Assembly (NCBI GenBank): GCA_965223295.1
Contig: CBDCWC010000003.1
Span: forward strand, 1,152,001-1,216,000
Direction: 5' to 3'
DNA: 64,000 bases
Source of the DNA: Nitrospirales bacterium
Lineage (GTDB): Bacteria > Nitrospirota > Nitrospiria > Nitrospirales > UBA8639
In this document: positions 1 to 64,000 of the stretch, piece by piece
How positions within the stretch are numbered: the stretch's first letter is position 1
Layout of the letters: every line of letters begins with the position of its first letter
The notes under the pieces: generated by a model
Seen by the model: the letters and a program-made list of their open reading frames with translations, nothing else
Databases searched by the model: none
What the model was told of the DNA's origin: nothing
Position numbers and translations under genes: made by a program

Positions 1-1
1 G

Positions 2-763
2 GGCACGGTTTCTACGATGCATGGCCTGCTTCCTGTTCCGGGACCGGCTGTCGCCCAGATGGCTCAAGGTATGACCGTTTTGTCGAATGGGCCAGAGTTA
101 GAATTCACCACCCCGACTGGGATGGCCTTGATCAAAACGCTCTCTCAAAATTGTAAAACGCTTCCTCCCTTAACGCCACAGAGGATTGGATATGGCGCAG
201 GCACAGGCGATCCGGAAGGATGGCCAAATGTCCTTCGTCTGTTTCTCGGACAAGCAGAATCTGAAGCCCCTGTCACTTCAGAGAAAATAATACAACTGGA
301 AACGAACATCGATGATATGAACCCGCAGTTGTACGACCAGATGGTGAACCATCTTTTTGAGGCTGGTGCGTTAGATGTGACACTGACCCCGACCATGATG
401 AAACGCAATCGGCCCGGCACGATTGTTTCAGTCGTGGCATGGCCTCACAACCTTCAGACCTTGACCAACATTCTGCTGTCCGAAACCACCACATTGGGCA
501 TTCGTGTTCAAGAACTCTCCCGTGTAGTCATCCCTCGTAGGGTGCAAACCGTTCGCCTGCCTCAGGGATCGGTTCACGTGAAAATTGCGGATCTTGGGAA
601 TGGGCAAAGGAAAATCACTCCGGAATATCGAGATTGTGTGGCACTAGCTGAACGAACCAATCAGCCTGTTCAAACGATTATCGATCAGGCCCGGCACATA
701 TTTACGGAGGCAAACACGTCTCAGTCGGCTTCGCGATCAAGAAAATCCATCAGGGAATGTTGA
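2..763 (+). CDS. larC: Nickel pincer cofactor biosynthesis protein LarC (5'-truncated by window edge)
   Basis: Motifs HGLLPVPGPA, ELEFTTPTGMA, GYGAG, LETNIDDM, MKRNRPG, ETTTLGIR and PEYRDC are typical of LarC; the frame is open to the window start. Confidence 0.9.
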   Translation, partial: GTVSTMHGLLPVPGPAVAQMAQGMTVLSNGPELEFTTPTGMALIKTLSQNCKTLPPLTPQRIGYGAGTGDPEGWPNVLRLFLGQAESEAPVTSEKIIQLETNIDDMNPQLYDQMVNHLFEAGALDVTLTPTMMKRNRPGTIVSVVAWPHNLQTLTNILLSETTTLGIRVQELSRVVIPRRVQTVRLPQGSVHVKIADLGNGQRKITPEYRDCVALAERTNQPVQTIIDQARHIFTEANTSQSASRSRKSIREC

Positions 764-874
764 AAAAAGCCGCCAGCGGCGTTCTCGCCATTGTTCCGTG
801 CTCACGTCATACCAGGACGCTCCGCGCGCAAAAAGGGCTGCGGCCTTGCTGGACGGACTTTTTTGACCATTTCC
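754..874. repeat. ~120-bp palindromic interspersed element (MITE/REPIN-like), copy 1
   Basis: Imperfect terminal inverted repeats GGAATGTTGAAAAAAGCCGCCAGC ... GCTGGACGGACTTTTTTGACCATTTCC; close inverted copy at 21520-21641. Confidence 0.85.
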
Positions 875-969
875 ATCGCATTGAAGTCACCAGTACTCTG
901 AAGGCCTTTTCGTAACCTGAAATTGAATTATTCAACGGTCCCCATCAAGTATTCCTGATAAATATCAAC

Positions 970-2016
970 ATGGCTGCCTTACCTCATCGCAAACCCATTC
1001 TGGCCATCACTATGGGTGATCCAGCAGGCATTGGACCTGAGATTATTGTGAAGGCCTTGCAGGTTCCAAAAGTCTGGCGAATCTGCCGACCATTAATCAT
1101 TGGTAATCGCGCAATTCTTGAAAAGACGACTCAATCACTCAAAGCTACTCTTACAACCCTGGTAGTCGACGGACATGAAGAATCTTCAGCAAGGCAGGCG
1201 TTTCGACGTGGACATCTTCCAATCTTCGATCCTTTTCCCAACCCAATTCGATCAATTAAGTTAGGTCGCGTGTCGGCTAAGGCTGGGGGAATAGCTGTCA
1301 CCTGCATTGAATCAGCCGTGCGGTTAGCTCAGGCCGGTTGTGTTGATGGTATTGTGACAGCACCCATCAACAAAGAAGCGATGCACCTTGCAGGCAATGT
1401 GTACCCTGGGCATACCGAAATGTTAGCGGACCTGACTCAGGCGAAAGAATCCGGCATGATGATCGTGGGTGGACCGTTAAAAATCGTCTTTACCACAACC
1501 CACTTGCCTTTACGGGATGTCGCCAAGGCATTAACCATTCCAAGAATTGTGAAAGCCATTCGCTTAACACAGATGGGGTTACAGCAGTTATTTGGAGTCA
1601 AGAAACCTCGGATTGCCGTTGCGGGTTTCAATCCCCACGCAGGAGAACATGGTTTGTTTGGGAACGAAGAGGTCAGACTCATTCTTCCAGCTCTCACACG
1701 AGCTAAAGCCCAAGGCATTGCATGCAGCGGCCCTCACCCTGCGGATACCATGTTTGCGAAAGCATTAACTGGTGCATTTGATGGCATTGTGGCGCTCTAT
1801 CACGATCAAGGCTTAATTCCGTTAAAGACGGTGGCCTTTGGTCACTGTGTCAATATTACCGTCGGCCTCCCAATCCTTCGCACTTCCGTCGATCATGGAA
1901 CAGCATTCGATATCGCAGGAAAAGGGAAGGCTGATCCTACAAGTCTAGTCGACGCCATTGCCATGGCCGCCCAGTTAGCTCAGAAATTTGTCTCTAAGAG
2001 CGGAGGAACAAACTGA
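970..2016 (+). CDS. pdxA: 4-hydroxythreonine-4-phosphate dehydrogenase
   Basis: ITMGDPAGIGPE, TAPINKE, GHTE, NPHAGE, YHDQGLIP, RTSVDHGTAFDIAG. Confidence 0.95.
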   Translation: MAALPHRKPILAITMGDPAGIGPEIIVKALQVPKVWRICRPLIIGNRAILEKTTQSLKATLTTLVVDGHEESSARQAFRRGHLPIFDPFPNPIRSIKLGRVSAKAGGIAVTCIESAVRLAQAGCVDGIVTAPINKEAMHLAGNVYPGHTEMLADLTQAKESGMMIVGGPLKIVFTTTHLPLRDVAKALTIPRIVKAIRLTQMGLQQLFGVKKPRIAVAGFNPHAGEHGLFGNEEVRLILPALTRAKAQGIACSGPHPADTMFAKALTGAFDGIVALYHDQGLIPLKTVAFGHCVNITVGLPILRTSVDHGTAFDIAGKGKADPTSLVDAIAMAAQLAQKFVSKSGGTN

Positions 2017-2058
2017 ATAGAAAGTTACAGAGTAAGCACCACCTTCTTCACTCTATTT

Positions 2059-2134
2059 GTCATACCCACAGTCGTAAGTGGGTATCCATCTTTCAAAAAC
2101 ATCAAACCTAGGTTCCTGTTTTCACAGGAATGAC
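2059..2134. repeat. Short double-hairpin palindromic element (RPE/dRS3/CIR-like)
   Basis: GTCAT...ATGAC ends enclosing hairpins ATACCCAC-N8-GTGGGTAT and TTCCTGT-TTTC-ACAGGAA. Confidence 0.6.
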
Positions 2135-2155
2135 GAAAATATACGACCTTAAAGC

Positions 2156-3547
2156 ATGGCCCCTTCTCCTTCCAACGCCAGAAAATTTGCTTGCAACGTG
2201 CTCCTGACCATTTATCGCAATCAAGCTTTTGCAGATGACGTCTTTGATACCACAACAAAAAATATCCCTTTGTCGGAGCCAGATCGTCTCCTAGCGTTTG
2301 AATTGGTTTATGGCGTCTTGCGATATGCGGTCACCCTGGATTGGCGGCTCGACCATCTTTCACGCAAACCCATGGCACGTTTGCCCCTGAATGTCGCCAC
2401 CACCTTACGTATCGCGGCCTATCAATTACTGTATCTGGACCGCATCCCAGACTCAGCAGCGGTGAATGAAGCGGTGAACCTGATTCGAAAACAGCCGGGA
2501 CACGATTGGGGTGGCCTCGTAAATGGCATCCTACGCAACTTGCTCCGGCGACCAGCCCCTCAGCTTCCTGATAACACCACCGATCCCGTTCAAGCCCTCT
2601 CGCTTCAATATGCCTGCCCAAACTGGATGGTCGAACGATGGATGAATGCTTTTGGATTCACCAACGCCGAAATCTTTTGCCGAAAAACACTGGAAATTCC
2701 TCCCTTGACGCTACGAACCAATACCTTACGATGTACCCGTGACGCATTATTGGAGCGCCTTGCCGTCGAAGGCATTTCCGCCCTGGAAACACGAGTGAGC
2801 TCGCTGGGAATTACCATCCAAAAATGTGGCAATCCAGGCCTACTACCAGTCGTCCAAGACGGTTGGTGTTATATCGAAGATGAGGCCGCCCAACTCATTC
2901 CACCGTTGCTGGACCCTCAACCTAGAGAACGAATTCTTGATGCCTGCGCAGCTCCCGGTGGAAAGACTACTCATCTCGCTCAATTGATGAAGAACCAGGG
3001 CGCCATTGTTGCTGTCGATAGACAGAACAAACGGTTAACCCGAGTGCGGGAAAATTGTGATCGATTAGGGATAAATAATGTGCAATCCCATGAATATGAC
3101 CTGACAACTGACATAAAGGAGGTCAATTTTTCTTCATCTCACTCTGACACACTCAATGAACCATTTGATCGCATCTTAGTTGATGCTCCTTGTTCGGGGC
3201 TGGGGATATTGCGGCGACACCCCGAAGGGAAAATGCAGAAGCAGCTTTCGATGATCAACGAGTCCAGCATGCTGCAGCAACAAATTCTCGATCGAGTTGG
3301 CCAGCTCTTGAGACCAGGGGGAATCTTGGTCTATAGTGCCTGCTCAATTGAACCGGAGGAGACCACAGAGGTCATCTCCGCGTTTTGCCAGGAACATCCT
3401 GATTTTCAGCCTGAACCCGTGACACCTTGGATGGCCTCTACCGGGTCTTCGCTCGTAACAGAGCAGGGATATTTGTGTACGGCGTTTCAGTCGTTTAACA
3501 TGGACGGATTCTTTGCATGCCGGTTAAAAAAATCTGATATCTCATGA
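2156..3547 (+). CDS. rsmB: 16S rRNA m5C967 methyltransferase (Sun)
   Basis: NusB-like N-terminus (ELVYGVLR, AAVNEAV), LDACAAPGGKT, DAPCSGLG, VYSACS, DGFF. Confidence 0.93.
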   Translation: MAPSPSNARKFACNVLLTIYRNQAFADDVFDTTTKNIPLSEPDRLLAFELVYGVLRYAVTLDWRLDHLSRKPMARLPLNVATTLRIAAYQLLYLDRIPDSAAVNEAVNLIRKQPGHDWGGLVNGILRNLLRRPAPQLPDNTTDPVQALSLQYACPNWMVERWMNAFGFTNAEIFCRKTLEIPPLTLRTNTLRCTRDALLERLAVEGISALETRVSSLGITIQKCGNPGLLPVVQDGWCYIEDEAAQLIPPLLDPQPRERILDACAAPGGKTTHLAQLMKNQGAIVAVDRQNKRLTRVRENCDRLGINNVQSHEYDLTTDIKEVNFSSSHSDTLNEPFDRILVDAPCSGLGILRRHPEGKMQKQLSMINESSMLQQQILDRVGQLLRPGGILVYSACSIEPEETTEVISAFCQEHPDFQPEPVTPWMASTGSSLVTEQGYLCTAFQSFNMDGFFACRLKKSDIS

Positions 3548-4215
3548 CAACACCTCTTATTGCCCCGTCCATTCTTTCTGCTGATTTTGCCCGTTTGGCT
3601 GATGCCGTGCAGCAAGTCGAAGCGGCCGGCGCTGATTGGATTCATGTTGATGTGATGGATGGCCACTTTGTGCCCAATCTTACCGTGGGTCCCCCCATGG
3701 TTGAAGCTCTTCGCAAGGTGACCAGTTTGCCCTTAGACGTTCACCTCATGATGACGAATCCCGATGAGTTTATTCCGGAGTTTGCGAAGGCAGGGGCGGA
3801 TGTGTTGACCGTGCACGTGGAAACCTGCCCACATCTCCATCGAACCGTTCAAGCTATTAAAGAATATAAAGTGAAAGCCGGAGTCAGCTTAAACCCTGCG
3901 ACTTCCGCTTCCACGATTGAACAAATTCTTGGCGATGTGGATCTGGTATTGGTGATGTCTGTGAATCCCGGATTTGGTGGACAAAAATTTATTGATTCCA
4001 CCTTGAATAAAATTCGTCAGATTCGCACCATGATTGCGGCCTCAAAGGGTTCACCCTATCTTGAAGTCGATGGAGGAATTACCGTGCAAAATGTGGCATC
4101 CGTCCTGAAAGCTGGGGCGAATATACTCGTAGCCGGTTCCGCTATTTTTGGCAGCGCTAATATGCCGGAAACCATTCGGCAACTGCGCACGGCAGGGCAA
4201 ACGGTGACTGTCTAA
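3544..4215 (+). CDS. rpe: Ribulose-phosphate 3-epimerase
   Basis: IAPSILSADF, HVDVMDGHFVPN, MSVNPGFGGQ, EVDGG; ATGA overlap with rsmB. Confidence 0.97.
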   Translation: MTTPLIAPSILSADFARLADAVQQVEAAGADWIHVDVMDGHFVPNLTVGPPMVEALRKVTSLPLDVHLMMTNPDEFIPEFAKAGADVLTVHVETCPHLHRTVQAIKEYKVKAGVSLNPATSASTIEQILGDVDLVLVMSVNPGFGGQKFIDSTLNKIRQIRTMIAASKGSPYLEVDGGITVQNVASVLKAGANILVAGSAIFGSANMPETIRQLRTAGQTVTV

Positions 4216-4222
4216 TTTTTCT

Positions 4223-5782
4223 ATGGATTCCCCCAACCAAACCGATAGTCTCCACCCACTGGAAATTCAAGTCCTTCGAGCCCTTGGGGCAGCGGAATCA
4301 AACTCGCTGAAGGATCACGAAATGGTTCAAGCGACAGCACTCGCCTCTTCACAAATCAGCATGGCCGTTGGCTGGCTGCTCACCAAACAATTCGTGCGCT
4401 TGGTCTCTGAAACAACCACCACTCTTGTCGGGTTAACCGAAGTCGGGTCGCAATTTCAACAGGCCGCTTCACCACCGGAGTGGATTCTTCAGACCGTCAA
4501 GGCCGCCTCTCAGAATGGTCAAACGGTTACCGTGAAAGATCTTCAAGCTGCGGGAACATTTCAACCATCAGAACTCAGCCGGGCATTTGGTCTGTTGAAA
4601 AAGGAAGGGGCGATTTCCTTAGGGTCAGGCGGATCGCTACAAGTGACAGGGCAGGAAAGTGTTTCGGTCAGAACTTTACGGTCGTTATTGAATCAAATCC
4701 ATCATAGTTCCCAACCTTTGGATTCATTTTCCAGTGAGCAGCAAGTCTTGCTGAGGCAATACTCGGTCAAACGTGGCAATACCCAGGAACCATTTCGCAT
4801 TGATGACCACACTGAACGAGCGTACACCTTGACTCAAGAAGGACAGGCTCTGTTACCCCACCTGCGGGAAGATGCCGCGCAAGAAATTTCGCAATTGACG
4901 CCCGAGCTTTTAAAAGAGGGATCCTGGCGAAACTATTCGTTTCGCAAATACTCCATCCATCTCCGGCCGCCGCGATTGGCTGTGGGACGACGCCATGCCT
5001 ATCGCGAATTTCTGGATACGGTGAAAACCAAGTTGACGAGTATGGGGTTTCAGGAAATGCGAGGGGAATTGGTCGAAACAGAGTTTTGGGACATGGATGC
5101 CCTCTTTATGCCTCAATTTCATCCCGCGAGGGCCATTCATGATGTGTACTTTGTGAAAGAACCCACCCATGCCAGGCGCATTCCTGAACCTTTTCTCAGT
5201 CAAGTCGCTGATGCTCATAAGAATGGAGGCAACACGGGATCCAAAGGGTGGCAATATTCGTATGATCCTGAACGGGCCAAACGCTTGGTTCTGCGCAGTC
5301 AAGGGACAGCCGTTTCGGCTCGAACGTTGGCGACTAATCCACCCGTTCCCAGCAAATTTTTTTCCATTGCGCGTTGTTTTCGGTATGACCAGGTAGACGC
5401 GACACATGCCACTGATTTTTTCCAAGTTGAAGGGATTGTGTTGGGTTCGGATATTAACTTTCGGACCTTATTAGGCCTGCTGAAACTCTTCGCCACGGAA
5501 ATGGCCCAGGCCAAGGAAGTTCGATTTCTCCCTGCCTATTTCCCCTTTACCGAACCGTCGGTCGAAATGCACGTGCGTCATCCTAAACTTGGGTGGATGG
5601 AGCTTGGTGGCGCAGGCCTGTTTCGTTCAGAGGTGACCATGCCTTTGGGCGTGACCGTGCCAGTGATTGCCTGGGGCTTAGGCTTAGATCGCATGGCGAT
5701 GGTGGCCTTAGGCATTCAAGACATTCGAGATTTGTTTACTTCGGACTTAGAAGCGGTACGCAATATGCGCCAACAATTATAA
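4223..5782 (+). CDS. pheS: Phenylalanyl-tRNA synthetase alpha subunit, long archaeal/spirochete type
   Basis: 519 aa; class II motifs FMPQFHPAR, FRYDQVDATH, YFPFTEPS, GAGLFR, AWGLGLDR; about 220-aa N-terminal extension starting LHPLEIQVL. Confidence 0.93.
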   Translation: MDSPNQTDSLHPLEIQVLRALGAAESNSLKDHEMVQATALASSQISMAVGWLLTKQFVRLVSETTTTLVGLTEVGSQFQQAASPPEWILQTVKAASQNGQTVTVKDLQAAGTFQPSELSRAFGLLKKEGAISLGSGGSLQVTGQESVSVRTLRSLLNQIHHSSQPLDSFSSEQQVLLRQYSVKRGNTQEPFRIDDHTERAYTLTQEGQALLPHLREDAAQEISQLTPELLKEGSWRNYSFRKYSIHLRPPRLAVGRRHAYREFLDTVKTKLTSMGFQEMRGELVETEFWDMDALFMPQFHPARAIHDVYFVKEPTHARRIPEPFLSQVADAHKNGGNTGSKGWQYSYDPERAKRLVLRSQGTAVSARTLATNPPVPSKFFSIARCFRYDQVDATHATDFFQVEGIVLGSDINFRTLLGLLKLFATEMAQAKEVRFLPAYFPFTEPSVEMHVRHPKLGWMELGGAGLFRSEVTMPLGVTVPVIAWGLGLDRMAMVALGIQDIRDLFTSDLEAVRNMRQQL

Positions 5783-5791
5783 GACCTACCC

Positions 5792-7486
5792 ATGCCTACT
5801 ATCTCTATTTTTCAACAAGATTTTACCCAATTGGTCGGACAACCAGCTTCCATGTCGGACATTGAACAATGGCTGCCCTTTGTGAAGGGTGAACTGAAAG
5901 ATGTGTCCCCTGATACGGGCGAGATACGAGTTGAATTACAAGATACCAATCGTCCCGACCTCTGGTGCGTAGAAGGCATAGCCCGGCAAATTCGTTCGGT
6001 TCTTACTGGCGGCCAAACACCCTATCCGTTCTTTTCTACGCGGGGACGAGCGAAACGTCGCATCCAAGTGATGAAAGGCATGGAAACTGTCCGTCCGTAT
6101 GTCGCGGCTTGCGCCTCTTTTGGCTATTCCATGACTGAGGAAGGCCTAGCGCAATGTATTCAAACGCAAGAAAAACTCGCCGATGCGTTTGGCCGCAATC
6201 GGGAAACAGTTTCTATCGGGCTCTATCGCTTGGCATCCATCACATTTCCTGTGACCTATGGTCTGGTCAAACCCGATGAAGTGCGATTCACGCCGTTGGG
6301 ATTTGACGAAAAGATGACGCCTCAGGAAGTCCTGACCGTTCACCCAAAGGGCCAAGAATACGGAAGCATTGTGGCTGAGCACAAGCGACTTCCCCTGCTC
6401 TGGGATACCAATGGGCAAGTCTTGTCTTTTCCTCCCATCATCAATAGTCGAGAATTGGGTGAAGTGCAAATCGGGGATACGGAATTACTCGTGGAAGTGA
6501 CAGGAACAGACTTAGCCATGGTGATCTTGGCATTGAATATTTTTGCCAGCAACTTGGCTGATCGTGGCGCGATCATTGAACCTATCGACATTGTCTATCC
6601 CTATGAAACGACGATGGGCAAAACCGTGAAAACACCATTCGACATGGGCAATGGGCAACGCGTGACCTTACATGCGATTGAACAGGCCTTAGGCATGTCT
6701 CTTGGCATCGAAGCGATCCACACGGCTTTGGCCGCCTATGGGTATCAAGTCAAAGCCACTCGGCAATCCGTTTCTGTCAAACTGCCCGCCTTCAGGAATG
6801 ATCTCATGCATGTCATGGATGTGGCCGAAGATGTGGCGATTACACGCGGCTACGAATCGTTTACTCCCATCATGCCCCAAACATTTACGGTTGGCGCTCT
6901 GTCTGAAGAAGAACGGACAAGTGACCGCCTCCGTGATTTATTAATAGGGTTTGGGTTTCAAGAAATGTTCTCCAATATCTTGGCATCGCGGCAAGAATTT
7001 GTCGATCACATGCGCTTGATCGATACCAAACATGACACACTCGTGGAAGTCGACAATGTGATGTCGCTCACCTATGGTTGCTTGCGGCCTTCTATTCTTC
7101 CTTGTCTTCTCAAAGTGGAGGCATTATCGCCCCGCGTCTTTTATCCGCATTTGCTGTTTGAAGTTGGCGAAGTTGCCAGAGTGGAGAGAAAGGCGGATGT
7201 CGGCTCGCGAACCGTTTTATCTCTAGCCGCAATTGGAGCACATCCAGGTGTGAATTTTTCAGAAATGCATAGCTACTTGGATCTACTGATGTACTATATG
7301 GCCTGGCAATATGAACTCGAACCCGTGTCGCATCCGTCATTCTTAGATGGCCGGGTCGGTCAAATCCGTTGTGAAGGCCAGGAAGTGGGTTATATCGGAG
7401 AGTTTCATCCGGAAGTACTGGAAGCTTGGCAAATCGATATGCCGACTTCCGGGTTTGAGTTTGAGATCATGCCGCTGAGAACTTAG
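5792..7486 (+). CDS. pheT: Phenylalanyl-tRNA synthetase beta subunit, short archaeal type
   Basis: 564 aa; MPTI start, [37 protein letters not shown]; too short for the bacterial B2 and B8 domains. Confidence 0.92.
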
Positions 7487-7851
7487 GCAGCAGTCGGCTG
7501 TCCTTCACCTTGGGTAAGTGTGACCAGATGAGAAAATCCTTGGGGATCATGAATGGCCATTTCTGAAAGCATTTTTCGGTTGATCAGCACATTGGCCTTT
7601 TTCAATCCGTTGATAAACTGACTATAGGTCACACCCTGCGCCCGAACGGCAGCATTAATTCGGGTTACCCACAGTTGTCGAAAGTTGCGTTTCCGCTGTT
7701 TCCGTCCTACGTAGGCATAGGCTTGACCTTTATCAACTGATTCGGTTGCTGTCCTAAATAATTTGCTTTTTCCGCCAAATTGTCCTTTGGCAAGTTTCAA
7801 CCGTTTCTTACGTCGTTGCCGGGTTTGCGGCCCACCTTTTACCCTTGGCAT
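7483..7851 (-). CDS. rplT: 50S ribosomal protein L20
   Basis: [35 protein letters not shown]. Confidence 0.98.
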
Positions 7852-7933
7852 ACCTTCTCTCCTTTATTTCTCACAAAAGTTTTTACGATTTCGCTACTGC
7901 AACGTAGGCGTTTGTAAAACCCACCTCATGTTC

Positions 7934-8137
7934 TTATTTATAAGGAAGCAACCGAGACAGCGAATACTCATCGACTTTGCACACCACAGCTGGCTGGCCC
8001 AAACGTGCCTTCACCCGTGGAGCTTTGCTTGTCAAAATATGACGAATTTTGGCCTTACGGCGTATCCATTTGCCTGAACCCGAGCGTTTGAACCGTTTAC
8101 TGGCTCCAGAATGATTTTTTAACTTAAATCCTGCCAT
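7934..8137 (-). CDS. rpmI: 50S ribosomal protein L35
   Basis: KLKNHSGASKRFKRSGSGK, RHILT, LLPY; position between infC and rplT. Confidence 0.95.
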   Translation of the reverse strand: MAGFKLKNHSGASKRFKRSGSGKWIRRKAKIRHILTSKAPRVKARLGQPAVVCKVDEYSLSRLLPYK

Positions 8138-8197
8138 AATCGTGTTCCTTTGTGGCTAAAAACGTGGTGGCCTGATTTCCCATGGCTTCCGTCGTGA

Positions 8198-8716
8198 TTA
8201 TTTGGGAGAGACCACCATATATAGGTTTCGGCCTTCCATCCTTGGCGGACTTTCAATATTCCCCGCGCCTTTTAATTCCTCAATCACCTTCTGGATCGCT
8301 TGGAAGCCAAGTTCTCGATTCGCCATTTCCCGCCCCCGGAACATAACCGTAACTTTGGTCTTATTCCCATCTTCAAGGAAATCACGGATTTGACGGACTT
8401 TCGTTTCCATGTCGTGCTTGTCCGTCCGTGGGCGGAATTTAACTTCTTTAACCTGAGTCGACTTTTGGTTGAGTCGCATCCGATGTTCTTTTTTACTCTG
8501 TTCATACTTAAATTTCCCATGATCCATAATCCGGCAAACGGGAGGCTCAGCGGTGGGGGCAACTTCCACCAAATCATAACCTGCTTCTCTCGCTTGCCGG
8601 AGAGCTTCAGATGTTTTGAGAATCCCAAGTTGTTCGCCTTCGGCCCCAATGACCCGAACTTCAGGCACTTTTATGAGATGATTAATCCGTTGTTTGGGAG
8701 TCGACAATCGCGTCAT
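8198..8716 (-). CDS. infC: Translation initiation factor IF-3
   Basis: RINHLI..VRVI, DLVEVAP, PPVCRIMD, KEVKFRP, FRGRE. Confidence 0.97.
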   Translation of the reverse strand: MTRLSTPKQRINHLIKVPEVRVIGAEGEQLGILKTSEALRQAREAGYDLVEVAPTAEPPVCRIMDHGKFKYEQSKKEHRMRLNQKSTQVKEVKFRPRTDKHDMETKVRQIRDFLEDGNKTKVTVMFRGREMANRELGFQAIQKVIEELKGAGNIESPPRMEGRNLYMVVSPK

Positions 8717-10659
8717 TCGAACAGAAATGACCCATTTGTAACGGCCTCGGGCGTTTCATCCCAAATAAGCTGCAGTATTTCATTCATAGACATGGTTCCC
8801 AGGTTTTTACTATTTCGCTGACGGATGGACACGGTCTCACTTTCGGCTTCCCGGTCACCCACCACAGCCATAAGAGGGACCTTGGCCTTTTCTGACTCAC
8901 GGATTTTAAGCCCAACTTTCTCATTTCGCAAGTCCAAAGACACCCGGCACCCTTGTTTACGGAGAATTTTACCAACCTTTTTGGCATAGTCCTCATGTTT
9001 TTGCGATATAGGCAGAACAGCAACCTGAACTGGAGCTAACCAGATTGGGAACGCTCCTCCATAATGTTCAAGGAGAATCCCAAAAAAGCGTTCGATTGAA
9101 CCTAATAAGGCACGGTGGATCATTATGGGTTGGTGCGTCTTTCCATCTTCGCCAATATAGGTCAGACCAAACCGCTCCGGATTATTAAAATCGACTTGCA
9201 CCGTGGAACATTGCCAGGACCGTCCCAGGGCATCTTGAATTTTGACATCAATCTTTGGCCCATAAAAGACCCCTTCCCCGGGATCTTCTTCATAAGCATA
9301 GCCCCCCTCCTTCAGTGCCGTGGCTAATGCCTCTGTAGCTTGGTCCCACTGCTCAATCGAACCGACAGCCTTTTCAGGTCGCGTCGAAAGATACATTTGG
9401 AATTCGCTGAAGCCGAAGGTCCCTAACATTAAGGTCGTAAATTTCAGGACCTGGCGAACTTCCTCAGCCAGTTGATCGGGACGGCAAAACAGATGCGCAT
9501 CATCTTGCGTAAACCCGCGTACACGCATCAGGCCATGCAGCACTCCAGACCGTTCATAGCGATAGACCGTTCCCAATTCTCCATAGCGAATGGGTAAATC
9601 CCGATAACTCCGCAAATGCGATTTATAGACCATGATATGAAACGGGCAGTTCATGGGCTTGAGCTGATATTCACTGGATTCCACCGGCATGGAGGCATAC
9701 ATATTCTCTCGATAAAAATCGACATGTCCACTGGTCTTCCAAAGGTCTAGACGCGCCACATGCGGGGAATACACAAGCTCATAGTCGTTAGCCACATGCT
9801 GTGCCCGCCAAAAATTTTCGACGAGTAGGCGGATCTGCGATCCTTTGGGATGCCAGAGAATCAATCCAGGACCGGTTTCATCTTGAATACTAAATAGGTC
9901 TAGCTCTTTGCCTAATTTTCGATGGTCCCGTTTCTTAATTTCTTCCAGATTATCTAAATGCTGTTGTAAGGCATCTTTTGAAGGGAAGGACGTGCCATAA
10001 ATACGCTGCAACATGGGATTGCGTTCGTCTCCACGCCAATACGCTCCAGCACTGTTCAGAATCTTGAACGCTTTCACATAGCCAGTGGAAGGGAGATGAG
10101 GGCCGCGACAGAGATCGATGAAGTCACCCTGACAATAGGCTGAAACGGGTTCGTCATCTGGAAACCCTTCGATGATTTCAACTTTGTAGGCCTCACCACG
10201 GTTTTTAAAAAACTCAATAGCTTCGTCTTTTTTGAATTCCCGACGAGACACCGTGAGGTTACGCTGAATAATGTCTGTGGCCTGGTCTTCAATTTTTTCC
10301 AAATCTTCCGGAGTAAATGGGCGATCAAAAGCAAAATCATAGAAAAACCCATTTTCAATGGCTGGCCCTATCGTCATTTGGGCGGTAGGGAAACATTCTT
10401 TCACGGCTTGGGCCATAATATGCGTGCTGCTATGACGATAGACCTCTTTCCCTTCGGGGGAATCAAATGTGAGCGGTTCCAATGTGGCATCTTCCTCGAC
10501 CGCTGCCACTAAATCTCGTTCGACGCCATTCACTTTCACGGCAAACATATCCTTTGATCGAAATCTACCAAGTTTGATCAACGCATCCTTGGCAGACGTG
10601 CCTTTGGGAAAGGCTTGGGGTTCCTTACCCGGAACGGATAGCTGAATGGTGTCCGTCAT
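8713..10659 (-). CDS. thrS: Threonyl-tRNA synthetase
   Basis: TGS domain, RHSSTH, DLCRGPH, RDHRKLG, KPMNCP, IHRA; start moved to MTDTIQ because the longer ORF runs into a hairpin. Confidence 0.96.
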   Translation of the reverse strand: MTDTIQLSVPGKEPQAFPKGTSAKDALIKLGRFRSKDMFAVKVNGVERDLVAAVEEDATLEPLTFDSPEGKEVYRHSSTHIMAQAVKECFPTAQMTIGPAIENGFFYDFAFDRPFTPEDLEKIEDQATDIIQRNLTVSRREFKKDEAIEFFKNRGEAYKVEIIEGFPDDEPVSAYCQGDFIDLCRGPHLPSTGYVKAFKILNSAGAYWRGDERNPMLQRIYGTSFPSKDALQQHLDNLEEIKKRDHRKLGKELDLFSIQDETGPGLILWHPKGSQIRLLVENFWRAQHVANDYELVYSPHVARLDLWKTSGHVDFYRENMYASMPVESSEYQLKPMNCPFHIMVYKSHLRSYRDLPIRYGELGTVYRYERSGVLHGLMRVRGFTQDDAHLFCRPDQLAEEVRQVLKFTTLMLGTFGFSEFQMYLSTRPEKAVGSIEQWDQATEALATALKEGGYAYEEDPGEGVFYGPKIDVKIQDALGRSWQCSTVQVDFNNPERFGLTYIGEDGKTHQPIMIHRALLGSIERFFGILLEHYGGAFPIWLAPVQVAVLPISQKHEDYAKKVGKILRKQGCRVSLDLRNEKVGLKIRESEKAKVPLMAVVGDREAESETVSIRQRNSKNLGTMSMNEILQLIWDETPEAVTNGSFLFE

Positions 10660-10686
10660 TCTTCGACTTAGATATATGGTTGAAGC

Positions 10687-10732
10687 AATAAAAGGCACCT
10701 CTCCCATTTTCACAAGGAAGCCGGATGCCTTT
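10687..10732 (-). terminator. Hairpin with short U-tract between tRNA-Val and thrS
   Basis: Minus strand AAAGGCATC...GGTGCCTTT followed by TATT. Confidence 0.55.
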
Positions 10733-10749
10733 ACCAATGTACAGGGAAA

Positions 10750-10824
10750 TGGTAGGCGCGGGCGGTATTGAACCGCCGACCTCTACCGTGTCAAGGTAGC
10801 GCTCTCCCCCTGAGCTACGCGCCT
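10750..10824 (-). tRNA. tRNA-Val(GAC)
   Basis: AGGCGCGTAGCTCAGGGGGAGAGCG CTACC-TTGACAC-GGTAG AGGTCGGCGGTTCAATACCGCCCGCGCCTACCA; cloverleaf with encoded CCA. Confidence 0.97.
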
Positions 10825-10840
10825 ATATTTTACTCGACTT

Positions 10841-10869
10841 ATGCTAGTCTGCCAAGGCAGCCATGTCAA
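10841..10869 (-). promoter_or_regulatory. Sigma70-type promoter for tRNA-Val
   Basis: TTGACA-17 bp-TAGCAT, 16 bp upstream of the tRNA. Confidence 0.75.
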
Positions 10870-10902
10870 GAAAGCCTTGTTAAATAAAGGGAAAGCAGAT
10901 GC

Positions 10903-11547
10903 TCAAGCGGAGGGATCTTGTACCGACCGCTTCCGTTTTCCCGGAGCGGTTTGTTTGGCTTGACTCACGGAGATATCAAATTCTGTAATTTTTTTTCTCA
11001 AGGTATTTCGATTTAATCCTAGTAAACGAGCCGCTTTAATCTGATTGCCATGGGTTTCGCGTAAGGCCATTTCAATGAGTGGCCGTTCAACGGCACGCAT
11101 CAAAGTGGGATACAAATTTTTTCCAGATCCCATATTCATCGCACGGACAAAGTCCCCAATTTTTTGTTCCACGTAACTGGCTAAGCTGACATCTTTGGGA
11201 TCAACGGAGGCCTCTTGAGTTCCTGAGGCTCCCATCACCTGTGGAATCTGGCCTAACGTGCGCCATGCTGGCAACGGTCCCGCATACACAAATGTCTTGG
11301 ATAAATTTAACTGGCCATTCAACTCAGAGAGATTTGGCAGAACATCCGTACTCGGTTCATCTAAGATCACGCCCGTGAAATCTTCCGCATCCATGACGGA
11401 TTCTAATGATGAACAATTATCGACCACCTTGACTCGATCTTGAAGGTCACGTTGAGAAACCCGAGATTTCAAGTCAGGATCGTTGGTCAGAAGAGCAAAG
11501 CGAAGTGGTGTGGCGTGAGATGACATGATGGATTCGTTGAGAGACAA
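10903..11547 (-). CDS. Fis-family helix-turn-helix protein with N-terminal extension
   Basis: C-terminal VERPLIEMALRETHGNQIKAARLLGLNRNTLRKKI; start uncertain. Confidence 0.8.
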   Translation of the reverse strand: MSLNESIMSSHATPLRFALLTNDPDLKSRVSQRDLQDRVKVVDNCSSLESVMDAEDFTGVILDEPSTDVLPNLSELNGQLNLSKTFVYAGPLPAWRTLGQIPQVMGASGTQEASVDPKDVSLASYVEQKIGDFVRAMNMGSGKNLYPTLMRAVERPLIEMALRETHGNQIKAARLLGLNRNTLRKKITEFDISVSQAKQTAPGKRKRSVQDPSA

Positions 11548-11612
11548 AGAACGGCGATTATGTCGAAACGCTTGATAAGTTTCAATTGAGAGAATTGCCT
11601 AGGTTGAGCTTC

Positions 11613-13112
11613 TCATTCTCCCAATCCTAATAAAGGACACAATATGCGCAAGAGAGACCAAATTACGATACCGCCAATGACATCCAACAACAGTCCAGCT
11701 TGCACCATACGCACAATCGGCACACGTCCTGTGCCATAGACAATGGCATTAGGCGGAGTGGATACGGGAAGGACAAACGCGAGACTCGCAGCCATACATG
11801 TACCCAAGACAGGAGGAACCGGAGAAAAATTTGCAGAATGGGCAATGGCAATCAACACGGGCACCAGCATACTTGTGGCCGCTGTGTTGGAAGCCAGTTC
11901 CGTTAAGACCAGCGCCGTCAGAATAGCGACGCCCATTAAACTCCAGACCGACTCTATACCAAACAAGCCAACCATACTTTGGCCAATCGTGTGGGCGAGT
12001 TCGGTCTTGACCATGAGTTCACCAAACGCAATGCCTCCACCAAACAATAAAATCGTTCCCCAATGAATATTGGCCGCTTGTTTCCATGTAAGGACGAATG
12101 TCCCCTCGTGAAGATTTAACGGCAGCAGAAACAATAGGCCCGATGCAAAAATAGGAACAAGTTCTTTGGGAAGGTGGACTCGGACCCATTGGACAAACGC
12201 ATCGTCTGGTTCTAGCCAAATGGATAATAATGCTGGCAAGACCCATAAAAACACCGCTAAGAGAAAGACACCAAATGTGTAGGATTCTCCACGGGTCCAT
12301 GGCTCAGAAGGAGCCGTCGTCATGGTAAATGAATGATTAGCTGTTGATGCCAACGAAGAAGATGCATAGAGCCAATACAGCAAGGAAAACATCACGAGAA
12401 GCATAATTCCCGCCACGGGCAAACCCATTAACATCCACTGGTCAAACGAAATCGTTATATTCGCTTGTTCAGCCAGTAGTCCTATCCCAAGAAGATTAGG
12501 TGGCGTACCAATTAAGGTCGCGACGCCACCAATACCGGCTCCGTACGCCAAACACAGCAAAAAGCCCGTTTCAAACTTGCCGAGATCTTTTCCACTCTGC
12601 TGAAGGGCATTGAGCACCCCCAATGCAATAGGAAGCATGACTGCTGTAGCCGCCGTATTGCTAATCCACATCGACATGCCGGCCACTGCCAAACTCACCG
12701 CCATCATGATTCGAATAGGATTAGTACCTACCCATCTCCGGGAAAGGAGCCAATTGCCAAAGCGACGATCCAGACCATGGACCGTCAACGCCTCGGAAAT
12801 AAAAAAACTCCCAATAAACAAAAAAATAATGGGATGGGAAAACGCGGCAAAGACCGATTTCATGCTGTCTAAACCAGTCAATACACATAAGCCACAACCT
12901 AATAAAGCCGTGACGGGCAGAGGGATAGGTTCCGTAATCCACATCACCACCACCCACATCAATATCGCTGCCAAGGTACGCGCAGAACCAGAAAGCGAAG
13001 TTGGGAGAAACACAAACATCAATCCCGCAAGAACCGGAGCAATCAATAAACCTAAAAGATGAGGGGATGGTTTGGCTAAAGATCGAGAAGACAAGGAACT
13101 CATAGAGGCCAT
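11613..13112 (-). CDS. DASS (SLC13) family sodium:dicarboxylate/sulfate symporter
   Basis: WITEPIP, SMWISNTA, IGTPPN, TELASNTA, PVSTPPNAI; many transmembrane segments. Confidence 0.92.
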   Translation of the reverse strand: MASMSSLSSRSLAKPSPHLLGLLIAPVLAGLMFVFLPTSLSGSARTLAAILMWVVVMWITEPIPLPVTALLGCGLCVLTGLDSMKSVFAAFSHPIIFLFIGSFFISEALTVHGLDRRFGNWLLSRRWVGTNPIRIMMAVSLAVAGMSMWISNTAATAVMLPIALGVLNALQQSGKDLGKFETGFLLCLAYGAGIGGVATLIGTPPNLLGIGLLAEQANITISFDQWMLMGLPVAGIMLLVMFSLLYWLYASSSLASTANHSFTMTTAPSEPWTRGESYTFGVFLLAVFLWVLPALLSIWLEPDDAFVQWVRVHLPKELVPIFASGLLFLLPLNLHEGTFVLTWKQAANIHWGTILLFGGGIAFGELMVKTELAHTIGQSMVGLFGIESVWSLMGVAILTALVLTELASNTAATSMLVPVLIAIAHSANFSPVPPVLGTCMAASLAFVLPVSTPPNAIVYGTGRVPIVRMVQAGLLLDVIGGIVIWSLLRILCPLLGLGE

Positions 13113-13245
13113 GACGAGTAAGAACGATGATTTACTGTAACTAAGATTCTACAATCCAAGATCTACGGAATGTAGCAAGCATCATGGAAAATTCATAGTA
13201 CAAACATAAAATTCCCCTACCTAGAATCTTGTAAAAGACAATAAT

Positions 13246-13263
13246 AGTTCCTGACACCTTTAT
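13246..13263 (+). repeat. Short hairpin motif (consensus AAAGGT-TCCTGAC-ACCTTT), left edge of accessory island
   Basis: AGTTCCTGACACCTTTAT; related copies at 24172, 23443 (inverted, degenerate), 59714 (inverted) and 56995 (inverted, degenerate). Confidence 0.65.
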
Positions 13264-13278
13264 TAATTTATAGATCGT

Positions 13279-13809
13279 CTAGTTTTGCATTCTGACAATG
13301 AAACTTGCCAGTTGTTTGGCCCTCCTAACGAGATAGATGGCAATTCCTCCTATAACTAGGTGCCCCATAAATGCAAAGATCTGCCGCTCATAGATATTTT
13401 TTTGACTTTTTAAAAAGCTAAAGCTAAATCGATCATTCACAGAATCTTTTAGATCCAAAGGAAAAAGAAGGGAATTTACCCCATGCACTAGACCTGGCAG
13501 AACCATCCAGAATAATAGAACAATTCCGATGATACTGAAGGCTAGTCTATACCACTCATGGATTTGAATGGTCTCTGTTGATTCCGAGGTTTCGTCAGAA
13601 TTATATAGATAGCTGGCAATTATGGGGGCATACCGAAACAAAAGTCCTGCCATAATCCAAAAAATAATAGAAGGGATAAACAAAGGAAGGTAGGACCATG
13701 AAAAAAATATCTTCGCTGAGCAATAATTGAAAATGCCATTCAGGCCTCGAATGAAGGCATACAAACCCAGAATATTAAGGGCGACCTCAGTATATAGTTT
13801 TTGGTTCAT
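13279..13809 (-). CDS. Hypothetical membrane protein (about 4 TM)
   Basis: 176 aa, AT-rich, four hydrophobic segments; paralog immediately upstream. Confidence 0.75.
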   Translation of the reverse strand: MNQKLYTEVALNILGLYAFIRGLNGIFNYCSAKIFFSWSYLPLFIPSIIFWIMAGLLFRYAPIIASYLYNSDETSESTETIQIHEWYRLAFSIIGIVLLFWMVLPGLVHGVNSLLFPLDLKDSVNDRFSFSFLKSQKNIYERQIFAFMGHLVIGGIAIYLVRRAKQLASFIVRMQN

Positions 13810-13919
13810 CGGTGCTTGAAACTTCCTGTAAAAACAAAGGTATTTCTCTTTCTCAAAAAATATACTGTCGCCGCGACATTCACTCTTTACAAAGATTTAC
13901 TATAAATCATCAGGATTTT

Positions 13920-14460
13920 TCATTCGTGCGAATCTTGAAGTTTCAGAATGTATAGAGTGAGTCGTTTCGAATCGAATAACAAATACATGAAAGTTCCAGC
14001 TAGAAATAAAGTTAAGCCCCCATTAAATATCAATCTCCTCCACAAACCATCATTCGTATATACCTGGGCTATCTGAGTGGAAGTCGGTTCTAATAAAAGG
14101 AGAGACGCCGAGACCGTGGCACTGGATAGATAAATTGGAACGCTCCAGACGCTCAAAAATGCTCCGCAGAGAGAGTAGTGCTATGTGCCATTCTCGAATG
14201 TGACAATTGGGTGAAGGAAACTGTCCCTTCCCTCGATCGAATATTTCGCTAACTATTCCTGAAGAATGTTGGAGAAAAAACCACCCGAAGACCAAAAACA
14301 GGCAGGAAGCGGGGAGATCAGATCTTAAAAGCCCAATTGTTGAAAATACATTTGAAAATCCATGAAGACTCATGCTCTGGGAAATCTTGGCCACACCCTC
14401 GACTGAACTATAGAGACCCAGTATTTTTAGGATGATTTCTGTAAATCTCCTTGGGGACAT
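13920..14460 (-). pseudogene. Frameshifted paralog of 13279-13809
   Basis: ORFs 14050-14460 and 13920-14156 align to the N- and C-halves of the neighbour; break at (CT)4, 14168-14175. Confidence 0.75.
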
Positions 14461-14637
14461 AGGCTCCTATCTTTTCTTTCCCAGACATTTGGCCAAAATC
14501 TAACAGTAAGCTTGTTGCTACTACTATTATATGGCTCCTACTACTAAGACTACTGAATCGGGAAATTACCCATTTGTGCAATTAGGTAGTTAGGAGGGAA
14601 TACAATAACGATGCTCTATTATTTGCCGTTTATGTTA

Positions 14638-14752
14638 GGTCGGCGACAGGGGCTGAAGGTGCCTTCGAGGTTGGGTCGACGGGTCATACAATGCACACAT
14701 AATTCCTTACCGAATGATCTACCGCGCTGAAGGGGTTGACGAACGGCCTCCA
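14638..14752. ncRNA. Candidate structured RNA or DNA element, family unassigned
   Basis: GC-rich patch in an AT-rich spacer with nested pairing GTCGGC/GTCGAC and TGAAGG/CCTTCG. Confidence 0.3.
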
Positions 14753-14845
14753 ATTCCTCTTCAGAGATGTAGAAGGAGTAGGAAGAAATGAGACTGTTTA
14801 AAGGTAACTCAAATAAGAACTATTGAATCAGTACCATAGATATCC

Positions 14846-14882
14846 GGCACGAGGTCCACGACACAATTTCGGCCCTCGTGCC
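14846..14882 (-). terminator. Hairpin downstream of the PASTA-repeat gene
   Basis: GGCACGAGG...CCTCGTGCC perfect 9-bp stem, 18 bp after the stop; no clear U-tract. Confidence 0.5.
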
Positions 14883-14900
14883 AAGACAACCTCAGTGCAT

Positions 14901-17900
14901 TTACGGACTTTGGAGATTACAGCGAGCCGTGTTGCCAATGATATTATTGGGGCCATTAATCAAAAAGCCCTCACAATCATTACTGGTATTCCCTTGAAGA
15001 GTCGTCCCTTGAAGCTGCACCGTCGGAGCTTGAACCCCAGGGAACAGATCGCCCGGATGCAAGAATTTGTAGATCCCGCCACCCCCACCTAACGCCTGAT
15101 TGCCAGTCATGGAGGCATTCGTCACGCTGACATTGGCATTACCCGTGCTGAGACCGCCGCCAAAGTTCGCCTGATTATTGAGAAATTGTGAATTGCCGGA
15201 TATGGTGACGGTACCGTCTTGGGCCTGAACACCACCGCCACGACCTTCGGAAATATTATTCCTCACAATTGTCTCACTGATCACAAGCGTACCATCTAAG
15301 TGACTCAGCCCGCCGCCACTTCCGGCTGATTGGTTACCGGTGATGACACTATCCTCTACTGTGAGGTTTCCAGCAACATTCCGTATTCCGCCTCCAGTCG
15401 AGTTGTTAATGTTACCCCCTTGAATGGTGACTCCCGTAATGGTGACTGTAGGACTGCCTTGAGGAATATCAAAAACCCTATCTAGTCCACCGCCTAAAAT
15501 AATGACCGTAGACGGATTCCCCGAGCTGCTCGTGATTGTGAGATTATCAGTGATGTCAAGATCGCCTGTTGAGCCAGAATCTTCGTCCTGTCCCGGGAGA
15601 CTTATGGTGTAGGTGCCGGAAGGAAGCGTAATGGTCTGAGCACCGTCGAGGGCATTCGATTCCTGAACAGCCGCTCTAAGTGTACAGACACCATTTCCGT
15701 TTTGAGTTTCGCAAACTTGGTTTCCAGGATTCGCGTCAGCACCGTCATCGAACGTATTCACTCCCGTAGTATTTATCCCACTAGAGACCACCAGGTTCAC
15801 ATTCGAGCCTGGGGCCACGCTGGCCCCCGCCGTGGGGTTCTGACTGATGACATTGCCCGCCGCTACATTCCCACTGGCCTGTTGCGTGACATTGCCCACA
15901 CTGAGGTTTGCACCACTGAGGGTATTCCCGGCAGCTCCCTGTGTTTGCCCGACTACATTCGGCACCGTCACCTGGGCCGGGCCACTAGAGACCACCAGGT
16001 TCACATTCGAGCCCGGGGCCACGCTGGCCCCCGCCGTGGGGTTCTGACTGATGACATTGCCCGCCGCTACATTCCCACTGGCCTGTTGCGTGACATTGCC
16101 CACACTGAGGTTTGCACCACTGAGGGTATTCCCGGCAGCTCCCTGTGTTTGCCCGACTACATTCGGCACCGTCACCTGGGCCGGGCCACTAGAGACCACC
16201 AGGTTCACATTCGAGCCCGGGGCCACGCTGGCCCCCGCCGTGGGGTTCTGACTGATGACATTGCCCGCCGCTACATTCCCACTGGCCTGTTGCGTGACAT
16301 TGCCCACACTGAGGTTTGCACCACTGAGGGTATTCCCGGCAGCTCCCTGTGTTTGCCCGACTACATTCGGCACCGTCACCTGGGCCGGGCCACTAGAGAC
16401 CACCAGGTTCACATTCGAGCCCGGGGCCACGCTGGCCCCCGCCGTGGGGTTCTGACTGATGACATTGCCCGCCGCTACATTCCCACTGGCCTGTTGCGTG
16501 ACATTGCCCACACTGAGGTTTGCACCACTGAGGGTATTCCCGGCAGCTCCCTGTGTTTGCCCGACTACATTCGGCACCGTCACCTGGGCCGGGCCACTAG
16601 AGACCACCAGGTTCACATTCGAGCCCGGGGCCACGCTGGCCCCCGCCGTGGGGTTCTGACTGATGACATTGCCCGCCGCTACATTCCCACTGGCCTGTTG
16701 CGTGACATTGCCCACACTGAGGTTTGCACCACTGAGGGTATTCCCGGCAGCTCCCTGTGTTTGCCCGACTACATTCGGCACCGTCACCTGGGCCGGGCCA
16801 CTAGAGACCACCAGGTTCACATTCGAGCCCGGGGCCACGCTGGCCCCCGCCGTGGGGTTCTGACTGATGACATTGCCCGCCGCTACATTCCCACTGGCCT
16901 GTTGCGTGACATTGCCCACACTGAGGTTTGCACCACTGAGGGTATTCCCGGCAGCTCCCTGTGTTTGCCCGACTACATTCGGCACCGTCACCTGGGCCGG
17001 GCCACTAGAGACCACCAGGTTCACATTCGAGCCCGGGGCCACGCTGGCCCCCGCCGTGGGGTTCTGACTGATGACATTGCCCGCCGCTACATTCCCACTG
17101 GCCTGTTGCGTGACATTGCCCACACTGAGGTTTGCACCACTGAGGGTATTCCCGGCAGCTCCCTGTGTTTGCCCGACTACATTCGGCACCGTCACCTGGG
17201 CCGGGCCACTAGAGACCACCAGGTTCACATTCGAGCCCGGGGCCACGCTGGCCCCCGCCGTGGGGTTCTGACTGATGACATTGCCCGCCGCTACATTCCC
17301 ACTGGCCTGTTGCGTGACATTGCCCACACTGAGGTTTGCACCACTGAGGGTATTCCCGGCAGCTCCCTGTGTTTGCCCGACTACATTCGGGACAATGACC
17401 GGCTCGACAAACGTCGCAGTCACCTGTTGATCAGAACCCATCTCGACCGTGCATTGATTGCCCGACGTTGATAAACATCCCGTCCATCCAGAAAAGATTG
17501 ATAGCTGTCCGCCGTTGGGTCTTGTCGGGGTCGGGGTTAGTGTGACAGAGGTCGGTGGCTGGAGCAGATCATACTGAATCGTGCAATCGTTAAAACAATT
17601 TGTTTCCGACATATTCGGTCCCGGCCTAGCAGTGATCTGCCCTGTTCCGGTACCAGCGAAACTAACCGCAAGATTTGCAATGAATCCTCGCTCATATATA
17701 AGGAGACCAATCCCATTATGCGAGAAATTGGCTGTCACTAGATCGAGATCTTCATCTCCATCCAGATCTTCAATGTACAGCGCGTAGGGTACTTCATCGT
17801 CTTCTGAATCGAACAGCAAGTCTCGATTGGCCCCAGTATTCGGATCAACCTCACCATCAATGATTTTCTTGGGAAGGCCAGTTGTCGGAGTTGTCCTGTA

Positions 17901-19010
17901 TGGTTCAAAATCCAAGTGACTCGATTCAGAGTAGAGTTCGTCTTCTGAATGAGCATACCCCCGAAAAATCGTGACATTTCGACGATCAAAGTTGGAATTG
18001 ACCACCGCAAAATCTTGGTTCCCGTCCTTATCAAAATCCCCAATGGCGACGGAATGGGGCCCATCTCGTGTCGTAGCAGGCGAACCAACATCCACAGAAT
18101 TTGGGAACTGCCCAAAACCATTGCCAAAATAAATCGTTGCTGTGGAAAGAGTTCCGTTATGGGCAACCAGGATATCCTCGCTGCCATCCTGATCCATATC
18201 GGCAATGGCAACCGATCGCGGATTGACTCCATCTCGTTGTTCAATAAGAAGTGGGGATTCAAACTCAAAGGAATCCCGCCCCAGTAAAATGGAGACGCTC
18301 GAGTCTTGGGCAATAATGACATCGGGAATGGTATCGGCATTAAGATTCCCGACAGCGAGAGAACGCGAAGGGCTCTCCAACTTAATGGTCTTTCTGGGGA
18401 GGCTTATACGGCTCGGATCATCAAAGAAATACAACGAGTCATCCCCAATCACCGCAAGATCCGTGGTGCCAGATTGGTCAAAATCTCCTACAGCCATGGC
18501 TATGGGAGCGGTTCTTTCGCCAAAGCGCAGGATTGACCGGTTGGCAAGTGGGAAGCTCCCATTGCCATCTCCCAACAGGATCAAGATCCGTCCTGGTTTG
18601 GCCTGAGCTAATACCGCAAGATCTGGGTTATTATCTTGATTAAAGTCTCCCGACACCGCTGCCATCAAATCCAATGTACGTTTGGAGCGCTCTAAATCAC
18701 CCGTTCGTACCGAGATGCTTTCCCCAGGATCTTGAAATGTACCATTCTCTCTACCTAACAACAGGCGAAGACCATCGTCCCTCTCTTCCCCTTCATCTCG
18801 ATTGACTGCCACAAGGTCTAAGTGTCCGTCGCGATTAAAGTCAGCGATGACGACCTCCGTCGTCATTCGAGAGGGCCCAAAAAATCTGGTCGTGCGTTCA
18901 AATTCTGCGAAAGCGACACTGCTCAGGAGCGAAGTGAGACAACACATAAATAGCGCAACACCGAGTGCCCGCAGACGGGTGTATGGTTGAAGCAAGGCGT
19001 TCGCCACCAT
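14901..19010 (-). CDS. Large exported protein: FG-GAP/VCBS repeats, InlB-B-like repeat, 8 PASTA domains, CSLREA motif and beta-helix
   Basis: Signal peptide ending VAFA; repeated DFNxDGxxDL; VPNVVGQTQ..GNVISQNP..VNLVVS x8; CTLRAAVQESN; GGG-rich beta-helix tail; GGAGG precedes ATG at 19010 (ORF track starts 19094). Confidence 0.85.
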   Translation of the reverse strand: MVANALLQPYTRLRALGVALFMCCLTSLLSSVAFAEFERTTRFFGPSRMTTEVVIADFNRDGHLDLVAVNRDEGEERDDGLRLLLGRENGTFQDPGESISVRTGDLERSKRTLDLMAAVSGDFNQDNNPDLAVLAQAKPGRILILLGDGNGSFPLANRSILRFGERTAPIAMAVGDFDQSGTTDLAVIGDDSLYFFDDPSRISLPRKTIKLESPSRSLAVGNLNADTIPDVIIAQDSSVSILLGRDSFEFESPLLIEQRDGVNPRSVAIADMDQDGSEDILVAHNGTLSTATIYFGNGFGQFPNSVDVGSPATTRDGPHSVAIGDFDKDGNQDFAVVNSNFDRRNVTIFRGYAHSEDELYSESSHLDFEPYRTTPTTGLPKKIIDGEVDPNTGANRDLLFDSEDDEVPYALYIEDLDGDEDLDLVTANFSHNGIGLLIYERGFIANLAVSFAGTGTGQITARPGPNMSETNCFNDCTIQYDLLQPPTSVTLTPTPTRPNGGQLSIFSGWTGCLSTSGNQCTVEMGSDQQVTATFVEPVIVPNVVGQTQGAAGNTLSGANLSVGNVTQQASGNVAAGNVISQNPTAGASVAPGSNVNLVVSSGPAQVTVPNVVGQTQGAAGNTLSGANLSVGNVTQQASGNVAAGNVISQNPTAGASVAPGSNVNLVVSSGPAQVTVPNVVGQTQGAAGNTLSGANLSVGNVTQQASGNVAAGNVISQNPTAGASVAPGSNVNLVVSSGPAQVTVPNVVGQTQGAAGNTLSGANLSVGNVTQQASGNVAAGNVISQNPTAGASVAPGSNVNLVVSSGPAQVTVPNVVGQTQGAAGNTLSGANLSVGNVTQQASGNVAAGNVISQNPTAGASVAPGSNVNLVVSSGPAQVTVPNVVGQTQGAAGNTLSGANLSVGNVTQQASGNVAAGNVISQNPTAGASVAPGSNVNLVVSSGPAQVTVPNVVGQTQGAAGNTLSGANLSVGNVTQQASGNVAAGNVISQNPTAGASVAPGSNVNLVVSSGPAQVTVPNVVGQTQGAAGNTLSGANLSVGNVTQQASGNVAAGNVISQNPTAGASVAPGSNVNLVVSSGINTTGVNTFDDGADANPGNQVCETQNGNGVCTLRAAVQESNALDGAQTITLPSGTYTISLPGQDEDSGSTGDLDITDNLTITSSSGNPSTVIILGGGLDRVFDIPQGSPTVTITGVTIQGGNINNSTGGGIRNVAGNLTVEDSVITGNQSAGSGGGLSHLDGTLVISETIVRNNISEGRGGGVQAQDGTVTISGNSQFLNNQANFGGGLSTGNANVSVTNASMTGNQALGGGGGIYKFLHPGDLFPGVQAPTVQLQGTTLQGNTSNDCEGFLINGPNNIIGNTARCNLQSP
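15778..17390. repeat. Tandem array of eight 204-bp units (68-aa PASTA repeat)
   Basis: Units identical as far as I can read except one synonymous change at 15810. Confidence 0.95.
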
Positions 19011-19316
19011 TCGACTTCCTCCCATGAAACATGAAGCTTGAGATATTCTTTGATGGACAAAAACTTTTCCAGCAATCGCACCTCTGGTGAGCATGGTTGG
19101 GGCCTCCTCACTAACTCAAGAATGGTTTCAGAAAACTTTATTCAGTCAATGCGTTCTTACAATTCCTCTTATGAGGAATAGGATAGATTAGAAGAATCTC
19201 TTCATTCGTAAGATTCTTTAGCCAAGAAATAGCCAACTGGTTTTCCGGCTCGTATTGAGCCTTTCCTCTGAGGTACGAGAACACAAATTGCGAAGGAAGT
19301 TCCTTTGTTCAGATCT

Positions 19317-21029
19317 TTATTGAAGGACCACCGAATTGCCAGTGCCATTGACGACAATCAGAGCGGCATCGGGCGAGACATCAATTCCTTGTGTGGGTTG
19401 AAAGTTTGGGGCAATCGAAATTGTATTGCCAGATGGCGCGGAGACAAAACCATTCGTACAGCCTCCCCCGGCGCAAAGTGTATTATTGATAGCAGCAGTG
19501 CTGGAGCCATCTCCGAATAAGAGTGAGCCTCCTGTTAAGCCAAAGTTTGATCCTCCGGAAAGGGCCACCAGACTATCGGCTCCTAACTGACTGCCATTTG
19601 AGAGTGACACCAAATTGCCGTTGACCGCCAAGGTCCCTCCACCGGTGACATCGAAGAGAGACCCTGATGAGAACAAACTGCTTCCATTTAATTCCACAAG
19701 CGCCAATGCATCAGCAGGCAAACTCGCCACCAGTTGGCTCCCTGTAATCTGCACAGCATCTCCGGTCGTGGTAATTTGACTGGCCATAGGACTCGTACTG
19801 TTTGTGGAAACAGCTGCAATCAAAGGGGCGCTGGCCTCCAAAAGAGAGGCGTCAATGATTTCCACGGCAGATTGGGTTGCCGTCTGAGAATTTTGTATGG
19901 AGATCACAGGATCTGTTGACGTACCACGGAGCAGCCCTCCAGAAGACACCGAGACCAAAGAATGAATATCATCGGATCCACCTATGCCAATGTCAGTGTT
20001 TGTCAGAACTAAAGTACTGGTATTACTTTCAACTTGTTGACCCCGCGTTTCCACAACGTTCTCGTTTGAAATACTGGAGGATATGTCGCTTTCGGTAGTT
20101 GAGATAATAATGCCGGTCCAACCAGGGGCCGAGGGAGCGGAATCTATTCCGGCATCCGGCGTAAAGAGGGCTGCGACAAGCCCATTGGCCTGTGTGGAAT
20201 GCTGTTGCGCGATATACTGCCGAAGTTCTTTGGGGTTTGTTGTATGTTGCGGGGTTTGTTGCAAATCTTGGTTCTGGCAAGATGGGGCCGATACTTTTGA
20301 CTGTGGACCTATTTTCCCGTCTGTCACCTCAACACGATATCGTTCGTACACCGTCAACGGTGAAAATCCACCAAATTGAGATTCGATGATCACACGGCCA
20401 TGTAGGACCTCGATCGTTTCAACTCTTTTCCTCGCCGCAACATCCCTGTTCGCTTGTGAAAATATCCCTTGGTTGTGTCGGGCAAATTCTGTAAGGATGC
20501 GTTGAGGCTGTCGTTCGGTAGCAGCTTGTTCAGATGACAGATTCCTGACATTCGCTCGAAACATAGCTCCAGGTTTTGGACGGACAATCATGGTCGGAGT
20601 CTTAACAGGCACAGCTTCGGCCCTATTGCCACTCCGCCTTTTCGTAGACACACAGGTCTCCCCGCGCACCAACTGAATCACGTTGGGGAAATGCGGTGTT
20701 TGTTCGAGGGCCACTTCTGAATGCTCATTCATGCTGACCAAGGTCTCATCACCCACCAGCATACTCAGGATTGAATTCTGCCTCGTTTCTAGGCGATCAC
20801 CGTAAACCAAAGTCTCCTGTAGAGTGACTTCTTTAGACTGAGGCTGCCTGCTCAATGCAGAAGAATGGAGGCGAGCCTCCCCATTCATGTTTGACACAAT
20901 GCCCACAAATGATTGTGGGGCAAGGACTTGAGCATGCACAGGGATTCGTCCAGGAACAATGAGGAACAACCCAACTAATACCATTCCTGTCACGAGTTCT
21001 TGGCAAGCATTCTGGGTTTGAATTCTCAT
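19317..21029 (-). CDS. FecR-domain exported protein with Ser/Gly/Leu-rich beta-solenoid-like C-terminus
   Basis: Signal peptide (VHAQ); GDRLETRQNS..MNEHSEV..IQLVRG..VKTPT FecR-like pattern; AGGAAGG before ATG 21029 (ORF track starts 21101). Confidence 0.7.
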   Translation of the reverse strand: MRIQTQNACQELVTGMVLVGLFLIVPGRIPVHAQVLAPQSFVGIVSNMNGEARLHSSALSRQPQSKEVTLQETLVYGDRLETRQNSILSMLVGDETLVSMNEHSEVALEQTPHFPNVIQLVRGETCVSTKRRSGNRAEAVPVKTPTMIVRPKPGAMFRANVRNLSSEQAATERQPQRILTEFARHNQGIFSQANRDVAARKRVETIEVLHGRVIIESQFGGFSPLTVYERYRVEVTDGKIGPQSKVSAPSCQNQDLQQTPQHTTNPKELRQYIAQQHSTQANGLVAALFTPDAGIDSAPSAPGWTGIIISTTESDISSSISNENVVETRGQQVESNTSTLVLTNTDIGIGGSDDIHSLVSVSSGGLLRGTSTDPVISIQNSQTATQSAVEIIDASLLEASAPLIAAVSTNSTSPMASQITTTGDAVQITGSQLVASLPADALALVELNGSSLFSSGSLFDVTGGGTLAVNGNLVSLSNGSQLGADSLVALSGGSNFGLTGGSLLFGDGSSTAAINNTLCAGGGCTNGFVSAPSGNTISIAPNFQPTQGIDVSPDAALIVVNGTGNSVVLQ

Positions 21030-21519
21030 TGAAGCCGACCTTCCTGTTAGTTGAGTGTTGAGATACAGTGGTTGACCGTATTCAGCTACATGGGAAAACA
21101 AGGCTGAACCAGAAAGAATTGTCTTGAATCATTCCATTAGTTTGGCATTCAGTCAAGAAAAAAATTCGGAATCAAAAAATAACGAGTTAGAGAGCGCTTA
21201 CATATCGAATCAGAAAAACAAGTATGCTATGGTATCGGCCTTAAGCTCCAAGCATATTCCTTGAAAATTAATAGAACACCTATATATTTCACATTCAAGT
21301 TTACTGAAATATTTACGTGTTGCCCATCCAACAAACTGACGAGAGAGATACACGCCTGGCCAAATCGAGTCTACTTTCAATCTCTCACAATTGAAAACTT
21401 CGATTGGATAGAAAAGAAAAAGTCACAGGCCGCATGCTGACATATTGGGCCTATTGAATAATGATGATATCAACGGTCAAATTTCGTCTCTGTGACGTCA
21501 CATGTATGTCAGAGGCCTC

Positions 21520-21641
21520 GGGGCTGTTCAAAAAAGTCCGTTCAGCAAGGCTGCAGTCATTTTTGCGCGCGGAGCGCATTGGTATGACGTGAGCACGGGA
21601 AAAAGGCGAGAACACCGCTGGCGGCTTTTTTCAACAGACCC
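21520..21641. repeat. ~120-bp palindromic interspersed element, copy 2 (inverted relative to copy 1)
   Basis: Reverse complement aligns along its length with 754-874. Confidence 0.85.
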
Positions 21642-21725
21642 ATATTGGACCTACAACAATTCCTGTGTCAGTACTATGCACACCGTTCAATTAATCCCTT
21701 TTTATCAGGAGAGGACGCACGCCTT

Positions 21726-23387
21726 ATGTCTCACCGAAGAAGACAGACACGGCTTGGCTATAGCTGTGCCATCTTTTTAATCTCCCTGTTTTTTCTTACG
21801 CTTGCTTTGTTCACTTCCGTCCAAGCTGGGCCGCCGGACGCGGAAGTGCTTCTTGCTCAGGGCACATTAGCCTATGACCAACAGCAGTACGACAAAGCCT
21901 TGGCACTTCTGTTAGAAGCCAAGAAACAAGATCCAAAAAATTCCCGTGTGTACTATTACTTGGGGTTGGTTCACCTCGCTCGGCAAGAGCCTGGAAAAGC
22001 TGTGCCCTATCTAGAGCAGGGGATACAACTTCGGCCATCCGATGTCCACTCCCGCTATCAACTTGGGGCCGCTCACTTTGCTCTGCGTGATTACGACAAA
22101 GCGGCGCCACTGTTGTTTGAGGTACATAAAAAGCAACCGGAATTGGATAGTCTTGGCTTCTATGTGGGGTATTTACGATATCGCAAAAAAGATTATCAGG
22201 GAGCGCTCACAGCCTTCGAAGGTGTGCAAACAGAAGATCCAGAAACCCGGCAACTTGCTCGATTTTACCGAGGGATGACACTCGGCATCCTTGGCTTACC
22301 GCAGCAGGCCATTCAAGAACTGGAACAAGTTCAGCAGAATCGGGCCGTCTCACCCCTCACCTCTGCGGCCATTCGTATTAGGGATAATTTGGCCGCACAA
22401 AGAGTCGTTGATGAAAAGAACCCATTGAGGCTTCAACTCAGCGTTGGAGGATTTTACGACGATAATGTGAGAATCAATCCTGATCCGGTTGGGACGATTC
22501 CCAGCCCCAATCAGAATCAGCTTATTGACGATCTTCGTTCCCGCTCCACTCCCTCACCAGGATTCTTGACCTCACTCCTTGCAGAATACTCGTTTTTCCG
22601 TCAAGGCCCATGGGAGGGGATTGCTACCGGCTCGTTTTTCCAGACCGTTAATACAAACGACGGATTAAGTGAATTAAATATCCGTGAATTTTTAGGAGGG
22701 CTGGGAGGGTATTATCGAGGAGAGGTATGGCAAGTCCCCTATCAACTTGGCTTGCACTACAGTTTTTCCTATGTCTTCTTGGAGGACGATCCGTTCCTCA
22801 TGCGAAACCGGCCCACGCTGACTGGAGCGATTGTGGGTCCCTCGTTTACATTGCCCTATATCGGAAATGTCGGCAACCTCACAACTGTGCTGTATCGTTT
22901 CGAATACAAGACCTTTTTCGGGGAAATCGGAGATCATAACTCAAATTTCCGGAGAGAAATCCGAGATGGGCACAACAATATGATCGGCTTTCTTCATGCG
23001 TTTCGTTTCCTGCAGGATACCGCTCTACTGCGAATTGGGTACCAATACGATAATGAAAACACAGATGGAGCTGCGTTCGGGTACACTGGAAATCGGTTTT
23101 TGACTGGGGGGCAGGTCATCCTTCCATGGGGAAGCGTGAAGTTGAACTATGAGTATGACATCCATTGGCGAGCCTACAAGCGCCCTCAAAGTCTCTTTAC
23201 AGATCGAGATGGCTCCTTCGCTCAACGAAACGATATTCAGCAAACTCATGTCGTGCAAATTGTGAAGCCACTTCCCTATAGTCTCTCGGTTATGGCTCAG
23301 TATCAGGGAATCCGCAACTCTTCAAGAATCCCGCTCTATGACTACAAGAAAAATGTGTTTTCTCTCATCGTGACATGGACATATTAG
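21726..23387 (+). CDS. TPR-repeat plus C-terminal beta-barrel outer-membrane protein
   Basis: Signal peptide (VQAG); several TPRs (YYYLGLVHL, YQLGAAHF, FYRGMTL); YDDNV; alternating aromatic strands; ends LIVTWTY; SD-like AGGAGAGG before ATG 21726. Confidence 0.8.
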   Translation: MSHRRRQTRLGYSCAIFLISLFFLTLALFTSVQAGPPDAEVLLAQGTLAYDQQQYDKALALLLEAKKQDPKNSRVYYYLGLVHLARQEPGKAVPYLEQGIQLRPSDVHSRYQLGAAHFALRDYDKAAPLLFEVHKKQPELDSLGFYVGYLRYRKKDYQGALTAFEGVQTEDPETRQLARFYRGMTLGILGLPQQAIQELEQVQQNRAVSPLTSAAIRIRDNLAAQRVVDEKNPLRLQLSVGGFYDDNVRINPDPVGTIPSPNQNQLIDDLRSRSTPSPGFLTSLLAEYSFFRQGPWEGIATGSFFQTVNTNDGLSELNIREFLGGLGGYYRGEVWQVPYQLGLHYSFSYVFLEDDPFLMRNRPTLTGAIVGPSFTLPYIGNVGNLTTVLYRFEYKTFFGEIGDHNSNFRREIRDGHNNMIGFLHAFRFLQDTALLRIGYQYDNENTDGAAFGYTGNRFLTGGQVILPWGSVKLNYEYDIHWRAYKRPQSLFTDRDGSFAQRNDIQQTHVVQIVKPLPYSLSVMAQYQGIRNSSRIPLYDYKKNVFSLIVTWTY

Positions 23388-23442
23388 GAAATCTGGCACA
23401 TGACGTAGACAGGATGAAAAGGCCCTCTTCTATTACTCCTTT

Positions 23443-23462
23443 AGAAGGTGTGAGAACACTAT
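23443..23462 (-). repeat. Degenerate inverted copy of the hairpin motif just after the transposase stop
   Basis: AGAAGGTGTGAGAACACTAT versus AAAGGTGTCAGGAACCTTT. Confidence 0.45.
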
Positions 23463-23464
23463 GG

Positions 23465-24133
23465 TTAATTTCTCTTCGGACGCCCACGCGGGCGGAGGGT
23501 ACTTTCGAGATTCAGTCTGCGGGATATTCGTTGCACCCAAATCTCTTTGCCAAACGGTCGTCCGCGTTGGACGCACCGACGAACAGGCTCTAATTCATCG
23601 TCCGCTTGCGGATTGTTGACCCATTTCACCCACTGGCGTGGACGCTTAACTGGCCACTCGCTCAACCATTGGCTATGTTTAGGGCCTTGAAGACGGCGCC
23701 ATAAACTTGACCAATGCCAGTCTTCAGCAGATTTCACTAATTTGGCACGCAAGGCATTGCCTTCGACATACCGACATACGGTCAGGAAGTGTTCATCCGT
23801 TTGTACGGGAAATGATTTGAAACGACCTTGATACAGATGTCCGCTCCCTACTGAGTGATGTTGCGCATGCCAGCGTTGGGTGTGTGTCAGCGTGAGCCAG
23901 GCCATAAATCGAGATAACTCTCCATCTTGACGCGGCCATAGCACCAAATGCCAGTGGTTTGGCATGACACAATAGGATAAAATCCGCACGGGTGCATATT
24001 CCCGTGCTTCAAGCAGGACGCTTTCCCAAAGTTGATAATCTTGTGGTGACTCAAACATGACTTGCCGGCCATTGGCTCGATTGAGGACATGGTAGATAAT
24101 ACCACCGGCGGCTGCACGTAATGGTCGTCCCAT
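23465..24133 (-). mobile_element. HUH/Y1 transposase, REP-associated tyrosine transposase (RAYT)-like
   Basis: MGRPLR..YHVLNR, YCVMPNHWHL (HUH), GHLYQGRFKS, RYVEGN (catalytic Tyr region), WHWSS, RPRGRP tail. Confidence 0.88.
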
Positions 24134-24139
24134 GATAAA

Positions 24140-24168
24140 ATCTTAACCTTATGGTTTGTAAGGGTCAA
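24140..24168 (-). promoter_or_regulatory. Promoter for the transposase, probably leaderless
   Basis: TTGACC-17 bp-TAAGAT, then 6 nt to ATG. Confidence 0.6.
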
Positions 24169-24171
24169 TAG

Positions 24172-24191
24172 AAAGGTACCTGACACCATTT
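24172..24191 (+). repeat. Hairpin motif copy upstream of transposase, right edge of island
   Basis: AAAGGTACCTGACACCATTT. Confidence 0.65.
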
Positions 24192-24214
24192 TTAAAATTT
24201 ATACGAGAGCAGAA

Positions 24215-24673
24215 TTGGCGCAAAAGACTGCGGCACATCAGGAGGCCGGGGAGCGTATTGTGTTTACCAATGGCTGTTTTGATTTGCTTCATATTGGTCA
24301 TACGCGGTATTTAGAAGAAGCCAAACACCTTGGAGATCGTCTGGTGGTCGGCCTCAATAGTGATGATTCCGTCAGACAGTTATCTAAAGGTCCAGTTCGC
24401 CCAATCGTGACAGCTGCCCAACGCGCGGAAGTGCTTGCCGCTTTAGCTTGCGTGGACTACGTGACCATCTTTGACGAGCCAGATCCGTTGAATCTTATTG
24501 AAGCCATCCGGCCTAATATCCTGGTGAAGGGAGGAGATTGGGCACCAGATCACATTGTAGGAAAAGCATTTGTAGAAGCCCAAGGTGGATCGGTACGGAA
24601 TATCCCGCTTATCCCAGATATTTCTACGACAAAAATTGTTGAACACATCCTTGCCCATCACCCTTTGGCGTGA
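24215..24673 (+). CDS. rfaE2: D-glycero-beta-D-manno-heptose 1-phosphate adenylyltransferase
   Basis: VFTNGCFDLLHIGH, GLNSDDSV, LVKGGDW, STTKI; family-like sequence extends back to KIYTRAE at 24194 with no ATG. Confidence 0.9.
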   Translation: MAQKTAAHQEAGERIVFTNGCFDLLHIGHTRYLEEAKHLGDRLVVGLNSDDSVRQLSKGPVRPIVTAAQRAEVLAALACVDYVTIFDEPDPLNLIEAIRPNILVKGGDWAPDHIVGKAFVEAQGGSVRNIPLIPDISTTKIVEHILAHHPLA

Positions 24674-24720
24674 CCTCCCCAGAAGGCCTATCCTAAATCG
24701 TTTCGTTGTATCGTACCCCC

Positions 24721-27700
24721 ATGAAGCTCCCCTTAGTTGTTCAGACTTTTAAGAACCAGTTGTGGGCATTACAGCCCACCATTCCTGAGACGGCAGCTCC
24801 GCCCTGTGTACTCAGCACCCAACCCGGCTGTTTGGCGTTGGCAATGGCGCTGTCGGCTCAATTGGACGTTCACCTGTCTGCAACCGAGCCCCAGACCTGT
24901 CTCATTCTGACTGCCAAGCAGAAAGAAGCTGAACAACTTTACGAGGATATGAAATTTTTCGCTGATTTTCTTGATGTTGACCACTCCGGGCTTGCATTGT
25001 TTCCTCCTTGGTCCACCGTTCCCTACAACCCGGCACTTCCAGCGCATTCCGTCATTTGTCAGCGCGTGCGAGCCTTACATCGCTTGTCTCAGGGCAAAAA
25101 CACTGTGCTCATTAGTTCACTTCCGGCCGTGCTACACAAATTACTTCCACCTTCTGTTTTTTCCGAAGCCTGCTTTGTTCTTCGGGTAGGGGCAACTATT
25201 GAGCGGGGTTGGCTTCTTCGAGCGCTGGTTCGACTAGGCTATTCGCGAGGTTCGCTGGCAGAAGTTCCTGGTGAATTCAGCGTGCGAGGCGGAATTGTGG
25301 ATATATTCTCCACTGCCCATGATCATCCCGTTCGAATCGAATTTCTCGGCGATACAGTCGAATCCATTCGCACATTTGATCCATCCACACAAGAATCTGT
25401 CTCTCAACTTAAGGAAACTTGGATCCTTCCTACGCGAGAATTTATTCCGCCTCTCACCCAACCGGAGGAACTTTCCCCCATTACTCCAAGCCTGGAATGG
25501 GATCTCCCTCACTACTATCCCCAACTCGTGACACTCTGTGACTATGTACAACATCCCTTGACCGTTTGGCTCTCGCAGCCAATAGATTTGAATACGAACG
25601 CTGCTGATTTCTGGAACTTACTCCTGGAAACCTGGGAACAGTTGAAACCTGGCCATGGACACGCCGAACCAGATCAGCTGTATGAATCATGGGATACTGT
25701 CAAACTGTTCATAAGCATGTGTCCCACCATCTTATGGGATAGCCTAGCTCCCGACTCCATCACCATTCCTCATGTGCCGTTACCCTTGAATGCCCAATCA
25801 CCCGCCAGTGTAGGCTTGGGTGTACGAGGGTTGCCGTTTAAAGAAACCCTGACGAAACTCGATCAACTACGTGCAGAAACAGGAATTTTTTTAGTCGCGC
25901 GGAGTGCGGGGCAAGTCGAACGGCTCATTGCTCTGTTACACGACCACGGATTTCCTGCCAATACCTGGCAGCAACCTTTTCCTCAGGAAACCATCGACGG
26001 CCGGCTACCTTTCTATTGCCTGGAGGGTGAGCTATCGGCAGGATTTATTACACATGAGGGCCGGTTGGCCTTTGTGACCGAAGAAGAACTTTTTGGAAAA
26101 GGTATCAGGCATCGCCCCCAGACGAAAACCCCAACCGCCAAATTTTTCTCAACCTTAGATGATCTGAAAGAAGGCGACCTAGTCGTCCACCTTCAACATG
26201 GCATTGGTCGCTACGTGGGCCTGCGGCGTCTGGATGTCCAAGAATGCGTGAGTGATTATGTTTTGTTGCAATTTGGAGGCACCGACACGCTCTACGTACC
26301 CTTGGACCGGCTGAACCAGATTCATCGATATCGGGGAGCCGAACAGCGCTCACCTCGACTGGATCGGCTCGGCGGTACGGCTTGGGGAAAAACGAAAGCC
26401 AAAGTCAAAAAAGGCATAGAAGACATGACCGAAGAATTGGTCGAACTTTATGCCAACCGTGAAGTCGCACGGCGAGCCGCCTATCAGGAAGACACCTTGT
26501 TAGTACATGAATTCGAAGCGGGGTTTGAGTATGAAGAAACCCCAGACCAACAACGTGCCATCGAAGAAATTGGCCGGGATATGGAATCCCCTAAACCAAT
26601 GGACCGTTTGGTCTGTGGCGACGTGGGTTATGGGAAAACCGAAGTGGCCATGCGGGCTGCATTCAAGGCGATTCAAGCCAATCGCCAAGTGGCAGTCTTA
26701 GTCCCCACCACGCTCTTAGCTCAACAACATTATGAAAATTTCTCCATTCGGTTTGCGCCGTTCCCTGTGAAAATTGGAGTTTTATCACGATTCCAATCGA
26801 CGGCAGGAATCAAAGCCACATTAAAAGACTTAGCTGAAGGAGTGATCGATATTGTTGTTGGGACACATCGCGTGGTGCAAAAAGATGTGGTCTTTAAGCA
26901 ATTGGGGTTAGTCATTATCGACGAAGAGCAATGGTTCGGTGTACGTCATAAAGAACGCCTGAAACAACTTCGGACTCAAGTGGATGTCCTCACGCTTTCA
27001 GCCACACCGATTCCTCGAACCTTGCAAATGGCTTTTTCTGGCGTACGAGATTTATCAGTCATTGAAACGGCGCCGCCGGGCCGATTGGCGGTGGAAACTC
27101 AAGTGCTACGCTTCGATCCCGCGGTCGTCCGGGAAGCTATTCGGCGAGAATTGGCACGGGGTGGACAAGTGTACTATGTTCACAATCGCGTGGAAACCAT
27201 GGAGCAAACCGGCGCATGGTTGCAAGAATTGTTGCCTGAAGCACGAGTGCTGATGGCCCATGGGCAAATGCATGAAAAATTGTTGGAACGCGTCATGCTC
27301 CAATTTTTTCACCAAGAAGCGGATGTCTTATTAGCCTCGGCAATTATCCAATCAGGCCTAGATATCCCCAATGCCAATACTATTCTGGTGGACCGGGCTG
27401 ATTTATTTGGCCTTTCACAACTATATCAATTACGAGGCCGGGTGGGACGCGGCGGCCAGCAAGCCTTTGCCTACCTGTTTACTCCCAATGAAGAGACACT
27501 GAGTACGGATGCACAGAAACGGATGATCGCTATCCAGGAGTTTGCAGAATTGGGATCGGGTTTCCGCATTGCGGCCGCTGATTTAGAAATTCGCGGCGCG
27601 GGTAATTTGCTGGGCAAACAACAATCCGGCAATATTGCGGCTGTCGGGCTGGATCTGTACTTACAAATGGTGGAACAAGCCGTTCAACAGCTCAAGGGGC

Positions 27701-28185
27701 ACGAGGTCCAGGAAGAATGGGAACCCACGCTGCAGCTGGATGTCTCGGCCTTTATTCCTGATGATTATGTGGAAGATGCGTCACAACGCTTAGGTCTTTA
27801 TAAGCGCTTGACAGGCAGCGAACGGCTAGGAGATCTGGCCTTGCTATATGGAGAAACCCTCGATCGCTTTGGCACATTGCCCGAACCCATGGAGCGCCTC
27901 TTTGAAGTGATGCAAATCCGTGTTCTGGCGAAGGTTCTTAAATTAGAATATGTTGAACTACGACAAGGCATGGTCAATATTCGGTTTCACGATCAAGCTA
28001 AATTACCAGACCAAGGTCTTCGACGTTTGATGGATGTTTGGAACGACCGGATGGAATTTCTGTCTCCTCGCGCATTCCGTCTCACCACGGATGAACAGGA
28101 ATGGGGAGAAATGTATTCCCAAGTTAATACTGTGTTGCAGGATTTAGTCCAATCTCTAAACAAGACTGAAGTTCAACAGATGTAA
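24721..28185 (+). CDS. mfd: Transcription-repair coupling factor
   Basis: GEFSVRGGIVD, VVHLQHGIG, CGDVGYGKT, DEEQ, SATPIPRT, QLRGRVGR, DLEIRGAG. Confidence 0.96.
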   Translation: MKLPLVVQTFKNQLWALQPTIPETAAPPCVLSTQPGCLALAMALSAQLDVHLSATEPQTCLILTAKQKEAEQLYEDMKFFADFLDVDHSGLALFPPWSTVPYNPALPAHSVICQRVRALHRLSQGKNTVLISSLPAVLHKLLPPSVFSEACFVLRVGATIERGWLLRALVRLGYSRGSLAEVPGEFSVRGGIVDIFSTAHDHPVRIEFLGDTVESIRTFDPSTQESVSQLKETWILPTREFIPPLTQPEELSPITPSLEWDLPHYYPQLVTLCDYVQHPLTVWLSQPIDLNTNAADFWNLLLETWEQLKPGHGHAEPDQLYESWDTVKLFISMCPTILWDSLAPDSITIPHVPLPLNAQSPASVGLGVRGLPFKETLTKLDQLRAETGIFLVARSAGQVERLIALLHDHGFPANTWQQPFPQETIDGRLPFYCLEGELSAGFITHEGRLAFVTEEELFGKGIRHRPQTKTPTAKFFSTLDDLKEGDLVVHLQHGIGRYVGLRRLDVQECVSDYVLLQFGGTDTLYVPLDRLNQIHRYRGAEQRSPRLDRLGGTAWGKTKAKVKKGIEDMTEELVELYANREVARRAAYQEDTLLVHEFEAGFEYEETPDQQRAIEEIGRDMESPKPMDRLVCGDVGYGKTEVAMRAAFKAIQANRQVAVLVPTTLLAQQHYENFSIRFAPFPVKIGVLSRFQSTAGIKATLKDLAEGVIDIVVGTHRVVQKDVVFKQLGLVIIDEEQWFGVRHKERLKQLRTQVDVLTLSATPIPRTLQMAFSGVRDLSVIETAPPGRLAVETQVLRFDPAVVREAIRRELARGGQVYYVHNRVETMEQTGAWLQELLPEARVLMAHGQMHEKLLERVMLQFFHQEADVLLASAIIQSGLDIPNANTILVDRADLFGLSQLYQLRGRVGRGGQQAFAYLFTPNEETLSTDAQKRMIAIQEFAELGSGFRIAAADLEIRGAGNLLGKQQSGNIAAVGLDLYLQMVEQAVQQLKGHEVQEEWEPTLQLDVSAFIPDDYVEDASQRLGLYKRLTGSERLGDLALLYGETLDRFGTLPEPMERLFEVMQIRVLAKVLKLEYVELRQGMVNIRFHDQAKLPDQGLRRLMDVWNDRMEFLSPRAFRLTTDEQEWGEMYSQVNTVLQDLVQSLNKTEVQQM

Positions 28186-28203
28186 TACAGAGGATTTTCC
28201 CAA

Positions 28204-29127
28204 ATGTTTCACCTAAGACTTCATGACAGCTTTTCTCAATATTCGCTGAGCTATCTATGCCGTCTCTTTGCATTGAGCCTTTTACTTCTGCCCTCAACCG
28301 GGCATGGTTTTCACGACCGAATTGTGGCGGTGGTCAACAAAGAAGTGATTACTCAGCACGATCTTCAAAACGGCGTACAGGACGAACTTCGACGACTCAA
28401 AGCCAAGTATACCGGGCATGAATTGGAACGCCGGTACCAGGAGAAACAACGAGAAGTCCTGAATAGACTCATTGATGAACGCCTTCAACTTCAGGAAGCC
28501 AAAGCCAAAGGACTTTCTGTGACGCAAGACGAAATTGACGCGGCTATTCGGCGAACACCTTTGCCTCCAACGCAAACCGAAGAAGAGTTCGGCCAGCAAT
28601 TACTGTTAAAGAAACTGTTTGACTTTGAAGTGCGCCGCAACGTCGTCGTCGAGGAAGGTGAACTTCACCGGTATTACAAAGCGAACCCAACACAGTTCAG
28701 TCAACCGCCACAGTATCGTTTAAAACATATTTTTCTGATGGCTCAGAATGAAGAAGAACGCAGTCGAGCAAAAACCACGGCTCAAACCATCTATTCCAAT
28801 TGGAATCCTGAAACACCTCTAGAAGAGCTTGCCGCACAACATGGGCAAGTGGTCACTGAATTAGGTTGGGTTGAAGAAAAGGATTTAGTCGTCCCGCTGG
28901 CGCAGGATTTAAAAGATCTACCAGTTGGGACCATGTCGAAACCCATTGAAACCCAGCTTGGCATTCACTTGCTAACCGTGGAAGAGATCAAGGAACCTCA
29001 ACCTTACCCCTTTGAACAAATGGAACAGGAGATTCGCGCCCAATTGGTGAAAGAACGACGGGAAGAAGCCTATCGTAAATGGCTCGAAGATCTGAAAGCA
29101 AAAGCCTACATAGAGATAAAATTTTAA
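28204..29127 (+). CDS. SurA-like periplasmic chaperone / parvulin PPIase
   Basis: Signal peptide, DRIVAVVNKEVIT, ELGWV, SKPIETQLGIHL, LKAKAYIEI; usual position after mfd. Confidence 0.85.
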   Translation: MFHLRLHDSFSQYSLSYLCRLFALSLLLLPSTGHGFHDRIVAVVNKEVITQHDLQNGVQDELRRLKAKYTGHELERRYQEKQREVLNRLIDERLQLQEAKAKGLSVTQDEIDAAIRRTPLPPTQTEEEFGQQLLLKKLFDFEVRRNVVVEEGELHRYYKANPTQFSQPPQYRLKHIFLMAQNEEERSRAKTTAQTIYSNWNPETPLEELAAQHGQVVTELGWVEEKDLVVPLAQDLKDLPVGTMSKPIETQLGIHLLTVEEIKEPQPYPFEQMEQEIRAQLVKERREEAYRKWLEDLKAKAYIEIKF

Positions 29128-29720
29128 AAACTCAATACACCCCCTAGTTGATCTAGAACCTGGCGTTGGCCTTCACCAGTATGCGCCGAGAGAAAGATCG
29201 GAACCTCTTCCACGCCTAGACCCCGTTGAAGTTCTCGGATGGCCGCCTGGCGCTTACCGCGGATAACTTTATCCGCTTTGGTGGCTACAAGGATGAGCGG
29301 AATGTTCAGCTTTCCTATCCACCTGATCATGGCCCGGTCAGAGTCTTGGGCTCTTCGTGAATCCACTAGCATAATGACTCCACACAGATTATCACGGGTC
29401 TTAAAAAATGTTTCGATCAATGGAGCCCATTGTTGTTGTACGTGATCCGGAACTTTGGCATAGCCATAGCCTGGGAGATCAATCAGCATGAACCGACGGC
29501 CATTGGTTTCTATCTGAAAAAAATTGATGGTTTGTGTTTTTCCTGGTGTTTTCCCTACCTTTGCCAACCCTTTGCGATTCACCAAACAATTAATCGTTGA
29601 TGATTTCCCGACATTCGAACGGCCAACTATGGCTACTTCGGGGAGAGTCGGCTTGAGAAATTGTTCTACCGTTGCGCAACTAGCCTTAAATTCCGCCGAA
29701 TGAATCTTTAATGGAGGCAT
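29124..29720 (-). CDS. engB: GTP-binding protein EngB/YihA/YsxC
   Basis: GRSNVGKSS, KTPGKT, DLPGYG, TKADK. Confidence 0.95.
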   Translation of the reverse strand: MPPLKIHSAEFKASCATVEQFLKPTLPEVAIVGRSNVGKSSTINCLVNRKGLAKVGKTPGKTQTINFFQIETNGRRFMLIDLPGYGYAKVPDHVQQQWAPLIETFFKTRDNLCGVIMLVDSRRAQDSDRAMIRWIGKLNIPLILVATKADKVIRGKRQAAIRELQRGLGVEEVPIFLSAHTGEGQRQVLDQLGGVLSF

Positions 29721-29737
29721 ACGATGAAAACCTATTC

Positions 29738-30217
29738 TTAGCGACGTGCATCTTTCATCGCGCGGTCGATCTCACGAGAGGCTTCACGTTTTTTAATGGT
29801 TTCACGGCGATCATAGGTTTTCTTTCCTCGAGCCACCGCCAGCTCCAACTTAGCTCGTCCACGATCATTAAAGTATAGCCGCAGAGGCACAATCGTGAGC
29901 CCTTTGAGTTTCACCTTGTCCATCAATCGTTGAATTTCTTTCTTGTGAAGCAACAGAGTGCGCGGTCGTAGCGGTTCGTGGTTCATTTGGTTCCCATGGC
30001 TATAGGTACCGATATGACAGTTGTGCAGGACAGCTTTGCCATTGGAAATGGACGCATAACTGTCCCGCAGATTCAGATGGCCTTCGCGCAAGGCTTTAAC
30101 TTCAGTGCCAACCAGCATCAAACCTGCTTCGATTTTTTCTTCGACAAAATAGTCGTAGGTAGCCTTTCTATTGGTGCCGACAATTTTATTTGACGAATCT
30201 TTTTTCTGTTTAGCCAT
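29738..30217 (-). CDS. smpB: SsrA-binding protein
   Basis: NRKATYDY, EAGLMLVGTEVK, LLLHKKEI, GKKTYDRR. Confidence 0.97.
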   Translation of the reverse strand: MAKQKKDSSNKIVGTNRKATYDYFVEEKIEAGLMLVGTEVKALREGHLNLRDSYASISNGKAVLHNCHIGTYSHGNQMNHEPLRPRTLLLHKKEIQRLMDKVKLKGLTIVPLRLYFNDRGRAKLELAVARGKKTYDRRETIKKREASREIDRAMKDARR

Positions 30218-30445
30218 CCGCTATTGTACCTGATTCCCTACGACAACAGACCGCGAGACAATCACGTTCGATAATATCGTGAAATTGAAAATTTAGAGCA
30301 CCTCCTCAACGGGAGTATCTTGAGCGGAGTCGCAGAACTCTGGGCGCAGGGTAGTCCCTCAACAGGCGCATACTGAGGCAAGAATCAGCCCCTTCTACAG
30401 GACTCTAATAAGATATACCTCTGCTCATCAAGCAGATACCGTTTT

Positions 30446-30874
30446 TCAGCTTAACGGATGACGAACACGCAGCCCGGGAAACCGGTGAAAATCTTGATCA
30501 GCGGTGATCCATTCACTACCACTTTCAATGGCGAGGGCTGCGAGAAACGCATCTGGCACGAAGTTGCCTTTGACTCTGGCTTGATGACATAGATCACAAA
30601 AAATCTCCCAATGCCGAGCACCAGGATGGATGAGGACACAGTTTGGGGCGGTGCGAAGTTCTTTGGTAAAGGTTAAGGCTTCATCAATTGTCGAGGGCGT
30701 CTTAAAGACTCGTGGATGTGTGACGATCCGAAGAAATCCACTTAAGACAAAGTCCGATAAGCCATACGATTCGTGGGAGTTAATCAGGCGTTTAAGCCAA
30801 TGATGGTAGTCTTGATGTTGACGAGTATCCTCACGATGCGCATATACCAACACGTTGACGTCAAGAAGAACCAT
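30446..30874 (-). CDS. vapC: VapC PIN-domain toxin
   Basis: LLDVNVLVYA, FLRIVTHP, VPDAFLAALA, TADQDFHRF. Confidence 0.9.
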   Translation of the reverse strand: MVLLDVNVLVYAHREDTRQHQDYHHWLKRLINSHESYGLSDFVLSGFLRIVTHPRVFKTPSTIDEALTFTKELRTAPNCVLIHPGARHWEIFCDLCHQARVKGNFVPDAFLAALAIESGSEWITADQDFHRFPGLRVRHPLS

Positions 30875-31112
30875 CGTGTTCTTCCATTACCGTTAGAAGA
30901 GAGGCCGAATCATCAAGATCAATGCCGTAGTGAAGACCTTCGCCTTTTACCGTGGTTAATTTCACTGGTCTTCTCTTCTGTTGGAGGGTGGGACGCGAAA
31001 GACTTTCTCTAAGAGCATCTTCAATGACAGTTGTCAGAGTTTTGCCATGCTCATGGGCGTATTGTTTCGCTGTCTTTAGTAACTGATCATCCAACCGAAT
31101 CGTTGTTCTCAT
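30861..31112 (-). CDS. vapB: VapB antitoxin (ribbon-helix-helix)
   Basis: MRTTIRLDDQL..LTTVIEDALR; overlaps the vapC start. Confidence 0.88.
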   Translation of the reverse strand: MRTTIRLDDQLLKTAKQYAHEHGKTLTTVIEDALRESLSRPTLQQKRRPVKLTTVKGEGLHYGIDLDDSASLLTVMEEHDGSS

Positions 31113-31114
31113 AC

Positions 31115-31148
31115 ATCAAAGCATACTTGATAGTCATCAATATGTCAA
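31115..31148 (-). promoter_or_regulatory. vapBC promoter with palindromic operator
   Basis: TTGACA-17 bp-TATGCT, then 7 nt to ATG; TTGAT-AGTC-ATCAA in the spacer (31127-31140). Confidence 0.7.
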
Positions 31149-31263
31149 AATAGGATTCAATAGCCATTTATTCGGATATTGTTATCCAAAAAGAGTCCTG
31201 AACCCTAAAAAAACGGGGCTGGCCAAACTTTCTCGCACAGGGAACGCCTACGGAGGCGGCTGA

Positions 31264-31327
31264 TTGACCCCACGGAGCTTTTGGTATTTGCCGGTTCGGG
31301 CAGATAAGACCCTTTAAAATTCCTATT
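31264..31327 (+). mobile_element. IS91/ISCR oriIS-like end, copy 1
   Basis: Ends CCCTTTAAAATTCCTATT; layout shared with copies 2 and 3. Confidence 0.5.
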
Positions 31328-31379
31328 CACTGACGTGGGTTGAACACCTACGTTTGAAGACCCTTAACCTAGCTTGCAG

Positions 31380-32351
31380 TCACTTATGTCTTACTGCTAT
31401 CCGATTTTTTTCAGGGAAAAGAAGGGCAAAGGGCTTGAGCAGCACGTTAACGATGGGCATCAAGAACAATCCGAGTACAAACCCAACCACCGCATCCCAA
31501 AAGGCCGTGAGGAGCCACACCACAGGACCCGACGCAGCACGACCTGAACCTGCGTCGGCAATGGCTTTAGTCGTGTCATAGAGCCAAGACAAACCAACTT
31601 CGTGCAGCCCGTGGATTACAATACTTCCCCCCACCCACAGCATGGCCGCCGTCCCGACAACCGAGATGACTTTCAGGACCATTGGCATCGAAGTAACAAG
31701 GCCGCGTCCGAAGGAACGCACCACCTCAACTCCGCTAGACTTACTAAGGCGCAAACCAACATCATCAATTTTGACGAGAAGTGCGACAGCACCATAGACC
31801 AGAACCGTGATCATGACGGCAACAACCGCAAGCACACCTGCCATTTCCCAAAGACTGCCATTGCTGATAGACGCCAGCGCAATAGTCATAATTTCAGAGG
31901 ACAGAATAAAGTCTGTCTTGATCGCGCCTCTCACACGTTGTGCCTCGAGATGCGCCGCATCGAGGGTTGTAGCTTGTTGCGGGCCTGTGTCTTTCTGATG
32001 TGTGAGTGCGTGCCAGGTTTTCTCAGCACCCTCAAAACACAAGTACGCCCCTCCCAATATAAGAAGCGGAGCGATTACCCACGGTGCGAAAACATGTAGC
32101 ACCACGAGCACTGGTAGAAGGATGACGAGCTTATTGAAGAGCGAGCCACCAGCGATCTTTGCAACAATTGGGATTTCACGAGCCGCTGGAAGCCCGGTCA
32201 CATACTTTGGGGTAACGGCTGCATCGTCAATCACAACACCTGCCGTCTTGCTTCCGGCCTTAGCTGCCTGTGATGCCATGTCGTCGAGTTGAGCCGCCGC
32301 TAGCTTTACAATCGCTGCAACGTCATCAAGTAGGGCAAGTAAGCCGCTCAT
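31380..32351 (-). CDS. DUF808 (YedI-like) inner membrane protein
   Basis: GLLALLDDVA, GVVIDDAAVTP, GSLFNK, GAYLCFEG, TDFILSSEIM, GTAAMLWVGG. Confidence 0.9.
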   Translation of the reverse strand: MSGLLALLDDVAAIVKLAAAQLDDMASQAAKAGSKTAGVVIDDAAVTPKYVTGLPAAREIPIVAKIAGGSLFNKLVILLPVLVVLHVFAPWVIAPLLILGGAYLCFEGAEKTWHALTHQKDTGPQQATTLDAAHLEAQRVRGAIKTDFILSSEIMTIALASISNGSLWEMAGVLAVVAVMITVLVYGAVALLVKIDDVGLRLSKSSGVEVVRSFGRGLVTSMPMVLKVISVVGTAAMLWVGGSIVIHGLHEVGLSWLYDTTKAIADAGSGRAASGPVVWLLTAFWDAVVGFVLGLFLMPIVNVLLKPFALLFPEKNRIAVRHK

Positions 32352-32478
32352 ACTTTTTCGTTATCCCTCTGAGCTTTGATAAATTGACGGTGCTTAACCA
32401 CCGATCGATCCGTAAACGGGTCTGCTCTTTTCTCCATTATAGACTGATTGTAAGCTCCCTCTGAAGGACTGGACCAAA

Positions 32479-32646
32479 CACGGTCCGCACGGTTGGGGGA
32501 ACGTTGATCATCCTCGCGACCATTGGCCGGTCTGACCCTAGTCGCCGGAGACACGCCCGCTTGGTGGATAGCTACGTCTGGGGTTTGAATCCCCCTGAGG
32601 TCTTTGGTACTTTGCGATTCTCTCAAAAAGGCCTTTTAAAATTTCT
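32479..32646 (+). mobile_element. Eroded IS91/ISCR-like transposase tail plus oriIS-like end, copy 2
   Basis: CAC GGT CCG CAC GGT (T) GGG GGA ACG TTG ATC ATC CTC GCG ACC ATT reads like a decayed HCPHCGGTLxIIAxI; ends CCTTTTAAAATTTCT. Confidence 0.55.
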
Positions 32647-32711
32647 CGTCCCTCTATTCTCAATTCGATTGGCAGTCTATGCAGGGACCAACTGAGAATT
32701 CTAGGCCAAAG

Positions 32712-33521
32712 TTAGGGCTTTTTCGGTGTTGATAGCAGCAAGGTCTTGAGCCTGGCGAACCAGCGGCCTGCCATTACAGTTTCGCCTTCGGTGTTCGGAT
32801 GCACACCGTCATAGGTGTGAGCGGATGGATCGAAACCTGAGTATTGATCCACTAGATGGATTGGCGAAGCTTCCGTATACATTTCCCTCGCAAGAGTAAG
32901 GAGGCCAGCGTTCATTTCTTCGATGCGTGTATTGACTCCTGGGTCTGTGGTGGGAATGATCTGTGCGATAAGAAACACACTCATGGGTTGCGATAACCTA
33001 ACTGCTTGGATAATGGCGTGCATCTCCGCTAAGGTGCTCCGCGGTGATTCGCCTTGAAACAAATCATTTGAGCCGAGATGAACGAGGAACACATCCGGCT
33101 TGTGAATCTCTGCCCATTGCTCAATACGCTGAAGAATTTCGTCCGTCCGCCAACCCCAATGTCCCTCATGGTCAGTGTCGAAATCGACGTGTGGCGGGTT
33201 GCCCCCGTGATTGGTTTGTTGGCTGCCAACAAAATCAACGTTTAAACCCACCGTTTGAAGTGCTTTCCAAAGTGGCCGACGATAGCTAGTATAAGTCGTA
33301 TCGCCGTGTGTTATTGAGTCGCCCAATGGCATTATGCGCCACGGAGACCCATGAAGACTTGTCGTCGATTTCGATGCGCCAGAAGTGTTTGCTGTTTGCT
33401 CCGTATCTTGGCAAGCCGTTGGGGTCGCAAGTAAGACGATGATAATCAAAAGCTCCGGTGCTTTGGTTTCACCAAATTGAGCCAATAGGCGAAAATAGCG
33501 CTGGATTTTCATGCTAGGCAT
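32712..33521 (-). CDS. SGNH/GDSL-family hydrolase, possibly a lipoprotein
   Basis: IMPLGDSIT, HEGHWG, HLGSND, DGVHP; hydrophobic stretch ending TAC; start uncertain (33521 or 33512; ORF track 33686). Confidence 0.85.
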   Translation of the reverse strand: MPSMKIQRYFRLLAQFGETKAPELLIIIVLLATPTACQDTEQTANTSGASKSTTSLHGSPWRIMPLGDSITHGDTTYTSYRRPLWKALQTVGLNVDFVGSQQTNHGGNPPHVDFDTDHEGHWGWRTDEILQRIEQWAEIHKPDVFLVHLGSNDLFQGESPRSTLAEMHAIIQAVRLSQPMSVFLIAQIIPTTDPGVNTRIEEMNAGLLTLAREMYTEASPIHLVDQYSGFDPSAHTYDGVHPNTEGETVMAGRWFARLKTLLLSTPKKP

Positions 33522-33910
33522 AGTATCAACTCGCCATTGAACACTGAAGCGTCGCGCACATTCACGGATCATTTCTGTTCTCCCGCAAGACATTTGTGGT
33601 CCGTGAGTGTACCTATCGGTTAGCACCATATTCGTGAGACGAAAATGCTTCTTAGGACCTGAAGGACATCTCACTGGAATATTCAAGGTTCAGCAAGATG
33701 AGGCTATCGCAGTGGCCCTACCCATCTCGTCAGGACCCTGCAGGGATTCCTGCAACGCCAGACGGCCCGTGCCTTACCAAAAGCTTTAGCCCGCATCGCC
33801 GCGTTCTCACAAGCACCTAACCTCTCCACCAAATTCCGATTCAGTTCCTGGAGCTGATAGATCCGTGTGCCCAGTTCCCCAACCCACATCCCATAATGGA
33901 GGAACAAGCC

Positions 33911-34031
33911 GCCGGTCAGACCCCACTCACAAGAGATACGCTCGCCCGTCGGACAGCGAGGTATAGGGATTGAATCCCCCGAGGCCTTGGGTACTTTGCG
34001 ATTCTCGCAAAACAGCCCTCTAAAATTCCTA
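33911..34031 (+). mobile_element. IS91/ISCR oriIS-like end, copy 3
   Basis: About three-quarters identical by eye to 32526-32646; ends CCCTCTAAAATTCCTA. Confidence 0.55.
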
Positions 34032-34079
34032 CTCCACCTACAAGTTGTAGATGAATAGACTGGTCCGATTCGCTATACT

Positions 34080-34565
34080 GTGATGATCATGAGTGAATTC
34101 GAGTCGTTTCAGTCTGTTCTTAAAAATGTGTCGAAGGGCAGTGCTCTGTCGTTGAAACTGGCTGAAGCCCGTTTACAGCAAGAATGGGAGGGACTGGTCG
34201 GTCAAACGATTGCCAAGCATTCGTACCCCGAGTCTATCCGATACAAGAAGTTGTATTTGACAGCGGATAATTCAATTTGGCTTCAGCAATTGGTGTTTTT
34301 GAAGGCAACAATTCTGGAGGCGATCCATTCGATCCTACCTGATCTTGAGCTGACCGACATTATTCTTCGAATCGGTTCAATACCGGAAAGAACTCATACT
34401 CCTCCCTCAACTCCTCAACCCGCTTCTGCTTCGCCTGTACTACCTTCACCTTTTGCTACGGCCTTAACTGAGCAATTGAACGACCCTGATTTGCAAGCGT
34501 TACTGGCTCAAACCATTACCAAATCCCTTTTGCAATCAGCTCCTCCTACGCCTGAGAAGACTTAG
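34080..34565 (+). CDS. dciA: DUF721 / DciA-family protein
   Basis: LQQEWEGLVGQTIAKHS, LYLTADNSIWLQQL, IILRIG; near gyrAB and the origin. Confidence 0.75.
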   Translation: MMIMSEFESFQSVLKNVSKGSALSLKLAEARLQQEWEGLVGQTIAKHSYPESIRYKKLYLTADNSIWLQQLVFLKATILEAIHSILPDLELTDIILRIGSIPERTHTPPSTPQPASASPVLPSPFATALTEQLNDPDLQALLAQTITKSLLQSAPPTPEKT

Positions 34566-34578
34566 GCCCTAGCTCGTA

Positions 34579-35130
34579 TTACCAAGATTCTTCAAAAACC
34601 CACTGCATCGTTAACGTGCGGTCTGTTGATTGGCTTCGGTTCCATGGACCGATCCACCCGGCTTGGCCTGCCTCGTCCGCACGATACCCCCCTCGCACAC
34701 TGGCTTCAAACTGCTGGCGAAAGTCTTCAATTTCTGGTGTTCGTAATTCTTTGGTTTCGCTTCCTATGTATCGCTGAAACGTATCCGGCTCCGTCCATGA
34801 AGGATCTGAAAAGATGATGATGTGAATTGTTTGATAGCGCTCTCGTGAATTCTTCGGTGTGGTAGGCCGAATTTTCATTGAGGCAAAATCGCGGGTGGTC
34901 CGTCCAACGTTGCCAAATCGCTTGATTAAGCTTTCTAGTTCGGGATCACTTGTCCAGGAAGGTACATGCAGGGCCACCAAGGTTCCTGCTTGGGCGCCAA
35001 GGCTATAGGGAGGAATGGTGCGATCTGGGCGGGAAAGATACATCCCGAACGCTATAAGACAAAAGCCTCCAAGCAAGATGCCTAAACATATTTTGACAAT
35101 AGGGTCTAACCCTTTTTTCTTCGACTTCAT
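34579..35130 (-). CDS. Hypothetical protein with N-terminal membrane anchor
   Basis: Basic N-terminus, single TM, 183 aa; fills the gap downstream of gyrA. Confidence 0.7.
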   Translation of the reverse strand: MKSKKKGLDPIVKICLGILLGGFCLIAFGMYLSRPDRTIPPYSLGAQAGTLVALHVPSWTSDPELESLIKRFGNVGRTTRDFASMKIRPTTPKNSRERYQTIHIIIFSDPSWTEPDTFQRYIGSETKELRTPEIEDFRQQFEASVRGGYRADEAGQAGWIGPWNRSQSTDRTLTMQWVFEESW

Positions 35131-35165
35131 GTGGCCATTGTAACATGGAGGGATGACTCCCCTAG

Positions 35166-35254
35166 AGCATGGAAAAAGTTTGCCAGCGGCGTTTTCAAGC
35201 CTTTGTCGTACTCAAGGACTAAAGCACGCTCTGCGTACCACTTGCCCTACGGCT
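35166..35254. repeat. Degenerate, truncated copy 3 of the ~120-bp element
   Basis: Colinear blocks GCCAGCGGCGTTYTC, CGTRCTCA, ACGCTCYGCG, CTRCGGC shared with 754-874. Confidence 0.6.
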
Positions 35255-37757
35255 AGGCACTTATCTCGGGGTCGGGCTCAGAAGATTCCAAATGATCTTC
35301 CCCAGACGCTTCAGACGGATCCTCTCCGTCAGGTTCAGCCAACTTCGCCACGCCGACCAGACGATCATCATCTGGCAAATCCATGACCCGCACGCCTTGA
35401 GCATTGCGCCCAATTTCACGAATATCTGTCATCCGTGCCCGAAGAATCATGCCTTCAGCCGACATAAGCATGACTTCATCCACATCCCACACTTGATGAA
35501 AGGAAATGGCCGGTCCATTTTTATCTGTCACTTTGACACTAATGACACCCTTGCCTGCTCGAGATTGCGTCCGGTATTCCTCGACCTGCGTTCGTTTCCC
35601 GTACCCTCGTTCAGTTACGGTTAAAATGGAAGACTGCGATTCACTGGTGATCGTGACCATGCCAATCACCGCATTTTCCTCGTCTAATGCAATACCGCGC
35701 ACACCACGCGCCGTTCGACCAACAGGTCTCACATCACTCTCCCGGAACCGAATGACAATTCCCAAACGCGTGCCCAGGAGAATATCGCGTGTCCCGTCGG
35801 TGATATCGACACCAAGAAGCCGGTCGCCTTCCTCCAAAGTCAATGCGATGATACCTCCTTGCCGCGGATGACTAAACGCAGACAGGTCAGTTTTTTTGAT
35901 ATATCCCTTTTGCGTGGCCATTACTACATAGTGATCATCGCTAAATTCCCGAACCGGTAAGGTCGCCGTGACGCGTTCACCTTGATTTAAGGCTAAGACA
36001 TTGACAATGGCTTTCCCTTTACTCGCACGTCCTACATCCGGCAACTGATACACCTTGAGCCAATACACCCGGCCGGCATCGGTGAAAAATAGAAGGTAAT
36101 CATGCGTGGATGCAGTGAAAATTTGTTCAACGAAATCCTCTTCTTTGACTCCCATTCCGACTTTGCCTTTACCTCCCCGATGTTGGGCACGGTAAATGGA
36201 GACCGCATTTCGTTTGATATAGCCGGCATGAGTAATGGTCACGACAACTTCTTCTTCGGCTATCAAATCCTCCATTTGCAATTCGGCTTCAACGGGAACG
36301 ATTTCAGTTCTTCGATCATCAGTAAATTGTTCTTTAACTTCCTGAATCTCTTCTTTCACGATAGTCCGGACCATTTCCTCAGATCCCAACACCGTGCGTA
36401 AGTGTGCGATGCGAGTGACCAATTCACTATACTCCTGCGCCAGCTTGTCCTGTTCCAATTGCGTGAGTCGTTGCAGCCGCATATCCAAAATCGCGTTAGC
36501 TTGGATTTCACTTAATTCAAATTGATCCATGAGGCCATGCCGGGCCGTCTCGGGAGACGAGGCCCCACGAATGAGCGCAATCACTGCATCAAGTGATTCC
36601 AGCGCCCGCTTCAACCCTTCTAAGATATGCGCCCGTTCTTCCGCTTTTCGTAGATCGTAAGCGGTGCGACGGATCACCACTTCCTTACGATGCTCAATAA
36701 AGGCTTCAAGGATCTGCTTCAGGTTCAGCACCATCGGCCGATTCTGGACCAACGCCAACATAATCACCCCGAAGGTGGTCTGCATATTGGTTTGTTTATA
36801 CAACTGATTCAAAATAACCGTCGGGTTTTCGTTGCGTTTTAGCTCAATAACTATCCGCAATCCATCGCGATCGGATTCGTCCCGTAGGTCAGATATCCCT
36901 TCAATTCGTTTCTCATGAATCAGATCCGCAATTTTTTCAATGAGCTTGGCTTTATTGACCTGAAAGGGCAGCTGCGACACGATAATTTGTCCGCGGTCGG
37001 TCCGTTCATCAACTTCGATTTCCGCTTTGGCACGAAGCGTTAACAGACCTCGGCCGGTTTCATACGCGTCTTTGATCCCTTGTGTCCCGTAGATGTATCC
37101 GGCAGTAGGGAAATCCGGTCCAGGAATACATTCCATCAATTCTCGAATGGTCGACTCGGGACGCTCGAGTAAGGAAATTAAACCTGCCGTCACTTCTCCT
37201 AAATTATGGGTCGGAATGTTCGTGGCATACCCAACTGCAATACCCCCTGCACCATTCACCAACAGGTTAGGAATGCGGGCCGGTAGGACGACGGGTTCTT
37301 CTGACGATTCATCATAGGTGGGAGCGAAATCCACCGTCTCCCGATCAATATCTACCAGCATTTCTTCAGCCAGTTTCGTCAACCGGGCTTCTGTGTAGCG
37401 CATAGCCGCGGGCGGATCGCCATCCACTGACCCATAATTGCCCTGGCCGTCTACCAGGGGATAGCGCATGTTGAAATCTTGCGCCATACGGACAAGCGTA
37501 TCGTAAATAGCTGAATCACCATGGGGGTGATAGTTCCCCATGATTTCGCCTACAATTTTTGCAGATTTTCGATAGGGTCGGGCCGCCCCCAACCCCATCT
37601 CATTCATGCCATAGAGAATACGTCGATGGACGGGTTTAAGCCCATCCCGCACATCCGGCAAGGCGCGACCCACGATAACACTCATCGCGTAGTCCAAATA
37701 GGACAAGCGCATCTCATCTTCTATCGCGATTTGTGTGAGGCGTTCTTCAGGGGGCAT
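35253..37757 (-). CDS. gyrA: DNA gyrase subunit A
   Basis: [22 protein letters not shown], GyrA-box QHRGGKG. Confidence 0.98.
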
Positions 37758-37856
37758 AGGTTAAGTAGACGTTAGAAGTGAAAAGTGAGTCGTAAAAAAC
37801 TCAGTGTTAAGTGTTTGTGTGCTTTATCGACTTCAATAGATGTATGAAGTTTCCCT

Positions 37857-41541
<3,685 letters not shown>

Positions 41542-41564
41542 AAGTGTTTTCTATGGGGGCGTTT

Positions 41565-42950
41565 TTACGCTTTGCCAATTTCTTCTTTGAGACTTTCCAA
41601 TGTCGACCGAAGAGTCGCATCCGTTTCCTGATTTTTTTTCATTTGTTTGCAGGCATGGATAATCGTTGTATGATCTTTTCCACCAAAATCTCGCCCAATT
41701 TCTGGAAAAGACGAATCGGTTAAATCCCGACAGAGAAACATCGCGATTTGTCGGGGGTAGACTAACGTCTTCGTTCGTCGCTTAGATTTGAGGTCGGCGA
41801 TCTTAACATGAAAGCGGCTGGCGACAGCTTCTTGAATGTCTTCGATCGTGATGACCTTTCGTTTTCCTCCAAGAAGATCGCGAAGAATATTTTTGGCCAT
41901 ATCCACCGTGATCTGTTGACCTGTCAGTGAGGCATAGGCTCCTAGACGGATAAGGGCTCCCTCGATTTCGCGAATATTACTCTTGAGATTCGCGGCTAAA
42001 AGCTGAATGACATCTTCACTAATTGAAATCCCCTCTTCCTCAGATTTTTTTCGAAGAATGGCAATCCGAGTTTCGACGTCAGGTTGCTGGAGATCTGCAA
42101 TCAGCCCCCATTCAAAGCGAGAGCGAAGGCGCTCTTCCATCGATGGCATTTCTTTGGGAAACCGATCACTGGAAAGAACAATCTGTTTTCTGGCTTCGTA
42201 CAGGGAATTAAACGTATGGAAGAATTCCTCTTGCGTTCGTTCTTTTCCGGCCAAAAATTGAATGTCATCTATCAGAAGCATATCCACATTCCGATAGCGT
42301 CTTCGCAATTCCATCATCTTGTCATAACGAATAGAATTAATGACTTCATTGGTAAACTGTTCTGTCGTGACATACGCAATTCGCAAATCCGTTCTATCCG
42401 CGACATAATTTCCAATGGAATTCAAAAGATGGGTTTTTCCAAGTCCAACTCCCCCATAGATAAATAATGGGTTGTAGGCTTTAGCAGGAGACTCAGCAAC
42501 AGCCAGACAAGCGGCATGGGCAAATTGATTACTGGCTCCCACAACAAACGTTTCAAATGTATATTTAGGGTTAGGGAGAGGTTGACGCCTTGCCTTTTGA
42601 GCTTGCAGTGGCCGATGACTCTCTTTATTCCCAGAAACAACTGTTTGGGTCGTAACTTTTCCGCTTTCCTCTTTCAGGACAAAAATGACATCGATCGGAC
42701 TAATATCTCCAGCCTGTTGAAACGCTTCAATTAGTAGCTCTTTGTAATTTCTTCCTAACCACTCTCCAAAAAACTTATTTGGCACTCGAATAGAGGCATG
42801 ATCCTTCGTAATATTTTCCAGCTCCAGAGGCTGAAACCAGGTATCCATTGCTTCATCGCCAACTTTTGGACTAATAAATTCTAAAACATCAACCCATGTC
42901 TTATTGATGTTTATATTAGAATTATTCATCTTATCAACAGATTTATTCAC
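41565..42950 (-). CDS. dnaA: Chromosomal replication initiator DnaA (true start probably ATG 42929 or later)
   Basis: YTFETFVVG, YNPLFIYGGVGLGKTH, DDIQF, RLRSRF, GGKDHTT. Confidence 0.98.
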   Translation of the reverse strand: MNKSVDKMNNSNININKTWVDVLEFISPKVGDEAMDTWFQPLELENITKDHASIRVPNKFFGEWLGRNYKELLIEAFQQAGDISPIDVIFVLKEESGKVTTQTVVSGNKESHRPLQAQKARRQPLPNPKYTFETFVVGASNQFAHAACLAVAESPAKAYNPLFIYGGVGLGKTHLLNSIGNYVADRTDLRIAYVTTEQFTNEVINSIRYDKMMELRRRYRNVDMLLIDDIQFLAGKERTQEEFFHTFNSLYEARKQIVLSSDRFPKEMPSMEERLRSRFEWGLIADLQQPDVETRIAILRKKSEEEGISISEDVIQLLAANLKSNIREIEGALIRLGAYASLTGQQITVDMAKNILRDLLGGKRKVITIEDIQEAVASRFHVKIADLKSKRRTKTLVYPRQIAMFLCRDLTDSSFPEIGRDFGGKDHTTIIHACKQMKKNQETDATLRSTLESLKEEIGKA

Positions 42951-43200
42951 AATTGTTAATAAATTTACAGTGACATAGAGGATGAATGTATTCTGGGAAA
43001 ATATCCCCCTATCTTATCCACAGCCAGACCAAGGCCCATACAAATTTCTATACACAACTTTTCCTCGTTTTTTATTTTTCCAGAGAAGAATACAACACTT
43101 CGCTCATCACTAGATATCTATTCATCGACAAACCCTAATCCACACAATTCCCAAGACCTACTAAGACTACTACGCCTATTTCTTTATTTCTCTACAAGAA
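42931..43200. other. Replication origin oriC
   Basis: DnaA boxes TTATCAACA 42931, TTATTCACA 42943, TTATCCACA 43014, CTATACACA 43048, TAATCCACA 43136; trio-like CTACTAAGACTACTAC at 43158 followed by an AT-rich tract. Confidence 0.85.
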
Positions 43201-43212
43201 AAGAAGTAAGGA

Positions 43213-43470
43213 CTAAATGACCACAGACAAATCATGGGAAAAAATCTCTTCTAAAAATCCTTGATAGGAAAGAGTTTCTTGAAGATTATCATTTGCTTTC
43301 TTGGTCTCATTTAAGTGCCATATTTGAGAAACTGTGACATTCTCCAAGTTCTGATTTTGATGAAGCAATAATAGAGAAATAGCTTGTGGAGCCTGGTCAC
43401 TCTTAGCTTCAGGCGTATAAATATCCCAGTTTTTAATAGGTTTCGTACAAATGTAGAAGATCTTCTTCAT
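43213..43470 (-). CDS. Small DsrH/TusB-like protein
   Basis: 85 aa; ISLLLLHQN and C-terminal LSYQGFLEEIFSHDLSVVI; follows a DsrF-like gene. Confidence 0.5.
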   Translation of the reverse strand: MKKIFYICTKPIKNWDIYTPEAKSDQAPQAISLLLLHQNQNLENVTVSQIWHLNETKKANDNLQETLSYQGFLEEIFSHDLSVVI

Positions 43471-43485
43471 AGGGCAATCAGGCTT

Positions 43486-43836
43486 TTAAAAGGCCAGTAC
43501 ACGGTCAGCATGTTCAAGGCATGTGGCTATTTGTGAAGAGGATGATTCTTGAATGGTAAATTCATCATCAATGGCCAAGGAATTCCTGCTGCCGGTTGGA
43601 AGAATAATGGGAATTTCTAGATTTTTAATGACAGGCAAATGTTTTTCGAGAACTTCTCCGTCTGGTAAATCATAGGCATCTTCAGTGATTAACTGTCTAG
43701 CATTATTCAGAAGAATAATGCTGATTGGATTGGGACCAGTTGAGAGCCCTAAGGCAATTCGTAGGGCTTCGGCAGCCCGATGCGATTCTTTGGGGTCTTC
43801 ACGAATAAGAACAACCAGCTGTTTGGACATATACAA
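43486..43836 (-). CDS. DsrE/DsrF (TusD/TusC)-family protein
   Basis: LVVLIREDP..SHRAAEALRIALGL, C-terminal ADRVLAF. Confidence 0.7.
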   Translation of the reverse strand: MYMSKQLVVLIREDPKESHRAAEALRIALGLSTGPNPISIILLNNARQLITEDAYDLPDGEVLEKHLPVIKNLEIPIILPTGSRNSLAIDDEFTIQESSSSQIATCLEHADRVLAF

Positions 43837-44017
43837 TAACTAACTTAGGTCAAATACGTAAAATACCCCTATTTTTTTACTAAATTGACTGTCGAGAATA
43901 AGGGTAATTTATAAACGGAGAGATTCTCGTTTCCTATTGAAAAATAAGAAAAAACCCTAGCATTGGATGAAAAAAATGTCAAGAAAAAATCAGGTAAAAT
44001 TCCAATCAGAAAGAGCT

Positions 44018-45265
44018 TTAAAGAATCTTCTGAATTCTTTGGAGAATTTCGTTGATTTGAATGATTTCTTGATCTTTCGTTTGCATGTTTCGGAGAATCA
44101 CTTTCTCTGAACTGGCTTCATCGTCTCCGAGAATGATGGAGAAGTCTGCCCCCAGCTTATCAGCTGAGCGCAGCAGGGCTTTAAGAGTTTTTCCTTTATG
44201 ATCGGTATCAGCCCGAACGCCACCTTGTCGAAGGTCATGGAGGAGTGTAAAGGCTGCTGGTTTTCCAATTTCTCCAAATCCAGCGACAAAATAAAGAGGC
44301 GTTGACTTGCCGACTGTGTTTTCTGAGAGGAGCAATGAGACGCGTTCTAATCCAACAGCAAATCCGATAGCTGGTGTTGGTGGGCCGTGTAAGGTTTGGA
44401 AGAGACCATCGTAACGTCCTCCAGCTCCGATGGTACTTTGTGCTCCCAAATGCGGAGAAGAAATTTCGAATGTGGTTCGAGAATAATAATCAAGTCCTCT
44501 GACAAGGCGATGGTTGATAGTAAATTGAATTTTAAGAGCGGTGAGCCCATCGAGCACCGCTTGAAAGTGCCTGCTTGAGATATCTGAGAGATAATTGATT
44601 AAGCGAGGCGCTGCTTCGATAGTCTGTTGGCATATTGGAACTTTGCAATCTAAAATTCGAAGCGGGTTGGTTGCATAGCGCCGCTGGCAGTTTCCACAAA
44701 GATTGGTCAACTGAGGTAACAGAAATTCTTTTAATGTTTCAATGTAAGCTGTTCGATCGGGAATTGTTCCGATGGAATTAATGTGAAGGGTTAAATCCTC
44801 TAAACCCAAGGATGAGAAAAAATGCCATAGCAATGAAATCACTTCTGCGTCTAAGAGAGGATCGTCTATTCCGAGGGCTTCGACTCCAAATTGGTGAAAC
44901 TGCCGATAGCGTCCTGCCTGTGGTCGTTCATGACGAAACATGGGGCCGACATAAAATAACTTTCGGGTCGTGGGAGAATCCAAGAGTTTATGTTCAAGAA
45001 CGGCTCTGACCACGCCTGCCGTACCTTCTGGGCGCAAAGTTAGCGAGCTACCGTCGCGGTCAGGGAACGTATACATTTCCTTTTCGACGATATCAGTGGT
45101 TCCTCCAATACTTCTGGCATACAGTTCGGTAAACTCGAAAATTGGAATTCGAATTTCAGAGAACCCATATTGGGAGGCTAATGTCCGTGCGACTGTCTCA
45201 ATATACTGCCATTGAGGCACCTGTTGAGGGAGTATATCCTTAAGCCCTTTGACGGATCGTAACAC
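44018..45265 (-). CDS. hisS: Histidyl-tRNA synthetase
   Basis: DIVEKEMY, LRPEGTA, FRHERPQAGR, LVRGLDYY, GGRYD. Confidence 0.97.
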   Translation of the reverse strand: MLRSVKGLKDILPQQVPQWQYIETVARTLASQYGFSEIRIPIFEFTELYARSIGGTTDIVEKEMYTFPDRDGSSLTLRPEGTAGVVRAVLEHKLLDSPTTRKLFYVGPMFRHERPQAGRYRQFHQFGVEALGIDDPLLDAEVISLLWHFFSSLGLEDLTLHINSIGTIPDRTAYIETLKEFLLPQLTNLCGNCQRRYATNPLRILDCKVPICQQTIEAAPRLINYLSDISSRHFQAVLDGLTALKIQFTINHRLVRGLDYYSRTTFEISSPHLGAQSTIGAGGRYDGLFQTLHGPPTPAIGFAVGLERVSLLLSENTVGKSTPLYFVAGFGEIGKPAAFTLLHDLRQGGVRADTDHKGKTLKALLRSADKLGADFSIILGDDEASSEKVILRNMQTKDQEIIQINEILQRIQKIL

Positions 45266-45314
45266 GACTATTCCTATTCTTTTTTAAGGGAAAATAGCCA
45301 GAAAACCAAATTCG

Positions 45315-45343
45315 ACTATATCGTTACACCCCTAACCAGTCAA
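45315..45343 (-). promoter_or_regulatory. hisS promoter
   Basis: TTGACT-17 bp-TATAGT. Confidence 0.7.
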
Positions 45344-45388
45344 CGAAAGTATTCAAAGGAATTTGAATGACGGGGTCAGAAAATACGT

Positions 45389-45417
45389 TTGACTCTCATC
45401 CCATTCACCCATAGAAT
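45389..45417 (+). promoter_or_regulatory. rpmH operon promoter
   Basis: TTGACT-17 bp-TAGAAT. Confidence 0.75.
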
Positions 45418-45457
45418 GTTGGGGTCATAAGAACATGCTCCAAAGGAGAACCGTATC

Positions 45458-45604
45458 ATGTCATTTACGTCGCGAAAACCGTCAAATTTAAAGAGAAAAC
45501 GAGACCATGGCTTTCGGAAACGGATGAGTACGAAGAATGGGCGAAAGGTTTTGGCTCGACGTCGGAAAAAAGGAAGAGCTAAGTTGACTGTTTCTGATGA
45601 GTAG
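45458..45604 (+). CDS. rpmH: 50S ribosomal protein L34 (absent from ORF track)
   Basis: Hand translation [57 protein letters not shown]. Confidence 0.95.
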
Positions 45605-45962
45605 TGTGTGGGAGGGGCCTCAGTTTTTCTTAAAAAAGAAACATGAGTATAATGGGGTAAAGGCGACGGGTTCCGTCGCTCGGAATCCCTTTTTTACGAT
45701 TATTCATAGTCAAGTTCCCAAAGAGGAAAGTCCTCGTGTTGGAGTCGTGGTTGGACGTCGGGTAGGCAACGCTGTCACGAGGAATAAACTGAAACGAATC
45801 ACGCGAGAACTGGTTAGAGCTTCTCATTCTCATATGGCCTTCGGCCATCACTGTATCGCTTATCCCAAGACCACAATCCTTCGTTCCAAGTTTCAGGACG
45901 TGGAGATCGCTTGGACTCAGATGTTGAAAAAGATTGGCATGATCCAATCGATAAGGCTGTAA
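45597..45962 (+). CDS. rnpA: Ribonuclease P protein component
   Basis: [25 protein letters not shown]; follows rpmH. Confidence 0.92.
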
Positions 45963-46171
45963 TGACTTGGATTTTGATAAAATTCATTAAGGTCTACCAA
46001 TATGGGATTTCCCCATTTGTTGGCACCTGTTGCCGCTTTGAACCAACTTGCTCGCAGTATACATTGCAAGCAATTGAGAAACATGGGTCCTTCAAGGGAC
46101 TGTGGTTAGGAATGAATCGTCTGCTCAAATGTCATCCCTTCCATTCAGGGGGATTGGATCCAGTTCCCTGA
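45962..46171 (+). CDS. yidD: Membrane protein insertion efficiency factor
   Basis: YQYGISP, CRFEPTCSQY, RLLKCHPF, DPVP; start at ATG 45962. Confidence 0.93.
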   Translation: MTWILIKFIKVYQYGISPFVGTCCRFEPTCSQYTLQAIEKHGSFKGLWLGMNRLLKCHPFHSGGLDPVP

Positions 46172-46245
46172 TTTCAACGCCTTAACCCCCAATTCAACAA
46201 GACCTGACTTGCCACCAGTGCGTATGAGACTCCAGAACTAACGAG

Positions 46246-48036
46246 ATGGAAAAACGCGTCGTTCTTTTCCTGGTACTGTCACTTGGGATTATCTTTGGGT
46301 ATGACCTTCTTCTAAAGGAGCTTGGGTACTCTCCGTTTTCAAACTCGCCAATTATCGACGAGGAGATCCAGCAAGACGATTTGCTCGACGATGTGGGAAA
46401 AGATCGTACGTCCTCTCTACCTGCCGATCCACATCCGGAGCATTCTTCGGACTCTTCGAATGATTCCGAGGCCGCAGCCGCGCAAAACTCTGCCATCAAT
46501 GAAGAAACCATTGTTGTAGACACGCCTCTGGTCCGAGTAGAACTTTCCAATCAAGGTGCGGTCATCACTTCTTGGGAACTAAAGAAATTCCTCACGCAAA
46601 CAGAAGACAATATTCCGGTTGAATTGGTCTATCCAAATGGACAATATCCAGGGCCGTTGACTCTGAGGTCTGAGGGTCATGAGGAGCTGTCATCCACGCT
46701 TCTGCACAATCCTTATCGTGTGGAGAAAGACTTTACTGAATTAGATGAGAATCACCCGACTGGAAAAGTCATATTTACCTATAGGTCGGATGATTCCGAT
46801 GTGTGGGTGGAAAAAGTGCTGGTGTTCCATTACGACTCATATGTGGTGGATATCGACATCCGAACGCGTGGAATTTCTGAAAAGTTGGATTTAGTCTTAG
46901 GGACGAACTTCGGGTTGGTGGAATGGGGCCAAGGATTTATTGGGCTCTTAGGTTCGGCATGGATGATTGGGGAAGAACTAATTAAAGAATCCCCTAATGC
47001 AGAAAATCCCACCCTTCGCCGGGAGGGTCCGGTGAAATGGTTGGCCCTCCAAGATAAATATTTCACTAGTGTCTTCATTCCAGAAGATGCGACGGGTCTT
47101 GTCGCCAAACTTGAAAATGAAGGCGTTGTATCTGCTGCCCTCAATTTACCAGTAGGATCGGATGGAGTGGTTCATAAAGCCCGCTTATATGCAGGACCCA
47201 AACAGTTCGATGTACTGAAAGCGTTTGAAATCGGACTGGAAGATACGATTGATTTCGGGTGGTTTATTTATGACAGCTTTGCGCCGGTCAAGTTTGTCGC
47301 GAAGCCACTGTTTTCGATTCTGTTGTCTATCAATGAGTATACCCACAACTTTGGGTGGGCCATTATTATCGTGACCTTTGGCATCAAGTTATTGTTCGTG
47401 CCCTTGCAATATAAAAGCTACAAATCTATGCAGGGGATGAAAGATATTCAACCCAAAGTCGTCAAACTCCAAGAAAAATTTAAAGATGACAAGCAAAAGC
47501 TCAATACGGAGTTAATGAAACTATACAAGGAGCATAAGGTCAATCCTGTCGGCGGATGTCTACCTATGTTTCTTCAGATGCCGGTCTTCATTGCCTTATT
47601 TAACATTCTGTATATGACGATTGATTTGCGACAGGCCCCATTTATGCTTTGGATTCGTGACCTGTCCGTTCAAGATCCGTTTTATGTTTTGCCCGTGCTC
47701 ATGGGTGCATCCATGTTTGTGCAACAAAAGATTATGCCGACGACGGCTGATCCCAATATGGCTAAAATGATGCTAATTCTGCCGATTGGCCTGACGTTTT
47801 TGTTTGTGACGTTCCCTGCCGGTCTCGTATTATATTGGGTGACGAATAATGTTTTGACGATAGCCCAGCAATTTGTGACAGATCGTTATGTCCTCCCAAC
47901 CAAAAAACCAGGGCCGACAGAAATTGCGAAGACTGATCCCCCATCATCTGGTCCGGAAAAATCTACCAAGCCGGGAAAAAAGAAGCCTTCTTCTCCTCAA
48001 GCCGGTAAGCAAACTGGCAAATCCAAAAAATCCTAG
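46246..48036 (+). CDS. yidC: Membrane protein insertase
   Basis: DKYF, LYAGPK, IDFGWF, NFGWAII, NPVGGCLP, LYWVTNN. Confidence 0.96.
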   Translation: MEKRVVLFLVLSLGIIFGYDLLLKELGYSPFSNSPIIDEEIQQDDLLDDVGKDRTSSLPADPHPEHSSDSSNDSEAAAAQNSAINEETIVVDTPLVRVELSNQGAVITSWELKKFLTQTEDNIPVELVYPNGQYPGPLTLRSEGHEELSSTLLHNPYRVEKDFTELDENHPTGKVIFTYRSDDSDVWVEKVLVFHYDSYVVDIDIRTRGISEKLDLVLGTNFGLVEWGQGFIGLLGSAWMIGEELIKESPNAENPTLRREGPVKWLALQDKYFTSVFIPEDATGLVAKLENEGVVSAALNLPVGSDGVVHKARLYAGPKQFDVLKAFEIGLEDTIDFGWFIYDSFAPVKFVAKPLFSILLSINEYTHNFGWAIIIVTFGIKLLFVPLQYKSYKSMQGMKDIQPKVVKLQEKFKDDKQKLNTELMKLYKEHKVNPVGGCLPMFLQMPVFIALFNILYMTIDLRQAPFMLWIRDLSVQDPFYVLPVLMGASMFVQQKIMPTTADPNMAKMMLILPIGLTFLFVTFPAGLVLYWVTNNVLTIAQQFVTDRYVLPTKKPGPTEIAKTDPPSSGPEKSTKPGKKKPSSPQAGKQTGKSKKS

Positions 48037-48054
48037 CGACAGGGACCATGGAAC

Positions 48055-49497
48055 ATGGGTGCCTTAGACGACACGATATGCGCTGTCGCCACTCCTGCCG
48101 GTGAAGGCGGCGTGGGTATTGTACGGGTCAGCGGCTCGCAGGCGCTCTCTATGGCCTCCCAGGTTGTTAAGCTCCAATCCCCAAAATCTCTTGTGGACGT
48201 ACCATCCCATAAAATGGTTGTGGGGAAATTTCTTTGGGGTCATTTTCACTCAGGTGACCAGGATAGTCAGGCTTCAGCTCCAGTTTTGGATGAAGTGCTG
48301 GTCGTCGCGATGCGCGCGCCACGGTCTTATACAGGAGAGGATGTTGTGGAAATCCATGGCCATGGCGGACCCCTCATCGTCCAAACCATTTGTGAAGCGC
48401 TCACAGATGCCGGTGCCCGTGTGGCTGAGCCTGGTGAATTTACCAAGCGTGCGTTTCTAAACGGGCGCCTGGACCTGACGCAAGCCGAAGCCGTGTTAGA
48501 TACGATTCAAGCCAACTCTATTCACAGTTTGAAGTTAGCGCAAGAACATCTTCAGGGTGGATTGTCAGGAGTCATCGAGGGTCATCGAGATGCATTGGTC
48601 AAACTTCTGGCCCATGTGGAGGCTGAGATGGATTTTGGTGAAGAAGATATTCAATTCATTAATCAGGATGAGCTCAAAGAGAAACTTCAGACGATGGCCG
48701 GAGCCATTAAACAATTAGTCGAGTCAGCTCAGGAAGGCCGGATTATTCGTGAAGGCATTAGAACCGTCATTCTCGGACGACCCAATGTGGGCAAGTCCAG
48801 TCTCTTGAACGCCATTCTGGGTGTTGATCGAGCCATTGTATCCCAAATTCCAGGCACCACCCGGGATGTGTTGGAAGAATCGGTGATGGTTGATGGGGTG
48901 GTGATTCGCCTATTCGACACTGCGGGCTTACGAGAAACGACCGACGAATTAGAACAGGAAGGTATGAGCCGAGCAGAAGGAGCGATACAGCAGGCAGATG
49001 TGCTGATAATGGTATTTGATCAAAGCCAGGCACTCACTGAACGAGACTTAGACTTCATGCATCTCTACAAGGAAAAACCACGTGTGCTGGTCTTAAATAA
49101 ACAGGACCTTGCCACAAGGATTTCTCTGGAAGATGTTCAGGCCATCGTTCGACCAGATGAAACACCGAATGGGCCGGCAACGGAATATCTTCAAGTTTCT
49201 GCAGTGACTGGAGAGGGTCTAGACCAGCTCAAACGAAGTCTCAAAGCGTTGGCGATAGGGAGGCAGCAGGAAGCAGGCGATTCGTTATTAGTCTCTCGGC
49301 TGAGGCATAAAGTTTTACTGGCACAGGCTGTCGAGGGTTTGCAAAATGCCCTTGCGGCGATTGATGAAACTCAATCAGCCGAATGCGTGGCGTTGGAATT
49401 ACGAGTGGCCCTGCAAGCCCTGGGGGAAATCGTCGGTGCTGTGACGAACGAAGATATCTTGGATAAAATCTTCAAAGAATTTTGTATAGGCAAGTAA
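48055..49497 (+). CDS. mnmE: tRNA modification GTPase
   Basis: DTICAVAT, SYTGED, GEFTKRAFLNG, GRPNVGKSS, FCIGK. Confidence 0.97.
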   Translation: MGALDDTICAVATPAGEGGVGIVRVSGSQALSMASQVVKLQSPKSLVDVPSHKMVVGKFLWGHFHSGDQDSQASAPVLDEVLVVAMRAPRSYTGEDVVEIHGHGGPLIVQTICEALTDAGARVAEPGEFTKRAFLNGRLDLTQAEAVLDTIQANSIHSLKLAQEHLQGGLSGVIEGHRDALVKLLAHVEAEMDFGEEDIQFINQDELKEKLQTMAGAIKQLVESAQEGRIIREGIRTVILGRPNVGKSSLLNAILGVDRAIVSQIPGTTRDVLEESVMVDGVVIRLFDTAGLRETTDELEQEGMSRAEGAIQQADVLIMVFDQSQALTERDLDFMHLYKEKPRVLVLNKQDLATRISLEDVQAIVRPDETPNGPATEYLQVSAVTGEGLDQLKRSLKALAIGRQQEAGDSLLVSRLRHKVLLAQAVEGLQNALAAIDETQSAECVALELRVALQALGEIVGAVTNEDILDKIFKEFCIGK

Positions 49498-50071
49498 GAG
49501 CAATAAGAATATGAGCGGCCTTTTCAGAGAAATGTCGCTCTATTCGACAGAAACTGCCCCGAGTTCATTTCGACAACCCTATTGGCCGCAGATAAGTGGA
49601 TCTTTCCTGGTAGGGTTAAACTGCTACGGGAAGCGGCGGCGGTTGTATAACTCTACAGGGCGGACTCATACCTGTCGTGCTGCAAGAACCAAAGCAAGTA
49701 CAGTTCTTTATCTTTGACGGACTGTCAAAGGTATTCGACGAAAATATTCTCGCGCGAGGCGCCGTCCCCTTTGTGCGGAGTCGAATGCCTTAGGCCTTGA
49801 GCAGGCAAAGGAAGGCAAAAATCATGTCTACCCTGATTCGTATTGTAAATTTCCGTCAAACCCTAATTACAAGAAATCGTATCTCATAGGTCCATTATTA
49901 AGGTCTAAGGCGATAGGCCTTTCGTTTTTCTGGAGGAGATACCGATAAAGAAAAACATCAATACATCTTCGGATGATGCGCGCCATCACCTAACCAATCA
50001 TGGCAATACACAAAATAAACAGTGGCAGCTTTCAGCAAAGAAAATGTAGGTGAAGGCCCATTCTTAATTCT

Positions 50072-52948
50072 TTGAAGAAAACAACCGAGGTGTTAAGGAT
50101 ACGTTTGCCAATATTAATGAAAAACGGAACACCCTTCATGAAAAACTATCCAGAATCTTTACAAACCAGTTTGTTCGTTTTCACTCTCGTAATCTTCGTT
50201 TTCTTGGGCTCCCAATTGGTATTCGGTCAAACGTATGTGACCAGCTCCAGAAGTGAAGATGTTTCAGGTATGTATCGCCAAGCAAAAGAGTCGACGGAGA
50301 CACTTTTAGCTCGATCGAATAGCGACCGCAATGTCGGCGTAGCGAGAGCGCGAAAAGAGATGGTGAAAAAACTCATGGTCCTAGATCGGGCGAAGTTTCA
50401 AAAATTGCTGATCACCCCTCCGGAGAGAAGGGCGCTTTCGTCGGATGTTCGGGCTTACGTTGAGCGGCAAGTTCGATGTCGTGGAAAACTGATGGTTGCA
50501 AGGGGCGAACGAAGTCGGGATTCTTCGGGAGTGCTCACCGAGGCAGCAATCGAATATCAATTGCTTTCAGAAGGCGAGGCAGCGGTTTCAAGCTGTGGAA
50601 AGAAAAACCGACTTCTATTTGACCACGATCCTCATCTCTCAGCAGGAGCATCGGTGGAGGTTGTAGGTTGGAAAATCGACGACACGATCGCAGCTGCAGC
50701 ACCTGGAAATGGCGAGATTGCAACAGATCAGACCATCCGTTCAGCGAGCAGGAATTTGAATGCGATGGCCAGTGTTGTGACAGCAACTCCGCTTAGCGCA
50801 TTTTATAATACAAAGGGTGAAAGAACGGTCGCAGTATTTTTGGTGAATTTTTCAGAGGAAGTGGAGCCGTGGACCACACAAGAAGTGCACGACCGTGTCT
50901 TTACTGACGTGAATCAGTTTTTCTTGGAAAACTCATACCAACAGATGTGGCTAACTGGAGATGTCTTCGGTTGGTATACCGTCAGCGGTAATCCCAGTAG
51001 CTCGCTCACGGCGTGTAAAAGTCAGAGTATTTCGGATCAAGTGGACCAGGCTGCAGCGCAAGCGCATCAAGTCGATGTCAGTGACTATGATCATGTGATC
51101 TATGTCTTCCCTCCTGAAATTTCAGCCTGCAAGGGGAAACCTTGGGCTGATATTTCTGGATACAAGGTCTGGCTTAGTCGAGGAATTAGCGTCTTCGACA
51201 TTGCTCACGAGATGACACACAATATTGGGTCTCGACATTCGTATTCCCTTACGTGTGAGGACGATTCTACGATGCACGGTACAGGGAGCATTCTCAATAG
51301 TCACCAATGCGGTCGGAAAGAATATGGCGATATGCTTGATACGATGGGAGGAGTAGATGGGACGACCGGGCTTCCTCATTTGCAAGTGAAGTTTGGTGAA
51401 CCGCACTTCAATGCTATTCAGAAAGATCGTCTAGGCTGGTTGGGGCGAGGAGCAAGCCCTGAGATACTCCATGTCTCTACTTCGGGTGAATACACGATTG
51501 AAGCCTATGAAACACCAGGAAAAGCACCTAAAGCACTCAAGTTTCAGAGACCAGGTGAAAATTCCTATTTTTATGTAGAGCATCGAACTCAAACAGGTTT
51601 TGATACTCCAATCAATGATGATGAACACAATGGAGTGCTGCTCCATTACGCAGAAGCACGCTACGATGGCAACCATCTGATCGACTTAACCCCAAGTACA
51701 CCAACGGTGCGAGATGCCTCTCTCCTCCCGGGGTCTACGTTTTCGGATCCTCTAACGGGAACGGATATTCACCTTGTCGAATCTACGAGTGCTCAGGCGA
51801 GGATACGAGTCACGTTTAAGCCAATTATTCTCTCTCCAGCTCCCGAATCGGCCATTCCGACTTCGACGGCAACGTTTCAGTGGTCAGAAAACACGGTTTC
51901 GGGTATTCAGAAGTACTGGTTGCGAGTTGGGACGTTAGGTCCAAATAGTAAGAATCTTTATAGTGCCATGACCACAGATTTGTCTGCGACGGTCACCAAC
52001 CTTCCCATTGATGGATCAACAATCTATGTTTCACTGCTCTGGAAGGTCAACGGTTCATGGGATTACGTCAACAGGATTCAGCGCTACGTGTTCACGGCAA
52101 GTGAACCTAAGATTATTTCACCGAAGGAGGGAGACAAGCTGTTAAGCACGACGCAAACCTTTGAGTGGTTAGCTTCAAATGCCGTAGACCAGTGGAAGCT
52201 TGAAGTGGGGACATCCCAAGGCTCGCAAGATGTTTTTGATAGCGGTTCGCTCAATCCTACAAAGTTATCCCAAACGGTTTCGGGTATTCCTCTAGGTGGT
52301 CAATCTGTGTGGGTGCGGTTGAGTTGGTTGGTGGATGGGACTTGGGAGTATCGCGATAGAGAGTACCTCTCCCTGGCCAATCCAGGCATGACCGTTCCTG
52401 CTCCTGAAACAACACTTCCCGAAATGACAACCTTTAAGTGGGCAGGCAATGGTACCAATGTCCAAGAATGGTGGCTTTATGTGGGAACAAGCAAGGGGGC
52501 GAAGGATCTGTTCAACAGTGGGGCCTTGGCCAGTAATGTCTTACAGAAAACCGTCTCACAGCTGCCGACCAATGGCGCGGCTATCTGGGTCCGGCTGTGG
52601 TGGAAAGTTGGGAGTGGCTGGCAGAGTTCCGACCTTCGATATGAAGCCTCCGTCGCATTCACCCAAGCGCCTCCAGCCCTGACTCATCCGGAAGAGGGTA
52701 CACCACTTTCCGGGGCTACCGAGACCTTTAAGTGGGTAGGCAATGGTACCAACGTCCAAGAATGGTGGCTTTATGTGGGAACAAGCAAGGGGGCGAAGGA
52801 TCTGTTCAACAGTGGGGCCTTGGCCAGTAATGTCTTACAGAAAACCGTCTCACAGCTGCCGACCAATGGCGCGGCCATCTGGGTCCGGCTGTGGTGGAAG
52901 GTTGGCAGTACGTGGAACAACAAAGACTTTTCTTATGTTGCCTCCTAA
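50072..52948 (+). CDS. Exported metzincin-type metalloprotease (M6/M11-like) with four C-terminal Trp-rich repeat modules
   Basis: HEMTHNIGSRH (HExxHxxGxxH), EYGDMLDTMG Met-turn; signal peptide after MKNYP (real start probably about 50138). Confidence 0.8.
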   Translation: MKKTTEVLRIRLPILMKNGTPFMKNYPESLQTSLFVFTLVIFVFLGSQLVFGQTYVTSSRSEDVSGMYRQAKESTETLLARSNSDRNVGVARARKEMVKKLMVLDRAKFQKLLITPPERRALSSDVRAYVERQVRCRGKLMVARGERSRDSSGVLTEAAIEYQLLSEGEAAVSSCGKKNRLLFDHDPHLSAGASVEVVGWKIDDTIAAAAPGNGEIATDQTIRSASRNLNAMASVVTATPLSAFYNTKGERTVAVFLVNFSEEVEPWTTQEVHDRVFTDVNQFFLENSYQQMWLTGDVFGWYTVSGNPSSSLTACKSQSISDQVDQAAAQAHQVDVSDYDHVIYVFPPEISACKGKPWADISGYKVWLSRGISVFDIAHEMTHNIGSRHSYSLTCEDDSTMHGTGSILNSHQCGRKEYGDMLDTMGGVDGTTGLPHLQVKFGEPHFNAIQKDRLGWLGRGASPEILHVSTSGEYTIEAYETPGKAPKALKFQRPGENSYFYVEHRTQTGFDTPINDDEHNGVLLHYAEARYDGNHLIDLTPSTPTVRDASLLPGSTFSDPLTGTDIHLVESTSAQARIRVTFKPIILSPAPESAIPTSTATFQWSENTVSGIQKYWLRVGTLGPNSKNLYSAMTTDLSATVTNLPIDGSTIYVSLLWKVNGSWDYVNRIQRYVFTASEPKIISPKEGDKLLSTTQTFEWLASNAVDQWKLEVGTSQGSQDVFDSGSLNPTKLSQTVSGIPLGGQSVWVRLSWLVDGTWEYRDREYLSLANPGMTVPAPETTLPEMTTFKWAGNGTNVQEWWLYVGTSKGAKDLFNSGALASNVLQKTVSQLPTNGAAIWVRLWWKVGSGWQSSDLRYEASVAFTQAPPALTHPEEGTPLSGATETFKWVGNGTNVQEWWLYVGTSKGAKDLFNSGALASNVLQKTVSQLPTNGAAIWVRLWWKVGSTWNNKDFSYVAS
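52430..52909. repeat. Near-identical internal duplication, 294-bp period
   Basis: 52430-52615 matches 52724-52909 with few substitutions. Confidence 0.9.
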
Positions 52949-53121
52949 GGGGCTTCTGCAGTCTTTTCTCCAGATTGTATGGCATCTGGGAATAGGAGAT
53001 TCAAAAGGCTTTTTGCCCGGGTGGGAAAGTATTAAAAACCCAAGACGGGTTGATTTACAGACTCTCCCGGCTGTACTCAAGGTAGACGGACATAGGTATG
53101 TGGTTCACTGTACAGCATCCA

Positions 53122-54016
53122 TTATCGTTGAGAGTTCTCCTTTATGTGTATGGGAAGTCTCCCCCTAACTAGGTGCACCAAATATGGCGTGGTTGCCTGA
53201 AAGATGTGTTTAGAACTTTCAGGGGTCCTTCCTTCTAGAATATCAAACCAAGTTCCATGATTATGGTTTACATTTGCTCCATGTTGGATCAGGATTTTTG
53301 CCACCTCGAGCGTGTTTCTTTTTGAACGAAAAGAGACGAATAATGGCGTTCCCCACGTTTTGCCCTTTCGGTTGCTCCAATATTCAAAATTGACGTCAGC
53401 TCCGTTTTCAAGCAAACCACTGACGACATTTGGCAATCCTTCATGTACTGCATGGTACAACAACATATTCCGTTCATTTGTGGTCGAGAATGGAACATGA
53501 CGGAATTCTTTGTGGGGCTCCGAAATGAAAGGGAATAGGATGATTGCAAGGATGATGGTTAGGGGGAAGGTTAGAGTATACAAGATGTATCCGGGAACCG
53601 TTTGAAAATTGGAGGCAAACGATTTATGCATGAAAAATGAGACGAAGGCGTAGACAGGGGTCCAGAAGAAGAGAAGGGCAAGTAGAAATGATAAAAGATA
53701 GGCGCTAGATAAAAACACTTTGAAGGAAAAAAGCGCTATCCATAGAGAGTAGTTACTGAGCGAGTCGATGAGAGAAATTAAAGTTGCTTCTCGTGCTACT
53801 TGGGCAAAACTATTAAGGAGCGGATGTGAGGTAAAAAAACGCGAAGGTAAAAATCATAACTTCGCCAGCTAGGATACAAAAGAAGAGATTTCTGTCGAAC
53901 TGGATCTCTTTTGGTTTCTTCCAATAAGTGATAAGGAATTTGGGGATTCCGGCGATAAGTGCCATGAAAAGAGACGGTAAAATAAATAAGACAAGCAGAA
54001 ATGCGTCGTTGCTCAT
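53122..54016 (-). pseudogene. Frameshifted membrane protein with C-terminal ankyrin repeats
   Basis: ORFs 53813-54085 and 53122-53718 join if one base is removed from the A7 run at 53833-53839; LLENGADVN, GTPLF, LIQHGANVN. Confidence 0.6.
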
Positions 54017-54351
54017 GAGTGTTGACTGAGGGCACCTAGTTTTTCTTGCTGAGAATATGGTGAACGGGAAAAGGTTCTTGATCATCGTGGGTATAGAATA
54101 TTCAGGTGGATATTCTCTCGTGTTTTCGGATTTTTGATTTGGGATCTTGAAACCAAAGCCAGTACGGTCAACTTCTTACCAGATAATCTGCCCAGCCTCA
54201 TGACCTCTTCTTTAGTCTTTTATTGCTCCCTTTATTCAAACTCCATATGCGAGGACAGCTATTCAGTGACTATGTTAGGCCGTTTAAAATGTGGTACTTT
54301 AACTGTTTGAAGAGATAGGTTTTCGGTGCAGGAGAAAGTAGGAAGTTTTGC

Positions 54352-56214
54352 ATGAGCAGTGAATTTCACATCGTGGTTGTCGGTGGTGGACATGCGGGTT
54401 GCGAAGCGGCTTTGGCTGCGGCGCGGATGGGTTGTCAGGTGGTCCTGTTAACTATCGACCCTCAAAAAATAGCGTCGATGCCCTGCAATCCCGCAGTAGG
54501 GGGAATTGGTAAAGGGCATTTGGTGAAAGAAATCGATGCTCTAGGCGGGGAAATGGGCGTGAACACAGATAAGGCTGGCATTCAATTCCGGATAATCAAT
54601 ACTCGAAAAGGACCAGCTGTTCGAGCGACGAGAGTGCAATGTGACAAGGATCTCTATGCGGTCAAAATGCAGGAGTCATTGACCAGACAAGAAAATTTGA
54701 CCATTGTGCCGGGCACAGTGGATCGGATTCTGACGCACAATGGGGTGGTCACTGGCGTGCGGACAAGTACTGGGGAAACCATGGCCACTCGAGCCGTCGT
54801 GCTGACATCTGGAACGTTTCTGAAAGGTCTTATGCACATCGGCCTGACGCACCTTCCCGGAGGCCGTGCGGGTGAACCCTCGGCAGAACAATTGTCAGAT
54901 TGCATGTTGGACTTTGGTTTTGAAGTTGGACGATTAAAAACGGGAACACCTCCTCGACTTGATCGTGACTCTATCAATTTTAATGTGATGGGGCGACAGC
55001 CTGGGGATTCTGCGCCTCGTCCATTTTCCTTTAAAACGGAACATATTTCCAATCCTCAAATTGATTGCCATATGACCGCGACGACTGAGCAGGCGCATGA
55101 GATTATTAGGAACAATCTGGACCGCTCACCCATGTATTGTGGAATGATCGAATCCACTGGACCACGGTACTGTCCGTCCATTGAAGACAAAGTGGTGCGA
55201 TTTGCCGATAAGGCCAGCCATCAAATTTTTATGGAACCGGAGGTGTTAGGTGGAAGGTCGTATTACCCCAATGGCATTTCCACCAGCTTGCCGATTGATG
55301 TGCAACAAGCGTTTGTTAAAGCCATACCTGGGCTGGAACATGCGGTTTTTCTGAGGCCGGGGTATGCCGTGGAATATGATTATTTCCCTCCCCACCAGCT
55401 TCATGAAACTTTAGAAACCAAACTCGTCAACGGATTGTTTCACGCTGGTCAGATCAACGGCACTTCGGGGTATGAGGAAGCCGCAGCCCAGGGGATGATG
55501 GCTGGAATCAATGCCGCCCTTCGCGCAAAAGGCGAGGCACCACTCATTTTGGATCGGTCCCAGGCCTACATGGGTGTCCTAATTGATGATCTCATTACCA
55601 AAGACGCGCGTGAGCCCTACCGCATGTTCACGTCGAGAGCGGAATATCGGTTGCTCCTTCGTGAAGATAACGCTGACTACCGGCTCAAAGATATCGGCCA
55701 TCGCTTGGGACTCATTTCTCAGGAAGAATACGACGCGTTCCAACGTAAGTGGGACACCATAGAGAAAGAGCTTCAGCGGCTAGGGAGCATCCATACCAAA
55801 ATTCCTGAGTTGGAACGCCAGACAACTATTACCTTCGATGGCCCAGCGATTAGCACATCGCTTCTGCAACTGCTTCGCAGGCCGGAACTCTCCTACGAAG
55901 ACCTGCATCCCTTTTTGGATGGGAAACAGGAAACGGATGTCGAGATTACCGAAGCCGTAGAGATTGCCGTGAAATATGAGGGCTATATCAAACGACAAGA
56001 GCAAGTGATTGAACAGTTTAAAAAATTAGAACATCGGCGAGTGCCGGAGAATTTTGATTTTCAGAGCATCCGAGGATTCTCCAACGAAGTGGCCGAAAAA
56101 CTCACGAAAGTCCGTCCTTCCTCGGTCGGGCAAGCCTCCCGAATTTCTGGCGTGACGCCAGCCGCCATTTCCCTCCTACTCGTTGCACTTGAACGCCACA
56201 AAAAAGCGAGCTAA
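54352..56214 (+). CDS. mnmG: tRNA uridine 5-carboxymethylaminomethyl modification enzyme (GidA)
   Basis: [51 protein letters not shown]. Confidence 0.98.
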
Positions 56215-56408
56215 GTATTTTCGTTTGTCGTATCGGTTTTACCTGAAAAGATGCTGTAAGCAACGCCCCACTTTCAGTTGTTGAAGACTTTCCTACTTCT
56301 CATTGTCCCTCAAGCAAATTTTCAGGAGACCAATCGTTTTCGACCATTGGTCTTATAGTTTATAACAAAATTTTCACAAGCTGTTGTCCTTACCTGAGAT
56401 TGCGGATA

Positions 56409-56945
56409 TTAGCCTTTTTGATAGACGCCTATTTGGTGACAATCGACGGGTGGAAAGTCTCTAGGAGCTGCTTTGATCCGTTGCGCGTGAGCGTCCGTCT
56501 CGGCGGTGACGCACACACGATAGAGTCCTGGGTTTTTCAGCCCTGGGCACTTTGTTTCTAATACTCCTGGGCGAATTTGCTTGGTTGACTGGTTCAAGAA
56601 ATTAAATGGACAGAAGGCGTCAGCTACACGATCTTTAGGTAATCCATTTCCATTGATCTCCTGAAAGTAGGCATGGATATGACCTTGCAGGTCTATCTGC
56701 CCAATGGTGGCATATTCTTTTTGGGGATCAGTTGCACAATCTGGACAATAGCGAAATTCTCTTGAAAAGCGAACGCGAACGGTAATTTCCTTTCCTGTTG
56801 GGATTGAGTGTTGTGGGGACAGCAATCTGACCTGAGGTGTTATAGAATCGATTTCACCACCTGAGAAAGACTCTGCAGCTGAGACAGATAAGGCAATGGC
56901 AGTAGTAAGCAATGACGACGTGAACGCGATAAATGTTTTATTCAT
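56409..56945 (-). CDS. Secreted Cys/His-containing hypothetical protein
   Basis: Signal peptide, CPDC, GHIHAY, six Cys; AGAGGA RBS. Confidence 0.7.
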   Translation of the reverse strand: MNKTFIAFTSSLLTTAIALSVSAAESFSGGEIDSITPQVRLLSPQHSIPTGKEITVRVRFSREFRYCPDCATDPQKEYATIGQIDLQGHIHAYFQEINGNGLPKDRVADAFCPFNFLNQSTKQIRPGVLETKCPGLKNPGLYRVCVTAETDAHAQRIKAAPRDFPPVDCHQIGVYQKG

Positions 56946-56994
56946 GCAGGTCCTCTCTAAAAAGAAAAAATTTTAAAAAAATGATAATGACCTC

Positions 56995-57020
56995 AAGATG
57001 CACAGGTACCTTCTAATAAA
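56995..57020 (-). repeat. Degenerate copy of the hairpin motif
   Basis: AAGATGCACAGGTACCTTCTAATAAA versus AAGGTGTCAGGAACCTTTTAATAAA at 59718. Confidence 0.4.
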
Positions 57021-57837
57021 TAGTACATTTAACAGAGCACATATTTAGGTGTGTGAGGAAAAAATTGATTGTAGTCGTTTAGCCGGAATTATCTAGCTAG
57101 TGAACCAAAATCCCTTTACCCTAATCAGTTCATGCAATCTTGGGACCGAAAAAATCGGCTGAATACTGGATTCTGGAAGAGACAAGGAAAAGGAAAAAGA
57201 AAATAAATATTAACCATATAAATAGTAGTAGGGCGAACTATTTAAACTCAGGATTCATATAGGATTCTGAGCGTTGGCAAATGAGTGAAAATGTTTTGGT
57301 GAAGAGTGCTGGTCATTCTATGGATGAATTGAGAGTCAGCTATAATACTTAAACACTGTATCCGAATGAATACGCCCACCTATAATATTTGCGATATGAG
57401 TATGAGAATTCACAAGTGTTTAGCACAGTTAGATTGACTCAGAACATTGTTGAAAGTGACGATTGAAGTATGGTTTAACCCTTCGAAGGCGTAGAGAAAC
57501 TTGAAAAAGTGCGTCCCTCCTCCTTGTCGCCCTTGAACGCCACAAAAAGGCCAGTTAAAAATTCCTCTCCTTTTTGTAAGGCACTGTCGAGGCTGAGAAG
57601 ATACTGCCAGCAAACGTGAGGTGGAGTCTTTGCGCTGCAAGAAATCTTGAGCGGGTATGTAGTGAAGACTGTAGGGACGTCATTTTTCTTACTGTTCTGG
57701 TCGTTATTGCATTCTGAGGTGATATCTGGTCGTTCAAGGAAAGGTACATATGAATTAAATGCAACATGCTGCTCCTTTCTTATACGGCCAACCTTTTCTC
57801 TACAAAATCCTAGGCCCTCTTTATAGATGTGGCCTTT

Positions 57838-59535
57838 CTAATTCACGATAGGGGGATCGCCTAAAAGAGGAAAAATCTGCTGAAGGGCAAATTCCGAAAT
57901 TTGATGCTTGCTATGGGTTGAGTCGAGCAACACAGAAAATGTTCCATTTCCTAGAGAGGAAAGATGGTTTATTAATGTGCTTTCGTATGTTTGGTACCCA
58001 ACACCTGACAAACAACAAGCGTCAAATTGGTTAAGTACTTGAAGCTGGAGGCGATTATCTTCGTGCGAACCTAAAATATAGAGATCTAAGTAGGAGGTAA
58101 GCTGGTATAAGTCAGCATAATGCTGCTCCCAGTCTCCAACACCTGTTTGTGCACAGGGGGGCTGCCTTAAGTACAACGGAAGTGTCCCAGCCACCGGAAA
58201 GCTAAATGTTATCTCAGGGTCAATAGCACTATACAAAGTGGTTGTCCACCCACCTCCTGAAACGCCAATCATAGAAACATCAATAAATTGATTCGATTGC
58301 TTGAGGTGATTCAGAGCGATGATAATGGGCTCTAGGAAAAATTTTATTGGATTCAACGTACTGCTGAGTAATTCAGCCATGGTATTGTGGGAATCAGATG
58401 GGCCAGTATTTGATCCATATAATGGCATGTTAAAGAAGACGACGTGGAATCCTCTTTCTAGAAAGGCTCGAATCGTTCTCTCAACTCCGTTTTGATGCAG
58501 ATTACTCGAGTGGCCGTGATGAATGAGTACCAGTCGGCCATTATCAACCTCCGGAATAAAATGAGAGACAATCGATCGAAATCCTAGGTCCATTTCGATT
58601 TCTAGCCTTTCTACCCGGTTTAAATTGCGTAAATTTGAAACAGGAGAAACGACCCCCACTTCTACATTTGTAGGCAAAGTGGTGTTCGGAGGAAAGCTTC
58701 TATTTTTCCAAATAAAGTCGACAAGTTTTTGCCGAACATTGGAAACATCACTTGGCGTGTTTATATGTATGAGGGAGCGAATATTGGTCTCTAGGTAACT
58801 AGGATCAATCTCGGTACGACAGTCGGTCACTCGGCCACCTGTGTAGTTGTAGTCTTCCCAGTTCCAATTCTTTCCGACTTTATACCACAGGCGAAGCCAC
58901 ACGTCGGACCCGTCCGTTGGGAGGTTTGAAATCGTCCGTGAGGTTGTGTCTGCTGGAATCGACCCCGAAGAGAGATAGTTCTTCGTTCCTTTAGTTGAAC
59001 CCACATAGAGCCAGTACTCTTGCACGGCAGTGCCATTACTTGCCCAGGAGACGGTTACACTTGAACTAGAGAGGGTTGACCCGGGAGCCGGGCTCTTGAT
59101 GGCTGGGTTACGGGATCCGGTAGCTTTTTGAGCGGCGTATTGGTAATCACTCGAGTCCCAAGTACCCCCGACTTTATACCACAAGCGAAGCCACACATTG
59201 GACCCGTCCGTTGGGAGGTTTGAAATCGTCCGTGAGGTTGTGTCTGCTGGAATTGACCCCGAAGAGAGATAGTTCTTCGTCCCTTTAGTTGAACCCACAT
59301 AGAGCCAGTACTCTTGCACGGCAGTGCCATTACTTGCCCAGGAGACGGTTACACTTGAACCGGAGAGAGGTGACCCGGGAAGAGGACTTTCAAGAGTGGC
59401 ACCATCACTCAGAGTTGCCCCGAATGAGTTATCCGTGTTTACGACAGTGATTGTGCAAAAAGGGATGAATAGAAAAAGAAAGTATCTCACGGTTAGTCCT
59501 CTTATAAAATTTGGCGTGATGGCATTGATAGACAT
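57838..59535 (-). CDS. Exported alpha/beta-hydrolase with two N-terminal Trp-rich repeat modules
   Basis: LIHHGH, GVSGGG nucleophile elbow, D and H candidates (FDACC, HSKH); modules match those of 50072-52948. Confidence 0.78.
   Translation of the reverse strand: MSINAITPNFIRGLTVRYFLFLFIPFCTITVVNTDNSFGATLSDGATLESPLPGSPLSGSSVTVSWASNGTAVQEYWLYVGSTKGTKNYLSSGSIPADTTSRTISNLPTDGSNVWLRLWYKVGGTWDSSDYQYAAQKATGSRNPAIKSPAPGSTLSSSSVTVSWASNGTAVQEYWLYVGSTKGTKNYLSSGSIPADTTSRTISNLPTDGSDVWLRLWYKVGKNWNWEDYNYTGGRVTDCRTEIDPSYLETNIRSLIHINTPSDVSNVRQKLVDFIWKNRSFPPNTTLPTNVEVGVVSPVSNLRNLNRVERLEIEMDLGFRSIVSHFIPEVDNGRLVLIHHGHSSNLHQNGVERTIRAFLERGFHVVFFNMPLYGSNTGPSDSHNTMAELLSSTLNPIKFFLEPIIIALNHLKQSNQFIDVSMIGVSGGGWTTTLYSAIDPEITFSFPVAGTLPLYLRQPPCAQTGVGDWEQHYADLYQLTSYLDLYILGSHEDNRLQLQVLNQFDACCLSGVGYQTYESTLINHLSSLGNGTFSVLLDSTHSKHQISEFALQQIFPLLGDPPIVN
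58874..59380. repeat. Near-identical internal duplication, 294-bp period
   Basis: 58874-59086 matches 59168-59380. Confidence 0.9.
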
Positions 59536-59713
59536 TTTTCAAATTGTGAATACTATTGGTAAGCACGGGGTCATCGGTTGTCAGATCACCTGTCGACGAT
59601 CAGTGAGCTGTAGAAATGCCTCAAGCTGTTTCCAACGATCATGATTTACTTCGGTTCACTCGAAACAAAAATTAAGGACAAAAAGGAATTCAAATTTTCT
59701 CTCCATAAAGACT

Positions 59714-59736
59714 AATAAAGGTGTCAGGAACCTTTT
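59714..59736 (-). repeat. Best-conserved copy of the hairpin motif
   Basis: AATAAAGGTGTCAGGAACCTTTT; reverse complement shares GTTCCTGACACCTTTATT with 13247-13264. Confidence 0.7.
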
Positions 59737-59849
59737 AATAAAGATATGTTACTTTGTTCGGATTTGATATTGATGACTTATATGGGCAGCATTTTTGTTA
59801 ATATGTTTTTATGATTTACGTATATCGCCAATTGCTTTATTCTAGACCC

Positions 59850-60128
59850 ACGATTAAAAGTTTTGCTGACAAGGGTACAGACAAATTCTCTTATGCAGAA
59901 CAAGGGAAGTAATTTTTACGTTCTAAAGAGGCTGTAAGACGTGAGTTAGTAATAGTTTGATGGTGGAGAAAGGTTAGCTGATCTATTGGGTCAACCAGCA
60001 AATCATTTGGAGCAACTAGGTGGAGATCGTAAAGGGCAGTGCAGTATCATGATTGGTGATCAATAGGAATTTATTTTTATTGTCGAAATGATTGTTTGCG
60101 TGATGTGGACATAACCGATATTTATTAG
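59850..60128 (+). pseudogene. higB: Decayed HigB toxin
   Basis: (ACG)IKSFADKGTDKF ... EQLGGDRKGQCSIMIGDQ* ... DVDITD; start codon lost, internal stop and frameshifts. Confidence 0.75.
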
Positions 60129-60138
60129 GAGGCTTGTA

Positions 60139-60478
60139 ATGATTCAGAATAAGATGAAGATGAGGCCTACGTACACAGGTGAAATTCTTGAGGACGAATT
60201 TTTGAGTTACCTCTAAAGCTTACCGGTTTAACAGTATCATCTTTGGCCAACGTGATTGGTGTACCACCAACCGAATTACTGCAATTATTAAGGGTCAGCG
60301 AGTAATTTCAGGATATTCAGGATATACTGCAGTGAGGTTGAATGAGTTATTGTTGGACAGCGCAAAATTTTGGATGAATCTTCAGGCTTCTTTATGATCT
60401 TCGAATAGCTGAAGATGCTTTTGGTAGCTAGGCTTTAAAGCAAATACATAAGCAGCGTGTAGTCTTGGCATCACATTA
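60139..60478 (+). pseudogene. higA: Decayed HigA antitoxin
   Basis: GGAGG then MIQNKMKMRPTYTGEILEDEFL ... SLANVIGVP ... RITAIIKGQRVISG ... SAKFWMNLQ ... YDLRIAE across several frameshifts; 3' end approximate. Confidence 0.8.
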
Positions 60479-60605
60479 AGAAGGTTTGAGATGTATAAAA
60501 AATATAAGAGAATTAGTTAATATCTTAGTCGGCCTTTAGTTATCCAGACGGGGATAGTACACCAACTTTTCTAATTTTAGCATCTTAATTTATAGAAGTG
60601 GGATC

Positions 60606-60621
60606 TGTTCCACGTGGAACA
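60606..60621. promoter_or_regulatory. parS centromere-like site
   Basis: Perfect palindrome TGTTCCACGTGGAACA. Confidence 0.92.
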
Positions 60622-61273
60622 TCAAGAGCATACAGATAATTTTCTTGATTTTTTTGTAGGAGGCACAAAACAAATTGGTTTTTCTATTAAAGATGACCTT
60701 CTAGAAAAGTTTCACCTGTATTATCAAGAACTGAGATTATGGAATAAGTCGGTAAACATGACTGGTTTGCAAACAGACAAAGAGCAGGCAGTCTTACTCT
60801 TTGCCGATTCGCTGGCTGGATCTTTGGTATTTCCAAAAAATACTTCCCTTTCTATTATAGACATTGGAACGGGTGGAGGTTTCCCAGGGATTCCTCTCAA
60901 ATTAGTCTTTCCGTCTTTGCGCGTTACATTAATGGAGCCGAGAGGAAATAAAACGGCTTTTCTTCACAATGTGATTGGGAAGCTGGCTCTCACAGGTATT
61001 ACCGTTCTTCAAAAAAGACTAGATTTTTGTCAGACTCTTAATAATGAAGAGGGGAAATGGGATATTGCCATCAGTAAAGCCGTGAGTCTTGAGACTATTC
61101 TGCCTAATGTTGAAAATATACTAAAAAAAAATGGGAAATTGATTGTGTTTCGTTCCAAGCATATTAGTAAACAAGAGAATATTAATGGCATGACCATTGA
61201 TCAGGAAATTTCCTATGAATTACCTTATGGGTATGGAACGAGAGTCATTTCTATGTTAAAACTCGTTCCCTAA
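60614..61273 (+). CDS. rsmG: 16S rRNA m7G527 methyltransferase (GidB)
   Basis: WNKSVNMT, DIGTGGGFPGIPLK, KTAFL; upstream of parAB. Confidence 0.92.
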   Translation: MEHQEHTDNFLDFFVGGTKQIGFSIKDDLLEKFHLYYQELRLWNKSVNMTGLQTDKEQAVLLFADSLAGSLVFPKNTSLSIIDIGTGGGFPGIPLKLVFPSLRVTLMEPRGNKTAFLHNVIGKLALTGITVLQKRLDFCQTLNNEEGKWDIAISKAVSLETILPNVENILKKNGKLIVFRSKHISKQENINGMTIDQEISYELPYGYGTRVISMLKLVP

Positions 61274-61289
61274 TTAATGCAGACTTTTT

Positions 61290-61305
61290 TGTTCCACGTG
61301 GAACA
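61290..61305. promoter_or_regulatory. parS centromere-like site
   Basis: Perfect palindrome TGTTCCACGTGGAACA. Confidence 0.92.
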
Positions 61306-61431
61306 TGAAGCGAAGATTTATCAACTGACATATAGAAAATTTAAAAAGTTCGTAATTTGTGAATTTTTACCTTCTTTTTTATCATATGTTTACAAATACA
61401 ATGAATATAACTCATGTTTAAGCAATTCTGA

Positions 61432-62199
61432 ATGCCACGAACTATTGCTATTGCGAATCAGAAAGGCGGGGTTGGGAAAACCACTTCGGCTATTAATATT
61501 AGTGCAGCTTTGGCAACTAGTGGGCAGTCTGTCCTGCTAATTGATCTTGATCCGCAGGCCAATGCCACGAGCGGGGTATCTGTTGAGCCACAAGACTCCA
61601 CGATTTATGAATGTCTTGTGGAGCGAAAGCTCATAAAATCATCAATTTTACCTACGTGTATACACGGAATGTCTATTATTGCTTCCAAGGGCGACCTAGT
61701 AGGTGCAGAAATTGAAATTTCAAACCTGACCGATCGAGAATCGATTTTAAAGACCGTTCTTGAGGAAATTCAGGAGTATGATTTTGTGATTGTTGATTGC
61801 CCGCCAGCTTTTGGATTACTCACGATCAACGCGCTGGTGGCGGCTTCAGCCCTGATTGTTCCCGTGCAATGCGAGTATTATGCGATGGAGGGGCTTGGAC
61901 GGTTAATGGGGAATGTTGAGCGTATTCGGGATTCTTTTAATCCCGATCTAGATCTGCAAGGTATTGTGTTGACGATGTATGATTCCCGCATCAATCTTTC
62001 CAGGCAGGTTGAAAACGAGATTCGCGAGTTTTTCAAAGAAAAAGTCTTTCATGCCGTGATTCCCAGGAACGTGGCCTTAGCGGAGGCCCCCAGCCATGGG
62101 AAGCCGGTCTTGTCGTATAATGCGGCATCCAGTGGTGCCAAAGCCTACCTCGATCTAGCCAAGGAGATTCTCGCAAATGGAAAAGAAAGCATTGGGTAA
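61432..62199 (+). CDS. parA: Chromosome partitioning ATPase (Soj)
   Basis: NQKGGVGKTT, DLDPQANAT, DCPP, PVQCEYYA, EAPSHG. Confidence 0.97.
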   Translation: MPRTIAIANQKGGVGKTTSAINISAALATSGQSVLLIDLDPQANATSGVSVEPQDSTIYECLVERKLIKSSILPTCIHGMSIIASKGDLVGAEIEISNLTDRESILKTVLEEIQEYDFVIVDCPPAFGLLTINALVAASALIVPVQCEYYAMEGLGRLMGNVERIRDSFNPDLDLQGIVLTMYDSRINLSRQVENEIREFFKEKVFHAVIPRNVALAEAPSHGKPVLSYNAASSGAKAYLDLAKEILANGKESIG

Positions 62200-63034
62200 G
62201 GGCCTTCAGGCTCTGCTTCCAGAAAAAAAGACGCTCGTGTGGAAAGTTGAACAGGATGGGCAAACAATCTCCATGCTCCCCCTGGAGCAAGTTATCCCTA
62301 ACCGTTATCAACCACGAACGATCTTTGTTGAAGGCCATTTGACGGAATTGACTCAGTCGATAAAGGAACATGGCGTTTTGCAACCAATAGTCGTCAGGCG
62401 GAAGGGAGATGGGGTGTATGAACTCATCGCAGGAGAACGGCGTCTGCGGGCCGCAACACTTGCCGGGTTGTCGACGATTCCTGCCCTGGTTCGGAATTCA
62501 AACGATGAGAAATCCTTGGCCCTTGCCTTGGTGGAAAATATTCAACGTCAAGACCTCAACCCCATGGAAGAAGCCAAAGCCTATTCTCGCTTGATGGGAG
62601 AATTTGGTATGACTCAGGAACAGGTAGCAAGTTCAGTCGGGAAAGAGCGCTCCTCGATTGCGAATATCCTGCGTCTTCTGATGCTTCCCAAAGAGGTTCA
62701 GGAATTTGTAGAATCTGGTGCTCTGAGTCTGGGGCATGCCAAAGTCTTGGCCGGCGTTTCTTCGGCAAACACCCAGCTCCTTATAGCAAAAAAAATTGTG
62801 AATGGGCATCTGTCCGTGAGACAAACAGAGCAGCTTGTCTCAGGGAAAAAAAGTGTAGGTTCTTCCAAACACGTAATAAATAAACCAAATACATTTCATC
62901 AATTGGAAGATCAGTTACGAAAACATTTTGGTACTAAGGTGCAGGTAAAGGCGGCAGCAAAGGGAGGGCAGCTCGTCATTCACTATTATTCACATGAAGA
63001 GCTGGATCGGGTAACGGCACTCATTTTGGAATAG
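62177..63034 (+). CDS. parB: Chromosome partitioning protein (Spo0J)
   Basis: KALGKGL, QPR, IAGERRLRA, ENIQRQDLNPMEEA. Confidence 0.97.
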   Translation: MEKKALGKGLQALLPEKKTLVWKVEQDGQTISMLPLEQVIPNRYQPRTIFVEGHLTELTQSIKEHGVLQPIVVRRKGDGVYELIAGERRLRAATLAGLSTIPALVRNSNDEKSLALALVENIQRQDLNPMEEAKAYSRLMGEFGMTQEQVASSVGKERSSIANILRLLMLPKEVQEFVESGALSLGHAKVLAGVSSANTQLLIAKKIVNGHLSVRQTEQLVSGKKSVGSSKHVINKPNTFHQLEDQLRKHFGTKVQVKAAAKGGQLVIHYYSHEELDRVTALILE

Positions 63035-63176
63035 AAATTGAAAGAAGGTCCTTTAGGTGAGGTCCTCCTAAGTAATGATCTCGTAGAATTTAAGTATTTA
63101 TATTTACTAATGGTGTTTGAGACTGAACACAATCGTTCTAGTTGAGCATCAAGGCAATCATTGAGGGAGGGTCTCC

Positions 63177-63656
63177 ATGTTTGGAAAAAATACGGTCGAA
63201 TCCACTGAAGATGTTGTGAAAACTCCAGAAATTACAACGCCCACCGTTACACAGACAAATCAAGACGAATCCGGTGATATCATTGCTTTTGTTGGAGAAG
63301 AGGTGACATTTAAAGGAACGATACGGTATCAAGGTACTGTCCGAGTTGATGGAACGTTGGAAGGGGAAATTTATACCGATGGGAATTTGATCATCGGTCA
63401 AAAAGCGGTGATCACGGCGAAAATTGAAGCCGGCACCGTCACGTGTCAAGGGCGAATTACTGGAGAAGTGTTGGCCAAGAATCGCGTGAAACTCTTAAAC
63501 CCGGCAGTAGTTGACGGCGAGATTACCACTCCCCTGTTATCAATGGATGAAGGTGTCATGTTTAATGGATCTTGCAATATGCCTAAAAAAGGCGAGCGAA
63601 AAGGCAAAGAGTCAAAACTCGTCGTGTCGGTTGAAGAAGCCGTTAAAGTGAAATAA
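63177..63656 (+). CDS. Bactofilin (polymer-forming cytoskeletal protein)
   Basis: FVGEEVTFKGTI..VRVDGTLEGEI..LIIG..GVMFNGSC. Confidence 0.9.
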   Translation: MFGKNTVESTEDVVKTPEITTPTVTQTNQDESGDIIAFVGEEVTFKGTIRYQGTVRVDGTLEGEIYTDGNLIIGQKAVITAKIEAGTVTCQGRITGEVLAKNRVKLLNPAVVDGEITTPLLSMDEGVMFNGSCNMPKKGERKGKESKLVVSVEEAVKVK

Positions 63657-63758
63657 GGTCATTTTATGATTCTGAGTAATGTGGGCAATGAATCCCAGTG
63701 GACACGGAGTTCCTGGCTCGCTACCCGAGGGTCTAACGCTGGATGAGAGGAGGGCTGT

Positions 63759-64000
63759 ATGTGGGGTGAAAAGGAAAAGACGAAAAGAGAGCCTGGGTTC
63801 GGGGAAGAATTTTATACCTTTCTTGGAAAAGGGGTAGATTTTAAAGGCAAGGCCCAATTTGAAGGCACCGTTCGAGTTGACGGCAACTTTGAAGGGGAAA
63901 TTTCGATTGATGATACGTTGATTATCGGTGAAACGGCCTTTATTAAAGGGACGATCACGGGTGGTACGATCGTATGTAGTGGGCGGATTGAGGGCGTCAT
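63759..64000 (+). CDS. Second bactofilin (3'-truncated by window edge; absent from ORF track)
   Basis: Hand translation MWGEKEKTKREPGFGEEFYTFLGKGVDFKGKAQFEGTVRVDGNFEGEI; GGAGG RBS. Confidence 0.85.
   Translation, partial: MWGEKEKTKREPGFGEEFYTFLGKGVDFKGKAQFEGTVRVDGNFEGEISIDDTLIIGETAFIKGTITGGTIVCSGRIEGV

What the first reader, a model, noticed from the sequence alone, without database searches (positions are those of the whole stretch)
13246..24191. 11-kb cargo island bracketed by the same hairpin motif that flanks its RAYT-like transposase
Seen: consensus AAAGGT-TCCTGAC-ACCTTT occurs at 13246 and 24172 in direct orientation, where core genes (DASS, rfaE2) give way to accessory genes. An inverted degenerate copy follows the transposase stop, so the transposase itself sits between inverted copies. 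No integrase, DDE transposase or tRNA att site is visible. Knowledge: HUH/Y1 enzymes recognise short ssDNA hairpins; RAYTs are known for spreading REP/REPIN sequences rather than moving multi-gene cargo. Inference: a candidate RAYT-directed gene acquisition system in which ~20-nt hairpins delimit cargo. This is my leading candidate for an undescribed system.
Basis: partly seen in the sequence, partly recalled or inferred. Interest (0 to 1): 0.75.

Follow-up and report, generated by a model that had tools for sequence, protein, structure and literature searches.

The report
Sessile transposase beside a gene-gain hotspot
The 11-kb stretch is not one mobile island, but it fills a slot next to a long-resident single-strand DNA transposase gene whose 19-base end repeat marks, across this group of nitrite-oxidiser relatives, places where small genes come and go, which hints at a gene-capture role that has not yet been shown.

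Summary
Both 19-bp copies are real (13243 and 24172, two mismatches each) but neither folds a stable hairpin. The repeat is the terminal inverted repeat (TIR) of a TIRtron-type Y1 transposase. The 24172 copy is the transposase's own upstream end: gene and copy sit beside rfaE2 throughout one Nitrospirales lineage, single-copy and under purifying selection, so they are no island edge. What varies is the slot between the transposase stop and DASS: empty in 3 of 17 carriers, eight unrelated contents in the other 14, and no insert in 25 of 25 measurable genomes lacking the gene. Only 4 of those 14 have a DASS-side copy, and the 10.3-kb cargo here is a mosaic. Genome-wide, solo copies track the transposase (21 of 23 versus 3 of 27 genomes), sit at synteny breaks (23 of 27 sites), form mostly direct arrays, and one vapBC unit lies at two different sites with homology ending at both copies. 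That is 1 of 21 segments tested; no excision was seen. Verdict: an immobilised TIRtron whose repeats mark gene-gain hotspots; capture by the enzyme is plausible, unproven. The scan met TIRtrons and this idea before on other DNA.

The parts
11613..13112 (-). DASS transporter, core gene; left anchor of the variable slot
   Evidence: TIGR00785 above cut-off; found in 47 of 50 genus genomes
13243..13261 (+). solo TIR copy, outer (ACCTTT) end facing the cargo
   Evidence: 2 mismatches; a copy at the like place in G063 and G059, weakly G054
13279..13809 (-). 176-aa hypothetical membrane protein, low GC, not in G063's slot
   Evidence: no Pfam/NCBIfam hit; GC 0.39
14050..14460 (-). 136-aa ORF, possibly decayed
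   Evidence: no family hit
14628..14765 (-). decayed copy of the transposase 3' end (residues 177-222), same strand as the gene
   Evidence: tblastn 52% identity, E 4e-7; frames shown
14901..19094 (-). large secreted FG-GAP / 8x PASTA / CSLREA-type protein
19317..21101 (-). FecR-domain protein
   Evidence: PF04773
21447..21643 (.). high-copy unrelated repeat (MITE-like) between FecR and TPR genes
   Evidence: 263 blastn hits in the genome; depth spike in contigs
21645..23387 (+). TPR protein (54% paralog elsewhere in the genome)
23444..23462 (-). decayed downstream TIR of the transposase
   Evidence: profile score 6.5; position matches the intact TIR of distant family members
23465..24133 (-). 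Y1 HUH tyrosine transposase, TIRYT type, 222 aa, H60-W-H62 and Y122, C-terminal RPRGRP tail
   Evidence: PF01797; 4ER8 best match by sequence and fold; alignment
24140..24168 (-). sigma-70-like promoter for the transposase; -35 TTGACC abuts the TIR
   Evidence: consensus scan, not itself above chance; TTGAC next to the TIR recurs across the family
24172..24190 (+). upstream TIR of the transposase, under strong constraint
   Evidence: identical 19-mer in 11 of 14 orthologous loci with dS 0.8-3
24215..24673 (+). rfaE2 (heptose-1-phosphate adenylyltransferase), core gene; right anchor
   Evidence: TIGR02199 above cut-off
59717..59735 (-). perfect solo TIR copy between mnmG and rsmG, a second variable slot

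Best explanation
An immobilised TIRtron. A TIR-transposase-TIR unit inserted once between DASS and rfaE2 in an ancestor of most of the genus; its downstream TIR decayed, so the gene stays put, while gene and upstream TIR (beside its promoter) are kept by selection (shown by comparison). The enzyme binds the 19-bp TIR, probably by sequence with help from its basic RPRGRP tail on the A/T flanks, and nicks one strand at or near the outer end (inferred from the HUH family and from short duplications there). This seeds about 5-20 solo copies per genome and makes those copies, and the gene's own 3' end, entry points for foreign DNA by strand transfer or by recombination between copies (inferred). 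The 10.3 kb here built up in several steps at such a point; it is not one transposon. Small units such as toxin-antitoxin pairs may sometimes move as precise copy-to-copy cassettes (one example).
For: One gain, one loss on the host tree; single copy, dN/dS 0.05-0.09, upstream TIR kept in 14 of 14, downstream strong in 1 of 14. Slot empty in 25 of 25 measurable genomes without the gene; 14 of 17 carriers hold cargo of 8 unrelated kinds. mnmG-rsmG gap 776-11,298 nt in 13 genomes, 12 with a copy there, versus 101-148 nt in 24 without. Copies at synteny breaks 57 of 62 versus 67 of 170 control gaps; 23 of 27 distinct sites; an unrelated repeat 3 of 12. Neighbours within 3 kb direct in 19 of 24. 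A vapBC unit at two non-orthologous sites, 90% identical against 77-80% for most flanking core DNA, begins and ends at copies and shares a rare GATACC variant (14 of 113). Outer-end pieces repeat within 30 nt in 36 of 247 copies, inner-end pieces in 10.
Against: Only 1 of 21 inter-copy segments has a two-ended homolog elsewhere. The same vapBC family occurs in six more genomes with homology over the genes only, four with no copy nearby, three of them without the transposase. 10 of 14 cargo-bearing slots lack a DASS-side copy; one holds a Mutator IS. Against convergent control gaps alone the enrichment is modest (23 of 27 versus 17 of 29, p 0.04). Homology also stops at the copy on the other side in several pairs, and intergenic DNA is largely saturated. 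The zwf-tal copy is inherited with no cargo. Carriers are kin. A second TIR family lies about 55 nt 5' of the copies in the best arrays.
Confidence: 0.5

Rival explanations
1. Passive co-location. An ordinary TIRtron spreads REP-like solo copies into permissive intergenic gaps, mostly 3' of genes. Accessory genes arrive in the same gaps by other routes, and a first insertion makes a gap tolerant of more. The copies mark plastic sites but do not cause gene gain.
For: Genes point toward the copy on most sides (57 of 95 and 69 of 96); convergent control gaps are already broken in 17 of 29; most cargo is unbracketed; TA modules occur without copies; Di Nocera 2013 (PMC3733652) describes moderately abundant TIR families with no cargo role.
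Against: The two-ended vapBC unit; a Phd/ParE unit 89% identical at two sites ending exactly at a copy; direct-orientation bias; an unrelated repeat in control gaps is not enriched at breaks (3 of 12).
Confidence: 0.33
2. The copies are targets for other agents: the second TIRYT of this genome (GGGGTCAGAC ends), insertion sequences that target REP-like repeats, or another recombinase.
For: Second TIRtron at C3:407785 with 65 GGGGTCAGAC 10-mers in the genome; its motif lies just 5' of the copies in the G062 and G006 arrays; GGGGTCAGAC-type control gaps broken in 5 of 7; REPs are known IS targets (PMC8450116, passages).
Against: Homology of the shared units ends at this motif, not at the other; the motif tracks this transposase.
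Confidence: 0.12
3. One reading: the 11 kb from 13243 to 24190, transposase included, is one element delimited by two direct hairpins and moved as a unit.
For: Two direct copies do flank the stretch; G063 has both with related PASTA/FecR/TPR genes between.
Against: Transposase and 24172 copy are fixed beside rfaE2 with or without cargo; cargo differs even from G063 (70-78% versus 83-88% for flanks, other genes added); copies do not fold; a second strain holds the same FecR-TPR-transposase-rfaE2 sequence with no joint.
Confidence: 0.05

Closest known systems
TIRtron / TIRYT (Di Nocera et al. 2013, PMC3733652; read abstract, passages and section 16), probably TnpA-Y1 subclass 2.1 (Quentin et al. 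2018, 10.1101/279083; passages) = RAYT group 1 (Bertels et al. 2017, PMC5581495; passages)
   Same: Y1 HUH enzyme between inverted repeats unrelated to GTAG REPs; repeat partly self-complementary, GGTGTCAG is one change from GGGGWSAS and some kin carry GGGGTC/GGGGAC; low-copy dispersed family.
   Different: Here the gene is sessile with one decayed end; Y---NA instead of Y---NP; no Pfam HTH; copies are solo or in direct arrays rather than tight dimers; link to variable gene content, which the passages read do not describe.
REP-RAYT / REPIN system (E. coli TnpA-REP, PDB 4ER8; Corneloup et al. 2021, PMC8266576, passages)
   Same: Same fold and catalytic motifs; single copy, vertical, purifying selection; repeats mostly 3' of genes.
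   Different: No GTAG foot, no stable hairpin, 5-20 copies not hundreds; below the NF047646 cut-off (67.9 versus 80 bits).
tnpA-REP / prochlorosin association in picocyanobacteria (Laurenceau et al., 10.1101/2020.03.09.984088; both parts of the text read)
   Same: Same subclass proposed; variable genes face the transposase 3' end; truncated C-terminal fragments lie among them.
   Different: One gene family there, unrelated cargo here; they found no inverted repeats, and their added note reports no strong evidence for causation.
Integrons (recalled knowledge)
   Same: Sessile enzyme gene next to a variable slot; direct arrays of short sites between single genes and TA pairs.
   Different: HUH enzyme, not a tyrosine recombinase; sites are 19 bp without attC structure; slot lies at the gene's 3' end; arrays are short, dispersed and not co-oriented.
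IS200/IS605 and IS91-type one-ended mobilisation (recalled knowledge)
   Same: ssDNA HUH chemistry that could move neighbouring DNA with only one defined end.
   Different: No subterminal hairpins with guide tetranucleotides were found; the gene does not multiply.

Membership tests
TIRtron/TIRYT | Y1 transposase with HUH and catalytic Tyr | tested here: met
   PF01797 in 54 of 54; H60, H62, Y122 invariant; fold matches 4ER8
TIRtron/TIRYT | gene flanked by terminal inverted repeats unrelated to GTAG REPs | tested here: met
   family: upstream 50, downstream 43, both 39 of 59; this copy: upstream intact, downstream decayed
TIRtron/TIRYT | GGGGWSAS motif in most TIRs | tested here: inconclusive
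   GGTGTCAG, one mismatch; some kin show GGGGTC/GGGGAC; the paper says not all TIRs carry it
TIRtron/TIRYT | moderately abundant dispersed TIR family in some hosts | tested here: met
   11 strong sites in this genome; co-occurs with the gene
TnpA-Y1 subclass 2.1 | class 2 signature Y---NP | tested here: not met
   YVEGNA here; NA in 43, NP in 14 of 60 kin, 3 unmatched
TnpA-Y1 subclass 2.1 | C-terminal extension with HTH similarity | tested here: inconclusive
   helical extension predicted; no HTH Pfam hit in 54 members; the paper's own profiles were not available
REP-RAYT (REPtron) | GTAG-footed hairpin REPs or REPINs flanking the gene | tested here: not met
   none in the flanks; copies do not fold; NF047646 below cut-off
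REP-RAYT (REPtron) | single copy, vertical inheritance | tested here: met
Integron | IntI tyrosine recombinase, attI, attC | tested here: not met
   no integrase family among the region's ORFs; no attC model was run
Integron-like cassette system (function) | units bounded by sites, found at different loci | tested here: inconclusive
   1 of 21 segments two-ended; one more one-ended
Integron-like cassette system (function) | enzyme-dependent excision and integration | not testable with these tools
   only assembled contigs were available; no joint seen
Composite transposon / single island | whole stretch present or absent as a unit | tested here: not met

The most novel reading that the evidence does not exclude
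A domesticated TIRYT acts as the integrase of a dispersed, integron-like system: gene-plus-TIR units (often toxin-antitoxin pairs) are excised and inserted copy-to-copy at resident 19-bp sites by HUH single-strand chemistry, giving polarised mini-arrays at a few inherited chromosomal hotspots. It would be a host-useful function for a RAYT-class enzyme and a site-specific gene-capture system without a tyrosine or serine recombinase.
Probability: 0.3. Interest if true: 0.82.

Novelty: new variant of a known kind. Interest (0 to 1): 0.52.

Why it matters
Why RAYT-class genes persist as single, vertically inherited copies is an open question (PMC5581495), and TIRYTs appear in only two works in the library searched, neither with bench data in the passages read. 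This case gives a defined enzyme, a 19-bp site, a predicted reactive end and one natural candidate cassette, so the idea that such enzymes drive gene gain becomes directly testable. If true it adds a new route of gene acquisition in nitrifiers and Planctomycetes and a compact 222-aa insertion tool. If false it is a tidy example of an immobilised TIRtron.

Tried and rejected
Hairpin reading: ssDNA folding gave no stable structure for the two bracket copies. Quentin class 3 considered for its Planctomycetes bias and rejected: it has a Y-Q signature and CnGA feet. AT-hook: only 1 of 54 members hits the Pfam model, E 0.07, so the tail's role rests on a recalled motif. Further transposase 3' fragments in relatives' loci: none found. 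Candidate moved units L203/L215, L196/L203 and L176/L178/L195 were dropped as evidence of movement because they lie in the same region of different genomes. L077/L200 (96% over both sides) is a transferred block carrying a copy, not delimited by it. Metagenome scan gave eight close loci, no near-identical strain pair with different cargo. Literature searches for cargo capture by RAYT/TIRYT returned no such description; the library lacks most subscription journals, bioRxiv supplements are closed, and figures and supplements of Di Nocera 2013 and Quentin 2018 (TIR lists, subclass profiles) were not seen.
Full report
OBSERVATION. The window is G000:C3:1152001-1216000; close relatives of its transposase are titled Nitrospirales. 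The two direct copies exist: 13243-13261 and 24172-24190, each two mismatches from AAAGGTTCCTGACACCTTT. The genome has 13 hits with at most three mismatches (two are the two strands of one site) against 0, 1 and 0 in three block shuffles; a profile trained on such copies scores 12 hits at 21 bits or more against 0 in two shuffles. The inverted copy after the stop (23444-23462) has six mismatches and scores 6.5. Neither bracket copy folds as ssDNA (0 and -0.4 kcal/mol); a perfect copy gives -3.2, z -1.6. Between DASS and the transposase lie two hypothetical ORFs, a decayed copy of the transposase 3' end (14628-14765, 52% identity), an FG-GAP/PASTA protein, a FecR protein, an unrelated high-copy repeat and a TPR protein.

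THE ENZYME AND ITS REPEAT. The 222-aa protein is a Y1 HUH transposase (PF01797), below the curated RAYT cut-off (67.9 versus 80 bits), with E. coli TnpA-REP 4ER8 as best match by sequence and by predicted fold. Kin at 55-93% identity occur in Nitrospirota, Planctomycetota, Proteobacteria and CPR bacteria (best 80 of 332 kept). Of 59 with enough flank, 50 have the motif just upstream, 43 just downstream in the opposite orientation, 39 both; the upstream copy usually abuts TTGAC. So the motif is a terminal inverted repeat. PNHWH is in 60 of 60, a C-terminal GR motif (mostly RPRGRP) in 57, and the Tyr motif is Y---NA in 43 and Y---NP in 14. This matches the TIRtron/TIRYT description (PMC3733652), which Quentin et al. 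equate tentatively with subclass 2.1. The RPRGRP tail resembles an AT-hook (recalled; Pfam support 1 of 54).

THE RIGHT BRACKET IS NOT AN ISLAND EDGE. An ortholog at 72% identity or more is in 23 of 50 genus genomes, one copy each, split by contig ends in a few. Wherever the neighbour was visible it lies head to head with rfaE2, with the copy between. A tree of 29 rfaE2+mfd rows needs two changes, one gain and one loss. dN/dS against 13 orthologs is about 0.05-0.09 with dS 0.8-3 (one saturated); the upstream copy is strong in 14 of 14 and identical in 11, the downstream one strong in 1 of 14. The element is sessile and kept by selection.

THE SLOT IS HYPERVARIABLE. From the coordinate tables (my subtraction), DASS and rfaE2 matches lie 219-499 nt apart in all 25 measurable genomes of the 27 without the ortholog. 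In the 17 of 23 carriers with DASS and transposase on one contig, the gap is 81-205 nt in three and 625-19,495 nt in 14, which fall into eight groups with no tblastx similarity between them: vapBC, a signal peptidase, a PEP-CTERM protein, a Mutator IS, hypothetical genes. G063, the closest relative, shares PASTA/FecR/TPR at 70-78% nucleotide identity (one FecR piece 65%) against 83-88% for the flanks, adds two large genes and lacks the two small ORFs. With respect to the cargo the copies are inverted, outer ends facing in. Contigs of four runs, two of a second strain, cover 17600-25600 with no joint at the motif.

GENOME-WIDE BEHAVIOUR. The exact 13-mer core is in 21 of 23 carriers and 3 of 27 others. 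The window's third copy sits between mnmG and rsmG: that gap is 776-11,298 nt in 13 genomes of the main carrier clade, 12 with a copy listed there, and 101-148 nt in 24 genomes without one, two of them carriers (13 genomes not measurable). I fetched 80 regions around copies or these sites and 20 control regions of 20 kb at round coordinates from seven carriers. Measured against G000, 57 of 62 classifiable copies (40 more had no anchors) lie at synteny breaks, against 67 of 170 control gaps (28 unclassifiable) and 17 of 29 convergent ones. Collapsed, 23 of 27 sites are broken; Fisher p is 7e-9 against 34 of 134 control intervals and 0.04 against convergent gaps, both overstated because genomes are kin. 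Control gaps with the unrelated repeat are broken in 3 of 12, those with a GGGGTCAGAC-type motif in 5 of 7. Neighbouring copies within 3 kb are direct in 19 of 24 pairs, some from the same array or short tandem doubles; near distant kin, by contrast, tight inverted dimers are common (17 of 25 pairs within 100 nt). About 22 of 104 copies have a toxin-antitoxin gene next to them, against 7 such ORFs at 199 control gaps (hand counts). Pieces of the outer end recur within 30 nt in 36 of 247 copies, pieces of the inner end in 10, pointing to the outer end as the reactive side (inference).

CASSETTE EVIDENCE. A 943-nt vapBC unit lies in G062 and G006 between different anchor genes, 90% identical where flanking core DNA is mostly 73-80% (mnmG 89%). 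Homology starts inside one copy and ends two bases after the next; both left copies carry the GATACC variant seen in 14 of 113 copies, as a copy-to-copy crossover would leave. A Phd/ParE unit, 89% identical in G063 and G016 at different sites, ends exactly at a copy but has none at its far end. Against: this is 1 of 21 inter-copy segments; six more genomes hold the same vapBC family with homology over the genes only, four with no copy nearby; homology also stops at the copy from the other side in several pairs, and intergenic DNA is mostly saturated; the zwf-tal copy is inherited without cargo; a second TIRtron with GGGGTCAGAC ends exists in G000 and its motif lies just 5' of the copies in these arrays.

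MECHANISM. Shown: TIR identity of the motif, sessile and selected gene, piecemeal cargo, association of copies with gene turnover. Inferred: binding and nicking at the TIR, as TnpA-REP cleaves and strand-transfers ssDNA near REPs (PMC8266576), and entry of foreign DNA at nicked copies.

COMPARISON AND NOVELTY. It works like a RAYT in inheritance and may work like an integron in effect; by membership it is a TIRtron-type element with one decayed end, not a REPtron and not an integron, and it fails the class 2 Y---NP signature. The nearest published idea is the tnpA-REP/prochlorosin association (10.1101/2020.03.09.984088), which also reports C-terminal fragments and whose authors later found no strong evidence for causation. 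Six searches found no account of TIRYT-linked cargo capture. The scan's notes list TIRtrons in other genomes and one earlier rejection of a cassette reading; I had reached the TIRYT paper before reading them. Verdict: new variant of a known kind, interest 0.52; cassette system 0.3 likely, 0.82 if true.

Noticed in passing
window 21447-21643 (and 753-869): High-copy repeat, 263 blastn hits in the genome and very high contig depth; MITE-like, unrelated to the TIR.
   Followed up: partly
G000 C3:407785-408477: Second Y1 transposase (YIELNP) between GGGGTCAGACTCGA inverted repeats, a textbook TIRtron; 65 GGGGTCAGAC 10-mers in the genome.
   Followed up: partly
L078, L079, L090: Compound repeat: the GGGGTCAGAC-family motif, about 55 nt, then this TIR; two TIRYT sites linked in the same arrays.
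   Followed up: partly
window 15778-17505: Eight 204-nt PASTA repeats, seven identical at DNA level; G063 has a longer paralog plus a second one. Recent expansion or assembly artefact.
   Followed up: no
window 56409-59735: Two genes without Pfam hits (178 and 565 aa) inserted between mnmG and rsmG next to the perfect copy.
   Followed up: partly
L068:5992: In G063 the mnmG-rsmG copy is in the opposite orientation to the seven other fetched loci and to G000, with no cargo.
   Followed up: no
L031:11134-11478: In G012 the DASS 5' end (residues 18-132) is duplicated inside the slot beside a vapBC pair.
   Followed up: no
G000 C3:90969 and L070, L090, L198, L201: secA-nuoA interval is a third inherited copy site with different contents.
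   Followed up: partly
window 32526-32656 and 33911-34040: Two diverged 130-nt direct repeats 1385 nt apart, with GGTCTGACCC/GGTCAGACCCC cores.
   Followed up: no
window 52430-52945 and 58843-59380: 294-nt internal repeats in two large accessory genes near mnmG.
   Followed up: no
L050, L051 (G002, G053): A 60%-identical paralog at another locus in two genomes whose DASS-rfaE2 site is empty.
   Followed up: no
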